From Candidatus Moraniibacteriota bacterium (GTDB lineage Bacteria; Patescibacteriota; Minisyncoccia; Moranbacterales; DUUL01): 64,000 bases of DNA. Location: NCBI GenBank assembly GCA_041596615.1, contig JBFHIG010000002.1, positions 3,162-67,161 on the forward strand, given 5' to 3'. Shown piece after piece: positions 1 to 64,000 of this stretch. How positions within the stretch are numbered: the stretch's first letter is position 1; each line of letters begins with the position of its first letter. Both the position numbers and the translations under genes were made by a program. Below the pieces are notes generated by a model, which saw only the letters and a list, made by a program, of their open reading frames with translations, had not been told where the DNA came from and searched no databases.

Positions 1-8
1 ATCTTCCT

Positions 9-1076
9 TTACCTTATTTTGAACTCTTCGATTTTTTCTTGCATATTATTATACGCAAAAAGCATCATCTCGTTTTCATTAAAATCAGTTCTCAAAAAAG
101 AAACTTCTTTTTTGTCTAATATCGAATTTTTCAAATTTCCGGAAGATACGTACGAAACATTTCCCTTTTTATAATAAGAAAACTTATCTTCATCGCCAAA
201 AACAACCAGGTTAACGTTATATTTTTCAAATAACTCGACAGTTTTATACCCCATAACTTCAGAGCAATCTTCATTGCAATCAATCAGAGAAAAAGTTTGC
301 TTGCTACCTGGTATTGAGTTATGTGAGACCACGACTAAATTCTCTTGTTTATTGTTCTTGAGTTCGCCTTCAAGCCAGTCAAGGCTTTTTTGATATTCTT
401 TTCCAAAGAAATTGGGCCCCAATAATATGAATTTTGCGCCTTTATATTCAAAGGAATGCGCGAAAAGCAATGCGCCAATCTCTTCGGTAGCGATCTTTTT
501 ACCGAACAAACTTTCACTCCAGCCATTGATGCATTTTTCTCCACAAGCAATATCACCTTTCCCAAAAGCAATGTTGAATTTTCCCTTAAAATCGAGTGAT
601 AGTATACTCTTTACTTTTTCTATTCTTTCGATATCAACATCGTCTTTATTTGTAAATTTAACAAGATCCCCTGTAAAAATAACTGGGCTAATATTTAAAT
701 TAGCTATTTCTTGCAAAGAACTTTCCATGGCTTTATTATCATTCTTTTCCTCCAACTCTCCTCCGATGAAAATTAATGATACTCTTTCTTCCCCATCGTC
801 CTCTTCGTTGTTATTATTTTCATTTTCTACATCTACAATCGAAACATCTTCATTGCTGACGTTTTTTAGTATTTCGACACCGTTAATCGTTCCTAAGCTT
901 ATCTTGCCGGAAAAATTTTTCTTATATTCAAGAACATTTTTTTCCCCAGCATCTAACCCCTCTTTTTTAAATTCCCGATTATCTCTGCTTGTATAATAAA
1001 ATAGCCCACTCACAAAAAAAGTAGTCAGGAGAATTATTCCTAAAAATATCGCATTCAGTCTCTGAATCAAATTCAT
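9..1076 (-). CDS. Membrane-anchored calcineurin-like metallophosphoesterase-fold protein with degenerate catalytic motifs
   Basis: 355-aa ORF with an N-terminal TM helix (AIFLGIILLTTFFVSGLFYY). It has a GD-type motif (IFTGDLV) and an H-containing strand (LVVVSHNSIPG). The DxH, GNHD and GHxH positions are not canonical (IFIGGELE, FGKGD, VVFGDED). The antisense ORFs at 335-571 and 412-996 are low-complexity shadows. Confidence 0.4.
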   Translation of the reverse strand: MNLIQRLNAIFLGIILLTTFFVSGLFYYTSRDNREFKKEGLDAGEKNVLEYKKNFSGKISLGTINGVEILKNVSNEDVSIVDVENENNNNEEDDGEERVSLIFIGGELEEKNDNKAMESSLQEIANLNISPVIFTGDLVKFTNKDDVDIERIEKVKSILSLDFKGKFNIAFGKGDIACGEKCINGWSESLFGKKIATEEIGALLFAHSFEYKGAKFILLGPNFFGKEYQKSLDWLEGELKNNKQENLVVVSHNSIPGSKQTFSLIDCNEDCSEVMGYKTVELFEKYNVNLVVFGDEDKFSYYKKGNVSYVSSGNLKNSILDKKEVSFLRTDFNENEMMLFAYNNMQEKIEEFKIR

Positions 1077-1198
1077 TTTTGTTTATTTTTCATAAAACAC
1101 AAATACAAATACATTATACAACGTATGCGCAAAACTTAAAAGCTGTTTAAAAAATTTCAGATAAACGAGGACTGGCCTTTGTTTATAAAAAAGTGGAA

Positions 1199-1227
1199 TT
1201 GAAGTTATCTATTTTTTCCTATATAAT
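1199..1227 (+). promoter_or_regulatory. Sigma70-like promoter upstream of lgt
   Basis: TTGAAG (1199-1204), a 17-nt spacer, then TATAAT (1222-1227), 25 nt before the lgt ATG. Confidence 0.4.
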
Positions 1228-1252
1228 TTAAAATATTTTATAAACAACTTAA

Positions 1253-2101
1253 ATGACTTCCTTCTGGTCCAGCCTTCCACAAAAAATAAATCCTGTCGCT
1301 TTTGAAATTGGCAATTTCAATATTCTTTGGTATTCAATTTCTTATCTTTTTGCATTTCTAACTGTCTATTTTTTTCTTAAACTACGGGTTCAAAAAAAGC
1401 ACTCCCTTGCAAAAGAAATTTTTCAAAACAAAGAGCCCTTTCTGATTTTTGAGAACCTCTTTCTTTATTCAATCATTGGGTTGATTTTAGGTGCTAAAAT
1501 AGGATTTATTCTTTTTTATGATTTTTCAAACTTTATTTCGAGCCCTTTGCAATCAATAAATCCTTTTCATGAAGGATCTTTCGTCGGTTTCTCTGGACTA
1601 TCTTTCCACGGCGCTGTTATCGGAATTGTGTTGATAGGCATTTGGTTTTGCAAAAAACATTCTTTGAAATTTTTCAGTGTTGCCAACTTCGTCATCTTAG
1701 CTGTTCCTTTGGGTTATTTTTGGGGAAGAATTGGAAATTTTTTAAACGGCGAACTTTATGGGAGATTCACAAAAAGCTCCATTGGGATGTGCTTTCCAAG
1801 GGCTGGGGATTGTAACCTTGGGATGAGACATCCCTCTCAACTATATGAAGCTATTGGAGAAGGGTTGATTTTATTTACAATTCTTTGGACTTTTAACAAA
1901 ACAAAAATTGGGCCTAGGATTATGTTTCCTCTTTGGTTGATTTTTTATGGAATAATTAGATTTGTAATCGAGTTCTTTAGAGAGCCTGATTTACAAATAG
2001 GATTCACTGCTTTGGGCTTGACAATTGGCCAACTATTGTGCTTTTGTATGATAATAACAGGGGCTGTTATTATCTTTCTTATTCTCCGTTTTAAAAAATA
2101 G
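1253..2101 (+). CDS. lgt: Prolipoprotein diacylglyceryl transferase
   Basis: 282-aa polytopic membrane ORF with the Lgt signature region GRIGNFLNGELYGR and HPSQLYEA. Confidence 0.9.
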   Translation: MTSFWSSLPQKINPVAFEIGNFNILWYSISYLFAFLTVYFFLKLRVQKKHSLAKEIFQNKEPFLIFENLFLYSIIGLILGAKIGFILFYDFSNFISSPLQSINPFHEGSFVGFSGLSFHGAVIGIVLIGIWFCKKHSLKFFSVANFVILAVPLGYFWGRIGNFLNGELYGRFTKSSIGMCFPRAGDCNLGMRHPSQLYEAIGEGLILFTILWTFNKTKIGPRIMFPLWLIFYGIIRFVIEFFREPDLQIGFTALGLTIGQLLCFCMIITGAVIIFLILRFKK

Positions 2102-2127
2102 ATTTTAAATTTTACAATTCTTTTCTA

Positions 2128-3249
2128 ATGAAAATTCTAGCTATCGAAACATCTTGTGATGAAACAGCTGTTGCAGTGCTACTTTGCAATGAGGAAACAA
2201 ATCGGATTGACTTACTTTCCAATGTTGTTTCCTCTCAAATCAAACTTCATTCAAAATGGGGAGGAGTTGTTCCAAATCTAGCTGCACGAGAACACCTAAA
2301 GAATATTACTCCTGTTACCAAAGAGGCGCTTGAAAAAAGTGATAGCAATCTAGCTGATATTAATCTGATAGCTGTTACAAAAGGTCCTGGGCTGATTCCA
2401 GCGCTACTGATTGGAACAAATGCCGCCAAAGCGCTGTCTTATGCTAAGTCGATACCGCTTCTTGGAATTCATCATGTTGAAGGACATCTTTATGCTCATA
2501 CAATTGATGGTAACTCAAAAGAAATCTATTTTCCTTTGCTAGCACTCACGGTTTCTGGTGGACACACGCAGATTGTTTTAATGAAAAATCAATTACAATA
2601 CGAAATAATTGGACAAACCCAAGATGATGCCGTTGGTGAGGCTTTTGATAAGGTCGCGAAAATGCTGGAACTTGGATATCCTGGCGGGCCAATTGTTTCT
2701 AAATATGCCAAAAATTTTGAACTAGAAAAAGAAAAAATTTCTAATAAAAAATTAAAAATGAAACTTGAATCAATTGAATTCCCCCGTCCCATGCTTGCGA
2801 GTGGTGATTTTAATTTCTCTTTTTCAGGCTTAAAAACGTCTGTATCTTACTTCTTCCAAAACATTCAAAAAATGAATTTGGATAGCGAAACTTTGGAGTT
2901 ATATAAAATGGCAATCTGTAAATCATTTCAAGATGCTGCAGTCGATGTTTTAGTAAAAAAAATGAGCAGAGCCACAAAAGAATTGTCACCAAAAACTGTT
3001 ATTTTAGCTGGGGGTGTCTCGGCAAACTTATTTTTACAAGAAACTCTCGAAAAGGAAATGCAAGCAAATTTCCCCGATGTTAAGTTTCTAAAACCAGCAT
3101 TGGAGTTTTGCGGTGACAATGCCGCCATGATTGGTGCTGCTGCTTTTGTGAGATACCAAAAACTAAAAAAGCTTGGGCAACTAGACCAACTCGAAACAGA
3201 ATGGAAAAACCTAGAAGCAGATTCAAATTTTAAGCTTGATAATCTCTAG
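2128..3249 (+). CDS. tsaD: tRNA N6-adenosine threonylcarbamoyltransferase
   Basis: The N-terminus MKILAIETSCDETAVAV, the HHVEGHLYA metal-binding motif and the GVSAN/GDNAAMIG C-terminal motifs are typical of the Kae1/TsaD family. Confidence 0.92.
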   Translation: MKILAIETSCDETAVAVLLCNEETNRIDLLSNVVSSQIKLHSKWGGVVPNLAAREHLKNITPVTKEALEKSDSNLADINLIAVTKGPGLIPALLIGTNAAKALSYAKSIPLLGIHHVEGHLYAHTIDGNSKEIYFPLLALTVSGGHTQIVLMKNQLQYEIIGQTQDDAVGEAFDKVAKMLELGYPGGPIVSKYAKNFELEKEKISNKKLKMKLESIEFPRPMLASGDFNFSFSGLKTSVSYFFQNIQKMNLDSETLELYKMAICKSFQDAAVDVLVKKMSRATKELSPKTVILAGGVSANLFLQETLEKEMQANFPDVKFLKPALEFCGDNAAMIGAAAFVRYQKLKKLGQLDQLETEWKNLEADSNFKLDNL

Positions 3250-3331
3250 TTTGTGTGCGATAGTATTATGTTGAGATTTATTTTCGTAAATAGCAATTTT
3301 CAGTAGTTTAAAAATCAAGGGAGGAAATCCT

Positions 3332-3802
3332 ATGTCAAAAAATTTGAGTGCTCCATTTCTGGAAAAATTTTTTCCTGTAATCGGAAAAGTATTATACTCA
3401 ATAGCCCTACTTTTAACTTTTGTATTTCTGTTATTTGATGCTAACCAAAAAAATAACTACGAAAAAGTGAAGCTCAATTATTCAATGGAGCTTGGTGACT
3501 TCATATTAAATATAAATGAGAAGATGAGCTTAACGGCAGAGGAAAATCTTGCCAGAATGCTTTCTTTAAAAAATGTGCTTCAGGCCGTTGACAATGAAGC
3601 ACTTTTGGAGGATGGTCTCATTTTGTCCCGAGACATTCTTTTGATGTCAGGATCTCCTGGGAATTACCGCATAAAAATACTCCTAAATAATTTTACAAGC
3701 AAGACAAGTAGGGATATAAGAAATAGATACATCAATGCCTTGAAAAAATTTTACAAGGCATATGATTTACAGATCTCTTCAATAGCTGGTGTTGCTGGCT
3801 AA
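3332..3802 (+). CDS. Hypothetical membrane-anchored protein
   Basis: 156-aa ORF preceded by a strong SD (AAGGGAGGAAATCCTATG). It has one N-terminal TM helix (VLYSIALLLTFVFLLF) and is followed by a perfect terminator hairpin. I recognised no family. Confidence 0.55.
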   Translation: MSKNLSAPFLEKFFPVIGKVLYSIALLLTFVFLLFDANQKNNYEKVKLNYSMELGDFILNINEKMSLTAEENLARMLSLKNVLQAVDNEALLEDGLILSRDILLMSGSPGNYRIKILLNNFTSKTSRDIRNRYINALKKFYKAYDLQISSIAGVAG

Positions 3803-3828
3803 AAAGATCTCAAACCACAAACTGTGGA

Positions 3829-3870
3829 AATAAGTCGAGTTCGAAAATTTTCGAACTCGACTTATTTTTT
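3829..3870. terminator. Bidirectional rho-independent terminator
   Basis: A perfect ~19-bp palindrome (ATAAGTCGAGTTCGAAAA/TTTTCGAACTCGACTTAT) is flanked by A and T runs. It lies between the convergent ORFs 3332-3802 (+) and 3873-6356 (-). Confidence 0.85.
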
Positions 3871-3872
3871 AT

Positions 3873-6356
3873 TTATTTTGATAACTGTCTTAAATCTTTC
3901 AGGCCAGCTCTTTTTCTAATTTCTGCCTCTACAATTTCTCGATCGCGTCCATATTTATATCTAGACAACTCTTTCAAAGCATCCCGCATATCCTTATTTC
4001 CCTCTGTTGGTGGATATGTTTTCATATCGAAAGAAGCTGAAGTTTTATTATTCATCAATAACTTCGCAAAGCATTGATAATTTGCCACATTAATCAAGTC
4101 ACTAGCATCAAATTCGGGAGTAAATTGTTTTTCGAGAAATTCTGCATCCTCTGAACCAACACGAAATGCACAAATAGAACCAACGTTACCAAAAACTGCC
4201 TTGGAAATATTATCCGAAAGTTGACCAATAAATTGATGCGCAATAATAAGCGCAAGTCTATATTTTCTTGCCTCTGCTAAAATTTGAGAAATTGAGTCTG
4301 TGGTAAAATTCTGAAACTCATCTATATATAGATAGAAATCCTTTCGATCTTTTTCATCAATATCAACTCGCGAAAGCGCTGCCATTAAAAGCTTTCCCAC
4401 AATAATCATCCCAAGCAAATGGCTGTTAATTTCTCCGATCTTTCCTTTTGAAAGGTTTACCAAAAGAATCTTTTGTTTATCCATAATATCCCTAAAATCA
4501 AAAGTGCTCTTTTGTTGTGAGATAATAGGACGCATAATGTCATTTGAAATAAATGTTGTTAATTTCGAAGTGATATATGGTGCGATGTTTTCCAATGCAG
4601 CATCTCCTCCGGCTTTTTCAGCTTCTTTTTCCCAAAAATCAACAACTGTTGAATCCTGACAACGCCTCAACTTTTCTTTTCTAAATTCAAGATCTCGAAA
4701 TACTCTTGGAACTTCCATTAAAGTCGATCCAATATCAGGACTATCCATAACCAACAACATAGCATTACGCATATATTGCTCAAACATCGGGCCTCCGGTC
4801 GATTTCAAATCATAGAGTTTATCAAAAATTGCCAAAGTCTCATTGATAACAAAAGTTTTTTGTTCTGGATGTTTTTGATCATACTCCATAATATTTAAAG
4901 AAAATGGTCTTTCCATGTCCGAGGGATCAAAATAAATTACATCATCAGCCCTTTCCTTAGGGATATTTTCCAAAATATGATCAATCAAGTCGCCATGTGG
5001 ATCAATCACGCACATTCCAGATTTTTCAGCATCCTGCTTTGCCATCTCTTCTATAAAAGTTGACTTACCAGTTCCAGTTTGTCCTACAATATATAAATGT
5101 CTTCTTCGATCATCTTCAGACAATCTTATTTCTGTTTTCGAACCCCTGAATTGACTGAAGCCAATATCCAGACCTTCTTTTGGGATGTCTACCGGCGGAT
5201 TAGATGTTTTAGATTTTAGCCAATTTATTTTTGGAGTCTCTGTGGTGGAAATTGGAAAATGAAAAATACTTGCCAGTTCCTCTGTATCTAAAATCATTCT
5301 GTGCTTATCGGAAAAATTTCTAAAAATATAATCATACGCAATTTTATGTGCGTTTTTAGCTTTGTTTCTAATGGCAATAAATTTGTTCAAGCTTGCATCC
5401 TCAAACTGAACAAAAGCATTTTCTAGTGATGCTAATATCATTTCTGCTCTCTCCTTGGTTGCAGCAGATGCAACCAAACGCACGTTGGCTTCGAAATGTG
5501 CATTTTTCACCTTAGCTTCCAATCTTGATATCACTTCTTGTTCTTCTGGTGTCAATGAAATCGGTGTCTTGCTGTCTCTTTGTTCTTGAACAGTTCTGCC
5601 AGTAAGAGCCCCTGATAATTCCGAACCAAGCCCTCTAGCTAAATGACCAGCATTAGAACTTGAAGCTTCACCTAGTCTTTTTCCTTGTTGCATTTGTTGA
5701 GCAGTTCTTATTCCCTGCTCTTTCCATTTCTTACTACTGCGACGTATAATAATTTGGATTGCTGCTCCCTCCTTTTCATCTTCAAGCTTTGATAAAGCAT
5801 TTGCAATGTTCTGTAAAGGATCTGATTCAAGATGTTTATATGTTCTGATCGGAAAAGAGTCCTCTTTTTTAAGCCTTAAACGACTTGCAACAGTAACACC
5901 ATCTGGCCTAAATATTGTATACTCAGAAGCACTTTCGATGTGAGCTGAAGGATAGAAACTGTGGATTTGCTTCTCAATCACCTCTTTGAAGCGGGCAGGC
6001 ATAGCTACGTAGAATACGATGCTTTCACTGTCAGAAGAAACTGCAATTTCAAGAGCAATGTGAGGTTCCCCAAAAATAATTCTATGAAAAAAATCCTTGT
6101 GTTGTGGCAAATCTGAAAGAGAAGATAGGAGTTGTTCCATTTTAGAAATTTCTTCCTTTTCTGCCGCTCCCTTAGTTTCTGGAGATTGTCCACTTTGAGA
6201 TTTAGGCTTTACAACTCTAATAACATCAAGTGTTTGATTTAGAGATTGAGTTAAATTTGCTCTGAATTTAAGATATCTTTGAAGCAATAACCATGCGCCA
6301 GAAGCAAGCATTATAAACCCAGTAAAGAATGAAAGCCCAAAAAACAAACTTTGCAT
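3873..6356 (-). CDS. Membrane-anchored P-loop NTPase of the VirD4/TraG/TraD-like (FtsK-HerA superfamily) type
   Basis: 827-aa ORF with an N-terminal TM helix (FFGLSFFTGFIMLASGAWLLL). Walker A is IVGQTGTGKST, Walker B is FYLYIDEFQNF, and a downstream LALIIAHQFIGQL segment follows. The size and layout resemble type IV coupling or AAA-like conjugative ATPases. This family call is from motif memory only. Confidence 0.65.
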   Translation of the reverse strand: MQSLFFGLSFFTGFIMLASGAWLLLQRYLKFRANLTQSLNQTLDVIRVVKPKSQSGQSPETKGAAEKEEISKMEQLLSSLSDLPQHKDFFHRIIFGEPHIALEIAVSSDSESIVFYVAMPARFKEVIEKQIHSFYPSAHIESASEYTIFRPDGVTVASRLRLKKEDSFPIRTYKHLESDPLQNIANALSKLEDEKEGAAIQIIIRRSSKKWKEQGIRTAQQMQQGKRLGEASSSNAGHLARGLGSELSGALTGRTVQEQRDSKTPISLTPEEQEVISRLEAKVKNAHFEANVRLVASAATKERAEMILASLENAFVQFEDASLNKFIAIRNKAKNAHKIAYDYIFRNFSDKHRMILDTEELASIFHFPISTTETPKINWLKSKTSNPPVDIPKEGLDIGFSQFRGSKTEIRLSEDDRRRHLYIVGQTGTGKSTFIEEMAKQDAEKSGMCVIDPHGDLIDHILENIPKERADDVIYFDPSDMERPFSLNIMEYDQKHPEQKTFVINETLAIFDKLYDLKSTGGPMFEQYMRNAMLLVMDSPDIGSTLMEVPRVFRDLEFRKEKLRRCQDSTVVDFWEKEAEKAGGDAALENIAPYITSKLTTFISNDIMRPIISQQKSTFDFRDIMDKQKILLVNLSKGKIGEINSHLLGMIIVGKLLMAALSRVDIDEKDRKDFYLYIDEFQNFTTDSISQILAEARKYRLALIIAHQFIGQLSDNISKAVFGNVGSICAFRVGSEDAEFLEKQFTPEFDASDLINVANYQCFAKLLMNNKTSASFDMKTYPPTEGNKDMRDALKELSRYKYGRDREIVEAEIRKRAGLKDLRQLSK

Positions 6357-6411
6357 TATTTTTTATTTTAAAAATTTATTTCTATTTTATTACCCACACT
6401 CAACCAGAGAG

Positions 6412-6912
6412 CTATTTGATTTCTTCCAACAGTCCTTTGCCAATCAAAGCTTCTCGGACCTTGGTCTCGACTAATTGGTCATGCACTCGATCTAAAATAT
6501 AGTTATTATCGATGTGTTTTGCTACTTTTATTGCAAAATAAGGATCCTTTTTGGAAGCTAGGTCAACAATTTTTGCGATTTGATCTTCTGGGTTTTGCAA
6601 CGAAGAAACATCTTTGGCATGAAATTTTACATGCTCCCTCCGCTTATCTGCGTCACTTCCTTTCGAATCACCATCGTCATCTTTTTGCACGGTCTTTACT
6701 GGCGATGGTGTTTTTGCTATTTGTTCTTTGGCTTGTTCCATCACTGCCTCACTCCTATGTACCATCTCCTGATTCCTCTTAATAAGCTCTTCCAATTCAT
6801 TCTCCCCATGACTCCCTTTATCTTCAGCTTTCTGGGCATTCTTTAGCTTTTCCGCAAATTCCTCTGAATCATTTTTAATTTCTTGTTCAATGTTCGTTTC
6901 CTGTTCTGGCAT
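6412..6912 (-). CDS. Hypothetical acidic protein
   Basis: 166-aa ORF, highly charged (E/K/D-rich) with no TM helix. It is co-directional with its flanking genes, with 42-55-nt gaps. Confidence 0.5.
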   Translation of the reverse strand: MPEQETNIEQEIKNDSEEFAEKLKNAQKAEDKGSHGENELEELIKRNQEMVHRSEAVMEQAKEQIAKTPSPVKTVQKDDDGDSKGSDADKRREHVKFHAKDVSSLQNPEDQIAKIVDLASKKDPYFAIKVAKHIDNNYILDRVHDQLVETKVREALIGKGLLEEIK

Positions 6913-6954
6913 TTTTTTACCTTACTTATTTATATTCTTCATTATTTTCAAGCT

Positions 6955-7338
6955 CTATTCTTCCTCGGTTACATCAACAATTTGATCAGTTTTAGATCCT
7001 GTTTTGGTTTCTTCTTTTCCGGCACTATCCATAAATTCTTTCATCTCCGTTTTGTATTTTCCTATCTCATCTAAAATAAGCTCCTCGATTCCAGGAAGAT
7101 TCTCTTGCAAAAATGCATCGACTGCTTCACCCTTCTCATCATCCGAGTTTATTACATCAGCAAATTCGACTTTTTTATCTTCGGGAAGCTCAGTAACAAT
7201 TCTCAGAACAATTCGCTGTTGAATTATTTCTCCCATTTGAATTAATGTTTCCTCTCTTTGTTCTTCTGGAAGCTCATTAATCCCAAGCTCCTTTATTAAG
7301 TCGATTTGCGCAGCTTTTATATTTTCTTTTAAAGACAT
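6955..7338 (-). CDS. Small acidic helical protein (resembles the CPR-restricted DUF5663-like family, from memory)
   Basis: 127-aa ORF. The pattern LGINELPEEQREETLIQMGEIIQQRIVLRIVTELPEDKKVEF matches what I recall of small CPR helical proteins. It starts 11 nt after the stop of the giant ORF. Confidence 0.5.
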   Translation of the reverse strand: MSLKENIKAAQIDLIKELGINELPEEQREETLIQMGEIIQQRIVLRIVTELPEDKKVEFADVINSDDEKGEAVDAFLQENLPGIEELILDEIGKYKTEMKEFMDSAGKEETKTGSKTDQIVDVTEEE

Positions 7339-7349
7339 ACTATTTAAAA

Positions 7350-10300
7350 TTATTTATTATATTGCTCAAGATATTTAACTAGTTTAGCTAATTCCTCAAG
7401 CTGTTCTTTTGTTATTGTGTTTCCTTTTGCTACATATTGAGAAATGCTCTCACCGATACTATGGTCCTTGAATCCTATTTCCGTATCAATCTTTAGAGCA
7501 ATATCAACAGCCTTAGCATGTTCTATATAAAAATCGATTTCATCCCCATCGCCAGATTCAGCTGCTTCTTTAGCCAAAACAACATTTTTTACCTCAGCCA
7601 AAAGGTCATTGCCTTTTGTTTCGGTAAGAAGTTTTTCGTCCTCTGCCGAGAGTTGACTCATAAGTTCCTTAATATCTGCTTTTTCAGCAACTTTTTCCAG
7701 TTGCTCTCCTTCTGTTTCTGCTGTTTTTTTCACTTCAGTTTCATCTTTTGCGCTTTCTAATTCTTCTTCTATAATTGCATTTTCTTGTTCATCCTTTAAC
7801 TTTTCTTGTTGAAGACGACTTATGTGCTTACTTTTCTCGGGTGATATAACAGTTTTTTCAACATCTTTTGGAGTTGAGATTTTCTCTTCTGAAAACTGTT
7901 CTTCTCCTTCCCGAATAAATTGTTCATCTCCTTCATCAAGAATAATGGCTTTTGGTTGCAATAGATCGTTCCCAGAAAGTATACCGTTTTCTACTGTCCT
8001 CGTGTTGTCACCCTTTTCAATAGACCTTTCAAATTCTTGAAAAGATTCTGGCCTCACTTTTTCTGAAGCATAATCTCCTCTCAAAGCATTTTCCAGCCTA
8101 ATTTCTCCTGGAGTGTTTATCATGTCCTTATCGATTTCATCAAAAGCAATCTTTGCCATTATTGCCATTCTTTCAACTTCTCTAATATCAACAAAGTCTA
8201 GTTCAGCTTTCGATTCCAGTGATAAGTTCAGCGCATTACTCCTCCAAGCATCAATTGCTTCAGCTTTTGTTTTTGGAAAATTATCTAACTCTTTTAGCGT
8301 CATTTTACTAATAGCTCTCCAGGCCTCATCTTTTTCATTAATCTTCAGTTCTTTTAATTTCTCGCTAAGCTCATCTGCTGTCAGGATTTTAAATTCACTA
8401 TCAGCATTATCTAAAAAAGATTCTTTTATCATTTCATCAGAAGCACCTGATTGTCTCTTGGTTACCACTCCCTCTTGCTCTTCTGTTGGCAAAGATTCGT
8501 GTGCTACTTCTCCAACTTTTTCAGAATCATTTATTACACTCGCGCCTCCATCAGTTTCAGCAATTTGATTCGCCTGCAACTCTGCCTTAGCTCTTTCAAG
8601 ATAACTTTGTTCCAACGGTTTGACTCTCTCTTTCCACAAAGCCTCTGCCTTTTCTTTGGAAATTATTTTCGCATGCTCATTAACAAATTTATCATGTGCT
8701 GCTTGAAATTCCTGATATGCCTTGGTTTTGGCTAAATCTCCTTCTCTAAAAGCGCTCGGGGTTGTTTCAAGTCTGGCTTGCTCAAGATATTTAGGCCTTT
8801 CATCTTCTATGAGCTTAAGCCAAGCTGCTTCATTCTCATGAGATTTTCCCCCATGTTCTTCAATAAATTTATCATGTGCTTCAACACTAAATTTCCTTTG
8901 ATATTCTTCAAAAGCCTTGGTTCCGGCAAATCCCGTTTTTCCCAATTCATCGTTGGTTGCTTCAAAATCTCTGCCACCAATAGCTATATTGTTTACTTTT
9001 TCTGTTGTGACTCCTAACTTATCGGTACTTTCGACTGTCGCTGCACTAGCTTCACCAGCATGATTTTCTGTTGTTATTTTTCCCGAATCTATAGAGGTAA
9101 GAGAGCTAAGGTCAAAATACATATCGAGCATTTTTATTCCCCCTCCTGCAACAAAGCCAGTAATTCCAGCGGCGGCCATAGCTTTTATATTATCATTCCT
9201 TTCGAGATTCATTTTCTTTTGTATCATCGAAACCATATCCATCTTCCCTTCCTCAAAATATTTATTTACAGTTTTTTTCTCAATCTTTTCCCCTCTCTTC
9301 TCTCTTGTTGATTCACCCCAAACAGAGACATCTCTGAATGCCATACGACTAAACTTGCCACCTATAAAAAACCTGACTGTTCTCATTGTTAAGCTTGAAG
9401 CGCCAGCTCCCATGGCCGTACCAACAGCAGCTCCCCCAGCCAAGGCGATACTTCCACTAAGAACACCTGCCAATGCTATGCCACCTGCAACTTTCCATTT
9501 CTTTGGAATTTTCTGATACCCTTCAAAAAGTTTTTCAGCAATTCCCTTATCACGTTCATTTAGAATTTCTTTTCTCGCCTGATTCAACTCTAACATTTTA
9601 TTATTAAGGTCCTGCATCAAACTTATTTTCTCTATCTTTTTCTCTCCAGCTTCATTGGTTTTTTCTAAATCAATAATTTTTTCTGAAAATATATACTCTC
9701 GCATCGATTTAATTTTTTCCTCACCCTCTACTTTACTGTGTTCCAATGCATTTTTTCTACTTTGCGCTCTTGTTTCAATAAAATCAGCATGCGCGTCCTT
9801 AAAAGCTTTTTCGGCTTCTTGCATCGCATCTTTTGCATTCTGCAGCTCCTTCATTGCTTCTGCATCCTCACCAAAAGCAATTCCCATTTTTGCAAGATTT
9901 CTTTTGACAATCGTTAGTTTATTTCCTTTTTGTTCAAAGTTTATTTGCGCATTTTTCCATGCCTCAAATTTACTATTCATTTCTACTTGAGTTCCCTTTT
10001 CTGACTTTTTTTCACTTTCATCTTCTGGGCTTTTCCCTTCGCTCTCATTTCTTCCAACAATTTCATCAAAATTCAATGGCGCACTTTCAGACTCAACAGC
10101 TTTTTCCTCTTCCGATTTTGAAACATTAACACTCTCTCCTCTTATTTCAAGTTCTTTTCTGTATTTACGTATGCTAGCCTCCACTTCCTGGAACTGATCT
10201 TTTTTCTCAGTATTGGTTTTATCTTTGTCTAGCAATAAACCATTTCTAATCTCATTTAGTTGAGAAAGTTCATCTTGCAACACAGCAGTGTCTACATCAG

Positions 10301-12155
10301 AGAACTCACCTTCTGCTTTTTGTTTCAAATCCTCTCTTTTTTTCAATTCCGAAACGCTACTTATTTCACCTCTTCTTTCAAGCTCTTCTCTGTATTTACG
10401 CAGACTTGCTTCTACTTCTTGGAACTGATCTCTTTTTTCCTCGTTCGTTCTTTCTCTATCTAGTAACAAACCATTTCTGACTTCATTTAGTTGCAAGAGC
10501 TCTTCTTGTAGAATTTGGGCATCAACTCCTTCAAGCCCCTCGAAACTCCTTTTAGCTTCTTGCAATTTTAAATTTTCAATCTCATTTTCGTCTATTCTAT
10601 CGTCAGTCGTTTCTGTTTTTGTTTTAGTCGTGTCAATTTCATTATCACTTTTGGAATCAAAATTAGCTGTTTTGTCCATCCACTCTTGATAGTGTGTTCC
10701 TTCTTTTTTTAATTCCCCTTCTTTAGTCACCTTTTTTACTGGGCCTTCTTGATTTTCCTGTGATTCTTTAGCTGAGACCCCCTCCACTTCATTTCTTTCT
10801 GCATTAGAAAGCTTCTCGGGGTTCTTTTCTTTTCGATACATCCCATTGGAGATCATTTGTCTCAGTTCCTTCACTGATACATAAGTTCCTTTTTCTGTAC
10901 CGGTATATAGAATTCTGACTTGATGTTGCTTGCTTTGTTTTGAGAATTTATCCTTCTCTATCACAAAAGATTTCAGGCCCCCGACTTCACTCTTAAAAAT
11001 AAATTCTCTGCTTTTCCCAAATTCAGCAACAAAATCTTCTGCACTAATTCCGCCAGCCTCAACCTCTGGAATAAAATCAGTTTCGGTATATTCACTTTCA
11101 ATTAAATGCCTCAATTGATCTGGAGACATCTTTTTTGATTCCCCACTTTCCGATTCCTTAATTTCAATCTCCCATCTGGTTTCATCTTTTTTGTAAAAAT
11201 AGCTTACAATTTCAAGTTTTTTAGTTCCATCTTTTGCACTATGAATAGATCCAACAACTCCGAATAATCCTGTTAATTCTTCCAGACTCAAAACCTCACC
11301 CTTACTCTTTTCTAAATCGCTGACTTCGATTGAGTCAACTTTCTCGGAGACACTTTCATCCTTTCCCAACTTACCATTTAAGACTGCTCTATCCTCAGAC
11401 GCTTCTTTATAATTTTCCATCATCTCCAAAAACTTTGGAACTTTCATTTTTTCATCGCCAGAAGCTTCGCTTTCCCAATCCGAGCCCAATTTGATTACGT
11501 TTACACCTTCTTCATCGACTTTTGTACCAGTTGGCAAAAAAGCAATGTGAACTTTTCCATCTTTATACCCAATAACTTTCATATGCTTTTTGCCATCTCG
11601 GCTAACATAGACTCTGTCAGGACTGGTTTTTGTTATTTCAAAGAAATCTTTCTCCGAAATTATCTTTTCTCTCTCGACTCCTACACCATCAACATTGCTC
11701 TTTTTATCATTCCCATATTCCTCACCAGACAAGGGCCTGTTACCTAAGCCAGCATTCTCTGCTTCATGAATAAAATCTTCATCAACCAAACCCATTACCT
11801 CTCCTTTAATAATTTTCACCAAACTAGTAAGTCTTTTGCTCCTCAAAAAATCACAAATAACTGCTTCTGTGGCTTGCTTATTTTGTAAATTCATATCACC
11901 TGTCTCGGCAGAACTTTTCAGTTTTGCGGCAAGCTCAGCAAAATCAATCTTCAGCTTTTCTTGAAGTTCATGTCTCTCACTTTGGGAATGTTTTAATAAA
12001 TAATCATTAATGACATCCACAGTGAATGTTTTATCAAGCGCGTTCACAACAGCTTCTCTTGTGATATTTTTTTGGTTTTTTTCAGCTTCTGCGGTAAGCA
12101 TCTCTTTTGTTTCTACAGAAGTCGTTGGGCCATCTTCCTCAGTTATTTCCGGCAT
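7350..12155 (-). CDS. Giant (1601 aa) acidic coiled-coil protein with a central Gly/Ala-rich hydrophobic region and internal repeats
   Basis: One uninterrupted 4.8-kb ORF that is E/K-rich throughout. A 2 x 77-aa tandem repeat occupies aa 544-697. Hydrophobic G/A-rich segments occupy aa ~887-925 and ~991-1010 (WKVAGGIALAGVLSGSIALAGGAAVGTAMGAGASS; AMAAAGITGFVAGGGI). All plus-strand ORFs inside it are low-complexity shadows. Confidence 0.75.
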   Translation of the reverse strand: MPEITEEDGPTTSVETKEMLTAEAEKNQKNITREAVVNALDKTFTVDVINDYLLKHSQSERHELQEKLKIDFAELAAKLKSSAETGDMNLQNKQATEAVICDFLRSKRLTSLVKIIKGEVMGLVDEDFIHEAENAGLGNRPLSGEEYGNDKKSNVDGVGVEREKIISEKDFFEITKTSPDRVYVSRDGKKHMKVIGYKDGKVHIAFLPTGTKVDEEGVNVIKLGSDWESEASGDEKMKVPKFLEMMENYKEASEDRAVLNGKLGKDESVSEKVDSIEVSDLEKSKGEVLSLEELTGLFGVVGSIHSAKDGTKKLEIVSYFYKKDETRWEIEIKESESGESKKMSPDQLRHLIESEYTETDFIPEVEAGGISAEDFVAEFGKSREFIFKSEVGGLKSFVIEKDKFSKQSKQHQVRILYTGTEKGTYVSVKELRQMISNGMYRKEKNPEKLSNAERNEVEGVSAKESQENQEGPVKKVTKEGELKKEGTHYQEWMDKTANFDSKSDNEIDTTKTKTETTDDRIDENEIENLKLQEAKRSFEGLEGVDAQILQEELLQLNEVRNGLLLDRERTNEEKRDQFQEVEASLRKYREELERRGEISSVSELKKREDLKQKAEGEFSDVDTAVLQDELSQLNEIRNGLLLDKDKTNTEKKDQFQEVEASIRKYRKELEIRGESVNVSKSEEEKAVESESAPLNFDEIVGRNESEGKSPEDESEKKSEKGTQVEMNSKFEAWKNAQINFEQKGNKLTIVKRNLAKMGIAFGEDAEAMKELQNAKDAMQEAEKAFKDAHADFIETRAQSRKNALEHSKVEGEEKIKSMREYIFSEKIIDLEKTNEAGEKKIEKISLMQDLNNKMLELNQARKEILNERDKGIAEKLFEGYQKIPKKWKVAGGIALAGVLSGSIALAGGAAVGTAMGAGASSLTMRTVRFFIGGKFSRMAFRDVSVWGESTREKRGEKIEKKTVNKYFEEGKMDMVSMIQKKMNLERNDNIKAMAAAGITGFVAGGGIKMLDMYFDLSSLTSIDSGKITTENHAGEASAATVESTDKLGVTTEKVNNIAIGGRDFEATNDELGKTGFAGTKAFEEYQRKFSVEAHDKFIEEHGGKSHENEAAWLKLIEDERPKYLEQARLETTPSAFREGDLAKTKAYQEFQAAHDKFVNEHAKIISKEKAEALWKERVKPLEQSYLERAKAELQANQIAETDGGASVINDSEKVGEVAHESLPTEEQEGVVTKRQSGASDEMIKESFLDNADSEFKILTADELSEKLKELKINEKDEAWRAISKMTLKELDNFPKTKAEAIDAWRSNALNLSLESKAELDFVDIREVERMAIMAKIAFDEIDKDMINTPGEIRLENALRGDYASEKVRPESFQEFERSIEKGDNTRTVENGILSGNDLLQPKAIILDEGDEQFIREGEEQFSEEKISTPKDVEKTVISPEKSKHISRLQQEKLKDEQENAIIEEELESAKDETEVKKTAETEGEQLEKVAEKADIKELMSQLSAEDEKLLTETKGNDLLAEVKNVVLAKEAAESGDGDEIDFYIEHAKAVDIALKIDTEIGFKDHSIGESISQYVAKGNTITKEQLEELAKLVKYLEQYNK

Positions 12156-12354
12156 AGTTTTTGTGATAATCTTTGAGTAATTTTTTGTCTTTTTGTTTTT
12201 TGCATCACTAAATCAAAATAAAACAGTTTTGGTTTTAAATTCCAAACACTGAAATTGTCGCTAGTTTATTTAATAACATTATATCACAGATTGTTTACAA
12301 TACCAATCAAAACAAATATAATAAAGACAAGAAGAATCTACTAAAAAATAAAAA

Positions 12355-14037
12355 GTGAAAAATAAAAAAATAAAAAGTGATTTTCTTAAAAATTCAGTCT
12401 CATCTGTAATTATTTTTTTTTCACACAAAAGAAAATTTTTACTGCTGACGTCTTTTCTTTTCATCTTGTTGTTAACCTTGTTCTTCAGACTGTATCAATT
12501 AGAACAAACACCTCCTGGACTTAGCGAAGGCGAAGCAAATCTTGGACTGCTTGCTTTAGATCCTAGCAATAAAAATTCTACTACGACATTGTCGTCTTTA
12601 AACAAACCTGATTTTGGTTTTTTTACCAGTCTAATCTTAGTTGGTTTTAAAGTTTTTGGCGTCAATATCTTTGCTTTAAGAATCTTAAGCGCCTTAATCG
12701 GAACGCTTACTGTGTTTGGATTTTTTTTACTTCTAAGAAAATTACACTATTCTCTTGGCATGTCCTTGCTGGGCACGTTTTTTATGTCTTTTTCTTTTTG
12801 GCACATAAACCTTTCTCGTTTGGCATGTACTGAAATTTTTATTCCATTTATTATTATTTGGTTTTTATTTTTTTTACTAAGTGGAGTTTTTTCAAAAAAA
12901 TATCTTTATTTTATTCTCTCTGGAGCAACTATCGCCTTAGGAGTTTCAATGCACCCTTTAATAATTTTTTCACTCTTAATTCCATTTTTATTCATTTCCC
13001 TCACCACACTTCTAGATAAAAAATTTCTCATTAAACTAAAGGGTCAGCTTTTCATATTCGCATTATCTATTCTGTTTTTTTCTATTCCACTTTTGTTTCA
13101 GTTTATAAACAATCCTGCTATCTTCCTAAACAGTTTCAAGCAAGCCTTACTTTTTGATGCTTCAAACCTATCCCTCGCTACTTTCATAAAAAATGCTTTA
13201 ACATATTTCTTATCACTTTTTTATCTTGGAGACCCCAACCAGCTTCACAACCAATCATCTCTTCCCGCAATACCCTTGGCTTGGTCAGTTCTCTTTCTCT
13301 TCGGATTCTTTCTTTCGGCCAAAATAATACTATCTTCACTCTACGGGAAATCCGAAAAATCAAGTACTCCTAAAAATATTCATGCCTCAATTCTAGCTCA
13401 ATGCATTTTTTTTGTGGCTATTTTAATAGCATCCCTCTATTCAAATCACGCTCCTGATTTCAAAAAATTTGCTTGGGCCATTCCAGCTGTTTTTATTTTC
13501 TGTACAATCCCTTTTGAACATCTACTAGGAGTGTATCAGAAACTAAAGCAATCTATTAGAATTTCAATGAAGAAGTGGCGTTGGAATATTATGCAATTTT
13601 CTATGCTCATTCTATTCCTTGCGATTGTCTTGGCTGGTTTTTCGCAAATATCTTTATATTTTCAAATTTGGGCAAAAGATATAAGAACGGTAGAAGCTTT
13701 CCAACAATCACAGGTTGAGCTTGGAAAAATAATCAAAAGTCTTATTGCCAAAGAAAATAATTTCATAATTCTACCCGAAGACACAACTCTCTCAAAAAAT
13801 GGTGCCATAGAAAATTTTAAAACCTTTGAATTTGCAGGATTCCCAGAAATTAAAAACTATACACTTGTGTTACCTAGCGAGGACCTGCTGGAAATTAATT
13901 GCGAAAATTCTCTATTTGTTTTCTATAATTCTACTGATTTACTAAGAAAGCAATTTCAAAAAAAATGTCCTTCGAACAACTTTCAAAGAAAAATGTCACC
14001 TGATGGTAAAAGAGATTTTTGGACTATGCAAGAATAA
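12355..14037 (+). CDS. Polytopic membrane protein, GT-C fold glycosyltransferase-like (ArnT/PMT, GT39-like)
   Basis: 560-aa ORF with a GTG start and more than 10 predicted TM helices. It has a first-loop acidic motif (PPGLSEGEANLG) and a soluble C-terminal domain. The topology matches ArnT/PMT-type enzymes, but the sequence motifs are weak. Confidence 0.5.
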   Translation: MKNKKIKSDFLKNSVSSVIIFFSHKRKFLLLTSFLFILLLTLFFRLYQLEQTPPGLSEGEANLGLLALDPSNKNSTTTLSSLNKPDFGFFTSLILVGFKVFGVNIFALRILSALIGTLTVFGFFLLLRKLHYSLGMSLLGTFFMSFSFWHINLSRLACTEIFIPFIIIWFLFFLLSGVFSKKYLYFILSGATIALGVSMHPLIIFSLLIPFLFISLTTLLDKKFLIKLKGQLFIFALSILFFSIPLLFQFINNPAIFLNSFKQALLFDASNLSLATFIKNALTYFLSLFYLGDPNQLHNQSSLPAIPLAWSVLFLFGFFLSAKIILSSLYGKSEKSSTPKNIHASILAQCIFFVAILIASLYSNHAPDFKKFAWAIPAVFIFCTIPFEHLLGVYQKLKQSIRISMKKWRWNIMQFSMLILFLAIVLAGFSQISLYFQIWAKDIRTVEAFQQSQVELGKIIKSLIAKENNFIILPEDTTLSKNGAIENFKTFEFAGFPEIKNYTLVLPSEDLLEINCENSLFVFYNSTDLLRKQFQKKCPSNNFQRKMSPDGKRDFWTMQE

Positions 14038-14088
14038 TGTTCTATAATGGCTATAAAGAATAATTAAGCAAATATAACTTTATAAAAA

Positions 14089-14496
14089 ATGCAAACATCA
14101 GACAATTCGCAATTTAAAATTTGCATCATAGAAGATGAAAAAAGCATCCTCGAACTCTATCGCACTAAATTGGAAGGTGAACATTATCAGGTCTTTACTG
14201 CTAGTGATGGTCTGGAGGGGATGGAGTTATTAAAAAAAGTTTCACCCCACGTAGTTTTGGTAGATTTAATGATGCCTAATATGACTGGTTATGAATTGAT
14301 GGAAAAAATGAAAGCCGATCAAGAATTGAGAAATATTCCAATAATTATCCTCACAAACTTTGACGATACTGAATCAATCAATAAAACTAGTCATTTTGAT
14401 GCTGATTTTTATTTAGTAAAAGCACAATATTCACCTTCAGACGTAGCACATATTGTAAAAGAGGTTCTTGACTCACACCATGAGTATTCTTTTTAA
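14089..14496 (+). CDS. Stand-alone response-regulator receiver (CheY-like) protein
   Basis: 135-aa ORF with the acidic pair IIEDE, a phospho-acceptor context (HVVLVDLMMPNMTGYE), the IIILTNF T/S position and a YLVKAQ Lys position. It has no output domain. Confidence 0.85.
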   Translation: MQTSDNSQFKICIIEDEKSILELYRTKLEGEHYQVFTASDGLEGMELLKKVSPHVVLVDLMMPNMTGYELMEKMKADQELRNIPIIILTNFDDTESINKTSHFDADFYLVKAQYSPSDVAHIVKEVLDSHHEYSF

Positions 14497-14550
14497 TACA
14501 ACCCTCTTTTTAAAAAATTAACTGGACATGATTTTCTTTTTCTTTTTAAA

Positions 14551-14582
14551 AAAACACTACCAGAGCATGGTAGTGTTTTTGA
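14551..14582 (+). terminator. Rho-independent terminator of the receiver gene
   Basis: ACACTACCA-GAGCA-TGGTAGTGT stem-loop followed by TTTTT. Confidence 0.8.
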
Positions 14583-14649
14583 ATTTAATGTGAAAACACC
14601 CTTATCACATCAAATTCAACTATTCTGTTTTTCTACTTTACCGGAAAAT

Positions 14650-14805
14650 AAAAAACTTCTATTTAAGTTTCTCCTAAGCCTTGGCTTAGTCCTGCAGTCG
14701 AGGTATCGCGCCTGTAGACCACTTCGGAAACTTATATTTTAATTTTAATTTTTCCAGAAACAAGTCTTTATTGGAACCTTACAGTAACAATGATTAGACT
14801 TTTTA
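14650..14805 (-). ncRNA. Candidate small structured RNA (unclassified)
   Basis: A local G+C-rich core (14670-14735) contains nested hairpins, including CTAAGCC-TTG-GCTTAG. On the minus strand there is a TATAAT box near 14806-14811 and a weak AT-rich hairpin plus U-run at about 14650-14672. I could not assign a family, and the strand is uncertain. Confidence 0.2.
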
Positions 14806-14896
14806 TACATACATTATACTAAATTTTATCTTTTTAGCATAACCCAAAACAAATAGTTTCACTTATTATAGCACAAAAAAATAAAACACCAAAAAC

Positions 14897-14925
14897 TTGA
14901 CACATCTTTAAACAAGGAATATTAT
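14897..14925 (+). promoter_or_regulatory. Sigma70-like promoter
   Basis: TTGACA (14897-14902), a 17-nt spacer, then TATTAT (14920-14925). Confidence 0.4.
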
Positions 14926-14951
14926 TTAAATATAATTTATTTTAAGTTAAG

Positions 14952-15079
14952 ATGAGAATTATTTTTGGAAATAGCAACAATTCAAACAATAATCAAAACC
15001 GTAAACGACGGCTATCATTTTAATATAAATTAAATTAGATAAATGCAAGCCGTCAATCAAGACGGTTTTTTTGTTTTTT
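14952..15079 (+). promoter_or_regulatory. Candidate leader-peptide transcription attenuator (Asn-rich 23-codon ORF plus four alternately complementary segments plus a terminator)
   Basis: A small ORF at 14952-15023 encodes MRIIFGNSNNSNNNQNRKRRLSF. The four segments are CCGT (14999-15002), GACGGC (15007-15012), GCCGTC (15049-15054) and GACGGT (15061-15066), followed by a T-run. The pairings 1:2, 2:3 and 3:4 are all possible. No clear SD precedes the small ORF. Confidence 0.3.
15048..15079 (+). terminator. Rho-independent terminator
   Basis: AGCCGTC-AATCAA-GACGGTT stem-loop followed by TTTTTTGTTTTTT. Confidence 0.7.
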
Positions 15080-15104
15080 AAAACATACACAGTGGAGGTT
15101 TTTT

Positions 15105-15368
15105 ATGAAACTTATCCCAGAAGAAACCAATATTTCTATGAATTGCCTGTGTGAAGGAATTTACTATGGACACATAGCTAATAGAATCACCCCAAATATA
15201 ATGCCCCAAGAATCTTCTTGGGAACATAATTCATGGTATACAGGAGAACTTGCACTTTTTGAGGCTCTTGCCACCATTCCTCCGGATAAGAAACCCTCAA
15301 AAATAACCGTTTTAAGACTTTTTCTTGAAAAAATATTTTCTAAAATTAAATACTTCAAGAAATTCTAG
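15105..15368 (+). CDS. Hypothetical 87-aa protein
   Basis: GGAGG lies 6 nt upstream of the ATG, and a perfect terminator follows the ORF. I recognised no family. The antisense ORF at 15164-15358 lacks such signals. Confidence 0.5.
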   Translation: MKLIPEETNISMNCLCEGIYYGHIANRITPNIMPQESSWEHNSWYTGELALFEALATIPPDKKPSKITVLRLFLEKIFSKIKYFKKF

Positions 15369-15388
15369 TCTTTGGTCTAATGTTCCAC

Positions 15389-15422
15389 CAGGAAGATAAC
15401 AATGTTATCTTCCTGTTTTTTC
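15389..15422 (+). terminator. Rho-independent terminator
   Basis: CAGGAAGATAAC-AAT-GTTATCTTCCTG perfect 12-bp stem followed by TTTTTT. Confidence 0.85.
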
Positions 15423-15590
15423 ACACTCTTTCATAGTCACTCAATAAACTAATCGTTAAGATATCCACTGAAAATATTCCAAAAAAGACACCTTTAAAGG
15501 TATCTTTTTTGGAAATTAAGTTATTCAAACCATACCTTGTTATTTTTTCGAAAACTAACTAATTGAAAATTCAAAATTCAAAACTGAACA

Positions 15591-17069
15591 TTACCTTTTA
15601 ACCTGACAAATTTTCATTCCTTGAAAATTTCCCAGTTCTTCCATCGGCAATTCATTTCCCCAATCACAAGTCCAGTCAACCACAATCATTTCATTGTTTT
15701 TCTCAATGTCTGCCAGGTCTGTAATTCTATTTTCATTCCCAACAACAACCCACTTGCTAAAATCTTCTGTTGGATTTGACCTATTATAGTATCGGACCCT
15801 CTCTTCTCCGAAATAATATCTTGCCGAAGTATAACTAAATGGTCCATCAGTAACAATAATGCTTTTCTCGAAAATTGGATATTCCTTTATAAAACCTGAG
15901 GCTTCAGTCCAGCCACCTTGAAATTTAACAGGGACCAGGAAAAAAATTAATGCTGCATAAATTACAAAAGTCGCAATCCATGCCCACCTTGAATTAAAAA
16001 TTAAAGTAATCATCCCGGCAAACAAGAGATATATCAGTAGCGCTGATGGCATAAAATATCTTGAAACATAAAGCTTTAAATTGAAATGCCCAAGAATAAT
16101 CAGAAATAAAAGGGTTCCCAAAGAGATAACTGCCAAAACAAAAACTTCTTTTTTTTCTTTACCTTTAAACCAAACATAACTTAGCATCACGATAATAAGT
16201 GCAAAAAGCAAAACTCCCATTGAGGTTCCATCGGAAAATGGGATATCTTTATATAATTTTATAAACTCAACCGATTCTGGCACCCCTCCACTTCCTGGTT
16301 GATGACCAAAAAAGAAAATTTGCAAAGTCTTTGGAAGATCGCTGATTTGTGCTGAAGGGATCCACCCTAAATTTCCCTTTAATATATGCGGGATAAAATA
16401 CTTAATCCAACTAACAAAAAAAGCTGCTATGACACCAACTCCTAACCAAAAATTCCCATGTCCTAAAATCGCTTTTATCCACTTTTTCTCTTGAAAATTT
16501 CTCCCGTATAAAATATAACAAAAATAGAATACTATAAAAAAGAATAATGAAAGGTAGTGTGTCAAAAAAGACAAGCCAGCAAAAACTCCCCATAAAATCC
16601 AATTAATTCTCTTGTCATCATTCAATGCTTTTACAAAAAACCAAACCGACCAGAGGAAAAGAAAACCAAAAAGTGAGTACATCCTGGCCTCCTGTGAATA
16701 TTCAATTGCAAAAGGAGAAATAGCCGTAATAGCTGCCGCCAAAAGACCTGCACGCGTACTAAACATTCTTTTTCCAATCCAATAAATTGAAACTACGGTT
16801 AAGATTCCGAAAATAAAAGAAAATGAGCGAATTCCTTCTGGAGAATAATTAAATAAAGCGCTCCATGGCTTAACCAGCCAATAATATAGTGGCGGATGCA
16901 CATCTGCAAAAATCATCTGATTCATCTCTCCCCATGATGCCTTTAAGAGGATCCCCGTAAATGCTTCATCATACCAAAAATCACGCTGCCAGATAATCGA
17001 AGTAAATCTCAAAACTACTGCCAGCAAGGTAATGGCTACCAAAATAATTGTTGGAAAGATTTTTTTCAT
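15591..17069 (-). CDS. GT-C fold glycosyltransferase (GT39/ArnT-PMT-like mannosyltransferase family)
   Basis: 492-aa polytopic ORF. The first-loop DE motif (RDFWYDEAFTG) and DVHPPLYYW are typical of this family. It has a soluble C-terminal domain. Confidence 0.7.
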   Translation of the reverse strand: MKKIFPTIILVAITLLAVVLRFTSIIWQRDFWYDEAFTGILLKASWGEMNQMIFADVHPPLYYWLVKPWSALFNYSPEGIRSFSFIFGILTVVSIYWIGKRMFSTRAGLLAAAITAISPFAIEYSQEARMYSLFGFLFLWSVWFFVKALNDDKRINWILWGVFAGLSFLTHYLSLFFFIVFYFCYILYGRNFQEKKWIKAILGHGNFWLGVGVIAAFFVSWIKYFIPHILKGNLGWIPSAQISDLPKTLQIFFFGHQPGSGGVPESVEFIKLYKDIPFSDGTSMGVLLFALIIVMLSYVWFKGKEKKEVFVLAVISLGTLLFLIILGHFNLKLYVSRYFMPSALLIYLLFAGMITLIFNSRWAWIATFVIYAALIFFLVPVKFQGGWTEASGFIKEYPIFEKSIIVTDGPFSYTSARYYFGEERVRYYNRSNPTEDFSKWVVVGNENRITDLADIEKNNEMIVVDWTCDWGNELPMEELGNFQGMKICQVKR

Positions 17070-17171
17070 TTATTTTAATTTAATTTTTTTGGAAATATTT
17101 ATTATTATACAGCAAAAGAATCTTTTCGTATAATAAAAAGCTTTTAAAAAAATATCAAGGCATTAAATGTT

Positions 17172-18134
17172 TTATTTTTTCTTATCATTTTTTTTCTTAT
17201 TTTCATCCTTCTCTGTCTCGGTTTTTATTTCTTGTGCTTTATCACTAGAAGCTCCTTTTACTTCTATTTCTTCTAACTCTTTTTCTCGCTCTTTATAATC
17301 AGTAAATCGATACACTACTTTGCCCTTAACTCTTAAATCTACATATTCAAGTTTTACTAAATCCTCCTGAGTGATTTTAGCTGCTAAAACTTTTTTTAAA
17401 ATTTTAACTTGTCTTGCCAGAGGCCTTTCAGAGGAGAAATATATTTCCCATCCCTCCTTTGTCTTAACTCTTACTTCCCCCGACACTGGTGAAGGGATGT
17501 ATAATGATTTATTATTAATCTCTATATCGCCCTCCTCCTGAACAGTTCTTTGAAGATTGCTACACAAATCAACAATTTCAATATGAGCAATTTCATCTCC
17601 TCGCTCAACTTCCCTACCACTTCCGTCTGTGACCAAGATATCATTTTCTAATTTTTCTATTTCTTCTTTATTTACATGATGAAAAGCTTCGGCTCTCTCA
17701 TCAACAAACCAATAACTATTCCCATTTGACCAAATAATAGTTTTTTTTCTTCTTTCAATTTCAAAAACTACCTTTGCCGGAAATTTTCTTTCGACCTCAA
17801 TTTTTCTAATCATAAAAAAATTATTAAAAATCTCAGCTTGAATTTTTTTTAAAGGAACTGTAATTAAATTATCCTTTGGAATGAAGTTAAAGTATTCTCC
17901 ATAAACATTTTTTTCAAAAACATTTCTTACCCCGGCTTCGTCTTCGGCCGCTCCTATAATTTCAACCTCTCTCACTTCCATAACTGGGGAAAATATAACT
18001 GTCCAGATTGTTGCTACGGAAAAACCAAAAAAAATAAACCAAAAAATAATTTTTTTAATTAGTTCAAAAAAAGTATACTTCTTCTTGTTTTTCCTTTTTT
18101 TATTTTTATTTGCAGAGACCTCCCTAGCACTCAT
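17172..18134 (-). CDS. ftsQ: Cell-division protein FtsQ/DivIB-like (POTRA)
   Basis: A basic N-terminus is followed by a single TM helix (IIFWFIFFGFSVATIWTVIF). A POTRA-like start (VMEVREVEIIGA) and an FtsQ-type beta domain follow. The gene lies downstream of ddl and the Mur-like gene. Confidence 0.65.
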   Translation of the reverse strand: MSAREVSANKNKKRKNKKKYTFFELIKKIIFWFIFFGFSVATIWTVIFSPVMEVREVEIIGAAEDEAGVRNVFEKNVYGEYFNFIPKDNLITVPLKKIQAEIFNNFFMIRKIEVERKFPAKVVFEIERRKKTIIWSNGNSYWFVDERAEAFHHVNKEEIEKLENDILVTDGSGREVERGDEIAHIEIVDLCSNLQRTVQEEGDIEINNKSLYIPSPVSGEVRVKTKEGWEIYFSSERPLARQVKILKKVLAAKITQEDLVKLEYVDLRVKGKVVYRFTDYKEREKELEEIEVKGASSDKAQEIKTETEKDENKKKNDKKK

Positions 18135-18159
18135 TCCAGTTTCTTCAAATTTTTAAACA

Positions 18160-18921
18160 CTATTTTTTCTCTCTAATTTTTGTTCTATCTAACTCATCAA
18201 TAACTATTTTTGCCACCACCAAAGCATCCACATTGTGTCTTCCGTGTTTTTCTATCTCAAAAAATTCTTTTTTCTTTTTATAATCAAGCGAAAAACTTTG
18301 ACCAGCATCACTTTCTTCTAAATCAGAAATAATTGCATCAGAAGACTCATCTTCTCCAAAAAGAATTGTTTTCGACTTCAGACCGATTGCTAAATTTTTC
18401 GTCCTTATGTCATCACCATTTAGAATCAATGTTCCATCAGATGGAATTTCTTTTGCCAATATGGCAAATTCTTTTGCTATATCATCAAGTGTGGTCTCTA
18501 ATCCCGGGAAATTCCTATCAACGTTTGTAATTATAGCAATTTTTGGCTTAACTAAAGATAAAAGATATTTCATATCACCTGGGCGATCAACGCCCATTTC
18601 CAAAACTAAAATCTTGGGAAATTTTCTTGAAAAAATTGAGATGCAAGTTCCTGTCAATAGAACGTCAACCCATCTAAAAATAGAAGCTGAACCAGATGGA
18701 AGGAAAAGCACTGCCAATGGCAAACCTATTTCAGTATTAAAACTCTTGGGGTTTCCACGAACATCTGCATCGCGACCCAGTTCATCTAAAATAGTTTCCT
18801 TTACAAATGTTTTGTTGGTTGTCCCAGCAACGGCGATCACAAAAGGTTTGTGTCTCAACAAAACAAGTTTGGTTAAAAATTTTAAATAAACTTGGACTAC
18901 TACTTTTAAAATTTTTTTCAT
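18160..18921 (-). CDS. Stand-alone Mur-ligase central-domain protein (MurF-like) with a degenerate P-loop
   Basis: 253-aa ORF. VIAVAGTTNKT occupies the place of GxxGKT. SFNTEIGLPLAVL matches the MurF NFNNEIGLP signature. LEMGVDRPGDMKYL...IAIITNV is also present. No N-terminal or C-terminal Mur domain is encoded, because the flanking genes abut. Confidence 0.6.
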   Translation of the reverse strand: MKKILKVVVQVYLKFLTKLVLLRHKPFVIAVAGTTNKTFVKETILDELGRDADVRGNPKSFNTEIGLPLAVLFLPSGSASIFRWVDVLLTGTCISIFSRKFPKILVLEMGVDRPGDMKYLLSLVKPKIAIITNVDRNFPGLETTLDDIAKEFAILAKEIPSDGTLILNGDDIRTKNLAIGLKSKTILFGEDESSDAIISDLEESDAGQSFSLDYKKKKEFFEIEKHGRHNVDALVVAKIVIDELDRTKIREKK

Positions 18922-18937
18922 TTATTTCTAATGAGAG

Positions 18938-20185
18938 TTATTCGATTAACTTAATAAATTTATTAATTCTCTTCATAGCTTTTTCTATATTTTCCTTGCG
19001 ACGTCCAAAGCAAAATCTTAAATGAGCCTCCCCTTCTTTCCCGAAGGCTACCCCTGGAACAAGTGCGACTTTAGCCGTGTTCAATAATTCAATTGCAAAT
19101 CTCCAGGAAATTGAATTTTTCTGATATTCTTTCAGGTTGTTTTGTTTTTTATCCTTTTTCTTTTCATATTTTCTAAAAGCAGTAACCAGTTTATCACTCA
19201 TCTTAGGAAAAACAAAATAAGCAGAAGATGGTGTTTGATACTCAAACCAATCGGCTAATTTATCAAGTTCCTTGCAAATAAAGTCTTTTCTCTGTCTGAA
19301 AATTTCCTTGTATTCTATGATTTCACTCCCTGCCATTTCAAGGGCAGCTAGGGCTCCCCACTGTGAAACCACTGGTGCGCAAGTAACCAGAGCGTCATGG
19401 ACCCCTAAAATTTTCTCTGCTAATGTTTTGTCAGTGGCTAAATATGCAACCCTCCAACCAGTCATAGCATATGATTTAGAAAAAGAAAAAATAAAAACGA
19501 ATCTTTTGCGTAGAGCTGAGAACTGCGCTAATGAAAAAAAGTCTTGATCAGAATAAATAAAATCTTTATATACCTCATCTGCTAGAATGTAAAGATTGTG
19601 AATTTGTGCAAGCTCTCCTAATTGCATCAACTGTTCTCGAGAAAAAACTGTTCCGGTTGGATTATTTGGATTGCAATATAAAATTGCCTTTGTTTTTGGA
19701 GTTATTCTTTTTTTAAATTCCTCAATATCAAAATCCCAGCCATTTTCTTCCTTCAAGGGCACGAAAACTGGGATTCCACGAGCAGTTTTAATAGCAGATT
19801 GATAAGAAGTGTAAGTTGGATCAGGAATTAAGACTTCATCGCCTGGCTCCAGAAGAGCCAAAAAAGTTGCCGTTATTGCCTCAATTGAACCAGCTGTAAC
19901 AATAATTTCTTTTTCAAAATCATAAAAAATATTTCTTTTTGCCAAGCTATACTCGATTGCTTCTCTTAATTCCAAAATCCCAGGAGACAAAGAATATCTA
20001 GCCACTCTTCCATCCTCAATCGCCTCGATAGCCCTCCTTTTGATACAAAGAGGTGTATCAAAACTTGGGATTCCTTGAGCTAATGATACTACATCTGAAA
20101 TCTTTGAACTACGAATCTCCATCTCCTTTATTGGAGATATTCTAATTTCATCTTTCACTTGAGGTTTTATTTGATTTTTTATCAT
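18938..20185 (-). CDS. PLP-dependent aminotransferase, class I/II (AspC-like)
   Basis: 415-aa ORF with the PLP-lysine context SFSKSYAMTGWRVAY, CNPNNPTG, and the overall family layout. Confidence 0.85.
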   Translation of the reverse strand: MIKNQIKPQVKDEIRISPIKEMEIRSSKISDVVSLAQGIPSFDTPLCIKRRAIEAIEDGRVARYSLSPGILELREAIEYSLAKRNIFYDFEKEIIVTAGSIEAITATFLALLEPGDEVLIPDPTYTSYQSAIKTARGIPVFVPLKEENGWDFDIEEFKKRITPKTKAILYCNPNNPTGTVFSREQLMQLGELAQIHNLYILADEVYKDFIYSDQDFFSLAQFSALRKRFVFIFSFSKSYAMTGWRVAYLATDKTLAEKILGVHDALVTCAPVVSQWGALAALEMAGSEIIEYKEIFRQRKDFICKELDKLADWFEYQTPSSAYFVFPKMSDKLVTAFRKYEKKKDKKQNNLKEYQKNSISWRFAIELLNTAKVALVPGVAFGKEGEAHLRFCFGRRKENIEKAMKRINKFIKLIE

Positions 20186-20338
20186 CTAAATTATAACAAA
20201 AAATCATGCTTTGTCTATTTTTTAGCCAAAAAAGGCTTTTGTCAAAATTTGCTTTTCAAGACTCCGGGGTATAGTTTAAAAAAGATATTCCTGTATTTTT
20301 ATGCAATTATTATAACCTCACTAAATTTGCAAAAAAAA

Positions 20339-21277
20339 TTATGATTTATAAGCCAGTGCAATAAGCTTATCCAAAAATTCTGAAAATCCCATTCCAGCGG
20401 CTTTTGCAGATTTAGGTGCCAAGGAAGTAGCGGTCATTCCGGGGATTGTGTTGATTTCAAGAAAATAAATTTTGTCATTTTTATTATCCCAAATAAAATC
20501 TGCCCTTGCTAAATCTTTACAGCCAATAGCGCTAAACACCTTAACCGCTAATAACTGAAGTTCATCACGAATTTCATCAATAATTTCCGCGGGACAAATC
20601 TCATCACAAGCTCCTGAGGTATATTTAGCTTCATAATCAAACCACTGGGAATTTTTAGGCACAATTTCAACTACCGGAAAAGCTTTGGGGTTTTCTGCTC
20701 CCATAACCAAAACTGTCAATTCTCTGCCTTTAATATATTGCTCAAACATTACAATTTTATCATGCTCAAAAGCGGTTAAAATTCCTTCTTCTAGCTCTTC
20801 TTTGTTTTTCGCAATTGAAATTCCGACAGAAGAACCAAGTTCTATTGGTTTAATCACAACTGGAAAACCTAAGGTTTCCACTTCCTTTCTTCTTTTTATT
20901 ATTTCAGTTTTTTTAACAGTTACTGATCTTGCCACTCCTAGACCTGCTTCTTTGGCAATTATTTTTGCCTTAGCTTTGTTCATAGCAAGAGCACTAGCAA
21001 GACAACCAGAGAAAACATAGGACACTCCAATCATATCCATCAGCCCCTGTAATTTTCCATCTTCACCAAATGGACCATGAAGAGCGGGAAATACAAGGTC
21101 AAATTTTTTCAAAAAAGCATCTTGAATAAATTTTTCCAATTCCATTTCTGGGTCATAACGAAAAATTTCATATTTCTCTTTATCAAGTGCTTCAAAAATT
21201 TGCTTCCCTGTGTTTAAAGAAACTTCCCTTTCGCCAGAAATTCCTCCGGCTAGTAATGCTAACTTTATTTTTGCCAT
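20339..21277 (-). CDS. ddl: D-alanine--D-alanine ligase
   Basis: N-terminus KLALLAGGISGEREVSLNTG, ALHGPFGEDGKLQG, an ATP-grasp core, and a C-terminal LEINTIPGMT motif. Confidence 0.9.
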   Translation of the reverse strand: MAKIKLALLAGGISGEREVSLNTGKQIFEALDKEKYEIFRYDPEMELEKFIQDAFLKKFDLVFPALHGPFGEDGKLQGLMDMIGVSYVFSGCLASALAMNKAKAKIIAKEAGLGVARSVTVKKTEIIKRRKEVETLGFPVVIKPIELGSSVGISIAKNKEELEEGILTAFEHDKIVMFEQYIKGRELTVLVMGAENPKAFPVVEIVPKNSQWFDYEAKYTSGACDEICPAEIIDEIRDELQLLAVKVFSAIGCKDLARADFIWDNKNDKIYFLEINTIPGMTATSLAPKSAKAAGMGFSEFLDKLIALAYKS

Positions 21278-21378
21278 TTTTTTTATTAGTTACTTTTTGT
21301 TATTACTATTTTTTTAAAAAAATAATAAAGACCCCCTCTTAGAATAAAAAACTCACCTCCTGGTGAGCTTTTTAAATT

Positions 21379-22698
21379 CTATTTTTTCGCTTCGATTTTG
21401 CTAATTCCGTTTGGCATATACCTTTGTAAAACTTTTGGAATTGCAACTGAACCATCGGCCTGTTGAAAGTTCTCTAGAATTGCGATGATAAATCTTGGGG
21501 AAGGAATCGCCGTGTTATTAAGCATAAATACATTTTTTCGATTCCCTTCTTCATCTTTATATTTCACATTTAATCTTCGTGATTGCCAGTCCAAAAAATT
21601 TGACGCGCTTCCAGTCTCTCCATACCCATTTCGTGAAGGCATCCAAACTTCCATATCAAACATGCGATATTTTCCTGCGCTCATGTCTCCAGTACAAATT
21701 TCCAAAACTCGATATGGCAAACCAATTTCTCGATGAAGTTCTTTGGAAATCTCCAACATTTCTTTATGCAATTTCTCAGCCTTTTCGATATCAGCCTCAC
21801 AAATACAAACCTGTTCCACTTTCATAAATTCATGCACACGATAAAGTCCTTTAGTATCCTTTCCATATGAACCAATTTCACTTCGATAACATTGAGAAAA
21901 TCCACACATTTTCAAAGGTAAATTATTTTTTTCCAAAACTTCATTTGAATAATATGCCAAAAGTGATGGCTCTGCTGTTCCAATTAAAAATTTATTTTCT
22001 TTATTCGATTGTCCGTCTGCTTCAATTTCTTTATTTTCTATTTTATAAATTTCGTCTTTTTTTTCATCAAATTTTTTTCCAGCAAAATATCCGCTTCCGA
22101 AAAGCACATTTTCTTTTACAAGAGTTGGTGGAATCATTGGCATAAAACCTTTTTGTACTAATTTCTCTAAAGCATACATCATCAGTGCCATTTGCAAACC
22201 TGCACCTTCATTTTTCATGTAATAGCCACGATATCCAGATACTTTCACACCTCTTTCGAAATCAATAATATCCAAATCTTTTCCAAGTTGCATGTGATCT
22301 TTGGGCTCAAAATCAAATTTTGTTGGTTCTCCTTCTTTTTCAATTTCCACGTTTTCGGTTTCATCTTTTCCGACAGGAACATCTTTTGCAGTCACGGTTG
22401 GCACCTGAACCATCAACTCTTCATATTCCACACCTACTGTTCGTAAATCTTCTTCAAATTTTGCAATTTCTGTTTTTAGTTTTTTACCCTTTTCAATCTG
22501 CTCATTAGATGGACGTGTTCCTTTGGCAGAATTTGCAAGTTCGTTCCGCTCTGCACGCAACTGATCCATTTTTGTCATGATCCCTCGCCTTTTCTCATCA
22601 ATCTCCAAAAGCTGTGCTAAATCAATTTTAATATTTTTATTTTTAGCAGCTTGGGCAATTGCCTCTACATTTTCTCTGATATATTTTATGTCCAACAT
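21379..22698 (-). CDS. serS: Seryl-tRNA synthetase
   Basis: MLDIKYIRENVE start, an N-terminal coiled-coil arm, and class II motifs (FRSEIGSYGKDTKGLYRVHEF; GSASNF...). Confidence 0.95.
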   Translation of the reverse strand: MLDIKYIRENVEAIAQAAKNKNIKIDLAQLLEIDEKRRGIMTKMDQLRAERNELANSAKGTRPSNEQIEKGKKLKTEIAKFEEDLRTVGVEYEELMVQVPTVTAKDVPVGKDETENVEIEKEGEPTKFDFEPKDHMQLGKDLDIIDFERGVKVSGYRGYYMKNEGAGLQMALMMYALEKLVQKGFMPMIPPTLVKENVLFGSGYFAGKKFDEKKDEIYKIENKEIEADGQSNKENKFLIGTAEPSLLAYYSNEVLEKNNLPLKMCGFSQCYRSEIGSYGKDTKGLYRVHEFMKVEQVCICEADIEKAEKLHKEMLEISKELHREIGLPYRVLEICTGDMSAGKYRMFDMEVWMPSRNGYGETGSASNFLDWQSRRLNVKYKDEEGNRKNVFMLNNTAIPSPRFIIAILENFQQADGSVAIPKVLQRYMPNGISKIEAKK

Positions 22699-23063
22699 CT
22701 TTTTGGTTTTAAATTTAAAATAATTTTTCCAACTTTTTTCCTTATGGGGTTTATCCCACTAAATCCATTGTTAAATATCTCCCCTCGGGGATGATAAAGA
22801 TGCCAATACTTTTTCCAAAAAATTGTTTGTATTCATAATGTATCCATTTTTACATATTTAAAAGGGAATTTCAAGAGCTTAGGAATTTAGTCAAATATCA
22901 ATTCCCCAATAAGAATTTTGTAAATATAGCCGTTATTTTAACTAATGAGATGTGCACTTACTTGCAAAAAAACAAAAACAACCTATCTGTACTGCCTCTA
23001 TCCTAAAGCTACTTTCCACCCCCTATTAAGAGAAATTCTTGCTTTTCTAGAAAGTTTAAACTA

Positions 23064-23093
23064 TAAAAAAACCGAATTTGGTCGGTTTTTTTG
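23064..23093. terminator. Bidirectional rho-independent terminator
   Basis: AAAAAAACCGA-ATTTGG-TCGGTTTTTTT, immediately downstream of the minus-strand ORF that ends at 23128. Confidence 0.75.
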
Positions 23094-23127
23094 TTTATAT
23101 TGTATTTTCAAAAAACCATTTCTCTTA

Positions 23128-24144
23128 TCAGCAACCATAACAAACGTCCCAGTGAGTGCTTTCTCTAGCATAAATATTACCACTACTATCAACATACATT
23201 GGCGCTCCATCTGAACGAACACCTGTATAGGTATAATTATCAATGATATATGTATTAACTGCTGCAGTATCTTCTATGTCAACCTTATACCCATTTGCGT
23301 GAGAAAATACTCCCGTAGCATGCGGCCCTCCTTCTGCAGCACCTGTAACTATAATGGGCACCCCCACTTCACTTTGAAAGCCAATCACGCCACTAGTACT
23401 TGCTGGTCTTAATCCTTCTACCAAAGTGGCTCCTGGACTAGACTCCCAAACCGAAATATCATATGCTGCTAAGTTATCTCTAGCCGATTGCTCTGCTGCA
23501 GTTATAACACCTGCACCTGCACCTGCACCTGCGCCTGCGCCTGCACCTGCTCCTGCTCCTGCTCCTGCGCCTGCTCCTGCACCTGTAGCGGCACTAGGAG
23601 GTGCTGTATCGAAAACACTGTCAGTAATACAATTAAATTCATACCAGTGCCCGCCAGACCTAATTCCAAGATTACTTTCATCTGCGGATAAAAAAACCAA
23701 GACAGTATACACTAGCAGCCATGCGAGTAGAAAACCAGCAAAACCCATCAATGTTTTTGTGATAATTCCTTTTGCAAAAGCAGCTGTACCAGGATTTCCC
23801 ACTGAAAGAAGATATACAACTCCTCCGATAGTAAGAGATAAAATTGCAAGAATAATTATCCAAGCAAACATTAAATCAAAGATATTCTTTACCATAATAA
23901 GCATGTGGCAAAGGGTGCAGCTACTTTCTTCATCGTAAGGGGTCCTACTGTCATCACAGCTTCTTCCACAAGGCACAATAGCTCTTTCAAATTCCAAAAT
24001 GCTTATGCCAGACACCCCTTCTGAAGACTGAGAACAATTAGCTGCTTGAGCTGGATAAGGAAGTCCTAAGAAATAGACCCCCATTAAAAGAGAAGTCACT
24101 CCCAAGAGAAAAAAATTTCTGACATTTTTAATTTTTGTTTTCAT
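23128..24144 (-). CDS. Secreted/membrane fusion protein: VirB2/TrbC-like pilin module + (Gly-Ala)12 linker + M15/LAS-type zinc peptidase-like C-terminal domain
   Basis: It has a signal peptide (MKTKIKNV...PYPAQA) and a Cys-rich motif (VPCGRSCDD...CTLCH). Two hydrophobic helices follow (FAWIIILAILSLTIGGVVYLL; FAGFLLAWLLVYTVLVFL), then (GA)12. The C-terminal ~125 aa carry IVTGAAEGG...FSHANGYKVDI (H-x6-D) and ARESTHWD (ExxH). Confidence 0.6.
   Translation of the reverse strand: MKTKIKNVRNFFLLGVTSLLMGVYFLGLPYPAQAANCSQSSEGVSGISILEFERAIVPCGRSCDDSRTPYDEESSCTLCHMLIMVKNIFDLMFAWIIILAILSLTIGGVVYLLSVGNPGTAAFAKGIITKTLMGFAGFLLAWLLVYTVLVFLSADESNLGIRSGGHWYEFNCITDSVFDTAPPSAATGAGAGAGAGAGAGAGAGAGAGAGAGVITAAEQSARDNLAAYDISVWESSPGATLVEGLRPASTSGVIGFQSEVGVPIIVTGAAEGGPHATGVFSHANGYKVDIEDTAAVNTYIIDNYTYTGVRSDGAPMYVDSSGNIYARESTHWDVCYGC
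23510..23587. repeat. Imperfect hexanucleotide microsatellite (CCTGCN)x12-13 encoding (Gly-Ala)12 on the minus strand
   Basis: Direct reading gives cct gca / cct gcg / cct gct units in 12 copies plus cct gta. This is a G+C-rich tract in an AT-rich genome. Confidence 0.95.
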
Positions 24145-24191
24145 TTTTTGATTTTTCTTTTTATATAACTTAAAATAGCGCGGGATAACTT

Positions 24192-24746
24192 TTAGTTTTC
24201 AAAGAAGCAATAATTTCTATTCTGCTCTCTTAGTCTCTCCTCAATTACCGGTCTATTCACAATTGTTAGTACTAATTTCTCTGGTTTAGTCTCAAAACAA
24301 ATTTTATTTGGCAATTCTTTTTCTGCTTGCAAAAGTTGTCTATTAGTCAAATGCCTTCCGATTGTTATATGTGGGGTAAAGCTCTTTTCAAATTCTGCAT
24401 GTTCTGCTGAATAAACTTTCCCAAAAGAGCTGGTCTCTTCGATAATTTCAGCTTGCAAGTTTCTCATACTGCTATTCTCCTGAGCAGTAATCATAATGCA
24501 ATATCCTTTTGAAGTTTCTTTAATAATAACATTTTTAAAAACCATTTCAAGTTCTTTCAAAAAATATTTTGTTGAAATTTTTCTAACCAACTTTTTAAGC
24601 AACTCAACATCCCTTTCTTTTACTTCCGTTTCGTTTTTCAAAGTTAGATGATATGGGTAAGGCTTATCATATTTTATTCTAAAATCAATCAGCCATTTTG
24701 GCAAATCTTTGGGCTTAAAAACAAGTGAAATATGAAAATATTTCAT
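24192..24746 (-). CDS. 2H phosphoesterase superfamily protein (LigT/2'-5' RNA ligase-like)
   Basis: 184-aa ORF with two H-x-T-x motifs at the expected spacing (PYHLTLKN and TPHITIGR). Confidence 0.7.
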   Translation of the reverse strand: MKYFHISLVFKPKDLPKWLIDFRIKYDKPYPYHLTLKNETEVKERDVELLKKLVRKISTKYFLKELEMVFKNVIIKETSKGYCIMITAQENSSMRNLQAEIIEETSSFGKVYSAEHAEFEKSFTPHITIGRHLTNRQLLQAEKELPNKICFETKPEKLVLTIVNRPVIEERLREQNRNYCFFEN

Positions 24747-24758
24747 ACCTTAAATAAA

Positions 24759-25172
24759 TTATTTTTTGATTACTCCAAGCTTCTCAAACCAATGCTTCCA
24801 AACTTCCTCTAATTGATATTTTTTTAGATCTGCTGGAGCAATCCATTTGATTTCACGTGCCTCTTCCACTGCTTTCTCAATATTGCCACACCAAGACAGT
24901 GCTTCAAATAAAAACCAATCGTGTCCAGCTCCGCTACGACAATTATTCCATTCTACATACTCATGTAAAAGCAGTTTATATTCTTTTATATCTAAATTTG
25001 TCTCTTCTTTGGTTTCCCGAATCATAGCATCTTCGGGAGACTCTCCTTTATCAATGTGTCCAGCTGGACAAGCCCAGCCAAAGGGTTCAAAAATTCTTTC
25101 CATCATCAAAATTGCACCTTTTTGATTTCGAATTATGACACCTACGCTTTTATGCCCTTTTTCTTTTAGCAT
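24759..25172 (-). CDS. NUDIX hydrolase
   Basis: Nudix box GHIDKGESPEDAMIRETKEETNL (Gx5Ex7REUxEExGU). Confidence 0.85.
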   Translation of the reverse strand: MLKEKGHKSVGVIIRNQKGAILMMERIFEPFGWACPAGHIDKGESPEDAMIRETKEETNLDIKEYKLLLHEYVEWNNCRSGAGHDWFLFEALSWCGNIEKAVEEAREIKWIAPADLKKYQLEEVWKHWFEKLGVIKK

Positions 25173-25185
25173 TTTTATTTTTCTG

Positions 25186-26661
25186 CTATTCTGTCTTCGA
25201 TTTTTTATTTTTTTCTATAGAAAAATTTCGTGGCTTCATAAGAGGAAAAATCTGACACTCCCTCGATGAACGATCCATCAAAAAAGAGAATACCCGCTCA
25301 CTCATCCCAAAACCACAGGTTGGTGGCATACCATATTCCAAAGCTTCTACAAAGTCTTTATCATGCATCTGCGCCTCTGCGTCTCCTTCGTCTCTTAGCT
25401 GTTGCTGTTTAGCAAATCTTTCTGCCTGATCAATTGGATCATTTAACTCTGAATAGCCATTCCCTAGCTCACTTCCAGCAATAATTGGTTGGAAACGTTG
25501 TGTGATATTTGGATTTTTGACATCTTTTTTAGCAAGAGGAGAAACCGCCAACGGAACACCGACCAAAAAACCAGGCCCGGCGATTGATTTTCGGCAATAT
25601 TTCCAAAGATTATCAATTGCTCGCGTAATATTAAAGCCTTTTTTATCATATTCAACACCCAACTCTTTTAGCTTTACTTCTATTTCTTCCATGGTTGCAT
25701 GATTCACATCAATACCTGTTTTTTCTTTGATTGTTTCGGTATAGTCATACTTTTCCCATTTTTTTGAAAAATCAAGCTCAAAACCCTTGATTTTAAATTG
25801 TAATGTCCCGAAAGTTTTTTCAAAAACATATTTATACAACTCCTCTACAAGCTCCATGCCTTTTTCATAATTTGCATATGCCCAGTAAAATTCCATCTGC
25901 GTATAGTCTTGCAAATGCTCAGCGTCCATACCTTCGTTCCTAAACTGCCGTCCGATTTCAAAAGTTTTTTCAAAACCTCCCACCATAAGACGTTTCTGCC
26001 AAAGCTCTCCCATGGAAATTCGCAAATAAACGTCCAAGTCAAGTGCATTATGATGAGTCTCGAACGGCTCAGCATCTGCTCCTCCAGCAGAAATTTCTAA
26101 AACTGGGGTCTCCACTTCGATAAAACCTCTTTCCATCAAAAAACTACGCACAGCATTCCAGAAAATACTTCTTTTATAGATGATGTCTTTAGTTTCTTCA
26201 TTGAACAAAATATCTAAATATCTTTTTCTAAAAAGTTCGTCTTCATCTTGCAACGCCTTGTGCTTATCTGGCATTGGCAAAATTGATTTTGTAAGTAGCG
26301 TCAATTTGCTTGCCAAAACAGATTTTTCTCCCTTGTGCGTGTCAAACCTCTTCCCCTCTACTGCAATAAAATCACCGATATCAAGATTTTTCACCCATAA
26401 TTTATAATCGCCTTCGAACTCTTTTTTATTCAAGACTACCTGCATCCGCCCACTTTCATCCCGTAAGTGCAAAAAAGTTAGATTCCCCATATTTCGAAAC
26501 AACATTATTCTTCCAGCAATCTTAATTTCTGAATTAACTTCTTTCTTGATAACATCCTTTAGATCTTCTTTCTCAAAAGGACCTGCTGGATAAGGGTCTA
26601 TTCCAGCCTCTTTGAAGTTATTTAATTTTCTAATTTTATCTTGCTTGATATTCTCTAACAT
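25186..26661 (-). CDS. lysS: Lysyl-tRNA synthetase (class II)
   Basis: An N-terminal OB anticodon-binding domain is followed by class II motifs (FIEVETPVL; FRNEGMDAEHLQDYTQMEFY; GFGMSERV). Confidence 0.95.
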   Translation of the reverse strand: MLENIKQDKIRKLNNFKEAGIDPYPAGPFEKEDLKDVIKKEVNSEIKIAGRIMLFRNMGNLTFLHLRDESGRMQVVLNKKEFEGDYKLWVKNLDIGDFIAVEGKRFDTHKGEKSVLASKLTLLTKSILPMPDKHKALQDEDELFRKRYLDILFNEETKDIIYKRSIFWNAVRSFLMERGFIEVETPVLEISAGGADAEPFETHHNALDLDVYLRISMGELWQKRLMVGGFEKTFEIGRQFRNEGMDAEHLQDYTQMEFYWAYANYEKGMELVEELYKYVFEKTFGTLQFKIKGFELDFSKKWEKYDYTETIKEKTGIDVNHATMEEIEVKLKELGVEYDKKGFNITRAIDNLWKYCRKSIAGPGFLVGVPLAVSPLAKKDVKNPNITQRFQPIIAGSELGNGYSELNDPIDQAERFAKQQQLRDEGDAEAQMHDKDFVEALEYGMPPTCGFGMSERVFSFLMDRSSRECQIFPLMKPRNFSIEKNKKSKTE

Positions 26662-26802
26662 CGGAAATTTATTTAAGGGGATTTAAGTTATTTTCCTTTA
26701 TTTAAAGGAAAATTTCAATTTAACTTTAACAATAATTTGCTCTGTTGTCCAGAGGATTTTTAAATAAATATTTTCCAGATACCTCAAGAGTTCTTTTTTT
26801 GC

Positions 26803-27969
26803 TTATTTATGAATAATAATTGGCATGCCAACTGCGGCAAAATCATAAACTGTTTTTGCGGGACCGATTCCTAACCTCACACACCCGTGAGAAACTGGAA
26901 TCCCCAAATGATTTGTTCCTTCCTTATAACCACTTGGCCACTCTGGTAATTCATGGATTCCATGACCTCTGTTTGTGAATTGAATAAACCAAGGCATATA
27001 TAGCCCATACTCTTTTGACCAAGGCCTCTTTGCCTTCGCCATCACACTAAAAGTTCCTTGTGGGGTATCCATCCCTATTTTACCACTGGAAACTTTAAAA
27101 GCGCCTTTCTCTTTTCCACTCTCAAAAATAAACATTGTTTGAGAAGAAAGGTCTATATCAATATAATCTCCCTCTACTATTTGTGGCTCGACTTCTTCTA
27201 GTCGATCTTCAGTTTTAGTCTGAAGATTGTTTCCTCCATAATTATAGAAAACTTGTGGTGGCGGTTTTGTTGTGAATTTACCTTGATACAACTCCCTTGA
27301 AAAATCAAGATTATTATGCCTCAACTGAATTGTAACTAAATATTCTGTTTTTTTCTCCATTTTTAATTCAGGCGTGATAACTAACTGTGTGTTTGATTCA
27401 TTAAATTTATAATTGAAATTGGTCGTCATCGGAACAACCTTTACTTCTATCTTAAAAGGGTCTTCGATTGTTTGATCAAAATCAATTGTAATCTGGTCAT
27501 TAATGTCTACATCTTTTTGTTCATTTGAAGGGTAAACATTTTTTAGCTTAGGCACGACACTGGAACTTATTTTTCTTTTGATTTTCTCTTGAGGGACATA
27601 AAATTGGGTCTTCGCCTCATCAAATATAATCTCGTATGTTGTTTCTGGTAAGGGGGCTTCCAGCAGCGTTAAGGTAAGAATTCTTGAATCACTCCAAGCA
27701 GTTCTCACTCTTAGGGAGGGCTGAATTGACATTGATTCCTCCACACTACGCTCAAGCATTTTTGTTGAAAATCGAAAAGTTATCATATCTCCTAACTTAA
27801 GATTAGTAGTGTTACTGGTAACAACCTCTATGTTTTTCTCCTGCATGTAAAACTTGAAACCCAATATTAAACCTGCAACAATAACCACCATAAAAACATA
27901 GAACATTGTTCCATGAAAGAGTGCTCCCAGGAAAGAGCTTTTTTTCTCCTCACTACTAATATTTTCCAC
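26803..27969 (-). CDS. L,D-transpeptidase (YkuD domain) with an N-terminal TM anchor and Ig-like spacer domains
   Basis: The C-terminal catalytic motif is HGIHELPEW...GIPVSHGCVRL. The N-terminal TM helix is MFYVFMVVIVAGLILGF. Confidence 0.85.
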   Translation of the reverse strand: MENISSEEKKSSFLGALFHGTMFYVFMVVIVAGLILGFKFYMQEKNIEVVTSNTTNLKLGDMITFRFSTKMLERSVEESMSIQPSLRVRTAWSDSRILTLTLLEAPLPETTYEIIFDEAKTQFYVPQEKIKRKISSSVVPKLKNVYPSNEQKDVDINDQITIDFDQTIEDPFKIEVKVVPMTTNFNYKFNESNTQLVITPELKMEKKTEYLVTIQLRHNNLDFSRELYQGKFTTKPPPQVFYNYGGNNLQTKTEDRLEEVEPQIVEGDYIDIDLSSQTMFIFESGKEKGAFKVSSGKIGMDTPQGTFSVMAKAKRPWSKEYGLYMPWFIQFTNRGHGIHELPEWPSGYKEGTNHLGIPVSHGCVRLGIGPAKTVYDFAAVGMPIIIHK

Positions 27970-28097
27970 TGGTTTTATTTTTTATTTTTTACCTCTCTTC
28001 TAAGTTTATTTTAGATCAAACGCTATTTGTAATCATATCACAACAAGACAACTATTTTCAAATTTAAAAATTTATTTCATTCCAATTAAAAAGACTG

Positions 28098-29012
28098 CTA
28101 GAGTTGTGTAAAAAAATTTTCTAGCTGTAGTCTTTGATTTACATTGCTATTAGAAATTTCAGTACGTAAGCACATAACCTCTTCGGTTATTTTAGCAATT
28201 TTATTAATAACTCTTATATCAGCACCAATTTCTATTTGTTTTTTAATCAACTCTCTTAAATACCAAGCAATTTCTTCTAAAGATTCTCTCAACTTTTCTT
28301 TATCACCAGACAGTTCCTCTGACAAATTCAAACCATCAATTATTCCTTTTTTAAGAGCATCTCTAAAAAGCCTCAGGTTTTCTTTAGCCAATTCAAATCT
28401 TGCTGGGTCAGCCAACAATTCCCTTGCTTTAACAATTTTGCCCTGGGAAAAATCAATCAGTTCTACTAGGTCTGCCCTTTCGAATTCAAGATTTTCAGAT
28501 TGGAGCTGAGAAAGAATTTCTTCCTTTTCTGCAAGTCCAAATCTGACCACTTGACATCTAGAACGAACAGTTGAAAGTAATTTCAATTCATTATTGCTAA
28601 CTAAAATAATAATTGTATCAGAAGTTGGTTCTTCAATAACTTTCAACAGACTATTCGCTGCAGCAAGTGTCATCCTGTCAGCTTCTTTTATGATCAAGAA
28701 CTTATATCTTGCTTTATAAGCATAATAACCAACACTTTTAATGGCACTCTTTATTTGTTCAATTGAAATATCCTTTTTTCTACTCTTCTTTCCTTTTTCT
28801 TCAATAATCGGCTCAACAACAATAACATCAGGATTAGAGCCATTATCGATCCCATCTCTATCTTCAAATTCATTCACATCACAAGCAAAATCAAAAGCCA
28901 TCTTACTTTTTCCGACTTTTGCCGGACCACAAAAAAGATATGTCCCCACAAGAGAATTCCTCTTTCTTGTTCTTTCTAAAAAATCCTGCTGTTTTTGATT
29001 GATTTTCTTCAT
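28098..29012 (-). CDS. holB: DNA polymerase III delta-prime subunit
   Basis: YLFCGPAKVGKSKMA (P-loop-like), LIIKEADRMT, and the SRCQVVRF sensor motif. Confidence 0.8.
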   Translation of the reverse strand: MKKINQKQQDFLERTRKRNSLVGTYLFCGPAKVGKSKMAFDFACDVNEFEDRDGIDNGSNPDVIVVEPIIEEKGKKSRKKDISIEQIKSAIKSVGYYAYKARYKFLIIKEADRMTLAAANSLLKVIEEPTSDTIIILVSNNELKLLSTVRSRCQVVRFGLAEKEEILSQLQSENLEFERADLVELIDFSQGKIVKARELLADPARFELAKENLRLFRDALKKGIIDGLNLSEELSGDKEKLRESLEEIAWYLRELIKKQIEIGADIRVINKIAKITEEVMCLRTEISNSNVNQRLQLENFFTQL

Positions 29013-29027
29013 TCTTCAACTTTTTTT

Positions 29028-30128
29028 CTAGATGTTTCGCTTAACAAATTCTTTTATTTTTTTCTGAAAAATTTCTTTCGAAAATTTTTCAGCGTGTTTG
29101 CGAATTTCAAGATAATCATATTTCTCTTCATTTGCAATAAATCTTCTAACTCCATCCGCTAAAATTTCCAATTGAGGAACATCAAAAAATTCTCCAGTCT
29201 TACCCTCTATAACAGTTTCAGCTGTCCCCCCTTCCCGCAAAACAATTGCTGGCTTTCCAGCTGCCATAGCCTCAATAACAGTAATATTAAAATCATCTAC
29301 AGAAGCACAAACAAAAGCTCTTGCATTCTCATAAAGTCTCGCCAATTTTTCATCATCCACAAATCCCAAAACCTGAATATTCTGGTTCTCCTTCGCAATC
29401 TTTTCAAGATCTTCCTTCTCCTTTCCGTCACCTACAATCACAAGTGGCAATTTCAGTTTCACAAATACATCCGCGATTAACTTTGTTCTTTTATATGGGG
29501 AAAGTCTTCCTGCCGTCAAAAAATAACCTTTGTGCTCCTTTTGCGGCTGGAATCTCTTCACGTCAACGGGGGGATAAATAACTTCTGATTCTTTTCGATA
29601 ATATTTTTTAATTCTCCTTGCTGTATACTCTGAGTTGGCAATAAATTTATCCACACGCTCTGCACTTGCCCTGTCCCACATCCGCAAATAACTTAGAAAA
29701 AATCTAATCAATAGTTTTGCTTTTCCCTTAAGTTTTTGCTCCTCCAGATATTCGTGACTCCAATCCCAAACATACCTCATTGGTGTGTGTGTATAACAAA
29801 AATGTTTCGTTTTCGGCTTAACAACAATGCCTTTTGCAAAAGCTGACGATGAAGAGATAACAACATCAAAATCTCTCAGATTAAAGGTCTCGACCGCTGT
29901 TGGCATTAGAGGAAATAAAAATCTATGCCTTTTAAGAAGAAAACTAGGGGACTTTTGTAAAAATGAACTTTCTATTTTCTGATTTGGAAATTTTTCTTTT
30001 ACATATTTTTCATTTTGAAGCAATGTAAATATTGGGGCTTCAGGGAAAACTTCACTTATTGCTTTTAGGGTGCTTTCAGCTCCTCCTTGATACAAAAGAA
30101 AGTCATGTATAAATGCGATACTTTTCAT
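29028..30128 (-). CDS. Glycosyltransferase family 4 (GT-B)
   Basis: C-terminal EGGTAETVIEGKTGEFF (E-x7-E region) and GT-B layout. Confidence 0.8.
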   Translation of the reverse strand: MKSIAFIHDFLLYQGGAESTLKAISEVFPEAPIFTLLQNEKYVKEKFPNQKIESSFLQKSPSFLLKRHRFLFPLMPTAVETFNLRDFDVVISSSSAFAKGIVVKPKTKHFCYTHTPMRYVWDWSHEYLEEQKLKGKAKLLIRFFLSYLRMWDRASAERVDKFIANSEYTARRIKKYYRKESEVIYPPVDVKRFQPQKEHKGYFLTAGRLSPYKRTKLIADVFVKLKLPLVIVGDGKEKEDLEKIAKENQNIQVLGFVDDEKLARLYENARAFVCASVDDFNITVIEAMAAGKPAIVLREGGTAETVIEGKTGEFFDVPQLEILADGVRRFIANEEKYDYLEIRKHAEKFSKEIFQKKIKEFVKRNI

Positions 30129-30176
30129 TTCTAATTTTATTTATAAAAGATAAACGATTCTAATTTTAGCCTAATG

Positions 30177-31256
30177 CTACGCTAATATAACTTTAGCAAC
30201 ACCCCTTCCACATTTTTCCCAGGAAAATCTCTTTGTGTTTTCAAGGCCCTTTTTCACAACGTCATTATATTTATTTCTATCAGATAAAATTTTCTGAGCA
30301 ACCTTAGCAATGTGCTCTGGTTGTGTTGGAGTTGTCAGAACTTCATCATTCCCCACAATTTCATCCATGGGACCAAAATTTGATGTCACGACTGGCACAC
30401 CAACGCTCTGAGCTTCTAATATTGGGATCCCAAATCCTTCACATAAAGATGGGAACATAAAGATTTCTGCTTCTGCCAATAATTTAGATTTGTCTTTTTC
30501 GGAAATAAATCCGAGTCTTTTGATATCTTTTTCAAACTCACTCTCGTTAATTTTCTTTTCAATTTCTTCATATCCATATCCAGGCTTTCCAGCCAACAAC
30601 AATTCTCCTTTATAATTATACTCTCTTTTTAAAATTTCAAAGGCGGAGATTATGTTTTTGATATTTTTTCGCTCCTCCAGTCTTCCAATATACAGAATAT
30701 ATTTACTGAAACTTTTTTTAACAGAAAACTTAGAGTGCTCAATCTTAACATTAAAACCATTATAGACAACCACTATCTTTTCTTTTTGCGTCTTATACAT
30801 TCTCACGAGATCCTTTTTGGTATTCTGGGAAACGGAAATAATTTTTTTTGCCCACCTACAACTTCTGGTTACAAAAAAATGATGAAACCACCTTGAGTAC
30901 AAAGAATATCCTTCTGGACAATGTTCGTATTCAAGTCCATGCACCGTAACAACTGTTCTCCTTGGATGCACAAAAGGAACGGTGTGTGCAGGAATAAAAA
31001 GAACATCCACTGGTCGCATTAGCATCTCCCAAGAGAGACCTATTTGGGTCCAAAAGTAATTGAAGGGAACTACTTGCATCTTCCATTTTTTTGGCAAATC
31101 AAAATCGAAACTATTTTCGCCATTGTCTTTCACATACAGAAAAACTTCATGGTCACCAAGAGGTTTTCGAAGGTTTTTAATCGTTTGATATGCACACTCC
31201 TCGATTCCAGTTCTTTGTTTTATCAGCGCGCGTGATGCATCAATTCCAATTTTCAT
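30177..31256 (-). CDS. Glycosyltransferase family 4 (GT-B)
   Basis: FPSLCEGFGIPILEAQSVGVPVVTSN motif, which is typical of Glycos_transf_1. Confidence 0.8.
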   Translation of the reverse strand: MKIGIDASRALIKQRTGIEECAYQTIKNLRKPLGDHEVFLYVKDNGENSFDFDLPKKWKMQVVPFNYFWTQIGLSWEMLMRPVDVLFIPAHTVPFVHPRRTVVTVHGLEYEHCPEGYSLYSRWFHHFFVTRSCRWAKKIISVSQNTKKDLVRMYKTQKEKIVVVYNGFNVKIEHSKFSVKKSFSKYILYIGRLEERKNIKNIISAFEILKREYNYKGELLLAGKPGYGYEEIEKKINESEFEKDIKRLGFISEKDKSKLLAEAEIFMFPSLCEGFGIPILEAQSVGVPVVTSNFGPMDEIVGNDEVLTTPTQPEHIAKVAQKILSDRNKYNDVVKKGLENTKRFSWEKCGRGVAKVILA

Positions 31257-31370
31257 TTATTTTTCATTGTTTATACACTAGTTTCATTGTATTAAAGCTA
31301 GGTCGTTTTGGCAAGAAAAAATTAAATTAAAAAACAGACTTTGGTCTGTTTCTTGTCTTAAGATAAAAAA

Positions 31371-32375
31371 CTAACGCAATTGAATTGTTCTTTTGTAAAT
31401 TTCTAAATTATCCAAGGCCACTCCAGTTCCCTTTGCAACACAAAGCAAAGGTTCGTCTGCAACATAACAGGGGACTCCAGTGACTTTCGTAATAAGCTTA
31501 TCTAAATTCCTCAATAAAGCACCTCCCCCAGAAAGCACAATACCTTTGTCCATAACGTCTGCGGCTAGTTCTGGTGGTGTTTCTTGCATCACTTTCTTAG
31601 CAGCATTAATAATCTCACGCAGTTCTTCTTGAATAGCTTCGGTAATTTCATTTGTCGAAATTCGAATTGTCTTTGGTAATCCACCCATAAGATCCCTTCC
31701 GCGAACTTCAACATATTCCTCTTTTACTTGTGGCAATGCGCTTCCAATTTCAATCTTAACCTCTTCCGCTGTTCGCTCCCCAATAGCGAGTCCGTGTTTC
31801 TTTTTAATATATTGTGCGATTGCTGCATCAATTCTATCGCCACCCACTCGCGCACTATAAGCAGAAACAATTCCGCCCAAAGAAATCACAGCAACCTCAG
31901 AAGTTCCACCTCCAATATCAATAATCATATTCCCGCTGGCACTGTTGATTGGAATTCCTGCTCCAATAGCTGCAAGTACGGGCTCCTTAACAATATATGC
32001 ATTCTTTGCACCAGCCTTAATTGTTGCTTCGACCACAGCACGTCTTTCAGTGGAAGTAACTCCAGCAGGAATTGAAACCATAACATCCGGTTTTGAAAAA
32101 CGAATCCTAGGACTTACTTTACCGATAAAATATCTGAGCATTGCTTCTGTTACACGATAATCCGCAATCACACCATTTTTTAAAGGACGATACGCAGTAA
32201 TCACGTCTGGGGTTCGTCCGATCATCTCTTTTGCCTCATTCCCAACAGCAATGACCCTGTTATCATCCATAGTAACGGCAACAACTGAGGGCTCATTCAC
32301 AACTATTCCTTTTTTTGGAACAAAAACTAAAGTATTAGCCGTTCCAAGGTCTATTCCGATTCTTTTTGAGAACAT
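31371..32375 (-). CDS. mreB: Rod-shape-determining actin homologue MreB
   Basis: IGIDLGTANTLV phosphate-1, DIGGGTSEVAVISLGG phosphate-2, and VLSGGGALLRNLD adenosine motifs. Confidence 0.93.
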   Translation of the reverse strand: MFSKRIGIDLGTANTLVFVPKKGIVVNEPSVVAVTMDDNRVIAVGNEAKEMIGRTPDVITAYRPLKNGVIADYRVTEAMLRYFIGKVSPRIRFSKPDVMVSIPAGVTSTERRAVVEATIKAGAKNAYIVKEPVLAAIGAGIPINSASGNMIIDIGGGTSEVAVISLGGIVSAYSARVGGDRIDAAIAQYIKKKHGLAIGERTAEEVKIEIGSALPQVKEEYVEVRGRDLMGGLPKTIRISTNEITEAIQEELREIINAAKKVMQETPPELAADVMDKGIVLSGGGALLRNLDKLITKVTGVPCYVADEPLLCVAKGTGVALDNLEIYKRTIQLR

Positions 32376-32420
32376 AAGCTATGAAAAATAATCACACAAA
32401 TTAAATCTTTCTATATATTT

Positions 32421-32870
32421 CTAAGTCTGTATCTTAATATACCTTCCTTTAAGATAATTTTCAACTGATTCTTTTGTATTCTGAACAATTTCTTTTGGCA
32501 ACTTATCTAAATCAAACCATTTCATCTCTTCACATTTATGAGGCTCCATGTTCTCAAAGTCTTCGCTTTTTGAATTTGCCAAATAATTAATCGCAACCCA
32601 ATGCTGTTTATCTTTCTTGATAATATGATCGGTGTGTGGTAAATAACCCCAAATTTCAATTTCCAAATTAGTCTCTTCTAAAATCTCTCTTTTCATTGCA
32701 TCGGTTGCCGTTTCTCCAAAATCAATTTCTCCGCCTGGTTTGGACCATTGTCCAACTTCGTTTTTGCTTTTTACTCCTCGTTTTTGAAGTAAAACTTGTT
32801 TATTCTTGTTGAAAATTAAAACCCCACCACCAATTCCTATATAGTCTTTTCCAATTTTCTTTTCTTCCAT
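32421..32870 (-). CDS. NUDIX hydrolase
   Basis: Nudix box GGEIDFGETATDAMKREILEETNL. Confidence 0.85.
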   Translation of the reverse strand: MEEKKIGKDYIGIGGGVLIFNKNKQVLLQKRGVKSKNEVGQWSKPGGEIDFGETATDAMKREILEETNLEIEIWGYLPHTDHIIKKDKQHWVAINYLANSKSEDFENMEPHKCEEMKWFDLDKLPKEIVQNTKESVENYLKGRYIKIQT

Positions 32871-33035
32871 TTTAGTTTCTACTTCTTGTTAAATATACTT
32901 GATTGAAAAGGTTTAAATATTTCTATTGTGTTCTTGAGCCCCGGACGCTAATGCGCCGAAAGCGAAAGAATACGATGGAAATATTTATTGGAATACCAGT
33001 AACAATTAGTTTTATAATTTTAAAATATTTTGCGT

Positions 33036-33359
33036 TTATCTAAATTCCGAAACACGAAAATTCTTCTTACCAATCAGCTTCTTTTCTCTCTGCATAATTT
33101 TCTCATGTTTCTCCCAAAAAGCTTTGTCTATTTCTTCCACAGGAATTCCCATACTTATAAAATTTCCTATTACTAAATTCAATAGATCTATATTCTCTTC
33201 AATAATTGCCTCTTTCCCCTTCCCCTTGGTTACGGCCTGAGCAAGTTCTCCAAGCTCCTCGGTCATCAAATTCAAACGAAAACTCATTTCCTCGTTATTC
33301 GTTCCTTTCATTTCAAATTCCTTATGAAATTGTGCAATTGCTTGGTAATATTTTTCCAT
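33036..33359 (-). CDS. MazG-like nucleotide pyrophosphohydrolase (small all-alpha type)
   Basis: 107-aa ORF with the EExGE metal-binding helix (LMTEELGELAQAV) and a second acidic helix (EENIDLLN). Confidence 0.6.
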   Translation of the reverse strand: MEKYYQAIAQFHKEFEMKGTNNEEMSFRLNLMTEELGELAQAVTKGKGKEAIIEENIDLLNLVIGNFISMGIPVEEIDKAFWEKHEKIMQREKKLIGKKNFRVSEFR

Positions 33360-33363
33360 TCGA

Positions 33364-34686
33364 CTAGTCTATTTGTTTAATATCAGCACCAATGGCTTGC
33401 AGGCGCTCCTCAAGATTTTCATATCCTCGATTGATTGAATAGACGTCCCGCAGAATTGATTTTCCCTTTGCTGCTAACATTGCCACTAAAATAATTGCTG
33501 CTGGGCGAAGTGCTGGTGGAGACATCATCTCTGCACTTCTAATTATGCTTGGTCCTTCAACATATACTCTATGGGGGTCCAGAAGCGTTACATTGCATCC
33601 GAGACGATTAAGTTCTGTGAAATAAATTGCCCTGTTTTCATACACCCAGTCATGGATTAATGTCTTCCCCTTTGCAACAGTTGCAATTGGCACAAAAAAT
33701 GGCAAGTTATCCATATTAAGTCCTGGAAATGGCAACCCGTGCAATTTCTCTTCCAATGCTACGAGTTTTGAAGGGATTATTTCGATGTCGACTAAGTCAG
33801 TCTTTCCGTTTTTTGCTTTATACTCTTTTTTTATCAAATATTTCTGCCCCATTTTTTCAAGCTTCAAAAGTTCTAGTTCCAGAAATTCAATTGGGCACCT
33901 AGTAATAAGCAATTTACTTTTTGTAGTAATTGCCAGAGAGATAAAAAACATTGCTTCTATTGGATCTTCACTAATTTCGTAGACGATGTCTTTATTTATT
34001 TTTCTTAGGCCCTCAACTTCCAACGTTGTTCCACCGATTCCCTTTATTTTTACGCCTAATTTCTCCAAAAAGAAACAAAGATCTTGCACCATATAATTTG
34101 AAGTGGCCATTTTAATTGTGGTTTTTTCCGGAACTTGCGCTGCTGCCATAAGAGCTGACTCTGTAACTGTGTCGCCAGACTCATATAAAACAATTTTACC
34201 AGCTTTTCCAAATTTTCCAGCATCAACATTGAAAGAGTCTTCTTTCACTTTTATTTTAATTCCAAAATTTTCCAACACAAAAAGATGAGGTTTCACAGTT
34301 CTGCATCCTAGCTTACACCCTCCTGCTTGTGGAATTGCATATTTTTTGAACTTTCCAGCTAAAGAACTCATTAACATTATTGCACTTCTAGTTTTTTGTG
34401 CAGCAACTTTGTCAATTTTCTTAATCTCAATAATTTTTGGGGCTTTCAGCGTTAAGGTTTTTCCATCCCTTTTTATTTCCATCCCAATACTTTCAAGCAC
34501 CTCAATCCAACGATTAACTTCTTCAATTTGCGGAACATTTTTTAGAGTCGTTATCCCTTCGTTCAAAACTGAAGCGGCTAAAATCGCAACGGTTGCATTT
34601 TTTGAACCATTTACAGCGATTTGTCCGTGAAGCTTTTTGCCTCCATTTATTTCAAAATTTTGCATTTTTTGTCTTCCATTAAGCAT
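33364..34686 (-). CDS. murA: UDP-N-acetylglucosamine 1-carboxyvinyltransferase
   Basis: FEINGGKKLHGQIAVNGSKNA start region, a catalytic-loop Cys context (GGCKLGCRTVKPH), and the C-terminal IDRGYENLEERL-like motif (INRGYENLEERLQAIGA). The true start is probably the internal Met at 34665. Confidence 0.92.
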   Translation of the reverse strand: MLNGRQKMQNFEINGGKKLHGQIAVNGSKNATVAILAASVLNEGITTLKNVPQIEEVNRWIEVLESIGMEIKRDGKTLTLKAPKIIEIKKIDKVAAQKTRSAIMLMSSLAGKFKKYAIPQAGGCKLGCRTVKPHLFVLENFGIKIKVKEDSFNVDAGKFGKAGKIVLYESGDTVTESALMAAAQVPEKTTIKMATSNYMVQDLCFFLEKLGVKIKGIGGTTLEVEGLRKINKDIVYEISEDPIEAMFFISLAITTKSKLLITRCPIEFLELELLKLEKMGQKYLIKKEYKAKNGKTDLVDIEIIPSKLVALEEKLHGLPFPGLNMDNLPFFVPIATVAKGKTLIHDWVYENRAIYFTELNRLGCNVTLLDPHRVYVEGPSIIRSAEMMSPPALRPAAIILVAMLAAKGKSILRDVYSINRGYENLEERLQAIGADIKQID

Positions 34687-34874
34687 TTATAAGACTATCC
34701 TCATTGTATGGGAGGGGGAATTTTTTGGCAAGGGAAAAATTGATTTTTTGAATGGATTAAATGATACGAAATATCCCCTCAGCATCAGTGCAATCTGTCT
34801 TATACTTTTTACCAATCAGAAGACTGTACTTTCAGTTGCCTACAATTTGTAGACAACTGAAATATATAAATCCA

Positions 34875-35633
34875 TCACTCTTTCCCCATTTTCCACAGTA
34901 CTTCAAAAAAGTTTCGATAACCTTGAGCAATTTTTTCATTTTTAAAATTAAATACCGTAATCGGGTCACCCATTAAATAAAAATCTATTGATGTTTCAAA
35001 TACACAAATTCCGCTATAACTTTGATAATCTGGCAAAAAACGATAATTAGTTTTTTCTCGGCTATTTTTAGATCTTAAAGCCACTTCCCGCAAGCCTTCG
35101 TTCAAAACAAAACGAATGGAGATATTTTTACGCCTCCGAGTTTTTTCATATCTTTCTAAAAAATCCATTCTTTTTTTAGTGAAAAGCTCTCCCCAATCAG
35201 TAGAAATAATCAGAATCTCACTACTATCTTTCATATCTTCCAATATTTCAAATTGATGCTGAATATAGGCATCCTCTCCCTGATAGGTCTCAAACTCTTG
35301 TTTTGGAGTTTTTTTGACAAGAGTTTTTAATATATCAACAGTCTTTTCAGCTACCAAACGCTTTTCTTCGATGAGATTGGTGATTCTAGCTGGTGAATTA
35401 GCTTCAAATTTTTTTCTGCCATTAATTATACTATGTTTAACTAAGCCCTTTTTTTCTAAAGAATACAGCGCATCATAGACAAATTGACCGTGCAAACCTG
35501 TAGTTCTCACTATTTTAGAGCTTCCCACCGGAATTGATTTGGCTAAAAGATCAATATAAACTCGAGACTCTTTCTCTGAGAGCCCAAGCAATTGCAAATT
35601 ATCTATTAAATTTTTATCAATATTTTTTGACAT
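34875..35633 (-). CDS. TrmB-family (winged-helix) transcriptional regulator
   Basis: The N-terminus LQLLGLSEKESRVYIDLLAKSIPVGSSKIVRTTGLHGQFVYDALYSLEKKGLV is the TrmB-type wHTH pattern. It is divergent from the 35.8-36.8 kb cassette. Confidence 0.7.
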   Translation of the reverse strand: MSKNIDKNLIDNLQLLGLSEKESRVYIDLLAKSIPVGSSKIVRTTGLHGQFVYDALYSLEKKGLVKHSIINGRKKFEANSPARITNLIEEKRLVAEKTVDILKTLVKKTPKQEFETYQGEDAYIQHQFEILEDMKDSSEILIISTDWGELFTKKRMDFLERYEKTRRRKNISIRFVLNEGLREVALRSKNSREKTNYRFLPDYQSYSGICVFETSIDFYLMGDPITVFNFKNEKIAQGYRNFFEVLWKMGKE

Positions 35634-35694
35634 ACCTACATTATATCTCAGTATTTAAGCCAAGTCAATATCAAAATTTCATCATCATTATTTA

Positions 35695-35723
35695 TTGACA
35701 AATTTAGATTTATATGCTATTCT
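35695..35723 (+). promoter_or_regulatory. Near-consensus sigma70 promoter with extended -10
   Basis: TTGACA (35695-35700), a 17-nt spacer ending in TGC, then TATTCT (35718-35723). Confidence 0.55.
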
Positions 35724-35816
35724 ACTATATTGTTAAGCTAAATTCATATCTTAACAAAAAGATCATTGACAACTAAAACGGCACTTCCGCCGCACCAATA
35801 TCACAAGGAGAAAATC

Positions 35817-36113
35817 ATGCCAAATAATACTAATGCAATAAAGGCTATTCTTATGCAATGGAATGTCGTGGTATTAATTAACGGCAAGTATGGACTTGCT
35901 CTTGATTATCTTTATACCAGTGGATGGTCTCCTATCTGCCGTTGCGGTTGCTGGGAATATCCAGCAAAAAAATTAGAATCCGTAGAAGAAGAATATGGCA
36001 TAACAATATTATTTGAAGATAGCGAGAGGATTGAAGAATGTGGATTCAAGGTAGAAAGGCCGTATTCCAATGAGGAAATTAAAAGTTTGTTGCTATCCTC
36101 AAAATCTAATTAG
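35817..36113 (+). CDS. Hypothetical 98-aa protein with a CRCGC motif
   Basis: I place the start at ATG 35817 because AAGGAGA lies 6 nt upstream. The ORF-track start at 35766 is a TTG that overlaps a TTGACA. The gene is G+C-richer than its surroundings, and I recognised no family. Confidence 0.55.
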   Translation: MPNNTNAIKAILMQWNVVVLINGKYGLALDYLYTSGWSPICRCGCWEYPAKKLESVEEEYGITILFEDSERIEECGFKVERPYSNEEIKSLLLSSKSN

Positions 36114-36157
36114 CTCAGGGGGCATTTCCGCCATATACAAACTACAAGGAGAACATC

Positions 36158-36754
36158 ATGAGAATTCTCGTAATTGACGACACCCAGAAACATTTAGATT
36201 CAGCCCTCCAGACCCTTGGTGAGCATGAAGTTGTTACCTGTTCAACCTACGATGAAGCAGAGAATCTAGTCGACATTTACAGCAAGGAGAAGTGGGATGC
36301 AGTTTTATGTGACTTACTTATGCCTGCAGGCAGTCGTGCGCAAGGAGGGCCAGGTACGAAATTTGTAGGTCAAGAAATGCCTGTCGGCTGGGCGCTTGCA
36401 CTTATGGCAGTAAGAAGCAACGTCCGCTTTATAGCGGTCGTAACAGACATGAATCACCATCATCATCCTGCCAGTGCGATGTTAGATCACACCAACGACC
36501 ATATTTTCAAGGTTGATGAGTCTAGGGTTTTGATGACAAACAGCACTGGCCGTGTAGGGATTAAAGGAACTGAACGCTGTTGCGTATGGTGCTGTGATGA
36601 AGGAACAAAGAGGCGTGAAGATATGAGTTCCGATGTTTGTACTTATTGCTACGGAGAGAGTCCCCTCTACCGTGAATATGGAAAAGATTGGGGGAATATC
36701 TTAGAAAAACTCACCAGCAGTAGCAATAACAAAAAGGGAAACCCTATCCTGTAA
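36158..36754 (+). CDS. REC (CheY)-like domain protein with an atypical insertion, a His4 run and a C-terminal double CxxC zinc-ribbon-like tail
   Basis: AAGGAGA SD. MRILVIDD and WDAVLCDLLMPAG resemble the receiver acidic pocket and phospho-acceptor strand. The insert is SRAQGGPGTKFVGQE, and NHHHHP follows. The tail is CCVWCC...CTYC. Confidence 0.6.
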   Translation: MRILVIDDTQKHLDSALQTLGEHEVVTCSTYDEAENLVDIYSKEKWDAVLCDLLMPAGSRAQGGPGTKFVGQEMPVGWALALMAVRSNVRFIAVVTDMNHHHHPASAMLDHTNDHIFKVDESRVLMTNSTGRVGIKGTERCCVWCCDEGTKRREDMSSDVCTYCYGESPLYREYGKDWGNILEKLTSSSNNKKGNPIL

Positions 36755-36792
36755 ATATAGAAAAGATTGGAGGATAATATTAGAAAGATTCA

Positions 36793-36835
36793 CCAGCCAG
36801 TGACTTATTAAAGTTGCTGGCTGTTTTTATTTTTG
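36793..36835 (+). terminator. Rho-independent terminator of the cassette
   Basis: CCAGCCAG...CTGGCTG stem with an inner ACTT/AAGT helix, followed by TTTTTATTTTT. Confidence 0.75.
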
Positions 36836-37099
36836 CCCAGTTACTTCCAATGTTTTATGCCCGTATTTATATTTTTTTGCCGTCTTAAAAAGTAAAATTT
36901 TTTGTTTTAATATTTTTGAAAACTTTTTTAGAAATATTTTTTGCAAATAATTTCCTGTTAAATTTGATCCGCTATTTTTACTTTCTTTGTTAAAGGTGTA
37001 TATAAAAGACCATCCATCTTTTAAAAGATTGTCAAAAATTATACTGCTAAACTGTTCTTTGCTTTCTATCTTATGAATCACATAGCTTGAAAAAACCAC
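36827..37099 (-). CDS. Hypothetical 90-aa protein (weak call)
   Basis: GTG start, K/F/S-rich and AT-rich, lying 38 nt downstream of the preceding minus-strand ORF. There are no supporting motifs. Confidence 0.3.
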   Translation of the reverse strand: MVFSSYVIHKIESKEQFSSIIFDNLLKDGWSFIYTFNKESKNSGSNLTGNYLQKIFLKKFSKILKQKILLFKTAKKYKYGHKTLEVTGQK

Positions 37100-37137
37100 C
37101 TCTCAAATCAAATGCTTTGCCTACGACCTTAAATTCC

Positions 37138-38211
37138 CTAGAAGCTTTCTATCTTCTTTTTTATTTCCCCAACTTTTTTTTGATCATTTCTTTCTTGCAG
37201 TTCTTTTTCCTGGGATTTTACTTTATGTAAAATAAACCCATGTCTCCCGGCTGCTTTGTATAAAATAATCTCATATTTATTTGTTTTATTAAGCTTTTCT
37301 AAAGCATCTACTAAACTATTTTTCCTTTCCAATAAATCGTTATCATTACCATTTCCACCAACCTGAATAGGCCAAATACGTGCCGACCCTCCCTCCGCCA
37401 GTAGTCCATCAATGTTTTGCATCAACTGTTGGATTTCTTTTGGGTCCTCTAGATAAGCAGGTGCAGAATATTCTGCCCAAATCTCATCTGCCGATTCGAT
37501 TCCCTGATCACTCATTTTTTCGATGAAGTTTTCAGCTGTAGCATCAAGAGAAATGACCGTGTCTGCACCTTCTTCAATATTCTCAACGAAAGGATCAATA
37601 TTTATAATGCTTGCAGGAACAATGCCCTTTTCTTTAAACTCCTCAGCTAACCTGCTACGCCCACCACCAAAAAGAACAATCTTTTTATCATTAAGTAGTT
37701 GTTTGGCAAAAACGCGAGTAGCTTCGGTGTTATATGAAAAAAAGAGTGTATTCCAGTAGGTCTCTCTTTTCGAAGCACCTTTACCTTTTTGAATTTCAAA
37801 AAACTTTCTCCCACGTTCAGTCGTGTCGAATGAACTACTGTTGGCAAGTTCACTTTTATTATGATAACCGATCACACCCTTAATGCCTTCAATGGCTTTG
37901 TCGTTTTCTGCTAGATCGAGAATATTATTCTGTTCTTCTGTTGCTTGTGCTACAATTTCCTTAATTTCTTCAATAATTTCTTGCTCTAAATCCTCTTCCT
38001 GCGCACGACCAGCATCAAACAGAAATCCTTTATCTTTTTTTATTTTTTGAGTCACCAACTCTCCTGCACGCTGAAGATATGCCGCTTGAGATTCTGTTAA
38101 CTTTCTATTAATTTCTTTTTCCGCTTCTTTTCCATTGCCGGCTTCTATTTTCGCTTCTGCCTCAAAAATTTTATTGGTTAGTTGTTTATTTTTATTTATT
38201 TTATCTTGCAT
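37138..38211 (-). CDS. Hypothetical protein: N-terminal coiled-coil plus C-terminal Rossmann-like (possibly SAM-methyltransferase-like) domain
   Basis: 357-aa ORF. The C-terminal half contains VLFGGGRSRL (a motif-I-like Gly loop), INIDPF (an acidic strand end) and LLAEGGSARIW. The assignment is tentative. Confidence 0.45.
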   Translation of the reverse strand: MQDKINKNKQLTNKIFEAEAKIEAGNGKEAEKEINRKLTESQAAYLQRAGELVTQKIKKDKGFLFDAGRAQEEDLEQEIIEEIKEIVAQATEEQNNILDLAENDKAIEGIKGVIGYHNKSELANSSSFDTTERGRKFFEIQKGKGASKRETYWNTLFFSYNTEATRVFAKQLLNDKKIVLFGGGRSRLAEEFKEKGIVPASIINIDPFVENIEEGADTVISLDATAENFIEKMSDQGIESADEIWAEYSAPAYLEDPKEIQQLMQNIDGLLAEGGSARIWPIQVGGNGNDNDLLERKNSLVDALEKLNKTNKYEIILYKAAGRHGFILHKVKSQEKELQERNDQKKVGEIKKKIESF

Positions 38212-38255
38212 TTTTTACTACCATTAAATTAGAATTATCTTTCTTTATTTCAAGC

Positions 38256-38954
38256 CTAATTTTGAATATTCAAAAACATTCCCAAAAAATGAGCTGTACT
38301 GCCGCCAAGAACAAAGAGATGCCAAATTGCATGATGATAGGGTATTTTTTTGAAAGAAAGAAAAAGAAGTCCCAGCATATAGAAAGCCCCACCGATAACT
38401 AACCAGATAATCACACCAGTTGGTACCATGGCTAACATTGGCTTTAATGCAACTAAAATTATCCACCCCATAAGAACATATAACACAGCAAGGATGAGTT
38501 CAATTTTTTCAGAGAAAAGGAGTCTTAGTACTATACCAATCAGAGCTAAAAACCAAACTATTCCCAACAAAGACCACCCCCACGGACCATGCAAATAAAC
38601 AAGCGTAATCGGCGTATATGTCCCAGCTATTAAAAGAAATATACCAATATAATCAAACAGTCGAAAAAATTTCTTAAGCTTGGTATTTTGAAAACCATGA
38701 AACAAGGTTGAAGAAAGATAGAGAAATATTAGTGTAGCACCAAAAACACTAAAACTAACAACATGCCAAATTGTTCCATATATATTTGCAAAAACAACCA
38801 AAAAAACAAGTGCTGTTATGCTCAAAAAAACACCCACACCATGAATCAAACTATTGACAACCTCTTCTTTTTTGCTTTGATATTGTAACGAAGCAATTTC
38901 GTTTTCAATTTGAATTAACTTTTGCTTTAGCTTCATGACTTTATATATAAACAA
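38256..38954 (-). CDS. Hemolysin III / PAQR-family membrane protein
   Basis: Seven TM helices and the C-terminal HHAIWHLFVLGGSTAHF motif characteristic of the family. Confidence 0.85.
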   Translation of the reverse strand: MFIYKVMKLKQKLIQIENEIASLQYQSKKEEVVNSLIHGVGVFLSITALVFLVVFANIYGTIWHVVSFSVFGATLIFLYLSSTLFHGFQNTKLKKFFRLFDYIGIFLLIAGTYTPITLVYLHGPWGWSLLGIVWFLALIGIVLRLLFSEKIELILAVLYVLMGWIILVALKPMLAMVPTGVIIWLVIGGAFYMLGLLFLSFKKIPYHHAIWHLFVLGGSTAHFLGMFLNIQN

Positions 38955-39049
38955 TTCCTACTCTTATATCATATCATATCCCTATTAATACAAAAATAGT
39001 GCCAATTGACACTATTTTTATATTGAGAGATTCAAAATTAAATAGAAAT

Positions 39050-40168
39050 CTAAAGTCCTGATTCTTGTAATTTCCTTATTAACCTTTTTTGATCACGCGA
39101 AAGGTTCTCTGGAATTTTCACCTTAACTTCTACCAAGTGGTTTCCCCTACCAAAACGATCTTCTCTATTAATTCCTTTATTTCTGATTTTAAAAATATCA
39201 CCAGATTGAGTACCAGGAGTGATTTTCATGCTCATAGTTCCTTCTATTGTTTCAATATCAATCTTATCTCCGAGTACAGCTTGGGAGAATAAAATCTCAA
39301 CTCCTGAAATGATATCATCGCTACTCCTTCTAAAACGTGGGTCTGGTTTCACGTGCACTGTTATAAATAAACTGCCAGCTCGTCCTCCACCAATTGGCAT
39401 CTCGCCATGGCCGGTTGCACGAATTGTTTGCCCGCTTTCAATTCCTGCTGGAATTTTAATGTTGATTTTTTGATAATCTCTTACTACTCCATCGCCACCA
39501 CATTTTTCGCACTTCTCTTTCGGAATTTGTCCTTTACCATTACATTTTTCGCAAACCACAACTTGTTGAATAGCACCAAACATGCTTCTTACTGTTTTGT
39601 GAACTTTACCCGCCCCTCCGCATACATCGCAGTTTTTAGTATTTTTATTTTTTGCTCCAGTGCCTTCACACCTATCACAGATAACTTTCTTGTATAATTC
39701 AATTTCTTTTTCAACACCAAGCGCCATCTCCTTAAATGTAATTTCTACATCAACTGCAATATCAGAACCAACACGTTCTCTTGACCTGGTCTCACCTCCA
39801 AATCCTGCTTGTGAAAATAAATCTGAGAATAAATCCTCAAATCCCCCTCCATTTCCCGAACCTGTTTGCCCAAAATCAAAATTAAAACTACCATTATTAA
39901 AACCACCGAAACCACCAGCCGCTCCGCTTCTCCCATTGGCTCCTTCAAAAGTTTGCCCAAAACTATCATACTGTTGGCGTTTTTGCTTATCTGAAAGCGT
40001 CTGATATGCTCCGTTTATTTCCTTGAATTTTGCTTCATCGCCATCTTTTTTATCTGGGTGGTATTTGTGTGCAAGCTTTCTATATGCTTTCTTAATTTCA
40101 TCATCTGATGCATTTTTATCAACACCTAAAATAGAATAAAGATCCTTACTCATTTTATTATAAATCAC
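39050..40168 (-). CDS. dnaJ: Molecular chaperone DnaJ
   Basis: J-domain (DLYSILGV...[15 protein letters not shown]), a G/F-rich region, and four CxxCxGxG zinc-finger repeats. The likely true start is the Met at 40153. Confidence 0.95.
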
Positions 40169-40196
40169 TAACTTTTTATTAACCTACTTGGGAAAA

Positions 40197-41222
40197 TTAA
40201 ACCTCAATAGTCTCAACTTCCTTTTTCTCCTTAATAATTTTTATTTTTCCCAGTCTAACAAGTATAGAGAAAATTCCTGAAACTGTCCAGAAAAGAACTA
40301 CATTGGCAATCCATACAATTGATCTTACCGAGACAAATAAAGCAAGGGCCGCTCCTATCGGCAAAATATCTGATGAGATCATCTCCCCATTGATTAGCTC
40401 GTTTGCTCTTTTATTGATTAGATTATGAAGAACCTCGTCAATCCTTTCATTTCCATCAAGCTCTACCTGCAGTTTTCCCTCTAAAGTTTCTCTATTTTTC
40501 TCAATAAGCGCCCTTTCTTTCTCCCACATCTCTCTCTCCATTCCAGCTTCTAATTGAGCTCTTGTTTCATCATTAACTTCATTTTGAATCTCCTCTAAAA
40601 CGGTTCCCCTAAGAGATACATCTTGGGAGCGGATAATTTTTCGAAAATATTCATCCACCGTCACTCCATCAACAATCCACGACACTTCTTCATTAGGCAT
40701 TATAATGTTCATTGTTGTAAAAGCCGTCCTTGTTGTTTCTATCGGCAAATCAACATTAAACCTGGGAACTTTCCCAACCTTTTGAAGATTAGCAATTGAA
40801 AAATAGAAACCAACAGAAACCAAAAGCGTAAAAACTGTTCCAATTATTGGAGCACCTCTTTTCAGAACTCTATAAATATCTATATTAATCCGATTATCCT
40901 GTTCTGTTTTGATTCTTCCTATCGCCACCACACAACCCGCTGTAACTAGAACCCAAACTAAAAAAGCCCCTATTAAATAATCTTTTCCCAAGAAAACAGC
41001 TCCCAACATTCCGAAAGAACACACAATATATAAAATTCGAGAATCATGTTCTAAAATAATCAAAAAATAAAACGACAAAAAAGCAAAAATAAAAAAAATC
41101 ACGGGAAGAAGTAAGCCGTCGTAGTTATTTATAAAAAAAGCGCGATATAACAAAAGCCAACCTGCTGAAAATAATATTATAATTCCCGTTATCAAAAAAC
41201 GTAGCAGTTTTTTATTTTTCAT
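40197..41222 (-). CDS. Hypothetical polytopic membrane protein
   Basis: 341-aa ORF with about 4 N-terminal TM helices, a charged coiled central region, and 2 C-terminal TM helices. No family recognised. Confidence 0.55.
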   Translation of the reverse strand: MKNKKLLRFLITGIIILFSAGWLLLYRAFFINNYDGLLLPVIFFIFAFLSFYFLIILEHDSRILYIVCSFGMLGAVFLGKDYLIGAFLVWVLVTAGCVVAIGRIKTEQDNRINIDIYRVLKRGAPIIGTVFTLLVSVGFYFSIANLQKVGKVPRFNVDLPIETTRTAFTTMNIIMPNEEVSWIVDGVTVDEYFRKIIRSQDVSLRGTVLEEIQNEVNDETRAQLEAGMEREMWEKERALIEKNRETLEGKLQVELDGNERIDEVLHNLINKRANELINGEMISSDILPIGAALALFVSVRSIVWIANVVLFWTVSGIFSILVRLGKIKIIKEKKEVETIEV

Positions 41223-41253
41223 ACTTTGTTTTTATTTTTATTTTTAAACCGTT

Positions 41254-41865
41254 TTATTCTTTTCCGCGCATTATTACACCCTCTTCTCTTTTTTGCTCTT
41301 TAATTGCATTTTTTTGTAAAGCCATAATAACGGTTCTAATCATCACTGGATCCTCAACTTGCTTGAAAACAAAACGTTCCCTTTCTCCAGCAGTTTGGAT
41401 ATAGACTTGTCCGAATTTAAGCAAAGTTGGTATTACACCATGAATTTCGGTTGTCACATCTTGAATCTTGCCATGCTCCAACTCGCTTATTTCTCGCCTA
41501 AATAAACCTATTTGCTCGATACTGATAATTCTTTGGTCGGTAACAATCCAAACATCATAATAGAAATCAATCCACATCACAAAAAGTCCTACCCAGAAAG
41601 CCATTAGTGAAAAACTCATAATCACATTGAAAACATGATTATCAATTATAAAAGGAAGCCTGTTTGCGACAATTGGAGCTAAAACAAAAACGATAATAAT
41701 GCCTATTAAAAAAATAACAAAAGGAATTAGCTTTACAATGAAAATTAACCAGTGTCTGCGTAAAATCAAGATGATTTCTTCATCATCTCTTTTCCCTTTG
41801 AATTTATAATCCAAGAATCTATGTTGATAATTTTTTTTATTATTATTCATAATAAGAGCCTTCAT
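41254..41865 (-). CDS. Membrane protein with a bacterial PH-like (YdbT/DUF304-like) C-terminal domain
   Basis: Two TM helices after EEIILILRRHW are followed by a beta-rich ~80-aa domain. The layout resembles bPH_2 proteins, as recalled from memory. Confidence 0.45.
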   Translation of the reverse strand: MKALIMNNNKKNYQHRFLDYKFKGKRDDEEIILILRRHWLIFIVKLIPFVIFLIGIIIVFVLAPIVANRLPFIIDNHVFNVIMSFSLMAFWVGLFVMWIDFYYDVWIVTDQRIISIEQIGLFRREISELEHGKIQDVTTEIHGVIPTLLKFGQVYIQTAGERERFVFKQVEDPVMIRTVIMALQKNAIKEQKREEGVIMRGKE

Positions 41866-42103
41866 AGTCTAAATTATTTGGAATTACAGTAAAGTTAAAT
41901 GAAAGCGAATCCCAATCGACTTGAATTGCATTTGAAATATTAAAAGTTATAACAAGCAAACAACCAACAATAAAAATCAATGTCGTTATTGTGGAAATTT
42001 TTTCGTTTAATTTATTTACTCTAAGATGATAAACCACCGCCAAAAAACCGCCAAAAAAGAAAATTAGAAAAAGAAAATACACAATTAACGGTAAATTTAT
42101 CAT
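41843..42103 (-). CDS. Small two-TM membrane protein
   Basis: 86-aa ORF with two hydrophobic helices. Its end overlaps the downstream ORF start by 23 nt. Confidence 0.4.
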   Translation of the reverse strand: MINLPLIVYFLFLIFFFGGFLAVVYHLRVNKLNEKISTITTLIFIVGCLLVITFNISNAIQVDWDSLSFNFTVIPNNLDYEGSYYE

Positions 42104-42130
42104 CTTTTTTTTATTATTTGACTAGCTTAA

Positions 42131-43129
42131 TTAGTTTCTGTTTTCAGGAATTTCAATTCCCAAATGCTTATAAGCGGCATCTGTAACGCGTCTTCCTCGT
42201 GGAGTTCTTTCGAGAAATCCTAACTGCATTAAAAATGGTTCATAAACCTCTTCAATTGTTTGAATGTCTTCAGAAAAAGCTGCTGCAATTGTTTGAACTC
42301 CTACAGGACCACCAGCAAACTTATTTATCATAACGCTCAAAACTTCCCTATCAGCTGTTTCTAAACCCAAGCTATCAACATCCAAAATCTCAAAAGTAGC
42401 TAACACCGTTTTATTTGTTATTACTGAATGATTATTCATTTGTGCATAATCTCTCACTCTTTTTAATAGTCTATTGACAATTCTTGGTGTTTTTCGGGAA
42501 CATTTTGCAATTGTTGCCCTCCCCTCCAAATCAGTTTTTATTCCTAAAATATTGCTATTTCTTTCGATTATTTGACACATTTCCTCTTCAGAATAGAACT
42601 CTAATTTGTTAATAATTCCAAATCGATTTCTAAGTGGGGCCGATAACATTCCTAATCTTGTTGTTGCCCCAATAAGCGTGAATTTTGGCAGCTCCAATTG
42701 AATCGTTCTTGCTGATGGACCTTTTCCAACGATAATATCCAACTTTCCATCCTCCATTGCCGGATATAAAACTTCCTCCACCACCTTGCTTAACCTGTGA
42801 ATTTCATCAACAAAAAGCACATCTCCGTCATTTAAGTTCGTCAAAATTGAACCTAGATCACCGACTCTCTCAATTGCAGGCCCCGATGTTGTTTTAATTC
42901 CAGCACCCATCTCCCTGGAAATAATATGGGCCAGAGTGGTCTTTCCTAATCCTGGAGGACCAAATAACAAAATATGATCAAGTGCCTCTTTTCTTTGTTT
43001 CGCTGCGCCCATCAAAATATGCAAATTCCTCTTCACAATCTTTTGCCCAACATAATCGCTTAGGGTCTGAGGTCGCAAAGTAATCTCCAATTGTTCATCT
43101 ATCTCCTCTTTTTTGTTTGTTTCAATCAT
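42131..43129 (-). CDS. ruvB: Holliday junction branch-migration ATPase RuvB
   Basis: [12 protein letters not shown], Walker [12 protein letters not shown], Walker [10 protein letters not shown], and a C-terminal winged helix. Confidence 0.95.
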
Positions 43130-43234
43130 CGCTCTTAAATTACCTTCGTTATCTTCTTTCCTATTCTACCACTTTATATTTTTTTTGCATTAATTGCTCT
43201 GTTTTTGAAATTAGAGAGAAAGTAATAATATCTC

Positions 43235-43263
43235 TTGACAATTTTTTAGCTTTATGCTAGGAT
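43235..43263 (+). promoter_or_regulatory. Near-consensus sigma70 promoter with extended -10
   Basis: TTGACA (43235-43240), a 17-nt spacer ending in TGC, then TAGGAT (43258-43263). Confidence 0.55.
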
Positions 43264-43269
43264 GTACTA

Positions 43270-43495
43270 ACGTGGATTTGAAATTATGTTAATGTTTTTT
43301 TACATTTTTAGTGTCAACCTGTAGACAAGGGTGCTCTGAACTCCCAAGGAATCCTTCTTAGTATAGGTTAGTGTGGTTTAGGCTGTGCTATCCTCGGATT
43401 TATTCCTGCCTTATACCTTGTGTGTAAGCTTTTATTGTCTACAGATTGATGTTAGAAATGCGCTTTGAAACTGCCTTTTTAGGGCAGTTTTTTGT
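43270..43495 (+). ncRNA. Candidate ~225-nt structured small RNA (unclassified)
   Basis: It is bracketed by the promoter above and a strong terminator. A 15-bp long-range helix with one mismatch (43314-43328 pairs with 43435-43449) encloses ~105 nt containing local hairpins. There is no credible ORF: the track ORF at 43446-43793 is an antisense shadow. Confidence 0.4.
43468..43495. terminator. Rho-independent terminator (best on +; may also serve the convergent ATPase gene)
   Basis: AAACTGCC-TTTTTAG-GGCAGTTT perfect 8-bp stem followed by TTTG. It lies 16 nt from the stop of the minus-strand ORF ending at 43511. Confidence 0.8.
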
Positions 43496-43510
43496 TACCT
43501 ATTTTTGTTA

Positions 43511-46500
43511 TTATTCTGCTTGGCTCTCAGAATCTTCATTCAATCTTCGCCCTACTTGTTTAACTTTTTCAACATACTCAATTTCCGTAATTACATGTGC
43601 TACTTCATCAAGCGTAGTCTCTCCTCTTAGAATATGCAATATCCCATCCTGTCCCATTGTCAACATTCCTTCTTCAATAGCCTTTTCTCGAATCTCAATT
43701 GTAATGGGGTTTGTTGTTAAAAATTTCTGCATTACTCTATCGATCTCCAGTACTTCTGTAATTGCAACTCTTCCTTTAAATCCAAGGTTGTGACACTTCT
43801 CACAACCAACTGGCTCAAAAACCTTGTCCACTTTTTTAGGGATATCAATTTTTACTTTAGGGGATATACTATTCAGAACCTCTTCTATAATTTCCTCCTC
43901 TTCAACCTTCACAGCTCTTTCTCTTTTACAATGAGGACAAAGCGTCCTAACAAGTCTTTGTGCCACAAAACAATTAGTTCCGGAAGAAAGGTCTGACATG
44001 GAGACGCCCATATTCAACAATCTTTGCACCGAACCAGCAGCACTATTAGTATGCAATGTTGTTAAAATCAAATGACCTGTTAAAGCGACTTTATAAGCGG
44101 CGTTAGCACTTTCAGAATCTCTTATTTCTCCCACCATTATGATATCGGGATCCTGTCTTAAAATAACCCTCATTGCGCTCGAAAAAGTATAGCCATCATC
44201 TTCTTTTACCTGTGTCTGCAAGACTCCTTCCATTTGATATTCAATTGGATCCTCTATTGTTATAACCTTAAGTTTTGGATCTTTGAGATAATTCAAAAGA
44301 CTATACAAAGTGGTTGTTTTACCACTGCCAGTTGGTCCTGTATCCATGATAATCCCGTTTGGCTTTGCAACATTTCTAAGTATCTTCTCGAGGTTATAAG
44401 GATTCATGTTTAGTTCAGCTAGTTCTGTAACCTGAACACTTTGACTTAAAAGTCTCATAACGATAACATCTCCAAAACCACCCAATATTACCGAGACTCT
44501 AACATCTATTGATTCCTCCCCCGACTCCCTTTCCTTGTTTGAATAAACAATTTTAAACCTTCCATCTATAACTCCCTCTCTCTTTCCCGTTTTCACTCCC
44601 ATCAAATTTTTAATCTCATTTAAAACAGTAAGATAATCATTCATTGAAAGAAGTGCAACGTCATGCAAAACTCCGTCAATTCGATATCTGATTTTAAATT
44701 TTTTCAATCCAGGCTCTATATGAATATCACCAGTGCCTGTATATACAGCTCCAATTAAAACATATCGCACCAATTCCTTTGGAGGAAGAACAGAAAATAA
44801 TTCTTCGAATTCTTCATAGTCATTTTTCACTTTGGCCATTTTTTCTAAAACGTCGTCTTTGATAAAAATTCCACGCGCCAAAGATTGAACAACTATTTTC
44901 TCATACAAATCAATCAAATATTCTCCCTTTCCAACCACACGTTGCAATTCTTCGATTGAAGTTGTTCCAGTAACTGATTTTAAAATTCCGTCCTGTTCCA
45001 GAGTAATCATTCCATTCTCTAATGCTGCGCTCCTAATTTCATCCTCCGGAGCCATTTTTTCAATAGCAGTTTTGATTTCTTCTGTAATAACAAGAATTTC
45101 AAAAATTCCAACCCTCCCTTTATAACCAAGCCCGTGACATTTGGCGCAACCTCTTGGCTTCCAAAGCCTATCAATACGTTTGGGGATTGAAATGTCTGCC
45201 TTAGGAGAAATAAGTGCGAGCATTTTTTTTATCATATCGATAGTTTCACTTGCTGGTACATATTCTTCTTTACAGTGTGGGCATAGACGCCTCAAAAGAC
45301 GCTGAGCAACAAAAGCATTTACTGCAGGCGCGATTAAGTTAGGCTTAACTCCAAGGTCAACAAATCTTCCGATTACACCACTAGCACTGTTTGCATGTGT
45401 CGTTGAAAGCACTAGATGCCCTGTTAAAGAAGCGTGTATAGCAATTTCAGCAGTAGATTCATCTCTAATTTCTCCAACTAAAATAATGTCTGGATCTTGA
45501 CGCATAATTGCTCTTAATCCATTTTCAAAAGTATACCCTTTCGAATCCTCAACTTGTGTTTGACTCACACCAGGAACTTGATACTCAATCGGATTTTCAA
45601 TACTGATAATTTTTTTATCAACAGAATTCAAGCGATTGATTAAAGAATAAAGAGTTGTGGTCTTTCCACTCCCTGTTGGTCCGGAATTGATAATCGCTCC
45701 TTGCTTCTTCTCTGATTCTTTAATAAGCCATTCATAATTTAGCCCCTCCAATCCCATTTTACTTAGAGATAGATCCTCAATATTCTGACTGAGCAAACGA
45801 ACCACAATGTTTTCACCAAAATTCCCTGGCAAAATTGAAACTCGGAGATCCATCGCTGACTGACCTTCTCTTTCAACAGAAAAACGACCATCTTGGGCAA
45901 TATCACGCACATTTATCATCATTTTTCCAAGTACCTTTACTCTTGAGACGATAGTCGGATATATATGGATTGGAAAAGATGCTACCGTTTGAAGAACGCC
46001 ATCGATACGAAACCTCAAACGAACTTTACCTGTTTGTTGAGGTTCAAAATGAATATCTGAAGATTGCAACTTAATTGCTCCAGCAAGAATCATATTTAGC
46101 ACTTTAGTCACCGGGAGATCTCTGATTCTTTTATCCATATCCAAAACACCCTTCGTTTCATCCTCAAAATTAGCCAGTTCTTCGCCTGTTAAGCCAGCTC
46201 TCAATGTGTCAAGAATCACACTTAGATTTTCTTTTCCATACTCCATCCAAGCTCTTTCGATTGAAGACTGGGACACCACGAAAAGCTCAACCCTCATCCC
46301 GTCATCCTCTAAATCAGCAATAAAATCTCTAACTTTTCCATCTTCAGGATTTGTTGCTACTAGCTTAATTGATCTTTCTAGTTTATGGATAACCGCAATT
46401 CCTAAACTTTTCGCCTTTTCCTTCTCAATAAATTTAACATTCTCTTGGTCAATTGGGAAAATATTCAAATCCAAATAAGCCAAGTGTAAATCCTTTGCAA

Positions 46501-46813
46501 GCTTAGAAGCCTCCTCTTCTTCAGAATCTCTTCTTAGATGTGTTAATGTTTTTTGAATTCCACCCCTTCTGGCGAAAGTAACTGCTTCTTTATCTCTCTT
46601 GTTTTGTTCAATTCTCCTAAGCCTCTCTTTTTCATTTTCCAAATCTCGCTCCTCCTTTCTTCTTTCACGATCCTCTAGATAGCGCTCTTCTCTTTCCTCC
46701 GAAGTCTCTTCATCTTCATACACAACCCTTTCTACGTCTTTTTCAGCATCCTGAGAAGCGACTTGTGCATCTCCATCCACGCTGTCTTTTTTTTGTTTTT
46801 CTTCTTCGGTCAT
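43511..46813 (-). CDS. Tandem (duplicated) GspE/PilB-family secretion ATPase: acidic N-terminus + T2SSE_N-like domain + two complete ATPase modules
   Basis: Two Walker A sites (SGPTGSGKTTTLYSL at aa ~377; TGPTGSGKTTTLYSL at aa ~825). Two Asp/His-box regions (RQDPDIILVGEIRD...LTGHLVLSTTHAN; RQDPDIIMVGEIRD...LTGHLILTTLHTN). Two tetracysteine motifs (CPHCK...CAKCHGLGYKGR; CPHCK...CEKCHNLGFKGR). Confidence 0.85.
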   Translation of the reverse strand: MTEEEKQKKDSVDGDAQVASQDAEKDVERVVYEDEETSEEREERYLEDRERRKEERDLENEKERLRRIEQNKRDKEAVTFARRGGIQKTLTHLRRDSEEEEASKLAKDLHLAYLDLNIFPIDQENVKFIEKEKAKSLGIAVIHKLERSIKLVATNPEDGKVRDFIADLEDDGMRVELFVVSQSSIERAWMEYGKENLSVILDTLRAGLTGEELANFEDETKGVLDMDKRIRDLPVTKVLNMILAGAIKLQSSDIHFEPQQTGKVRLRFRIDGVLQTVASFPIHIYPTIVSRVKVLGKMMINVRDIAQDGRFSVEREGQSAMDLRVSILPGNFGENIVVRLLSQNIEDLSLSKMGLEGLNYEWLIKESEKKQGAIINSGPTGSGKTTTLYSLINRLNSVDKKIISIENPIEYQVPGVSQTQVEDSKGYTFENGLRAIMRQDPDIILVGEIRDESTAEIAIHASLTGHLVLSTTHANSASGVIGRFVDLGVKPNLIAPAVNAFVAQRLLRRLCPHCKEEYVPASETIDMIKKMLALISPKADISIPKRIDRLWKPRGCAKCHGLGYKGRVGIFEILVITEEIKTAIEKMAPEDEIRSAALENGMITLEQDGILKSVTGTTSIEELQRVVGKGEYLIDLYEKIVVQSLARGIFIKDDVLEKMAKVKNDYEEFEELFSVLPPKELVRYVLIGAVYTGTGDIHIEPGLKKFKIRYRIDGVLHDVALLSMNDYLTVLNEIKNLMGVKTGKREGVIDGRFKIVYSNKERESGEESIDVRVSVILGGFGDVIVMRLLSQSVQVTELAELNMNPYNLEKILRNVAKPNGIIMDTGPTGSGKTTTLYSLLNYLKDPKLKVITIEDPIEYQMEGVLQTQVKEDDGYTFSSAMRVILRQDPDIIMVGEIRDSESANAAYKVALTGHLILTTLHTNSAAGSVQRLLNMGVSMSDLSSGTNCFVAQRLVRTLCPHCKRERAVKVEEEEIIEEVLNSISPKVKIDIPKKVDKVFEPVGCEKCHNLGFKGRVAITEVLEIDRVMQKFLTTNPITIEIREKAIEEGMLTMGQDGILHILRGETTLDEVAHVITEIEYVEKVKQVGRRLNEDSESQAE

Positions 46814-46853
46814 AGCTATATAAGTTTTGTTTTATGTATTGGCACGTATCTTT

Positions 46854-46862
46854 ATTATAGCA
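46854..46862 (-). promoter_or_regulatory. Extended -10 promoter element upstream of the tandem ATPase gene
   Basis: The minus strand reads GTGTGCTATAAT (TGcTATAAT). The -35 is poor (TATGCA). It lies ~40 nt upstream of the ATG at 46813. Confidence 0.35.
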
Positions 46863-46889
46863 CACCAAAGAAAGCTTGCATAAATTAAT

Positions 46890-46912
46890 ACAGGCAATTG
46901 AAAATTGCCTGT
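46890..46912 (-). terminator. Hairpin downstream of rsmA (probable terminator)
   Basis: ACAGGCAATT-GAA-AATTGCCTGT perfect 10-bp stem. The downstream U-tract on the minus strand is only moderate (ATTAATTTAT). Confidence 0.55.
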
Positions 46913-46925
46913 TGAAGAAAATAGA

Positions 46926-47810
46926 TTATTTTTCGAAAACTACATCTCTCAATTTCTTCCATTCTTCTATTGATAAATTCTGTGCTCTGATGTTCTTATC
47001 CCAACCAAATTTATTAAAAATATTAAGCATTTCATTTTTATCTTTTTCCAACCCAGAAACTAAGTTATTTAGTAATTTTTTTCGTGGACTAGAAAAACCA
47101 CTCTTTACTATCTTAAAAAATTCCTTCTCTAAATGTTTTGTTTCTCTTTTTTCTTTCGGAAAAGTTTTTACACAAATAATTGCTGAATCAACCTTTGGTA
47201 CTGGATAAAAAGCTGTCTTTGGAACGACACCAACTAATTTAACATCACCATAGTATTGAGCTGAAACAGCAAGAATATTCATTGAACCAACCTCAGAAGA
47301 AACTCTTTCTGCGACTTCTTTCTGAATTAAAAGCACTATTGATTTTGGCTGAGTTTCTGTTTCTAGAAGTAAACGAAAGATTTTGCCTGTTATATAATAT
47401 GGAATATTTGCAACTACTTTATAATCACAAAAATCTCTTTCTTTTAAAAATTCTGGCAAGTTAACTTTTAAAATATCCTCTTCTATAATTTCAATTTTTT
47501 TATTATCCTTACTATTGTTCACTCTATATTTTCCACTCAGATATTCCACCATTCTTCGGTCTTTTTCGATGCAAATTACCTTTTTAGGAACCTTAATTAA
47601 TTGATCTGTCAGAATTCCCGTACCCGGACCAATCTCCAAGACGTTATCATCCTTTTTTAGATTAGCTGCTTCTATAATTATACCAAGAAATTTTTCGTCA
47701 TTTAAAAAATTTTGTCCTAGCGATTTCTTAGCACTAGGCGAATTTTTAAAATTATTACCTTGCCCTTTTTCATTCCTAAACTGTCTTCTTTTTTCTTTTC
47801 TAGTTATCAT
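46926..47810 (-). CDS. rsmA: 16S rRNA (adenine1518/1519-N6)-dimethyltransferase
   Basis: KSLGQNFL start motif, SAM-binding VLEIGPGTGILT, and NIPYYIT. Confidence 0.93.
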   Translation of the reverse strand: MITRKEKRRQFRNEKGQGNNFKNSPSAKKSLGQNFLNDEKFLGIIIEAANLKKDDNVLEIGPGTGILTDQLIKVPKKVICIEKDRRMVEYLSGKYRVNNSKDNKKIEIIEEDILKVNLPEFLKERDFCDYKVVANIPYYITGKIFRLLLETETQPKSIVLLIQKEVAERVSSEVGSMNILAVSAQYYGDVKLVGVVPKTAFYPVPKVDSAIICVKTFPKEKRETKHLEKEFFKIVKSGFSSPRKKLLNNLVSGLEKDKNEMLNIFNKFGWDKNIRAQNLSIEEWKKLRDVVFEK

Positions 47811-47836
47811 TTTTAAAATCTTTAAGTTTTTAACAG

Positions 47837-48790
47837 CTATTGCAAAATTTCTTCCACTTTCACATTCACAAGACCCTTCCCCAGTGAAGCTATTTTTTCA
47901 AAAGCCACCGCCTCTAGATCAATCCTTCTTCCAGTGGACAATGCCGGCCCAAAATCTTTCACTTCTACAATAACTTGCTTTCCATTTTCATTATTGGTTA
48001 CGCGAAGCCAAGTTCCTCTTGGAAAAATTCTAGAGGCACAGGTTAATTTTCCAGTATAACGATACCAACTTGCAATCCCAGTTTTTACTTTTCCCACATT
48101 GATTTTAGTTCCAATTGTAACAATTTTTGAGATAGGTTTTTTAATGATTTCTGAAGAAATAATTTCTTTGGAAATTTCTTTTCCATTTTTATAGGTAATC
48201 TTATACTCAATTATTTTCTCACCCTTCTCGCCCTCTTGTTCAACTTTCTCTTTTTTCCATTGTAATTTTGAATCATTTTTTTCAATTATCTCAAACTCAA
48301 TTTCCTTACTAACGGTAACATTTTCTACGTTGATTCTGGTCACAACAATTTCTTCATTTTCACCAATTATCTCCTCTCTAGAGGGCTCAACTTTGTCCAA
48401 GCGTCCAAGTTCGATATCAGCATCAGCTAATGCGCCTTCAACTGTTTTTGCAAATGTATTACTCTCAATTTCTTTTCCATCAACCTGGATTTTTGCTTTT
48501 TTATTTCGCCAAACCTCCACCATCATTCCCGGCAAAAGCTTTGCTTGCTTCTCTGGATAGAATAAATCTTCTTCGGTTAGATTAATTTGATGTTTTTGGA
48601 TAAATTCGCCTACAGTTTTAGCGTTGGAGTTTATTTGATATATCAAACCATCATCTTGTAAGATTATTGCATTTTTATCCTCGAAAACCAGTTGTCTTTT
48701 TTCACTAAATAAAGCCGCCGATCCTTTCCAAATCAGCAACCCAATCAAAGTCATAGCAAAAATCACAAACCATTTTTTCATTTTCATCAA
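47837..48790 (-). CDS. Cell-wall protein: TM anchor + DUF348-like + G5 domain + RlpA/3D-like double-psi beta-barrel
   Basis: The G5-type segment is TVSKEIEFEIIEKNDSKL...GEKGEKIIEYKITYKNGKE...IVTIGTK. The C-terminal segment is GIASWYRYTGKLTCASRIFPRGTWLRVTN...VIVEVKDFGP. Confidence 0.75.
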   Translation of the reverse strand: MMKMKKWFVIFAMTLIGLLIWKGSAALFSEKRQLVFEDKNAIILQDDGLIYQINSNAKTVGEFIQKHQINLTEEDLFYPEKQAKLLPGMMVEVWRNKKAKIQVDGKEIESNTFAKTVEGALADADIELGRLDKVEPSREEIIGENEEIVVTRINVENVTVSKEIEFEIIEKNDSKLQWKKEKVEQEGEKGEKIIEYKITYKNGKEISKEIISSEIIKKPISKIVTIGTKINVGKVKTGIASWYRYTGKLTCASRIFPRGTWLRVTNNENGKQVIVEVKDFGPALSTGRRIDLEAVAFEKIASLGKGLVNVKVEEILQ

Positions 48791-48911
48791 TAAGAGTATA
48801 TCACATCTAAAAGCTAAAAAACAATGCTTTTGGAGCTATTTTTAGAACATTTTTAAACATCTTTTCTGGTAATAAAAAGCTTTTCAAAGAGCATTTTCAC
48901 TACGAAATTGC

Positions 48912-48940
48912 TTGACAAATTGATTAAAATATGCTATATT
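48912..48940 (+). promoter_or_regulatory. Near-consensus sigma70 promoter with extended -10
   Basis: TTGACA (48912-48917), a 17-nt spacer ending in TGC, then TATATT (48935-48940). Confidence 0.55.
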
Positions 48941-49017
48941 GGAAAACATATCAGTACCTATCATTTTTGTTGTGTAAATCAAAATTCAACCTTGTCCGAG
49001 GACAAAGGGGGTGTGTT

Positions 49018-49689
49018 ATGGGAAAATCAGCGATTGACTGTTTGAGAGCAAACTTCATCAGGGGTGGAAGTAAAAAAAACGCCCTAGTCCTTATTAGGGC
49101 CTTGGAAGAAGAGCTCCAACAAACAAATGAAAAATTGGAAGGGGCCGAAGCTTATATAATTCAACTAGAGGAAGATAATCGTTTTCTCCGAAGGCAAGTT
49201 ATCATTGACAGCTTAACTGGGATTCATAATAGAAGATTTTTTAATGAAGAGTTCCCTAAAGAAGTTTTGAGGGCTAAGCGTCGAAAAGAAGCGGTGTCAA
49301 TTATAATGATCGACATTGATAATTTTAAAAGATTCAATGACACCTATGGACATCCCAAGGGAGACGAAGTTTTGCAACTAGTTGCACTGGCCCTGGAAAA
49401 TGTCTTACAGCGTCCGACTGACTCTCTTTCAAGATATGGCGGAGAAGAGCTCGTCTTTATTCTTCCGAATACTGATCTGGCTGGTGCTCAGTACATTGCT
49501 GAGAAAGCTCGCCAATCAGTGGAATCTCTTAATATTCCACATTCTGCTAACGATGCTAATGTTGTAACTATCAGTTTGGGTGCTGCAACTATACACCTCA
49601 ACGAGTCAGCCCATCATCTGCTCGCAAGAGCTGATAAATGTTTATACAAAGCAAAAACATGCGGAAGAAATCGCGTTTATTGCGATTAA
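49018..49689 (+). CDS. Diguanylate cyclase (GGDEF domain) with a short N-terminal coiled-coil
   Basis: I place the start at ATG 49018 because the SD AAGGGGG lies 6-7 nt upstream. The active-site region is RYGGEELVFILP. An RxxD I-site (RPTD) sits 5 residues upstream. DIDNFKRFNDTYGHPKGDEVL is also present. Confidence 0.85.
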   Translation: MGKSAIDCLRANFIRGGSKKNALVLIRALEEELQQTNEKLEGAEAYIIQLEEDNRFLRRQVIIDSLTGIHNRRFFNEEFPKEVLRAKRRKEAVSIIMIDIDNFKRFNDTYGHPKGDEVLQLVALALENVLQRPTDSLSRYGGEELVFILPNTDLAGAQYIAEKARQSVESLNIPHSANDANVVTISLGAATIHLNESAHHLLARADKCLYKAKTCGRNRVYCD

Positions 49690-49703
49690 GTCCACAGAAA
49701 AAG

Positions 49704-49743
49704 AAAAGCATAGAACTTGAACCTTAAGTTTTGTGCTTTTTTC
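49704..49743 (+). terminator. Rho-independent terminator of the GGDEF gene
   Basis: AAAAGCAT...GTGCTTTT outer stem with an inner AACTT/AAGTT helix, followed by a T-run. Confidence 0.65.
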
Positions 49744-49828
49744 GTCCATTTTTTCGTAAATTAAAAAGGACCGAGAGAAAATTTTCCCTAATCCTTTTTA
49801 GATTTCCAAAAGTATGTTCTGACTTTCT

Positions 49829-50506
49829 TTATTCTTTAACTTCAACTTCAGCCACTTGGGACTTTTTACTTCTAGTAAATTTAAAAGCAACAGAAAGCAT
49901 CGCCAGGACAACAATCCCCGAAAGTGTATAATCGGCAAAATCAGGGAGTCCGATGTGTTGCTTCAGTAGAAAGCAATAAATCACCAATACTGATGCCGAA
50001 GCCGCTTTGGTCTTGCCAAAATTATTTGCAGCCGTTGCAAAACATAGACCAATTTTTTGGATAATATGCACAGCATTTCTTAGGTACTGCCCGGAAATAT
50101 CAACTACCATAAAGAGCAGTACTAATTTCCAGGAAAGCATTCCTTCGAAAGCAAAATAAGCGAGCGGTATGAAATATTTAATCTTGTCCATGAATGGGTC
50201 CAATTTTTTCCCAAATGGTGTAATGAGTTCCAGCTCACGAGCCACAATCCCATCAAGCATGTCAGCAAAAACACCGACAATATACAACGTAACTCCCAAA
50301 TCTGGATAATCAAAATAATATAAAATCATACCAGCGATTGAAGTGAGTCCTCCCCAAATTGTAATTGCATTAGGGTGCATAAAAAAACTAAACCGTAAAA
50401 CTATTTTCTTTGTCTCTTTTTTATTGCTTATTACTATACTTCTAAGTAAAAGCACCACAATCAAACAAAAAATTACTACAAAAGCAACTAAACCGAGCTT
50501 GATCAT
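49829..50506 (-). CDS. CDP-alcohol phosphatidyltransferase family protein
   Basis: Signature D-x2-DG-x2-AR...G-x3-D-x3-D, seen as FADMLDGIVARELELITPFGKKLDPFMDKI, in a polytopic membrane protein. Confidence 0.8.
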   Translation of the reverse strand: MIKLGLVAFVVIFCLIVVLLLRSIVISNKKETKKIVLRFSFFMHPNAITIWGGLTSIAGMILYYFDYPDLGVTLYIVGVFADMLDGIVARELELITPFGKKLDPFMDKIKYFIPLAYFAFEGMLSWKLVLLFMVVDISGQYLRNAVHIIQKIGLCFATAANNFGKTKAASASVLVIYCFLLKQHIGLPDFADYTLSGIVVLAMLSVAFKFTRSKKSQVAEVEVKE

Positions 50507-50641
50507 AATTCACCCCCTACAAAGTTTATCCTACGAAAGTTAGCTTGCGCCAAAAAATAATAAAGTACATACAACAATGCTATACCAAAAAACAGGAAAC
50601 TTCAAGGGTTTCCTGTTTAAAAAATTAGCTTTGCTAAAGCT

Positions 50642-52894
50642 CTATACCTTCTCCAGTGGAGCGAAACCTTTTGCTAATTTTTTCAAACCTGTCTTTGGGA
50701 AAACAACGCTGAATGTTTTTTCATCTTGCGAAACAATAATTCCTCTGCCAAAGTCTGCATGCATCACACTCTCTCCGTCACCAAAATCTGATCTATTTTT
50801 TTTCTTGTTTTTTTTCTTGGGTTTTAAATCGAAACTTGTTGGTCTTTTTATAAATCCCTTTCCACCTCCAAAATAGTCATCTAGCCCCTGATCTATAATT
50901 GCTTCACTGCGAAAAAAATCATCGTCTCCCAATAACTCATCATATCTCTGTTCAAATAATTTAGGTTCAATTTCATCAATAAATCGTGATTTAATTGACA
51001 TCTGGGTGGAGCCATAAATATTCCTTGTCATTGTATAAAGCAAGTGAGCTTTCTGTTTTGCCCTGGTGATTCCAACGTAACAAAGTCTTCTTTCCTCTTC
51101 CATCTCGCTCTCGCTCATCGTTGCACGAGAGTGTGGCAGAAGCCCTTCCTCCATTCCCACAATAAAAATTGATTCATATTCAAGCCCCTTTGCGCTATGC
51201 AAGGTCATAAAAGGAACAACTTCAGTCACACCCAAATCATTGTCTGTTTGAGAGACCAGAGTAACTTCTTCTAAAAAGGCCTCCAGCCCGTCTTCATGAT
51301 CATCAAACTTCCTGGCAACAGTCAAAAGCTCCTGAACATTCTCGTGCCTGACCTGTCCTTCTTCGCCTTCTTTCGCCAACATTTTTTCATAACCACTGCC
51401 AGAATATATTTTTTCAATCAGCTGGGCCACTGTTTTGGTTTGCGAATCAATAAGCGACTCTCCCATCAAGTTGTAGAATTTCTGCAACTCCTTAGCTTTT
51501 GAAGGTGGAATTCCGAATTCGCGAGAATCTTTTGCTTTGGCAATTTTTTCGATTGCCAACAATAAGTCCCCTCCCAAACCATCTGCAATTGCAATAATTT
51601 TTTCAACTGTTTTGTCTCCGATGCCTCTGGCAGGAATATTAATTATTCTTTGAAACCCAATTTTATTGCTTGTATTGTGTACGAAAAAAAGATAAGCCAA
51701 AATATCTTTGACCTCCTTTCGTTGATAAAATTTCAGCCCGCCGATTATTTTATAGGGAATTCCAGCTTTCATAAAAGCCTCCTCCATTGCACGTGATTGT
51801 GCATTTGTTCTATATAGAACTGCAAAATCATCAAACTTAAGTTTCATTTCTTTTTTAAGTTTGGAGATTTCCTCCGTCACAAAAAAAGCTTCTGTTTTTT
51901 CATCTCTCGCTTCAAAAAGTGTCAACAAATTACCAGCGTCATTTTCCGTCCACATATTCTTTTCTTTTCTGTTCACATTTTTGGAAATCACCTGATGTGC
52001 TGCATCCAAAATATTCTGAGTGCTTCGATAATTTTGCTCAAGCAAGACCACTTTTGCATCTGGATAATCCTTTTCAAAGTCCAAAATATTTTGCACATCA
52101 GCTCCTCGCCAGCCATAAATTGACTGCCAGTCATCTCCAACTACACAAAGATTTTTGTGTTTATCTGCCAACATTTTGAGTAGGGTGTATTGTGCATGGT
52201 TGGTATCCTGATACTCGTCAACCATTATATAACGAAATATTGTTTGATATTTATCTAGAATATCTGGATTGTCTTGCATAAGCTTGGCAGTAAAAAGAAT
52301 AATATCATCAAAATCAAGCGCACTTGCTTGTTTCAATTCTTTTGCGTACTTGGTATAGCACTTGGCCACAAGCTCCTCAAAATAACTACCTGTTTGCTCT
52401 TCAAAACTCTGGGCATCAATTAATTTATTTTTTGCATTTGAGATAGCACCCAAAACCGCCTTTGGTTTTATTTGGTCTTGAGAAATATGCAATTCTCTCA
52501 TCACTCTCTTCATCAGCGCCAATTGATCCTGGTCGTCATATATCACAAACTTAGACTCAAATCCAAGCCTTTCAATTTCACGACGCAAAATCCTAACACA
52601 AATTGAATGGAAAGTTCCCACATGAGGAACACCGGGAGAAAAAGAGTTAGTTTCAGGAGGCAATTTCAAAAGCTCCTTAACTCGTTCTAACATCTCTCCA
52701 GCTGCTTTATTTGTGAAGGTTACTGCTAAGACATTTTTGGGGTGTATTCCTTTTTCCAAAATCAAGTATGCCACACGAAAAGTCAACGCTCTTGTTTTCC
52801 CAGAACCCGCGCCGGCAAGAATCAGAACTGGTCCCTCTGTTTGAAGCACTGCTTCTTTTTGCTTATCATTTAAACTATCTATCAATTTAGACAT
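50642..52894 (-). CDS. pcrA: ATP-dependent DNA helicase PcrA/UvrD (SF1)
   Basis: LNDKQKEAV, AGAGSGKTRALT (motif I), VDEYQDTN (motif II), TLHSAKGLEY, and YVGITRAK. Confidence 0.92.
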   Translation of the reverse strand: MSKLIDSLNDKQKEAVLQTEGPVLILAGAGSGKTRALTFRVAYLILEKGIHPKNVLAVTFTNKAAGEMLERVKELLKLPPETNSFSPGVPHVGTFHSICVRILRREIERLGFESKFVIYDDQDQLALMKRVMRELHISQDQIKPKAVLGAISNAKNKLIDAQSFEEQTGSYFEELVAKCYTKYAKELKQASALDFDDIILFTAKLMQDNPDILDKYQTIFRYIMVDEYQDTNHAQYTLLKMLADKHKNLCVVGDDWQSIYGWRGADVQNILDFEKDYPDAKVVLLEQNYRSTQNILDAAHQVISKNVNRKEKNMWTENDAGNLLTLFEARDEKTEAFFVTEEISKLKKEMKLKFDDFAVLYRTNAQSRAMEEAFMKAGIPYKIIGGLKFYQRKEVKDILAYLFFVHNTSNKIGFQRIINIPARGIGDKTVEKIIAIADGLGGDLLLAIEKIAKAKDSREFGIPPSKAKELQKFYNLMGESLIDSQTKTVAQLIEKIYSGSGYEKMLAKEGEEGQVRHENVQELLTVARKFDDHEDGLEAFLEEVTLVSQTDNDLGVTEVVPFMTLHSAKGLEYESIFIVGMEEGLLPHSRATMSESEMEEERRLCYVGITRAKQKAHLLYTMTRNIYGSTQMSIKSRFIDEIEPKLFEQRYDELLGDDDFFRSEAIIDQGLDDYFGGGKGFIKRPTSFDLKPKKKNKKKNRSDFGDGESVMHADFGRGIIVSQDEKTFSVVFPKTGLKKLAKGFAPLEKV

Positions 52895-53041
52895 CTATCT
52901 TTTTTTAATTTCATATTATTCTATTCACTATACCATAGTAACTTAAACTTTTGTTTTTGTCACAAAAAAGTTAGGCTTTTAATTATGAAAATATTTCGTT
53001 ATAATTAACACACTCCAGTTAATTTACCTAAACCTAAAAAA

Positions 53042-53230
53042 ATGAAGATTACAGTAGACCAAGACCTTTGCATTGGTTGTCAGACCTGTGTTGTGAACTG
53101 TCCTGAATCATTCCAAATAAATGAAAATGAAAAGTCTTCGCCAATTTCACAGAAAGAATTTCCTTGCACCATGAAGGCTGTATCAGAATGTCCAGTTGGA
53201 GCTATTTCAGTTACCGAGGACGAGGAATAG
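53042..53230 (+). CDS. Small ferredoxin (single Fe-S cluster type)
   Basis: 62-aa ORF with CIGCQTCVVNCP and a distal CP (SECPVGAI). Confidence 0.8.
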   Translation: MKITVDQDLCIGCQTCVVNCPESFQINENEKSSPISQKEFPCTMKAVSECPVGAISVTEDEE

Positions 53231-53244
53231 CACTTCCAAAAATA

Positions 53245-53282
53245 AAATAACTGCCCTTTAAGAAAGGCAGTTATTTTATTTA
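53245..53282 (+). terminator. Rho-independent terminator
   Basis: AATAACTGCC...GGCAGTTATT long hairpin followed by TTTATTTATTT. Confidence 0.75.
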
Positions 53283-53355
53283 TTTATAAAGTTTATAGCT
53301 TGTTAAATAAATATAATATGCTATAAAAGAGTTACTAAAAAGTAAATTTTTTGTT

Positions 53356-53556
53356 ATGCAAAAGGAAGCTGAGCTTTTAGAAATCATAAATAACTCAAAT
53401 TTATCACAAGAACAAAAAAATCTTTGGGGCAATGCTGTAAGTGAAGTTGATGATGAGACTGCTACACTTTTAATTGAAGCTATAAATGCAGATGAAAAAG
53501 CGCTTGAAGTTTTAACCTTTAATTTAGAGGGAAAATACGAAGAACTTTCAGAATAA
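53356..53556 (+). CDS. Hypothetical small acidic protein
   Basis: 66-aa ORF between two terminators. I prefer it to the antisense Ser-rich ORF at 53280-53579. No family recognised. Confidence 0.45.
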   Translation: MQKEAELLEIINNSNLSQEQKNLWGNAVSEVDDETATLLIEAINADEKALEVLTFNLEGKYEELSE

Positions 53557-53589
53557 CATTTATTAGTTTTTCTATACAAACATAAATCA

Positions 53590-53629
53590 AAATCCCCTGC
53601 GTCTCAGATTCGAGTACAGGGGATTTTTT
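53590..53629. terminator. Bidirectional rho-independent terminator
   Basis: AAATCCCCTG...CAGGGGATTT 10-bp stem flanked by A and T runs, between convergent ORFs. Confidence 0.8.
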
Positions 53630-53636
53630 AAAGAGA

Positions 53637-54284
53637 CTACATAAAGGAATTTACTATCAAAAGGTAACTTCCCCAGAAATGACAAGCCATTGCCAATGCA
53701 TCGAATCTGTCGTAGACTCCTCCGTGTCCATATAAGAGTTTCTCTGTGATTAGACCTTCGCCAGAATCCTTTAGGTTATTTAATCGCTTAAATTTACTTG
53801 CGAATAAATCTCCAAGCACTCCTACAAGGCAAATAACAAGGACTGCATAAACCCAAGAGCTCGGTAGCTTGAAAATATATATCACACAACTACCAGCAAT
53901 TGTGCCGAAAAAAAGACCATAAATAAATCCACCCAAGGTCTTATTAGGACTCACTGGAAAGATTTTTATTTGTGACCATTTCCAAAAGTTAAAATATTTT
54001 CCACCTATCAGCCCAGCAGCATCACTAAAGGTGATGGTTACAGTTACTAACCAGATTTCATCCCTTGTCATATTTAAAAACCAAATGAGTCCCAAGATGT
54101 GTATTTTTGATAAAATAGACCACCTTATTGATTTAGACTTTCTTTTTTCAATCTCATAGAATCCTCCAAGTATAATCATACAGAGCAAGAAAGGTAACAT
54201 CCCTCCATGATAAAAAGCGCCAACAACAGGCAACCAGGCAAAAATTGCAAGTCTTGCCTTTTCTCCGCTTAGTTTTGTCCGCAT
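53637..54284 (-). CDS. cdsA: Phosphatidate cytidylyltransferase-like (CdsA family, short form)
   Basis: The C-terminal signature SKFKR...KDSG...HGGVYDRFD matches the CTP_transf_1 motif S-x-x-KR...PGHGG-x-x-DR-x-D. It is a polytopic membrane protein of 215 aa. Confidence 0.7.
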   Translation of the reverse strand: MRTKLSGEKARLAIFAWLPVVGAFYHGGMLPFLLCMIILGGFYEIEKRKSKSIRWSILSKIHILGLIWFLNMTRDEIWLVTVTITFSDAAGLIGGKYFNFWKWSQIKIFPVSPNKTLGGFIYGLFFGTIAGSCVIYIFKLPSSWVYAVLVICLVGVLGDLFASKFKRLNNLKDSGEGLITEKLLYGHGGVYDRFDALAMACHFWGSYLLIVNSFM

Positions 54285-54547
54285 ACTCCCTCCTATATAC
54301 TCGCATATTTCACAACACGGTTTCTATTTAGATTTTCTAAAGTACTAAAGACCAGGAAGTCTTTCGCTTAATATCTCACAGTCACTACTTAAAAGCAAGC
54401 TTCCTGAAATTTAATTTACTTTTTTTCTCGTACAAAGAAAGTAAATATGTTATTATTAATATACTTAGAAAAAATATAATAACAAAATAAATCCTCTCTT
54501 TATACAAGTTTCTCTAGCATGTTTAAAGAAAAGGGGACTCTACAATT

Positions 54548-56200
54548 GTGGAAAAATTACAAACTACAGCCTATTTCTCAATGGAAATTGCCCTTCAAGA
54601 TGAAATCCCTAACTACGCTGGTGGATTAGGAATTCTTGCTGGTGACACACTTCATTCCTGCGCCGATCTTGGTAGTGACGTTGTTGGGGTTTCTCTAGTT
54701 TATCATCAAGACGACCGTGAGGAAGGGCGATTCAAAATTGAAAATTTTCTAACCTTACGCGATGAAACCGTTGAGCTAGAAATCGAAGGCCGAAACATTA
54801 AAATTATGATCTGGGAGTTTGATTTAAAAGGCAAGAGTGATAAGTCTATTCCTATTATTTTTCTCAGCAGTAATCATCCCGACAATAAACAGTGGGATAA
54901 AGATATTACAAAATATTTATATGCCGCTGATCGCTATACTAGACTTGGGCAAGAAATGATTCTAGGAATAGCTGGTATTCGTGCCTTAGAAATTCTGGGA
55001 TACAACAAGCTCAACACCTATCACATGAACGAGGGACACTCAGCTTTTTTGACCCTAGAGCTTCTCAAAAAATATGATTTTAATACAGAGAAAGTGAGGT
55101 CTCTTTGTACTTTTACCACACACACACCTGTTCCAGCAGGACATGATCATTTTGAATACAGTTTAGCCTATAGCACAATGAATAAATCTTTGCCACTAGA
55201 AATCAAAGAGTATGCAACATATGAAGATTTAAGCACTACTGACTTGGCGTTAAATTTAAGTCGGGTTGCTAACAGCGTTTCTGCTAAACATCGTGAAGTT
55301 TGCGAGGGAATGTTTCCTCGGCATGACTTTGAAAATGTAACAAATGGAATTTACCATCCTCGTTGGGTCGGAAAAGAAATAAAAGAAGTTCTAGATGAAA
55401 CATTTCCTGGTTGGGAAGAAAAACCAGAGCTACTAAAAGATGCTGAGACAAAAATTGATGCAAACAGACTGGTTGATGCAAACAAAAAACAAAAACGTGA
55501 ATTGGTTGATTGGCTTAATACAAGAAAGGAGCTTTTCCCTTTTGAAACAATCGAAAATGATGATTATTTTGGCGTCAAAACTCTCACAATTGGCTTTGCT
55601 CGTCGCTATGTCCCTTATAAACGTCACACCTTGATATTCAAAGACATGGAAAGACTTCGGAATATGGGGTATCGCAAAATTCAACTTATTTTTGCCGGCA
55701 ATTGCCATGAAGGAGATTCTTTCTGTAACCAAATAAAACAAGAGGCCGAAAGATATTCTCATATGCTTCGTGGGCAAATAAGAGTTGCCATTCTAACAGA
55801 GTATAATATTGAGGTTGCTAGAAAATTAATCTCCGGTTGCGATGTTTGGCTTAATAACCCTGTTCCTCCAAGGGAGGCCAGTGGAACAAGTGGCATGAAA
55901 GCAGCACTAAATGGTGGTATCAACCTTTCAATTCTTGATGGATGGTGGATTGAAGGCTTCAATATGAATAAAAAAGCCGGTTGGGCTTTTGGGGATGAGG
56001 CATTTTCAGAAGGAGAAGATCAGGATACTCATGATTCTAAGTTTCTACTCGAACAATTGAAAGATCTAATTGATTGTTATTATAACCGCAAAGAAGAGTG
56101 GTCAGAAAGAATGAAAAGTGCAATTTCACTGGTGGGGCATTTTAACACACATAGACTTGTAAACGAATACCAAGAAAAAATTTGGACACCAAGGTCGTAG
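54548..56200 (+). CDS. glgP: Alpha-glucan (glycogen/maltodextrin) phosphorylase, GT35
   Basis: GTG start. Motifs are YFSMEIAL...YAGGLGILAGD and the PLP-site signature EASGTSGMKAALNGG. Confidence 0.88.
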   Translation: MEKLQTTAYFSMEIALQDEIPNYAGGLGILAGDTLHSCADLGSDVVGVSLVYHQDDREEGRFKIENFLTLRDETVELEIEGRNIKIMIWEFDLKGKSDKSIPIIFLSSNHPDNKQWDKDITKYLYAADRYTRLGQEMILGIAGIRALEILGYNKLNTYHMNEGHSAFLTLELLKKYDFNTEKVRSLCTFTTHTPVPAGHDHFEYSLAYSTMNKSLPLEIKEYATYEDLSTTDLALNLSRVANSVSAKHREVCEGMFPRHDFENVTNGIYHPRWVGKEIKEVLDETFPGWEEKPELLKDAETKIDANRLVDANKKQKRELVDWLNTRKELFPFETIENDDYFGVKTLTIGFARRYVPYKRHTLIFKDMERLRNMGYRKIQLIFAGNCHEGDSFCNQIKQEAERYSHMLRGQIRVAILTEYNIEVARKLISGCDVWLNNPVPPREASGTSGMKAALNGGINLSILDGWWIEGFNMNKKAGWAFGDEAFSEGEDQDTHDSKFLLEQLKDLIDCYYNRKEEWSERMKSAISLVGHFNTHRLVNEYQEKIWTPRS

Positions 56201-56215
56201 CTTTTGAATAAAACA

Positions 56216-56249
56216 AAAACCGCCTGATTTTATTCTAGCGGTTTTTTTG
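56216..56249. terminator. Rho-independent terminator
   Basis: AAACCGC...GCGGTTT stem followed by TTTTTTT, between the convergent glgP and ABC permease genes. Confidence 0.6.
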
Positions 56250-56266
56250 TACCTAAAAAACAAACT

Positions 56267-57508
56267 CTACTCGTAGCGAAGCGCATCCAGTGCATGGATT
56301 TTAGATGCACGCTGAGCTGGCATTATCCCTGTTACCAAGCCAAGGAAAAGTATAAAGGAAACAATTGCCAAAACAAAATAATACGGAATATAGACAAAAT
56401 TAGAAAGAACGACTCCGTTTTTATAGGCTAAAAAAATAAGCCCTTTATTTACAAACATTGCCAAACCATACCCGCCTAAAAGTCCCAGTGCTCCACCAGC
56501 AACACTAATTAAAATTGCTTCAAAAATAAACATCTTAAAAATATCTTCCCGTTTAGTTCCTAAAGCCTTAAGAATTCCAACTTCTTTTGTTCTTTGTAAA
56601 AGAGAGATGCTCAAAGTATTCAACATTCCCATTGCAGAAATAGACATGATAATTGTTCCCAACACAATCATTATAATTCTGATTACAACAAAAAAGCTAT
56701 TGATATCTTCGATAATCTCATTTACACTTTCTGTCAAAAACCCCAGTTGCTGAATAGCAAGCTCAATATTCGCCATTTCGCTGACGTCTTTTACTAAAAC
56801 TTTACCTCTTTGCGCTGAGTCGACACCAAATTCAGAGTTTAAATATGCAAATGGCACTATAACCATTGAGCTTTGCGATTCTGTGAGCCCAACAATTTCA
56901 ACTTCGTTCCCAGTGACTGTAGTTTCTTCGTTGGCACTAGAACTTACCTCCTTTGAAAGAACCACTCCTAGCTTTACTTTTTTACCTATCAATTCTTCAG
57001 GATTTTTAAAACCAAGAATATTTGCGATCTGCATTGAAGCGATAATTCCATTTCCATCATCTTTGAATTTTTTTTCACCTTCTTCGAAAGAAGTCTTTGC
57101 TAATTCTAGATAATCCTTATTTTCTCCATAAATAACAGTATCAATTTGTGAGTCATTATATTCAATTTTGCCACCAGTACTAACTTGTCTTGCGATGCCA
57201 TTGACACCTTCCATGCTTTCAATTTTACTAACAAAATCATTATTTAATGTAACAAAATTATCTAAATTCCCATTGTTAATATCCATTACATTACGTGGAT
57301 TGTTTCTGGTAACCTCTTCAATAATCATCCCCTGAACTCCGAAGCCCAAACAAAGCAAAAATGTTATAATACCAATTCCCAAAGAAACCCCTCCTACTGT
57401 TAGAAAAGATCTGGTCTTATTAGCACGAAGATTTCTCCATCCAAGGAAAATAATCATATGCATTTTAATCCTCGAATGTTTTTCTTTTTTCCAAAAAGCT
57501 ATTTTCAT
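56267..57508 (-). CDS. ABC transporter permease, MacB/FtsX type with a large extracytoplasmic domain
   Basis: TM1 is followed by a ~220-aa extracytoplasmic domain and three C-terminal TM helices (FtsX fold). The GILKALG motif is present. Its start overlaps the ATPase stop (ATGA). Confidence 0.88.
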   Translation of the reverse strand: MKIAFWKKEKHSRIKMHMIIFLGWRNLRANKTRSFLTVGGVSLGIGIITFLLCLGFGVQGMIIEEVTRNNPRNVMDINNGNLDNFVTLNNDFVSKIESMEGVNGIARQVSTGGKIEYNDSQIDTVIYGENKDYLELAKTSFEEGEKKFKDDGNGIIASMQIANILGFKNPEELIGKKVKLGVVLSKEVSSSANEETTVTGNEVEIVGLTESQSSMVIVPFAYLNSEFGVDSAQRGKVLVKDVSEMANIELAIQQLGFLTESVNEIIEDINSFFVVIRIIMIVLGTIIMSISAMGMLNTLSISLLQRTKEVGILKALGTKREDIFKMFIFEAILISVAGGALGLLGGYGLAMFVNKGLIFLAYKNGVVLSNFVYIPYYFVLAIVSFILFLGLVTGIMPAQRASKIHALDALRYE

Positions 57509-58326
57509 TTTTTGTTTGGTGTTTTATTTTCTTGCGTAAGGACTTCTGCTACACGACCATCAAGCATTTTAAAAACTTTACTTGCGTAGTGATATTGATC
57601 TGGGTTGTGAGTAACCATTAAAATGGTTATTTCAAATTTTTTATTCAATTGCGCGATAAGATCCATAAGTTCAATACCTGATTTTTGATCAAGATTGCCG
57701 GTTGGCTCATCTGCGATAATAAACCATGGATTTAAAAGAAGTGATCTTGCCAAGGCGACTCGCTGTTGTTGTCCTCCCGAAAGGTCAAATGGCCTGTGCT
57801 TAGACCACTCACTCATTCCGACAAGCTCTAGCATTTGAGCCGCTTTTTCAAGTCCTTCATGAAATTTTAAACCTCCTATAATTGAAGGGACGGCTACATT
57901 TTCCAAGACACTTAATGATTTAAGCCAAAACGCCTGTTGCGGAATAAATCCCACGCTCTTATTTCTAAAATCAGCTCTCCAATTTTTAGTATGCTTCCAA
58001 ATATCAGTTCCTTTGATATAAACACTTCCTTGTGATGGAGCTTCTAGTCCGTATACAATGTGTAGTAATGTTGACTTACCGCATCCAGAAGGTCCAACCA
58101 ACATTGCAAAATCACCTTGTTTTATTTTCAACCCGACTCCATTAAGAACAGAAACTTCATTATCCCCAATAATAAACTCTTTTTTCACATCACTAACAAC
58201 AACCACACCCTCTTTTTCAGTGTATAGTTCAGCTGTTGTTTCACCATTATTACGGTGACTCAAGCTCTTTAGTATATCTGCTTCATTTACTAAATTTCCT
58301 TCTTTTTGTTTTGCTATTGTTGCCAT
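57505..58326 (-). CDS. ABC transporter ATP-binding protein (MacB/LolD-like)
   Basis: Walker A GPSGCGKST, Q-loop, signature LSGGQQQRVALAR, and Walker B FIIADEPTGNLD. It has a ~45-aa N-terminal extension. Its start overlaps the giant ORF stop by 13 nt. Confidence 0.92.
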   Translation of the reverse strand: MATIAKQKEGNLVNEADILKSLSHRNNGETTAELYTEKEGVVVVSDVKKEFIIGDNEVSVLNGVGLKIKQGDFAMLVGPSGCGKSTLLHIVYGLEAPSQGSVYIKGTDIWKHTKNWRADFRNKSVGFIPQQAFWLKSLSVLENVAVPSIIGGLKFHEGLEKAAQMLELVGMSEWSKHRPFDLSGGQQQRVALARSLLLNPWFIIADEPTGNLDQKSGIELMDLIAQLNKKFEITILMVTHNPDQYHYASKVFKMLDGRVAEVLTQENKTPNKK

Positions 58327-61300
58327 AGTTTAGATATCCAACTAAATTTATCAGAGAAAGTTCCTACAACAATTTCTGTTGCGTTCTCCTTCGAATCTTC
58401 AACAATTACTGTCACAGCTTTTGTAGGAGTTTCATTTCCTGACTCATCAAATGTTTTAACAATATAACTGTAAACTTGCCCTGGATCAACAGGAATTGTA
58501 ATTAAATGATAAGTGTTCAAAGGATCCTCTGCTGAACTTTGCTCGAAATTATTTAAAACTATTCCAGGGCTGTAGAAAACTTTTGCAGTTGTAAGTTCGT
58601 CAGTTTCAATCTTGATATACAAATTAGCACGAGCATCCTTACCCCTTCCAATTACTCTTCCAACAGCACGATTCGAAAGAATTCCTGGTGGTCTGCTGTC
58701 CGATTTTGTTATTATTTTAGTATCCAGGGTGGTTGCTGACACTCCATCTGCCGCAATACCACCAACATTAATTTCATACTCAACTGATGGCGTAAGCCCC
58801 TCTAGCTCAATTAGGTGCTCTGTGACATATTCATTGCCCAAAAAATTATGATATGTATCTTCACTGGTAGTTTTAAACCTGACAAGTGTTGTCGTTGGTA
58901 ATGTCGTGTTGTATTTTACTATAACAGTAGGAATATCAACGTTTTCTTTATTTTCAACAGCGATGTCGGAAGAAACTGGCTGTTCTAATGTTCTAAAGGA
59001 ATATCTATCTGAGCTAAATTCGTTTAAATCATTATCTATGGCATCGATTTGAAAACTATAATCAGTCGTGCTTTCAAGGCCTGTTAATTTTATCATATGA
59101 CTACTTCCTGAGGAAGTCTCCTCAATTAACTCAGACAGACTTCCGCCCTTACCATAATGCAAGCTACATTTTGCGCTAGCGTTAGTTGTCCAAAAAATAG
59201 TAGCTGTTTCAAGGCCTATTTCAGAAGCCTCAACTTCTGAAATCGTTGGCGGTGGCAATGTTTCAAAACTCAAAATCTCACTCATCCCAATGTTTCCGTC
59301 TGGGTCTATGTATTTTGCTCTATAATAATACTTGGAGCCAGCATCTAGGCCCGTAAGCTCAACAATATGATCTGTTAAAGAATCAACCTGTCCGTTTGTT
59401 TTCCCAAGACTCATGGCCTTTCCATATTCTACAAAAGAACTGGCTAAACGATTAGTTCCCCATTTTATCACAGCCTCATAGGCCTGAACAGTATGGGTTG
59501 GCTCAGTCACCAAGGTTGGTGGGGTCGTATACCTTCCCGTTGGAATTATACTCACCGTGGTCGAGGGGATGGAGATATTGTTTGTACTATCTTTAGACTT
59601 CGCATAATAATAATATAAACGACTCTCGAGTTCTGTATCAACATAAGCACTTCCCGATGTTGAGGCAACCTCTTTAAATGTCTTGTTGTCATCACTTCTA
59701 TAGATAACATAACCTGAAAAATTATCTTTATTCATTGCAGTAGGCGGAGACCATTTAAGCGCTACTGAATATTCTTGATTTTCACGGTCAGAGGTGTCAA
59801 AAATCTGCATATTAACTGGCGCTCCGGGCGCAGATGTGTCTGCAGAAAAATCAATATATGCGTATAGTTCATAATCAACATTTTCAGCCTCATCGACTGC
59901 ACAAACGTAAAAACGATTTGAACCTTTTTGTGTCGCAAATGGTCCAGGGCCAGCTGCTCTTACGGTTGTTGTTATTGTGTTATAAGCATTTGGTAGCGCG
60001 TTAACTGAATAAACATATTTAATCTTTCCAGCATCACCCATGTATGATTCTGGTTGATCCCATTGAAACGCAAAAGAGTTAGTGGTCGATGTTTCTGGTG
60101 TTACGGCTAAGTTTCTTGGTGGAGATGGAGCGCTGGAACTAAAGTAATACTCTTGCTTAATCGGCTCGGAAAAATTCCCTGCCAAATCGACAGCACGTAA
60201 ATGAAACCAGTTTTTCCCAGATTGATATGCAGCAACTGTGTGATTGACATTCGGCAGTGTAAGAGAGGTGGACATTGGATCATTGATGTCAATCCAATTT
60301 GTTGGGGCGTCTCCTCCTGTTTGATACTGGAATTTTGCTAGACCAGAGTGAATATCTGTTGCATCAGAATCCCAAGTAAAGCTATAGGTATCGCTAGCGG
60401 TGTATCCAGCTGGATTAACCAAAATGTCTGTTGGATTTGTTGGGGGGGTATTATCAAAAAGATAAGTAAAGGCTGCATAGGTTGAAGCCGGAACCATTTG
60501 CGCATCATCAATAGCCTTAATTCTTAAATAATACTCTTCCCCCGAGACTAAATTTTCAGCCGTAAAAGCGTTTTCACTTTGCAAAACACCTTCTAAATAT
60601 GGATCAGCTAAATTGTCAGTTCCGAAATATACATAGTACCCTACAACACCGGAACCACCAGAACCATCACTTGCACCTCCTGGCTGTTCAGCTACCGGCC
60701 AAACAAAATATGGCACCCTACTACTATTCCAAGCATTATTTGCCAGTGTTGTTGATAAAGAGTCGTTGTCATATCCAATAACAGTCGTTGGATTTGTTGG
60801 AGCAGCCGAATCTTGATAATAATTAATCTGAATATCCTCTAATAAAGGAGATTTTATCCTATCTGCTGATGTAAATTCAACTCTAATCTGGATATATCTA
60901 TTTTCGTTAGAAAGAATATCGAAACGATGTTCATTTGAATTAAAGACTTGCTCATTTATACCCTGTTCCCAGTTTGACCATTCGGTCTCATCGCTTGAGG
61001 TTCTGGTATAAATCATCGCACTTGTATTTTTTGGAAGTATATATTTAGCACTTAGGTTGGCCCATTTATAAACATCAACAAGGTCTATTGATTCTGAGGT
61101 GTAATTCCCTGCTTTTTTAAAGCCAGTATCATTTTCGGCTGATCCAACTACATAGCTATATAAACCATTTCTATATGATTCTGACTCTCCTCTTGCCGTT
61201 AACCAAATTCTATCATTTGAAAAAACTGCATCTCCCTCTCGATAAACTCTTGATGGGACGTCCGCCAGGTTCTCCCAAGCATCATTAGCGATATGGTATC

Positions 61301-64000
61301 TAAAATTCTCTCTTGTATCATTCCCCCTCATCGCATGTAAATATCCATCTTTGGTATCAACCAAAGAACCACCATGATATATGTTCGCTGGGGCATTTGC
61401 TCTAGTCTCCCAAGAACTTAAGTCTATATTATATCGCCACATATAAGCAGTATTTCCACCTCTAGTCCAATATATATATGGCACTCCTTCGATTTCCTTG
61501 TAAAGAATTTTTCCACCATAATTATTATTAAGCCCGGAGATTGTTGGCAACGCCGAAGACCATCTGCTACCAGCTGCAGCTTGGGTATCATATCGCCACC
61601 AATTCGAATTTGCTCCTCTTGTAAGATAAATATATCTGGAACCATCATAAGTCATTGATGAGCCGGAATTTGTCTGTAGTGGAATTGGGTCACTAGTTAT
61701 TAACTCCCACCTATTTGTTGCTACTTCATATCTCATAAAGTAATTACTGTTGTTGTTTGTAGGCCTAGTTCTAGTTCCGGTTCCAGCTGAAAGATAGATT
61801 GCGTTTTCGTCCTCATTATATGTCATCGCTGCACCACTATAAAGCCCAACAGGTGTTGAAGCAAGTTTTATAAATTCACCAGATTCAGTGTTATATTTTC
61901 CAAAATCATCACTGTAGTATCCTCTTGTAATGTACAAATTTCCCCTTCCATCCTCTACAAGCTCTGAACCATAATAATAGTCAAAATAGGAGTTAGTACT
62001 GTCAATGACTGATGGTCCAAAAAAACCTCTTTGGGGAATTTCCCAGGAGTTTTCCTCAATATTAAATCTATAAAACAGGCTTGAACCATTAGCTCTTAAA
62101 ACATATGCGTAACCATCTACAATCTTCATTGTGGCTCCATATGAAATAGTATTAGGGATTTTTGGAAGTTGTATCCAAGAGTCAGTTATTATATCATATT
62201 TCATAAAATTATCTCTTCCATTTCCGCTCAACATAAAGACTGAATTCGATTCATTGTCATAGGCAACACATCCTCCATAATAAACTCCGATTGGCGATTT
62301 TGCTAAAGGCACCCAGGAATTACCTTTTTCTCCAGTATCAGGATCATCCTCAATAACATACTTTGAAAAATATGGATAATAATTTCCTTGTGATGCATAT
62401 ATGTAATTATTTCCATCAGAAACAGCGTCTCCTCCAATGTATACTCTCTGCCCATCTGATTCGTTTGGATTTCCAAATTCCGCATTAGACAAAGTTGTCC
62501 AACGATTTTCTTGAGTGTCATAGCGATAAAAAACATCATCATTCCCTGGAAACGCGTAAATATACTTTCCTCCCGTCCAAGAGAGGGAGCTTCCGTATGT
62601 AAAGTTTTTTGGGGCGCTTGCAACAGATTCCCAAAGATTATTCTCGATGTCGTATCTCCAAAAAGTTGGGGTGTTAATTCCTCGAGAAGCAAACAAATAA
62701 CCTTCGGGCCCTTCCGTTAACGTACCCCCATAGTAAACAGTCTCTGGGGTGTCACTAAGCGAAGACCAAGTATCAGTTGTTATATCGTAAAGATAGAAGT
62801 TTCTTTGATTATACCCTCTCAGTGCAAATAGTTTATCTCCGGCATAGGCCAATTCGCCTCCTCTCTGGATTGTTCCCGGAGCATTTGACAACAGTGTTTG
62901 TTGCCAAAATCCATCCACTGCTTCAAGTTGCAACTTATCAGGCTCAGCTGAGGTCGAAATATTTTCTACTTCCCCCTCTTCGAAGTCTGTTTGACTTGTT
63001 TTGATGCTACTTTGAAACGGAGATACCCCATCATAGCTATAAACGAAAGCTTCCCAGGCTTCATCGGTTATATTTCCGTCATTGTCTTTGGTTTTCAAAA
63101 GCAAATAATAATCACCTGTTGTCATTGCGGTGTTCACAGAGAAACTTGTTGCTGTTTGAAAAATTCCATCCGTTTCTGGATCAGCAGAACTGTCTGTTCC
63201 AAAATAAACGTAGTATCCTTCAATCTGAGAACCGGCATCGACTGCCTCTGTCCAAGAAAAATAAGGGTGTGTATGTTTATATGGTGTATTGGTGGTCATA
63301 GTCTCCCCCCCAATTCTACTTGAGGTTGCGGAAATTATAGAAGGATTAATAGGATCCACATTCTCGCTACTATAAGAAATTGTGATATCATCAATAGTCG
63401 GCGTACTAACACCATCGGAAGTGGCAAGCAAAACTTTAACCTGCAGATATCTTTTTTTGGGAGACTGAATTTCCGTGCCAGAAAGAGCTTCCCATATTGA
63501 CCAACTGTTTCCGTCATCTGAACTTCTGGTCTGATATATAACAGAGGTATTCGCTGGCAAGTCCTGGTTTGAGGTTAAGGATGTCCATGAGTCAACATAC
63601 CCTAGGTCCAAAACCTCACTTATAAAAAATCCATTTGCAATAAAATTTGTTGCTCCAGCAGTATAACTCCAAAAATCAGCAATATCCGTTCCTGGAGAAG
63701 CATAAAAAGAATTATTTCCCGTATAGGCAATTGATGCTCCAGCCCAAGTGCCTCTTCCATATGAATATTTCTGATTAAATGGCAACTCCCTCCAAGAGTC
63801 AGTTGACACCGTATATTCCCAGGTACTGTTTTTATAATTTCCAGCCAATGCCAAAATTCTTCCATTTTCATCATATGTAAGGTCGGTGCCATAATACTGA
63901 GCAAATGGAGTTTGTTGTATTTTGCTCCAAGAATTGCTACCCGTGTCATATTTCAAGAACGCAGTCTCTCCATCACCGAATGTTGCGTAAAGACTAGCAC
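58314..64000 (-). CDS. Giant surface protein (more than 1880 aa; N-terminus outside the window): Kelch-like beta-propeller blades + jelly-roll modules + multiple FN3-like domains
   Basis: More than 12 repeats of the blade motif (FYLYDITTDTW, FWRYDIENNLW, FYRYDTQENRW, FMKYDIITDSW...). Two homologous ~95-aa modules (aa ~105-195 and ~946-1046). At least 8 FN3-like units with P-rich linkers. The frame stays open upstream of the track's TTG at 63956 to the window edge (…SLYATFGDGETAFLKYD). Confidence 0.85.
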   Translation of the reverse strand, partial: ASLYATFGDGETAFLKYDTGSNSWSKIQQTPFAQYYGTDLTYDENGRILALAGNYKNSTWEYTVSTDSWRELPFNQKYSYGRGTWAGASIAYTGNNSFYASPGTDIADFWSYTAGATNFIANGFFISEVLDLGYVDSWTSLTSNQDLPANTSVIYQTRSSDDGNSWSIWEALSGTEIQSPKKRYLQVKVLLATSDGVSTPTIDDITISYSSENVDPINPSIISATSSRIGGETMTTNTPYKHTHPYFSWTEAVDAGSQIEGYYVYFGTDSSADPETDGIFQTATSFSVNTAMTTGDYYLLLKTKDNDGNITDEAWEAFVYSYDGVSPFQSSIKTSQTDFEEGEVENISTSAEPDKLQLEAVDGFWQQTLLSNAPGTIQRGGELAYAGDKLFALRGYNQRNFYLYDITTDTWSSLSDTPETVYYGGTLTEGPEGYLFASRGINTPTFWRYDIENNLWESVASAPKNFTYGSSLSWTGGKYIYAFPGNDDVFYRYDTQENRWTTLSNAEFGNPNESDGQRVYIGGDAVSDGNNYIYASQGNYYPYFSKYVIEDDPDTGEKGNSWVPLAKSPIGVYYGGCVAYDNESNSVFMLSGNGRDNFMKYDIITDSWIQLPKIPNTISYGATMKIVDGYAYVLRANGSSLFYRFNIEENSWEIPQRGFFGPSVIDSTNSYFDYYYGSELVEDGRGNLYITRGYYSDDFGKYNTESGEFIKLASTPVGLYSGAAMTYNEDENAIYLSAGTGTRTRPTNNNSNYFMRYEVATNRWELITSDPIPLQTNSGSSMTYDGSRYIYLTRGANSNWWRYDTQAAAGSRWSSALPTISGLNNNYGGKILYKEIEGVPYIYWTRGGNTAYMWRYNIDLSSWETRANAPANIYHGGSLVDTKDGYLHAMRGNDTRENFRYHIANDAWENLADVPSRVYREGDAVFSNDRIWLTARGESESYRNGLYSYVVGSAENDTGFKKAGNYTSESIDLVDVYKWANLSAKYILPKNTSAMIYTRTSSDETEWSNWEQGINEQVFNSNEHRFDILSNENRYIQIRVEFTSADRIKSPLLEDIQINYYQDSAAPTNPTTVIGYDNDSLSTTLANNAWNSSRVPYFVWPVAEQPGGASDGSGGSGVVGYYVYFGTDNLADPYLEGVLQSENAFTAENLVSGEEYYLRIKAIDDAQMVPASTYAAFTYLFDNTPPTNPTDILVNPAGYTASDTYSFTWDSDATDIHSGLAKFQYQTGGDAPTNWIDINDPMSTSLTLPNVNHTVAAYQSGKNWFHLRAVDLAGNFSEPIKQEYYFSSSAPSPPRNLAVTPETSTTNSFAFQWDQPESYMGDAGKIKYVYSVNALPNAYNTITTTVRAAGPGPFATQKGSNRFYVCAVDEAENVDYELYAYIDFSADTSAPGAPVNMQIFDTSDRENQEYSVALKWSPPTAMNKDNFSGYVIYRSDDNKTFKEVASTSGSAYVDTELESRLYYYYAKSKDSTNNISIPSTTVSIIPTGRYTTPPTLVTEPTHTVQAYEAVIKWGTNRLASSFVEYGKAMSLGKTNGQVDSLTDHIVELTGLDAGSKYYYRAKYIDPDGNIGMSEILSFETLPPPTISEVEASEIGLETATIFWTTNASAKCSLHYGKGGSLSELIEETSSGSSHMIKLTGLESTTDYSFQIDAIDNDLNEFSSDRYSFRTLEQPVSSDIAVENKENVDIPTVIVKYNTTLPTTTLVRFKTTSEDTYHNFLGNEYVTEHLIELEGLTPSVEYEINVGGIAADGVSATTLDTKIITKSDSRPPGILSNRAVGRVIGRGKDARANLYIKIETDELTTAKVFYSPGIVLNNFEQSSAEDPLNTYHLITIPVDPGQVYSYIVKTFDESGNETPTKAVTVIVEDSKENATEIVVGTFSDKFSWISKLWQQ

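Follow-up and report, generated by a model that had tools for sequence, protein, structure and literature searches.

The window, the whole stretch of 64,000 nucleotides from Candidatus Moraniibacteriota bacterium that was analysed here, contains a run of minus-strand genes (approximately 15.6-48.8 kb) that is broken by two plus-strand genes, ORF1 and ORF2, lying divergently from a regulatory gene of the TrmB family. The features of this region, with positions counted from the first letter of the window, are as follows.

34875-35633, minus strand: TrmB-family winged-helix regulator, 252 aa, divergent from the cassette
35640-35668, minus strand: TrmB promoter, TTGACT-17-TATAAT, 11/12 matches
35695-35723, plus strand: cassette promoter, TTGACA-17-TGcTATTCT, extended -10
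35730-35757, plus strand: leader hairpin/palindrome P1, TTGTTAAG-N12-CTTAACAA, predicted 5' end of the transcript
35759-35773, plus strand: leader box 2, AAGATCATTGACAAC, family consensus AG[AT]TCnTTnAnA
35780-35819, plus strand: leader repeat copy 1, with a small GGC/GCC hairpin, the Shine-Dalgarno sequence (SD) and the ORF1 ATG
35817-36113, plus strand: ORF1, 98 aa, CRCGC protein
36121-36160, plus strand: leader repeat copy 2, with hairpin, SD and the ORF2 ATG
36158-36754, plus strand: ORF2, 198 aa, receiver (REC)-derived protein
36326-36385, plus strand: insertion specific to the family, separating strand 3 from helix 3 of ORF2 (residues 57-76) and containing GGPGT...E
36455-36466, plus strand: His run H100-H103 (HHxH motif), in the loop after strand 4, following the conserved T/S-D
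36578-36649, plus strand: degenerate DnaJ/anti-TRAP-type zinc knuckle, CCxxCC...CxxC, before helix 5
36663-36718 and 36742-36797, plus strand: 56-bp imperfect direct repeat, the 3' end of ORF2 duplicated past the stop codon
36794-36833, plus strand: intrinsic slot terminator, found also after the ORF1-like gene in L083 and after the REC-like gene in L009
36827-37099, minus strand: residual 3' part of a methyltransferase gene, which L083 has in full

A preliminary description of this DNA had placed two plus-strand ORFs within the minus-strand run, and this was confirmed. The near-consensus extended -10 promoter that it had reported was confirmed (10/12 matches plus TG), as were an AAGGAGA SD ahead of each ORF (35805-35811 and 36146-36152) and a strong terminator (a 13-bp stem at 36794-36823 followed by a T-run), and the motifs MRILVIDD, DAVLCDLLMP, NHHHHP, CCVWCC...CTYC and CRCGC were all verified in the translations. 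The cassette promoter is predicted to be strong, divergent and of the sigma-70 type, and promoters of the TTGACA-17-TATACT type point away from TrmB genes at many loci. On the opposite strand, 6 nt separate the -10 element of the TrmB promoter from the ATG at 35633, and the TrmB mRNA is therefore probably leaderless.

The divergent gene matched the Pfam TrmB family (PF01978) at 1.7e-10, scoring 41 bits (cut-off 25.6), through an N-terminal winged helix-turn-helix, which upheld its earlier description as TrmB-like. The NCBIfam model for TrmBL1 matched at 9.9e-9 over positions 3-160 of 341, far under its cut-off, and a search for the C-terminal sugar-binding domain of TrmB gave no Pfam match past residue 81 except noise. 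Thus, while the window protein resembles archaeal TrmB and TrmBL1 in its N-terminal winged helix and in its putative local control of adjacent genes, it differs from them in being a 252-aa protein with no detectable sugar-binding C-terminal domain. A search of the literature on TrmB in connection with Patescibacteria or the Candidate Phyla Radiation found nothing. A TrmB-family gene lay divergently upstream of the REC-like gene in 7/7 looked-up contexts and in 27 of 43 species-representative loci (GTDB), a divergently adjacent TrmB gene being missing from the other 16, and this adjacency bears out the proposal that the module is independently regulated and tied to the divergent TrmB. Co-evolution of TrmB with the REC-like protein was rejected, as the distances of the two proteins were uncorrelated (rho 0.03). 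The REC-adjacent TrmBs, moreover, are not monophyletic, and these two results together count against a co-evolving physical pair and in favour of TrmB as a generic local regulator. The TrmB family forms arrays in Patescibacteria; at one locus, L025, five paralogues occur within 8.6 kb, with a different small cargo gene opposite each one.

Comparison across genomes showed the region to be a TrmB-controlled expression slot in a patescibacterial chromosome, made up of TrmB, a divergent promoter, a leader, one or more cargo genes and a terminator. The window, L009 and L083 have their TrmB gene, promoter, leader and terminator in common; L009 carries only the REC-like gene, L083 only the ORF1-like gene, and the window carries both. 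In the window the two cargo units stand in tandem, and the final 40 nt of the leader occur twice, once ahead of each unit; these copies correspond to the two alleles, copy 1 being of the ORF1 type as in L083 and copy 2 of the REC type as in L009. The arrangement was also found in an independent assembly (L010) with 100% identity across 4753 bp. The preliminary description had treated ORF1 and ORF2 as a two-gene cassette and had missed that each is found alone in the same slot of related genomes; the two are not a co-evolved pair and represent unrelated cargo. At other TrmB paralogues this promoter and leader precede different cargo, and cassette arrays in L020 and L012 carry repeated 5' and 3' junction elements (75-nt and 57-71-nt). 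To the right of the slot, the methyltransferase remnant matches the 3' half of its intact L083 counterpart at 78.6% nucleotide identity and marks the right-hand rearrangement border.

The leader itself is conserved in form. The arms of P1 co-vary from locus to locus, with G.U pairs and a variable loop length, and 35 leaders gave a mean folding z of -0.80 (p=8e-4). When 387 kb of loci were scanned for box 2, 11 of the 22 matches fell within TrmB-divergent leader zones, which account for 2.7% of the sequence scanned. No known RNA family was matched in the leader at the Rfam gathering score among 12 loci, the window giving noise only, and a leader covariance model derived from the three nearest genomes recovered those genomes only, with E > 1 at other loci.

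The exchange of cargo raises the question of how the slot is filled. A possible, if doubtful, answer is an integron-like recombination platform, in which cargo moves between TrmB modules at the leader and the terminator, with box 2 or the small hairpin as the leader exchange points, and in which the REC-like gene is the commonest cargo and has no tie to TrmB. The three cargo states of one slot in related genomes, the duplicated leader junctions of the window and the junction elements of L020 and L012 all speak for such a platform, as does the absence of TrmB/REC-like co-evolution. The TrmB gene and the intergenic region have, furthermore, diverged far less than their flanks (dS 0.44 against 1.4-3.5 between the window and L083; 86.8% identity against 64-66% between L012 and L020). 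Against it, however, a low TrmB dS could also come from constraint or gene conversion, ordinary tandem duplication could yield the junction repeats, the evidence comes from a handful of lineages only, and no dedicated integrase was found. An integron integrase was considered and rejected, as the tyrosine recombinases near 7 loci were of the XerC, XerD and XerA types, scoring 96-133 bits against the integron-integrase model (cut-off 265), mainly in the C-terminal catalytic region; at most loci there was no tyrosine recombinase nearby. The slot is comparable, by analogy only, with integron cassettes and with the BrxR/CapW-type regulators found upstream of diverse defence systems, in that a conserved regulator and promoter serve interchangeable, unrelated genes, with repeated junction sequences between tandem cargo units. 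In contrast to integrons, it has neither an integron integrase nor an attC-type site, and in contrast to the BrxR/CapW arrangements, its cargo includes no recognisable defence gene (PADLOC negative).

ORF1 is a real, lineage-specific, fast-evolving gene for a small Cys protein. It had no match in Pfam, PHROG, NCBIfam or PADLOC, and only one relative of it is known, a protein from L083 (E 2e-16, 41% identity) that shares with it the motif W-P-C-x-C-G-C-x-Y-P; ORF1 is not present in the close relative L009. No homology to other intervening small ORFs was found, nor any source for ORF1 elsewhere in the window or the loci, and a structure predicted from the single sequence was uninformative (pLDDT 39.7).

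ORF2, by comparison, had 216 homologues at E<=0.01, and those with a named source came from Moranbacteria, Parcubacteria or Patescibacteria. Representatives of 50%-identity clusters numbered 1146 at E<=1e-3, 812 at E<=1e-10 and 228 at E<=1e-30. The family thus looks large, uncharacterised and, judging from these sequence searches, restricted to Patescibacteria, and neither it nor the swappable slot has previously been described. It derives from the receiver domain, of which only the N-terminal half is still recognisable. Pfam Response_reg (PF00072) matched residues 3-57 of ORF2, through profile positions 1-54 of 111 only, with 26.3 bits, under the gathering threshold of 30.2, and similar sub-threshold matches occurred in 75 of 107 family members. 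In hhalign, ORF2 aligned to a REC alignment with 98.8% probability, as far as DLLMP only, pairing ORF2 D52 with CheY D57. An AlphaFold2 model of ORF2 (pLDDT 92.4, pTM 0.86) had the order beta1-alpha1...alpha5 plus insertions, the predicted fold being a (beta-alpha)5 flavodoxin-like fold of the receiver type. Receiver domains made up most of the top 50 matches when the model was searched against the PDB with Foldseek, with an E of only ~1.6e-3 and TM scores of 0.39 (query) and 0.59 (target). The REC-like assignment of the preliminary description therefore stands.

Among 107 family sequences D7 and D52 are invariant, the latter in a retained D-L-L-M-P context, and D8 is at least 90% conserved; T96 follows strand 4 and is T or S in the family rows inspected, and the invariant K176 stands directly before the last helix, in ORF2 separated by a 48-residue insertion from the strand ending at N128. 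An invariant G-K-D-W opens the last helix, and the zinc knuckle is inserted ahead of it. ORF2 thus resembles single-domain response regulators (CheY, Spo0F, DivK, CpdR; PF00072) in its (beta-alpha)5-type fold, in the DD after strand 1, the acceptor Asp in D-x-x-M-P after strand 3, the T/S after strand 4 and an invariant Lys right before the last helix, the putative counterpart of the receiver Lys, and in having no output domain. In contrast to them, however, its C-terminal half is unalignable even profile-to-profile, the family has an insertion of approximately 20 residues after strand 3, an invariant HHxH, an Asp right after the Thr and a zinc knuckle before the Lys, and its genomic partner is a TrmB regulator and not a histidine kinase.

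These additions are themselves conserved to different degrees. All 107 sequences have H100 and H103 of the HHxH motif, and at least 90% of them have H101; among 81 diverse cluster representatives each of the three is at least 90% conserved. In the insertion, Q62, G71 and E73 are conserved; the GGPGT-x5-E element singled out earlier does occur in the ORF2 protein, but the family keeps only G, G and E73 of it. The suggestion that this element pointed to a LOG/SLOG-type protein was not sustained: PGGxGTxxE is not conserved, the family consensus QGxxGxxYVGQE has no conserved GxGT, GGPGT is specific to the window protein, and no LOG, SLOG or TIR structure was among the top 50. The family knuckle has the consensus CxxCxGxGK...CxxCxGxG, that is, two CxxCxGxG units. 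In DnaJ and anti-TRAP the CXXCXGXG motif mediates protein-protein contacts, and the knuckle resembles the DnaJ cysteine-rich and anti-TRAP domains (PF00684, PF15777) in these two units, about half of the members matching (Pfam Anti-TRAP 56/107, DnaJ_CXXCXGXG 52/107). It differs from them in being a single knuckle inside a receiver fold, dispensable in that some members lack it, and in the window ORF2 it is degenerate (CCVWCCDEG...CTYCYGES), with the Cys pairs of a predicted zinc site retained and GxG replaced. Nothing was found in the literature on a receiver domain with CXXCXGXG. Phage origin of the family was rejected, as it was absent from IMG/VR with a generic receiver match only; PHROG matches to ORF2 were confined to the N-terminal receiver half. 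A defence system was likewise rejected, PADLOC being negative save for one weak match to the receiver part.

The conserved residues could also be those of an enzyme, and on this reading, which we consider unlikely, the receiver scaffold would have been turned into a metal-dependent phosphohydrolase or phosphoesterase instead of a switch. Its active site would comprise D7, D8, D52, E73, D97, H100, H101, H103 and D110 at the C-terminal sheet edge, and its chemistry would be DHH-like or binuclear-metal, by convergence. The His triad, D97 and D110 are indeed conserved like the acceptor Asp in the 81 cluster representatives, and the candidate residues all lie in loops of the active-site face, as judged from the order of secondary structures. 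No kinase partner was present in any context examined, with no histidine kinase gene found in approximately 50 neighbourhoods. However, DHH, HD and other hydrolase families were matched by 0/107 members, no identifiable hydrolase was among the top 50 structural matches, D-x-x-M-P with the invariant Lys is typical of phospho-accepting receivers, and the zinc knuckle suggests protein binding.

Both ORFs had been described as richer in G+C than their surroundings, which proved correct for ORF2 (45.6% GC, z=+2.8; GC3 43.7%, z=+3.3, among 50 window genes), a GC level reached by just 0.39% of 597-bp windows, while ORF1 at 36.0% (z=+0.1) is at background. The excess is a family-wide property, with a mean of +8.4 points and 53 of 56 family genes (95%) affected. 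It is codon-level and strongest at two-fold sites, and since four-fold sites are shifted as well (+0.076), translational selection is not the sole possible cause; the excess fits selection for high expression or another gene-specific force. The preliminary description had proposed a horizontally acquired or independently regulated module, and the excess could be read as the signature of a foreign donor in a recently acquired horizontal island. In favour of this are the GC3 of ORF2, which is above that of every other window gene, the rearrangement of the region compared with its relatives, and the GC of family genes, which only loosely follows that of the host. We nevertheless regard it as very improbable, because the dS between ORF2 and its L009 counterpart (0.56) is concordant with that of the flanks (0.41 and 0.61), indicating no recent transfer, the L009 copy is GC-rich too, the same excess recurs in many lineages next to TrmB genes of host-like GC3, the shift peaks at two-fold sites, ORF1 has host composition, atypical composition is confined to ORF2, the region showed no mobility genes and IMG/VR lacks the family. 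Composition alone is thus a poor indicator of horizontal transfer here, given that the GC3 excess is gene-specific.

The best explanation overall, to which we give slightly better than even chances, is a TrmB-controlled slot whose REC-derived cargo, ORF2, acts as a stand-alone phospho- or metal-dependent switch. In this model TrmB would repress the slot promoter, and the acidic pocket and His triad of the REC-derived protein, once expressed, would serve to bind a phosphoryl group, a divalent transition metal or both. A partner protein would then be touched by the zinc knuckle together with the remodelled C-terminal face, and ORF2 would probably work via such contacts; if the partner is TrmB, as it may be, a feedback loop would result. 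Counting against this model are the Asp that follows the conserved Thr and the long loop, which are atypical in a phosphorylatable receiver, the lack of a histidine kinase gene in the neighbourhoods examined, the uncorrelated TrmB and REC-like distances, and the 16 of 43 loci with no divergently adjacent TrmB gene. A bolder account, which we hold only tentatively and against the balance of probability, sees here an integrase-independent, integron-like socket of Patescibacteria. On that account TrmB, promoter and structured leader would stay near-identical even where the housekeeping genes of two genomes have reached synonymous saturation, and recombination at the leader and terminator would swap or stack small genes that are unrelated to one another. 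The cargo most often present would be a receiver rebuilt to form an Asp/His metal-phosphoryl site and, if this is true, a module of a new kind, signalling or enzymatic, that works with no kinase.

Much of bacterial diversity belongs to the Patescibacteria, whose genomes are tiny and are believed to encode few signalling systems. Current annotation calls the members of the ORF2 family "CheY-like" or overlooks them. A large, conserved, receiver-derived family with a His triad and a zinc knuckle, kinase-less and tied to TrmB, may therefore serve a signalling or enzymatic function specific to this lineage, and the variation of cargo within a conserved slot possibly points to a simple mechanism for the exchange and expression of accessory genes in reduced genomes.

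Within a run of minus-strand genes extending from about 15.6 to 48.8 kb, the window carried two plus-strand genes, ORF1 and ORF2, which lay in a compact cassette made up as follows.

Upstream of the cassette, divergent: TrmB-family regulator gene (PF01978, 1.7e-10)
35695-35723 (+): cassette promoter, TTGACA-17-TGcTATTCT
35724-35816: transcribed leader
35817-36113 (+): ORF1, 98 aa, the CRCGC protein
36158-36754 (+): ORF2, 198 aa, the REC-like protein
36794-36823: terminator, 13-bp stem

AAGGAGA stood 5-6 nt 5' of the ATG in ORF1 and ORF2 alike, and the two ORFs, promoter, Shine-Dalgarno (SD) sequences, terminator and divergent TrmB gene of the preliminary description were all confirmed. The promoter of the TrmB gene itself (TTGACT-17-TATAAT, 35631-35668, minus strand) ended 6 nt before the ATG, so that its mRNA is probably leaderless. 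Elsewhere the window resembled a typical Patescibacteria chromosome, with genes for Lgt, TsaD, Mur ligases, MreB, MurA, DnaJ, RuvB, PilB and UvrD. A stand-alone GGDEF diguanylate cyclase (48931-49689, plus strand, 1e-49) was among the few other plus-strand genes, and an 1100-aa protein (43511-46813, minus strand) contained two T2SSE (PilB-like) ATPase stretches.

ORF2 matched the Pfam receiver domain in its N-terminal half only (residues 3-57, below the gathering threshold), and NCBIfam, PHROGs and PADLOC searches added nothing specific. Its 216 homologues at E<=0.01 carried the annotations hypothetical, "CheY-like" or "response regulator", and every source named among them was Moranbacteria, Parcubacteria or Patescibacteria. 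When 1.84 billion cluster representatives were searched with a profile, 812 matched at E<=1e-10. The restriction to Patescibacteria is apparent rather than proven, since some GTDB records of the family bear names that are proteobacterial or otherwise from outside Patescibacteria. Nine residues were invariant in 107 family sequences (D7, D52, M55, P56, H100, H103, P104, K176, W178) and six more were at least 90% conserved (D8, E73, D97, H101, T127, N128); a more diverse set of 81 representatives kept W178 invariant, with D8, D52, all three histidines, D110 and K176 conserved at 90% or above. A confident AlphaFold2 model built from the alignment (pLDDT 92.4) arranged beta strands and alpha helices in a receiver-like order, interrupted after strand 3 by one insertion and ahead of the last helix by another, of beta-rich/zinc type. 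Its top Foldseek matches in the PDB were mostly receiver domains, with weak scores, and profile-profile alignment to receivers reached 98.8% probability but ended at DLLMP. The cysteine cluster was a DnaJ/anti-TRAP-type CxxCxGxG pair (Anti-TRAP matched in 56/107 sequences, DnaJ_CXXCXGXG in 52/107), missing in some members and degenerate in the window's protein. The GGPGT-x5-E element, which had suggested a LOG/SLOG alternative, was rejected as a conserved LOG-type motif. Thus the REC-like assignment held as to fold and ancestry: ORF2 derives from a receiver but falls outside both the canonical receivers and the LOG/SLOG domains. Between the TrmB and REC-like genes of a Kerfeldbacteria locus (L041), a small ORF (3605-3900, plus strand) resembled a receiver N-terminus (MNIKHVLVLEDDKDL...AILDYSI).

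The cassette had been described as G+C-rich and possibly acquired horizontally. Composition and codon usage bore out the first point for ORF2 (45.6% GC, GC3 43.7%; z=+2.8 and +3.3 among 50 window genes) but not for ORF1, which was at background (36.0%, z=+0.1). Recent acquisition did not account for the excess: 95% of 56 family gene copies exceeded the GC of their own locus, by 8.4 points on average and by as much as 23, and between the window and its close relative L009 the dS of ORF2 (0.56) was level with the flanks. Recent import was therefore rejected, and the excess is an intrinsic property of the ORF2 gene family. Omega in the same comparison was 0.27 for ORF2 and 0.10-0.11 for the flanks. 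Family GC3 lay 12 points over background, an excess that adjacent TrmB genes did not share, and paired comparison over 43 loci revealed shifts towards NNC over NNT at two-fold sites (+0.16, p 4e-7), G-ending Lys/Glu/Gln codons (+0.22, p 3e-9) and four-fold GC3 (+0.076, p 0.006). Selection for expression fits as the cause, though others are possible. Just one further G+C peak stood out in the window (23128-24144, minus strand, 46% over 600 bp), in a gene for a 338-aa protein that gave a weak T4SS-pilin match; here codon position 2 (0.50) rather than position 3 carried the excess, which thus reflects amino-acid composition.

ORF1 and ORF2 did not form the linked two-gene module that had been proposed. 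L009 lacked ORF1; its nucleotide identity to the window was 90% for TrmB plus intergenic region and 82% for the REC-like gene. In a third relative, L083, whose TrmB shared 94% amino-acid identity, the sole cargo between the same promoter and leader and the same terminator was an ORF1 homologue (41% identity, E 2e-16, CxCGC kept). The window carried two copies of the leader's final 40 nt (35780-35819 and 36121-36160), flanking a 341-bp segment; copy 1 matched the L083 allele and copy 2 the L009 allele. An assembly artefact was rejected as the source of this tandem arrangement, as an independent assembly (L010) was identical over 4753 bp. ORF1 and ORF2 are separate cargo units. Among 5.8 billion proteins ORF1 had no further relatives, and it is thus a real gene of extremely narrow distribution. 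The 3' end of ORF2 was imperfectly duplicated past its stop codon (36663-36718 and 36742-36797, 80% over 56 bp), giving a C-terminal tail, SSSNNKKGNPIL, unique to the window's protein relative to L009. A 90-aa ORF (36827-37099, minus strand) was a 3' remnant of a methyltransferase gene. L083 has that gene intact (154-217 aa), next to a radical-SAM gene that is missing here.

A TrmB gene lay divergently upstream of the REC-like gene in 7/7 contexts found by exact protein look-up and in 27 of 43 species-representative loci, with TrmB directly downstream in 2 more, so that the co-occurrence of the regulator was upheld. However, the TrmBs adjoining REC-like genes did not form one clade, REC-like and TrmB distances were uncorrelated, and TrmB paralogues were frequently found in arrays; TrmB thus seems to serve the slot as a generic local regulator rather than as a co-evolving partner. 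One locus (L025, 1840-8529) had five TrmB paralogues in 8.6 kb on one strand, most facing a different small gene (lipoprotein-like, 119 aa; REC-like, 211 aa; unknowns of 133 and 187 aa). The neighbourhoods of ORF2-family loci held no other recurrent neighbour except antisense shadow ORFs and an Xer-type tyrosine recombinase. The latter lay less than 4 kb from the TrmB/REC-like pair in 7/49 loci (L001 1274-2194, L017 1593-2528 and L030 1169-2080; also L004, L029 and L050), directly adjoining the TrmB 3' end in L017 and L030; integron integrase identity was rejected, the scores being those of XerC/XerD. Long antisense ORFs covered most of the REC-like gene in 27/49 loci (e.g. L001 4947-5645, minus strand). 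They are most simply explained by the high GC3 of that gene, as this eliminates stop codons on the antisense strand; a real overlapping gene is a further possibility.

The leader was conserved 3' of TrmB-divergent promoters, before REC-like genes and other cargo alike (L004, L006, L007, L008, L012, L020, L031, L044, L052 and others). It consisted in order of a 5' hairpin (its arms co-varying, with G.U pairs), GATGA, box 2 (AG[AT]TCnTTnAnA; 11/22 matches within 2.7% of sequence space), a small hairpin and the SD. Comparison with Rfam gave no match. A cis-regulatory RNA and a TrmB operator are both possible roles of the leader, singly or together.

Between the window and L083, where dS above about 1 is saturated and the contrast alone is meaningful, TrmB had a dS of 0.44, against 2.7 for MurA, 3.5 for DnaJ, 2.6 for PRA-PH, 1.5 for NUDIX and 1.4 for a 357-aa gene (on the opposite side of TrmB in the two genomes), and ORF1 was saturated (pS 0.91). 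Between L009 and L083 the values were 0.12 for TrmB and 0.81 for the 357-aa gene. TrmB with the intergenic region (34875-35816) stood at 0.12-0.44 against 0.8-3.5 for neighbouring housekeeping genes. Identity over the 183-bp intergenic region was about 89% in each of the three genome pairs, and TrmB plus intergenic region was 86.8% identical between L012 (2986-4010) and L020, with flanks at 64-66%; over both sets of genomes identity was 87-90% for the unit and 64-81% for neighbouring genes. It follows that regulator, promoter and leader form a unit that is under strong constraint or passes between lineages, while the cargo varies; the pattern suggests exchange or homogenisation of this unit. 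L020 (3846-6296) and L012 (4735-7433) had tandem cargo arrays with units parted by repeated junction elements. The 5' element (75 nt) was a copy of the 3' part of the leader, beginning at box 2; the 3' element (57-71 nt, CCTTTCAGAAATTTCTT...AAGAAGTTTGTGAAAGG) contained a hairpin.

The receiver superfamily and TrmB regulators are already known; the curated families, solved structures and literature searched covered neither the ORF2 family nor the TrmB slot. Slot anatomy, conserved residues, fold class and TrmB linkage are established features of this system, and its function can be read in several ways. As rival readings, ORF2 might be an enzyme built on a receiver scaffold, or pure cargo in a recombination-driven cassette platform. 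A physical TrmB/REC-like partnership is argued against by the lack of a co-evolution signal and by equivalent slots that hold other cargo. In the mechanism we propose, the slot would be repressed by TrmB and the REC-derived protein would act as a switch that needs no kinase: phosphoryl and/or metal would be bound by its acidic pocket and His triad, and its zinc knuckle would make a protein contact, possibly with TrmB.

Follow-up and report, generated by a model that had tools for sequence, protein, structure and literature searches.

GspE, PilB and PilT ATPases normally carry one motor module per chain and act as hexamers. A gene in the 64-kb stretch of DNA analysed here (the window) encodes a 1100-residue protein in which two such modules stand in tandem. 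How would a ring be built from chains that each contribute two modules, and what might such a motor drive, given that no pilus genes lie beside it? Both questions presuppose that the fusion is real; the initial annotation made its finding depend on this point.

The open reading frame begins with ATG and is uninterrupted, with no stop near the junction between the modules (Table 1). Pfam T2SSE (PF00437) matches two stretches of the protein at 707.1 bits (cut-off 24.9), and each holds a complete motif set, as expected of the two full ATPase units originally described. The Walker A sequence GPTGSGKTT lies at residues 378 and 826, reproducing the reported spacing of 448. Walker B ends in GEIRD (447 and 895), the His box reads TGH (464 and 912), and the zinc motif comprises CPHC (511 and 959) and CxKC (556 and 1004). 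The key residues of module A are K384 (Walker A), E406 and E410 (Asp box), E448 (Walker B) and H466 and H473 (His box); those of module B are K832, E854 and E858, E896, and H914 and H921. When the halves are aligned with each other, they are 45% identical across 407 residues (E 9e-123).

Ahead of the modules there is one T2SSE_N-like domain, N1, as the initial annotation had it. PF05157 (MshEN/T2SSE_N) matches residues 110-192 weakly, at 21.2 bits, just below its cut-off of 23.1; the PilB profile alignment begins at residue 82 and thus spans the region, and AF2 predicts an alpha/beta domain there (pLDDT 81-90). Precomputed Pfam assignments place N1 in most relatives; within the tandem protein only module A has one. 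The N-terminal domain contains no match to the c-di-GMP motif RLGxx(L/V/I)(L/V/I)xxG(L/V/I)(L/V/I), and we rejected an MshE-type c-di-GMP-binding ATPase on this ground. The E/R/K-rich tail noticed earlier exists and is, in addition, lineage-specific: residues 1-75 are 57-89% gaps in an alignment of 116 relatives, and the tail is present only in close relatives of about 1090-1110 residues. It is probably disordered.

Table 1. Features of the tandem ATPase locus, in window coordinates.
Feature	Coordinates	Strand	Basis
Tandem GspE/PilB-type ATPase gene, 1100 aa	43511..46813	-	ORF, Pfam, motifs; identical protein P0001 in NCBI
N-terminal tail, aa 1-95, E/K/R-rich, lineage-specific	46529..46813	-	Gaps in relatives
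Single N1 domain (MshEN/T2SSE_N-like), aa 96-195	46229..46528	-	PF05157, PilB profile, AF2
Module A, aa 232-632 (N2D_A ~232-350, CTD_A ~351-632)	44918..46120	-	Motifs, conservation, structure
Inter-module linker, aa 633-674, fixed length, partly helical	44792..44917	-	Alignment, AF2
Module B, aa 675-1078 (N2D_B ~675-800, CTD_B ~801-1078)	43580..44791	-	Motifs, conservation
Core of conserved structured sRNA, antisense to both flanking genes	43307..43457	+	Fold, covariance model R1
ruvB, conserved downstream neighbour of the ATPase clade	42131..43129	-	RuvB_N, AAA_lid_4, RuvB_C
rsmA, neighbour gene	46926-47810	-	
GGDEF gene, nearby	48931-49689		

Could two adjacent pilB genes have been joined by an assembly error or a frameshift? 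Some other bacteria do have pilB paralogues side by side, and several non-CPR loci (L058, L071 and L084) gave matches of about 4.1 kb, but none of the reading frames at these loci has two modules. Here the frame is unbroken, and the stretch that spans the linker (residues 626-675) has zero gaps in 116 full-length homologues of 51-100% identity; conservation across it drops from 0.66 to 0.34. The same architecture fills more than 200 database clusters at 90% identity (about 14 at 50%) and is found again in assemblies made independently (NCBI, JGI, ENA and Logan), including contigs longer than 1 Mb. In 232 of 232 cases the nearest neighbour of a module is of its own type, A with A and B with B, so that the two form separate orthologous groups. 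The gap-free linker and the independent assemblies exclude the suspected break near residues 630-680. The fusion is genuine and conserved, and an artefactual join is next to impossible.

The initial annotation also asked which half retains the catalytic residues. Both do. The Walker A lysine, the Asp-box glutamates, the Walker B glutamate, the His-box histidines and four N2D arginines are invariant or nearly so in both modules across the 116 proteins, and the zinc cysteines (C511, C514, C556 and C559 in A; C959, C962, C1004 and C1007 in B) are each present in 116 of 116. Catalytic and zinc residues are also kept in representatives of only 38-49% identity. By sequence, then, both modules keep everything needed for ATP binding and hydrolysis, nucleotide sensing (the N2D arginines) and zinc binding; the protein is therefore not a pair of one active and one dead unit, and both modules are apparently active ATPases. 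Module B evolves faster (60% identity among B modules vs 65% among A modules), and 32 positions are conserved in A only (16 of them in N2D, several at residues 285-309) vs 12 in B only.

To which branch of the superfamily do the modules belong? The PF00437 score and the presence in each of Walker A, Asp box, atypical Walker B and His box place them in T2SSE. The tetracysteine zinc motif in the CTD and the N-terminal GSPII/MshEN-type domain are those of PilB/GspE extension ATPases; PilT and PilU, of about 350 residues, lack the zinc site. Each module shares the N2D+CTD fold, and the N2D arginines, with PilB from G. metallireducens (5TSH/5TSG) and PilF/PilB from T. thermophilus (5OIU, 5IT5), at TM 0.86-0.90 and 39-42% identity, module A reaching 0.90 against the PilF/PilB core structures. 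The protein is thus, as judged from these profiles and predicted folds, of the PilB/GspE kind (type IV filament extension), with two tandem copies of the N2D+CTD module following one N1.

It is not a standard member of either family. On TIGR02538 (PilB), half A with the N-terminus reaches 453.2 bits and half B 370.8, below the equivalog cut-off of 675.65; the full-length protein exceeds it, at 812, only because the two module scores add up. GspE/EpsE/PulE (1P9R, 4KSR, 4PHT) likewise shares fold and motifs, and the full-length protein reaches 817 bits on TIGR02533, but the modules separately score 451.7 and 378.0 against a cut-off of 630.25, and the window has no gspF, gspL, gspM or secretin gene; GspE identity was rejected on these grounds. 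The N1 domain of GspE is of the kind that binds GspL, and Patescibacteria, the host group, have no outer membrane according to published descriptions. Two other candidates were also set aside: PilT/PilU retraction ATPases (TIGR01420, 167.9 and 155.9 bits vs 319.1; the zinc site is present) and ComGA (NF041000, 236.9 and 211.2 bits per unit vs 300).

Phylogeny separates the modules from PilB as well. In a neighbour-joining tree with 60 bootstraps, 55 non-CPR and seven CPR pil-operon PilBs split from a group made up of A modules, B modules and single-module proteins encoded next to ruvB in 59 of the 60 replicates. Both halves of the protein, which the initial annotation had wished to see placed, thus fall in a Patescibacteria-specific clade apart from canonical and pil-operon PilBs.

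The neighbourhood tells a similar story. The gene lies between rsmA and ruvB, as first reported; of these two, ruvB is a conserved neighbour and rsmA an incidental one. ruvB follows immediately at eight of 11 tandem or triple loci and at 13 single-module Patescibacteria loci, the linkage being broken in L005, L088 and L089. Of the relatives, only the closest, L004, shares a nearby GGDEF gene. No pilus genes had been seen in the window, and a profile search bears this out: Pfam finds no T2SSF/PilC, PilM/N/O, PilT, prepilin peptidase or N-methyl pilin among 46 further reading frames across the 64 kb, and no prepilin motif turns up in any of the six frames by regex. Nor are there pilus genes within 6-10 kb either side of any of the 11 tandem or triple loci. 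The pil-operon class (L026, L051, L073), by contrast with this gene outside any pil operon, carries pilM-N-O, pilT, pilC, pilins and pilD.

Related genomes contain both tandem and single forms. The single-module proteins (for example L009, L020 and L029; P0273-P0392) have about 431-560 residues on the same N1+N2D+CTD plan, with one module instead of two, and form a very strongly conserved family (more than 120 clusters, 73-83% identical); they occupy the same slot directly upstream of ruvB, again with no pilus genes nearby. Sequence comparison shows that the fusion descends from this orphan, Patescibacteria-specific single-module ATPase, and that the ruvB-linked clade has seen at least three separate tandem duplications. 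In P0131 and P0133, the two modules of each protein are sisters in all 60 bootstraps. The tandem form replaces the single one in Moranbacteria-like lineages, and one relative, a singleton on one contig, has three modules.

The slot holds a further element. Between the ATPase gene and ruvB, in the arrangement [ATPase ->][<- sRNA][ruvB ->], lies a predicted structured RNA of roughly 200 nucleotides, the likely transcript running from about 43270 to 43494 on the plus strand. It has promoter-like elements (TTGACA at 43235, TAGGAT ending at 43263) and a hairpin (43471-43487) followed by a T-run. Its fold has a z-score of -4.5, and 26 of the 35 pairs in covariance model R1 are compensatory, a result matched by 0 of 500 shuffles. 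The same sRNA occupies this position at other clade loci, single-module ones included. It matches no Rfam family, the literature searched describes no sRNA for the phylum, and it is a candidate new RNA class.

Does the persistent company of ruvB mean that this ATPase powers something other than a pilus? The genes ruvA, ruvC, yebC, polA, fpg, recG, uvrD, dprA and topA occur near the ruvB-linked clade, and the persistent DNA-repair neighbourhood (ruvB, ruvA, ruvC, yebC, polA and fpg) could point to a different role. The clade, single and tandem forms alike, would then have been recruited to DNA uptake, recombination or repair, for example. The tight conservation of the single-module family, its separation from pil-operon PilBs and the lack of pilus genes at every ruvB-linked locus examined all fit such a role. 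Nevertheless, small genomes generally keep the synteny of housekeeping genes, which does not imply shared function. The ruvB linkage has been lost at three loci, and the independently transcribed (predicted) antisense sRNA and its terminator separate the ATPase from ruvB, so the two are probably not co-transcribed. The protein also keeps the features of an extension ATPase: N1 domain, tetracysteine site and PilB-like fold.

There is a precedent for a non-pilus task. PINA, an archaeal PilT-superfamily ATPase, acts on Holliday junctions in their migration; it shares the secretion-ATPase-superfamily core, there used on recombination intermediates, which recalls the ruvA, ruvB and ruvC genes here. 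However, the match to NCBIfam PINA (NF053733) is weak, at 53.5 bits vs 800, and PINA has PIN and KH domains and neither zinc site nor N1. A second parallel comes from a complete Saccharibacteria genome, in which SEML1_0527 of Southlakia epibionticum is a third, orphan GspE/PulE gene that lies outside both pil loci and adds to their two ATPases. Its 540-residue product has a GSPII-N-like domain and an ATPase core and belongs to a core, Patescibacteria-enriched family with Tn-seq calls of GD/ES/ES (PMC10633639). Like the ruvB-linked clade it is an orphan, and trmH, its neighbour, also lies close to the L029 and L020 ATPases; it differs from the tandem gene in having one module and in not adjoining ruvB, and is at most a putative orthologue. 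On balance we consider a non-pilus role for the clade rather improbable. A broader version is more doubtful still: that the clade is a probably essential, Patescibacteria-specific motor that leaves the known pili to other ATPases and drives some undescribed process (recombination-coupled DNA handling or an envelope machine, for example), with a covalent A3B3 ring dividing the labour and the sRNA in the same functional unit.

We lean instead, at somewhat better than even confidence, towards a conserved tandem extension motor whose (A-B)3 ring would drive a PilC-type platform, an assumed partner whose gene would lie elsewhere in the genome; the machine so powered may be a pilus, a competence filament or something else. 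Three chains would most likely assemble into a single ring of six modules. In PilB-type hexamers each packing unit pairs one module's N2D with the CTD of the module next to it (PMC5424180); with CTD_A tethered to N2D_B, three of the six joints between chains would therefore come to lie within a chain. A ring of this kind would have three N1 domains rather than six, and two kinds of N2D face in alternation, which the 32 A-only vs 12 B-only conserved positions indicate are not equivalent. In the PulE6:PulF3 model, each PulF/PilC chain touches two adjacent ATPase N2Ds through the non-identical Cyto1 and Cyto2 (PMC10790770), and by analogy the 3 x 2 layout would suit the reported trimeric platform. 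The A-only positions were placed on the PulF-binding surface by secondary-structure order, not by superposition. The PulF/PilC trimer is itself an analogue, with an internal duplication, two repeats per chain and a 3 x 2 pseudo-hexamer, as are the tandem-domain BMC-T pseudo-hexamers; both differ in fold from PilT/GspE-type ATPases. The three-module relative, singleton though it is, would also give six (2 x 3 = 3 x 2).

The same chain could, however, be built into two tiers, the stacked double ring that the initial annotation named beside a trimer-of-dimers pseudo-hexamer; either is a reasonable proposal. Because an N2D and a CTD are present in each module, six chains might form a homotypic hexameric ring of A modules with a B ring beneath; contact with the membrane platform would fall to the A ring alone, which bears N1 and the conserved N2D surface, and B would add power or regulation. 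The excess of A-specific positions, half of them in N2D, is what one would expect if ring A alone touches a partner. Structure prediction does not pack CTD_A confidently against N2D_B: the monomer (residues 96-1080) gives a pTM of 0.57, and the CTD_A-linker-N2D_B fragment 0.67, a value that also fits two independent domains, with the linker disordered in the fragment; both predictions show helices in the linker, with pLDDT below 50 around residues 639-646. Residue covariation is dominated by phylogenetic signal. Duplication has produced two stacked hexameric tiers in KaiC, ClpB and p97, tandem RecA-like or AAA+ ATPases of other families. To our knowledge, no PilT/GspE-family protein stacks in this way, and a PDB search returned single-module chains only. 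In each of the six chains, the 42-residue linker would have to bridge the distance between the C-terminal end of the A ring and the N2D face of the B ring; the singleton with three modules would require three stacked rings; and the full catalytic apparatus is equally strictly conserved in both modules. We judge the stacked arrangement unlikely.

The covalent pairing matters for a standing problem. How PilB and GspE hexamers couple ATP turnover to filament assembly is debated from crystal and cryo-EM snapshots: C2 vs C3 states, rotary firing, and the way six subunits engage a platform of three. In a naturally fused A-B pair the order of subunits is fixed, and the 6:3 ATPase:platform model can be tested directly; a single point mutation would alter every second site in the ring, whereas comparable experiments otherwise require engineered concatemers. 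For the phylum, the covarying sRNA in the ATPase-ruvB slot may represent a new RNA class. Beyond their pil loci, Patescibacteria possess a GspE-like paralogue that is strongly conserved; with pilus ATPases in the group currently counted and named by annotation alone, the orphan clade can easily pass for "the" PilB.

The tandem ATPase is encoded by one uninterrupted reading frame beginning with ATG. Its product carries a single N1 domain followed by two modules, A and B, each made of an N2D and a CTD. Pfam recognizes the T2SSE domain twice (707 bits) and, weakly, MshEN/T2SSE_N at aa 110-192, and the NCBIfam profiles for PilB and GspE each align twice. When the halves are compared by BLASTP (aa 233-633 with aa 676-1081), they share 45% identity (E 9e-123) and their motifs fall in register. 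The gene is flanked by rsmA upstream and ruvB downstream. Partner genes for a pilus or secretion system were absent from 46 other ORFs of the 64 kb scanned with Pfam, and a six-frame scan of the window found no prepilin motif. The initial annotation had described just this: a fusion of two complete modules, each with its own motifs, lying between rsmA and ruvB away from any pilus genes. It is borne out on every count, including the pairwise alignment it had called for.

Features of the tandem ATPase, the adjoining RNA, the three-module relative and other genes in the window
Feature	Position	Strand	Description
Tandem ATPase	43511-46813	-	1100 aa
Walker A, modules A / B	aa 378 / 826		in register
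Walker B, modules A / B	aa 447 / 895		in register
His box, modules A / B	aa 464 / 912		in register
CxxC pairs, modules A / B	aa 511, 556 / 959, 1004		in register
Candidate sRNA	43270-43494 (core 43307-43457)	+	~200 nt, antisense to the ATPase gene and ruvB
Three-module protein P0009	L005 10001-14383		1460 aa; Walker A at aa 314, 761, 1211
GGDEF diguanylate cyclase	48931-49689	+	2 kb from the ATPase
Receiver-domain protein	14089-14496	+	
Receiver-domain protein	36158-36754	+	
Small ORF and bPH_2 gene	41254-42103	-	72-86 aa ORF and bacterial PH membrane protein, downstream of ruvB
VirD4/TrwB-like coupling ATPase region	3873-12155	-	827-aa ATPase adjoining DUF5663 and a 1601-aa ORF without a Pfam match
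T4SS_pilin-like protein	23128-24144	-	338 aa
Kelch/fibronectin-III protein	58314-63956	-	1880 aa, adjoining a MacB/FtsX-type ABC transporter pair

Could the fusion be an assembly or frameshift artefact joining two adjacent genes? In a search of 5.8 billion protein clusters, 117 of the 120 matches listed were proteins of 974-1111 aa; these 117 cover 86-100% of the query, share 51-100% identity with it and come from NCBI, JGI, ENA and Logan assemblies. Some tandem genes, such as those for P0033 and P0445, lie on contigs longer than 1 Mb. A second search added about 110 further clusters, many under the name Candidatus Moranbacteria. In an alignment of 116 of these tandem proteins, the linker region (aa 626-675) is free of gaps; lineage-specific parts are the N-terminal E/K/R tail and the final 25 residues. 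The single ORF, the gapless linker and the four assembly sources together exclude an artefact at the junction. Of the 14,702 T2SSE proteins with E<1e-30 in an exhaustive HMMER pass over 1.84 billion representatives at 50% identity, about 14 were tandem. The arrangement is genuine and conserved, yet rare. Such proteins have long been in public databases, labelled PilB or GspE/PulE, and full-text searches of the literature yielded no account of a tandem PilB/GspE or of the ruvB-linked orphan clade described below.

Both modules look catalytically competent, judging by the residues retained. Across the 116 sequences, modules A and B alike show no or almost no variation in the Walker A lysine, both Asp-box glutamates, the Walker B glutamate, both His-box histidines, the N2D arginines and all eight cysteines; both halves thus keep the full catalytic set. 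The same residues persist in tandem representatives at only 38-49% identity, with the exception of the unrelated tandem P0136. Within the close family, A and B form two clean orthologous groups, with identities of 65% (A-A), 60% (B-B) and 45% (A-B) and a nearest neighbour of the same module type in 232 of 232 cases. The constraint on them is asymmetric: A has 32 positions conserved in it alone, half of these in the N2D, and B has 12. Just four are conserved in both yet differ between them.

To what family does the protein belong? Taken singly, both modules score below the NCBIfam equivalog cut-offs for PilB, GspE, ComGA and PilT. The fold is PilB-like (TM 0.86-0.90, 39-42% identity to the core structures of G. 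metallireducens PilB and T. thermophilus PilF/PilB), and a search of the PDB found no chain with two modules. The genomic context is more telling. Eight of 11 distinct tandem or triple loci have ruvB immediately downstream and in the same orientation, whatever the upstream neighbour (rsmA, yidD, a DHH protein and others); no pilus gene lies within 6-10 kb to either side of any of the 11. We also scanned GTDB with the family alignment, using as patterns the Walker A and the RQDPD box, which matched generic PilBs as well. Only one tandem locus (L006) was among the matches listed; the scan did supply the single-module loci of Patescibacteria (CPR) that proved decisive. At least 13 Patescibacteria loci among those listed carry a single-module PilB-like gene in the same arrangement with ruvB, in a polA / tsaE / DHH ... 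ruvB / yebC / ruvC neighbourhood. Other Patescibacteria have textbook pil operons (L026, L051 and L073); in L073, Pfam confirmed PilM, PilT, PilC, an N-methyl pilin and PilD.

We labelled modules by genomic context in a neighbour-joining tree of 126 modules with 60 bootstraps. Its canonical side comprised 55 non-CPR loci and seven CPR loci without ruvB linkage, three of the seven being confirmed pil operons. In 59 of 60 bootstraps, canonical PilBs separate from a clade made up of modules A and B together with the ruvB-linked singles. An earlier module tree was set aside: with truncated 'single' sequences and tandems of independent origin intruding, strict A and B bipartitions appeared in 0 of 50 bootstraps. 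Given the ruvB context and the split in the second tree, the window protein is the two-module version of an orphan ATPase specific to Patescibacteria rather than a pilB that has been displaced. Both the phylogeny and the survey of tandem and single forms in relatives had been proposed in the initial annotation. The single-module form is very strongly conserved, with 73-83% identity across more than 120 clusters. Some single-module members (L036, L039, L053, L060, L068) are only about 431-437 aa long and consist of N2D and CTD, without N1. Five loci (L015, L023, L029, L030, L036) are titled 'uncultured Candidatus Saccharibacteria bacterium', titles that may not match the true lineage; the closest named relatives of the L029 ATPase (73-83% identity) are in Parcubacteria and Zambryskibacteria.

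Duplication has happened repeatedly. In P0131, P0133 and P0136, three independent tandems from the representative search, the two modules of each protein are each other's closest relatives. In the tree the modules of P0131 are sisters, as are those of P0133 (60 of 60 bootstraps each), so the ruvB-linked clade has seen at least three tandem duplications. P0136 is a further, separate tandem origin; its first module, with the Walker A sequence GPTGSGTTT and a degenerate Asp box, is dead. P0009 is the sole three-module protein in the database searched. Some zinc cysteines are gone from its modules 1 and 3, and its third module is sister to the second in 40 of 60 bootstraps. At its locus the candidate RNA described below follows the three-module gene, and ruvB lies 5 kb upstream.

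How might two unlike modules be built into a ring? The PilB hexamer consists of six packing units, each the N2D of one chain with the CTD of the adjacent chain; N2D arginines sense nucleotide, and the working state is C2-symmetric (PMC5424180). A trimer has been modelled for the platform protein PulF; in it, every chain uses two non-identical domains, Cyto1 and Cyto2, to bind a pair of adjacent ATPase N2Ds (PMC10790770). The order N1-N2D_A-CTD_A-linker-N2D_B-CTD_B would suit both descriptions well. With three chains, six modules would alternate around one ring that has three N1 domains and two types of N2D face, and each chain would pair with one chain of a (Cyto1-Cyto2)3 platform. We lean modestly towards this single ring. 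The asymmetric conservation of the N2Ds is compatible with it and equally with stacked A6 and B6 rings of which only ring A meets a partner, an arrangement we consider rather improbable; what probability remains goes to arrangements of other kinds. P0009 would favour the single ring, since two and three both divide six, although as a singleton it carries little weight for stoichiometry. AlphaFold2 (AF2) predictions for aa 96-1080 (pTM 0.57) and for a CTD_A-linker-N2D_B fragment (pTM 0.67) gave confident domains but not a confident mutual arrangement, and the linker of the fragment was disordered. Covariation (MI/APC) in 226 tandem proteins (Neff ~98) was dominated by phylogeny, the top pairs forming a clique of clade-defining columns. 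The initial annotation's pseudo-hexamer or stacked rings are a plausible structural interpretation.

Separating the ATPase gene from ruvB is a 381-bp spacer whose nucleotide sequence is conserved between loci that share only 50-58% protein identity; on either strand its folding is better than that of shuffled sequence (z -3.4 and -4.5). On the + strand the spacer holds a candidate sRNA whose -35/-10-like boxes are conserved and whose hairpin leads into a T-run. Promoter and terminator counts across the gene region were no higher than in shuffles; we used that scan solely for the boxes conserved in the alignment. A covariance model (R1), built from six loci and run against 1.54 Mb, matched full length at ten tandem or triple loci including the window (nine distinct, L003 being a duplicate of L002); it also matched eight single-module ruvB-linked loci, six with E<1e-4 and two weakly (E 0.06 and 0.18). 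It matched no non-CPR or pil-operon locus in that set. The RNA was seen in the window, L001, L002, L004-L007, L009, L036, L053, L060, L068 and L086-L088. In 11 sequences, in an alignment fitted to the model, 93% of cells are paired and compensatory changes occur in 26 of 35 pairs; in the same fitted alignment the covariation score is 0.62, compared with 0.10-0.16 for slid controls, and none of 500 shuffles reaches it. Outside the tandem lineages the closing stem covaries in full, and U-G wobbles identify + as the transcribed strand. An Rfam search of the spacer returned noise only, and neither tRNA nor any other Rfam family reached gathering thresholds in the 64-kb window. The conserved unit is [ATPase ->][<- sRNA][ruvB ->]. 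The RNA diverges from ruvB and converges with the ATPase gene on a shared hairpin, an arrangement that argues against simple co-transcription of the two genes.

The wider window has a GC content of about 35%, negative GC skew in 30 of 32 two-kb bins and most of its genes on the - strand. The VirD4/TrwB-like ATPase, DUF5663, the 1601-aa ORF and the T4SS_pilin-like protein are possibly pieces of a Patescibacteria type IV secretion system, and the 1880-aa Kelch beta-propeller and fibronectin-III repeat protein is likely a surface or adhesion protein. The pair of small ORF and bPH_2 gene is kept in the window, L004, L005, L006, L086 and L088; in Southlakia epibionticum, a PH-domain protein (SEML1_0769) likewise follows ruvB. 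Control of the ATPase by c-di-GMP through the nearby GGDEF gene was considered and rejected: the ATPase lacks the MshEN motif, and apart from L004, the closest relative, the loci do not share this neighbour.

What, then, would the tandem ATPase do? It keeps every hallmark of filament-extension ATPases, so the simplest assumption is that a PilC-type partner is encoded elsewhere in the genome. The persistent DNA-repair neighbourhood leaves room, as a minority reading, for a role other than in pili. A lead comes from published complete-genome information on S. epibionticum, which has two pil-locus ATPases and a third, orphan GspE/PulE gene, SEML1_0527, of 540 aa, flagged as core and Patescibacteria-enriched with a Tn-seq call of GD/ES/ES (PMC10633639 Table S1). 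N. lyticus TM7x likewise has a third GspE-like gene. The 'Saccharibacteria'-titled L029 has close homologues named Parcubacteria or Zambryskibacteria, so such titles are doubtful and the link to SEML1_0527 goes no further than a lead. If SEML1_0527 does belong to the ruvB-linked clade, the family would be an extra motor needed for growth.
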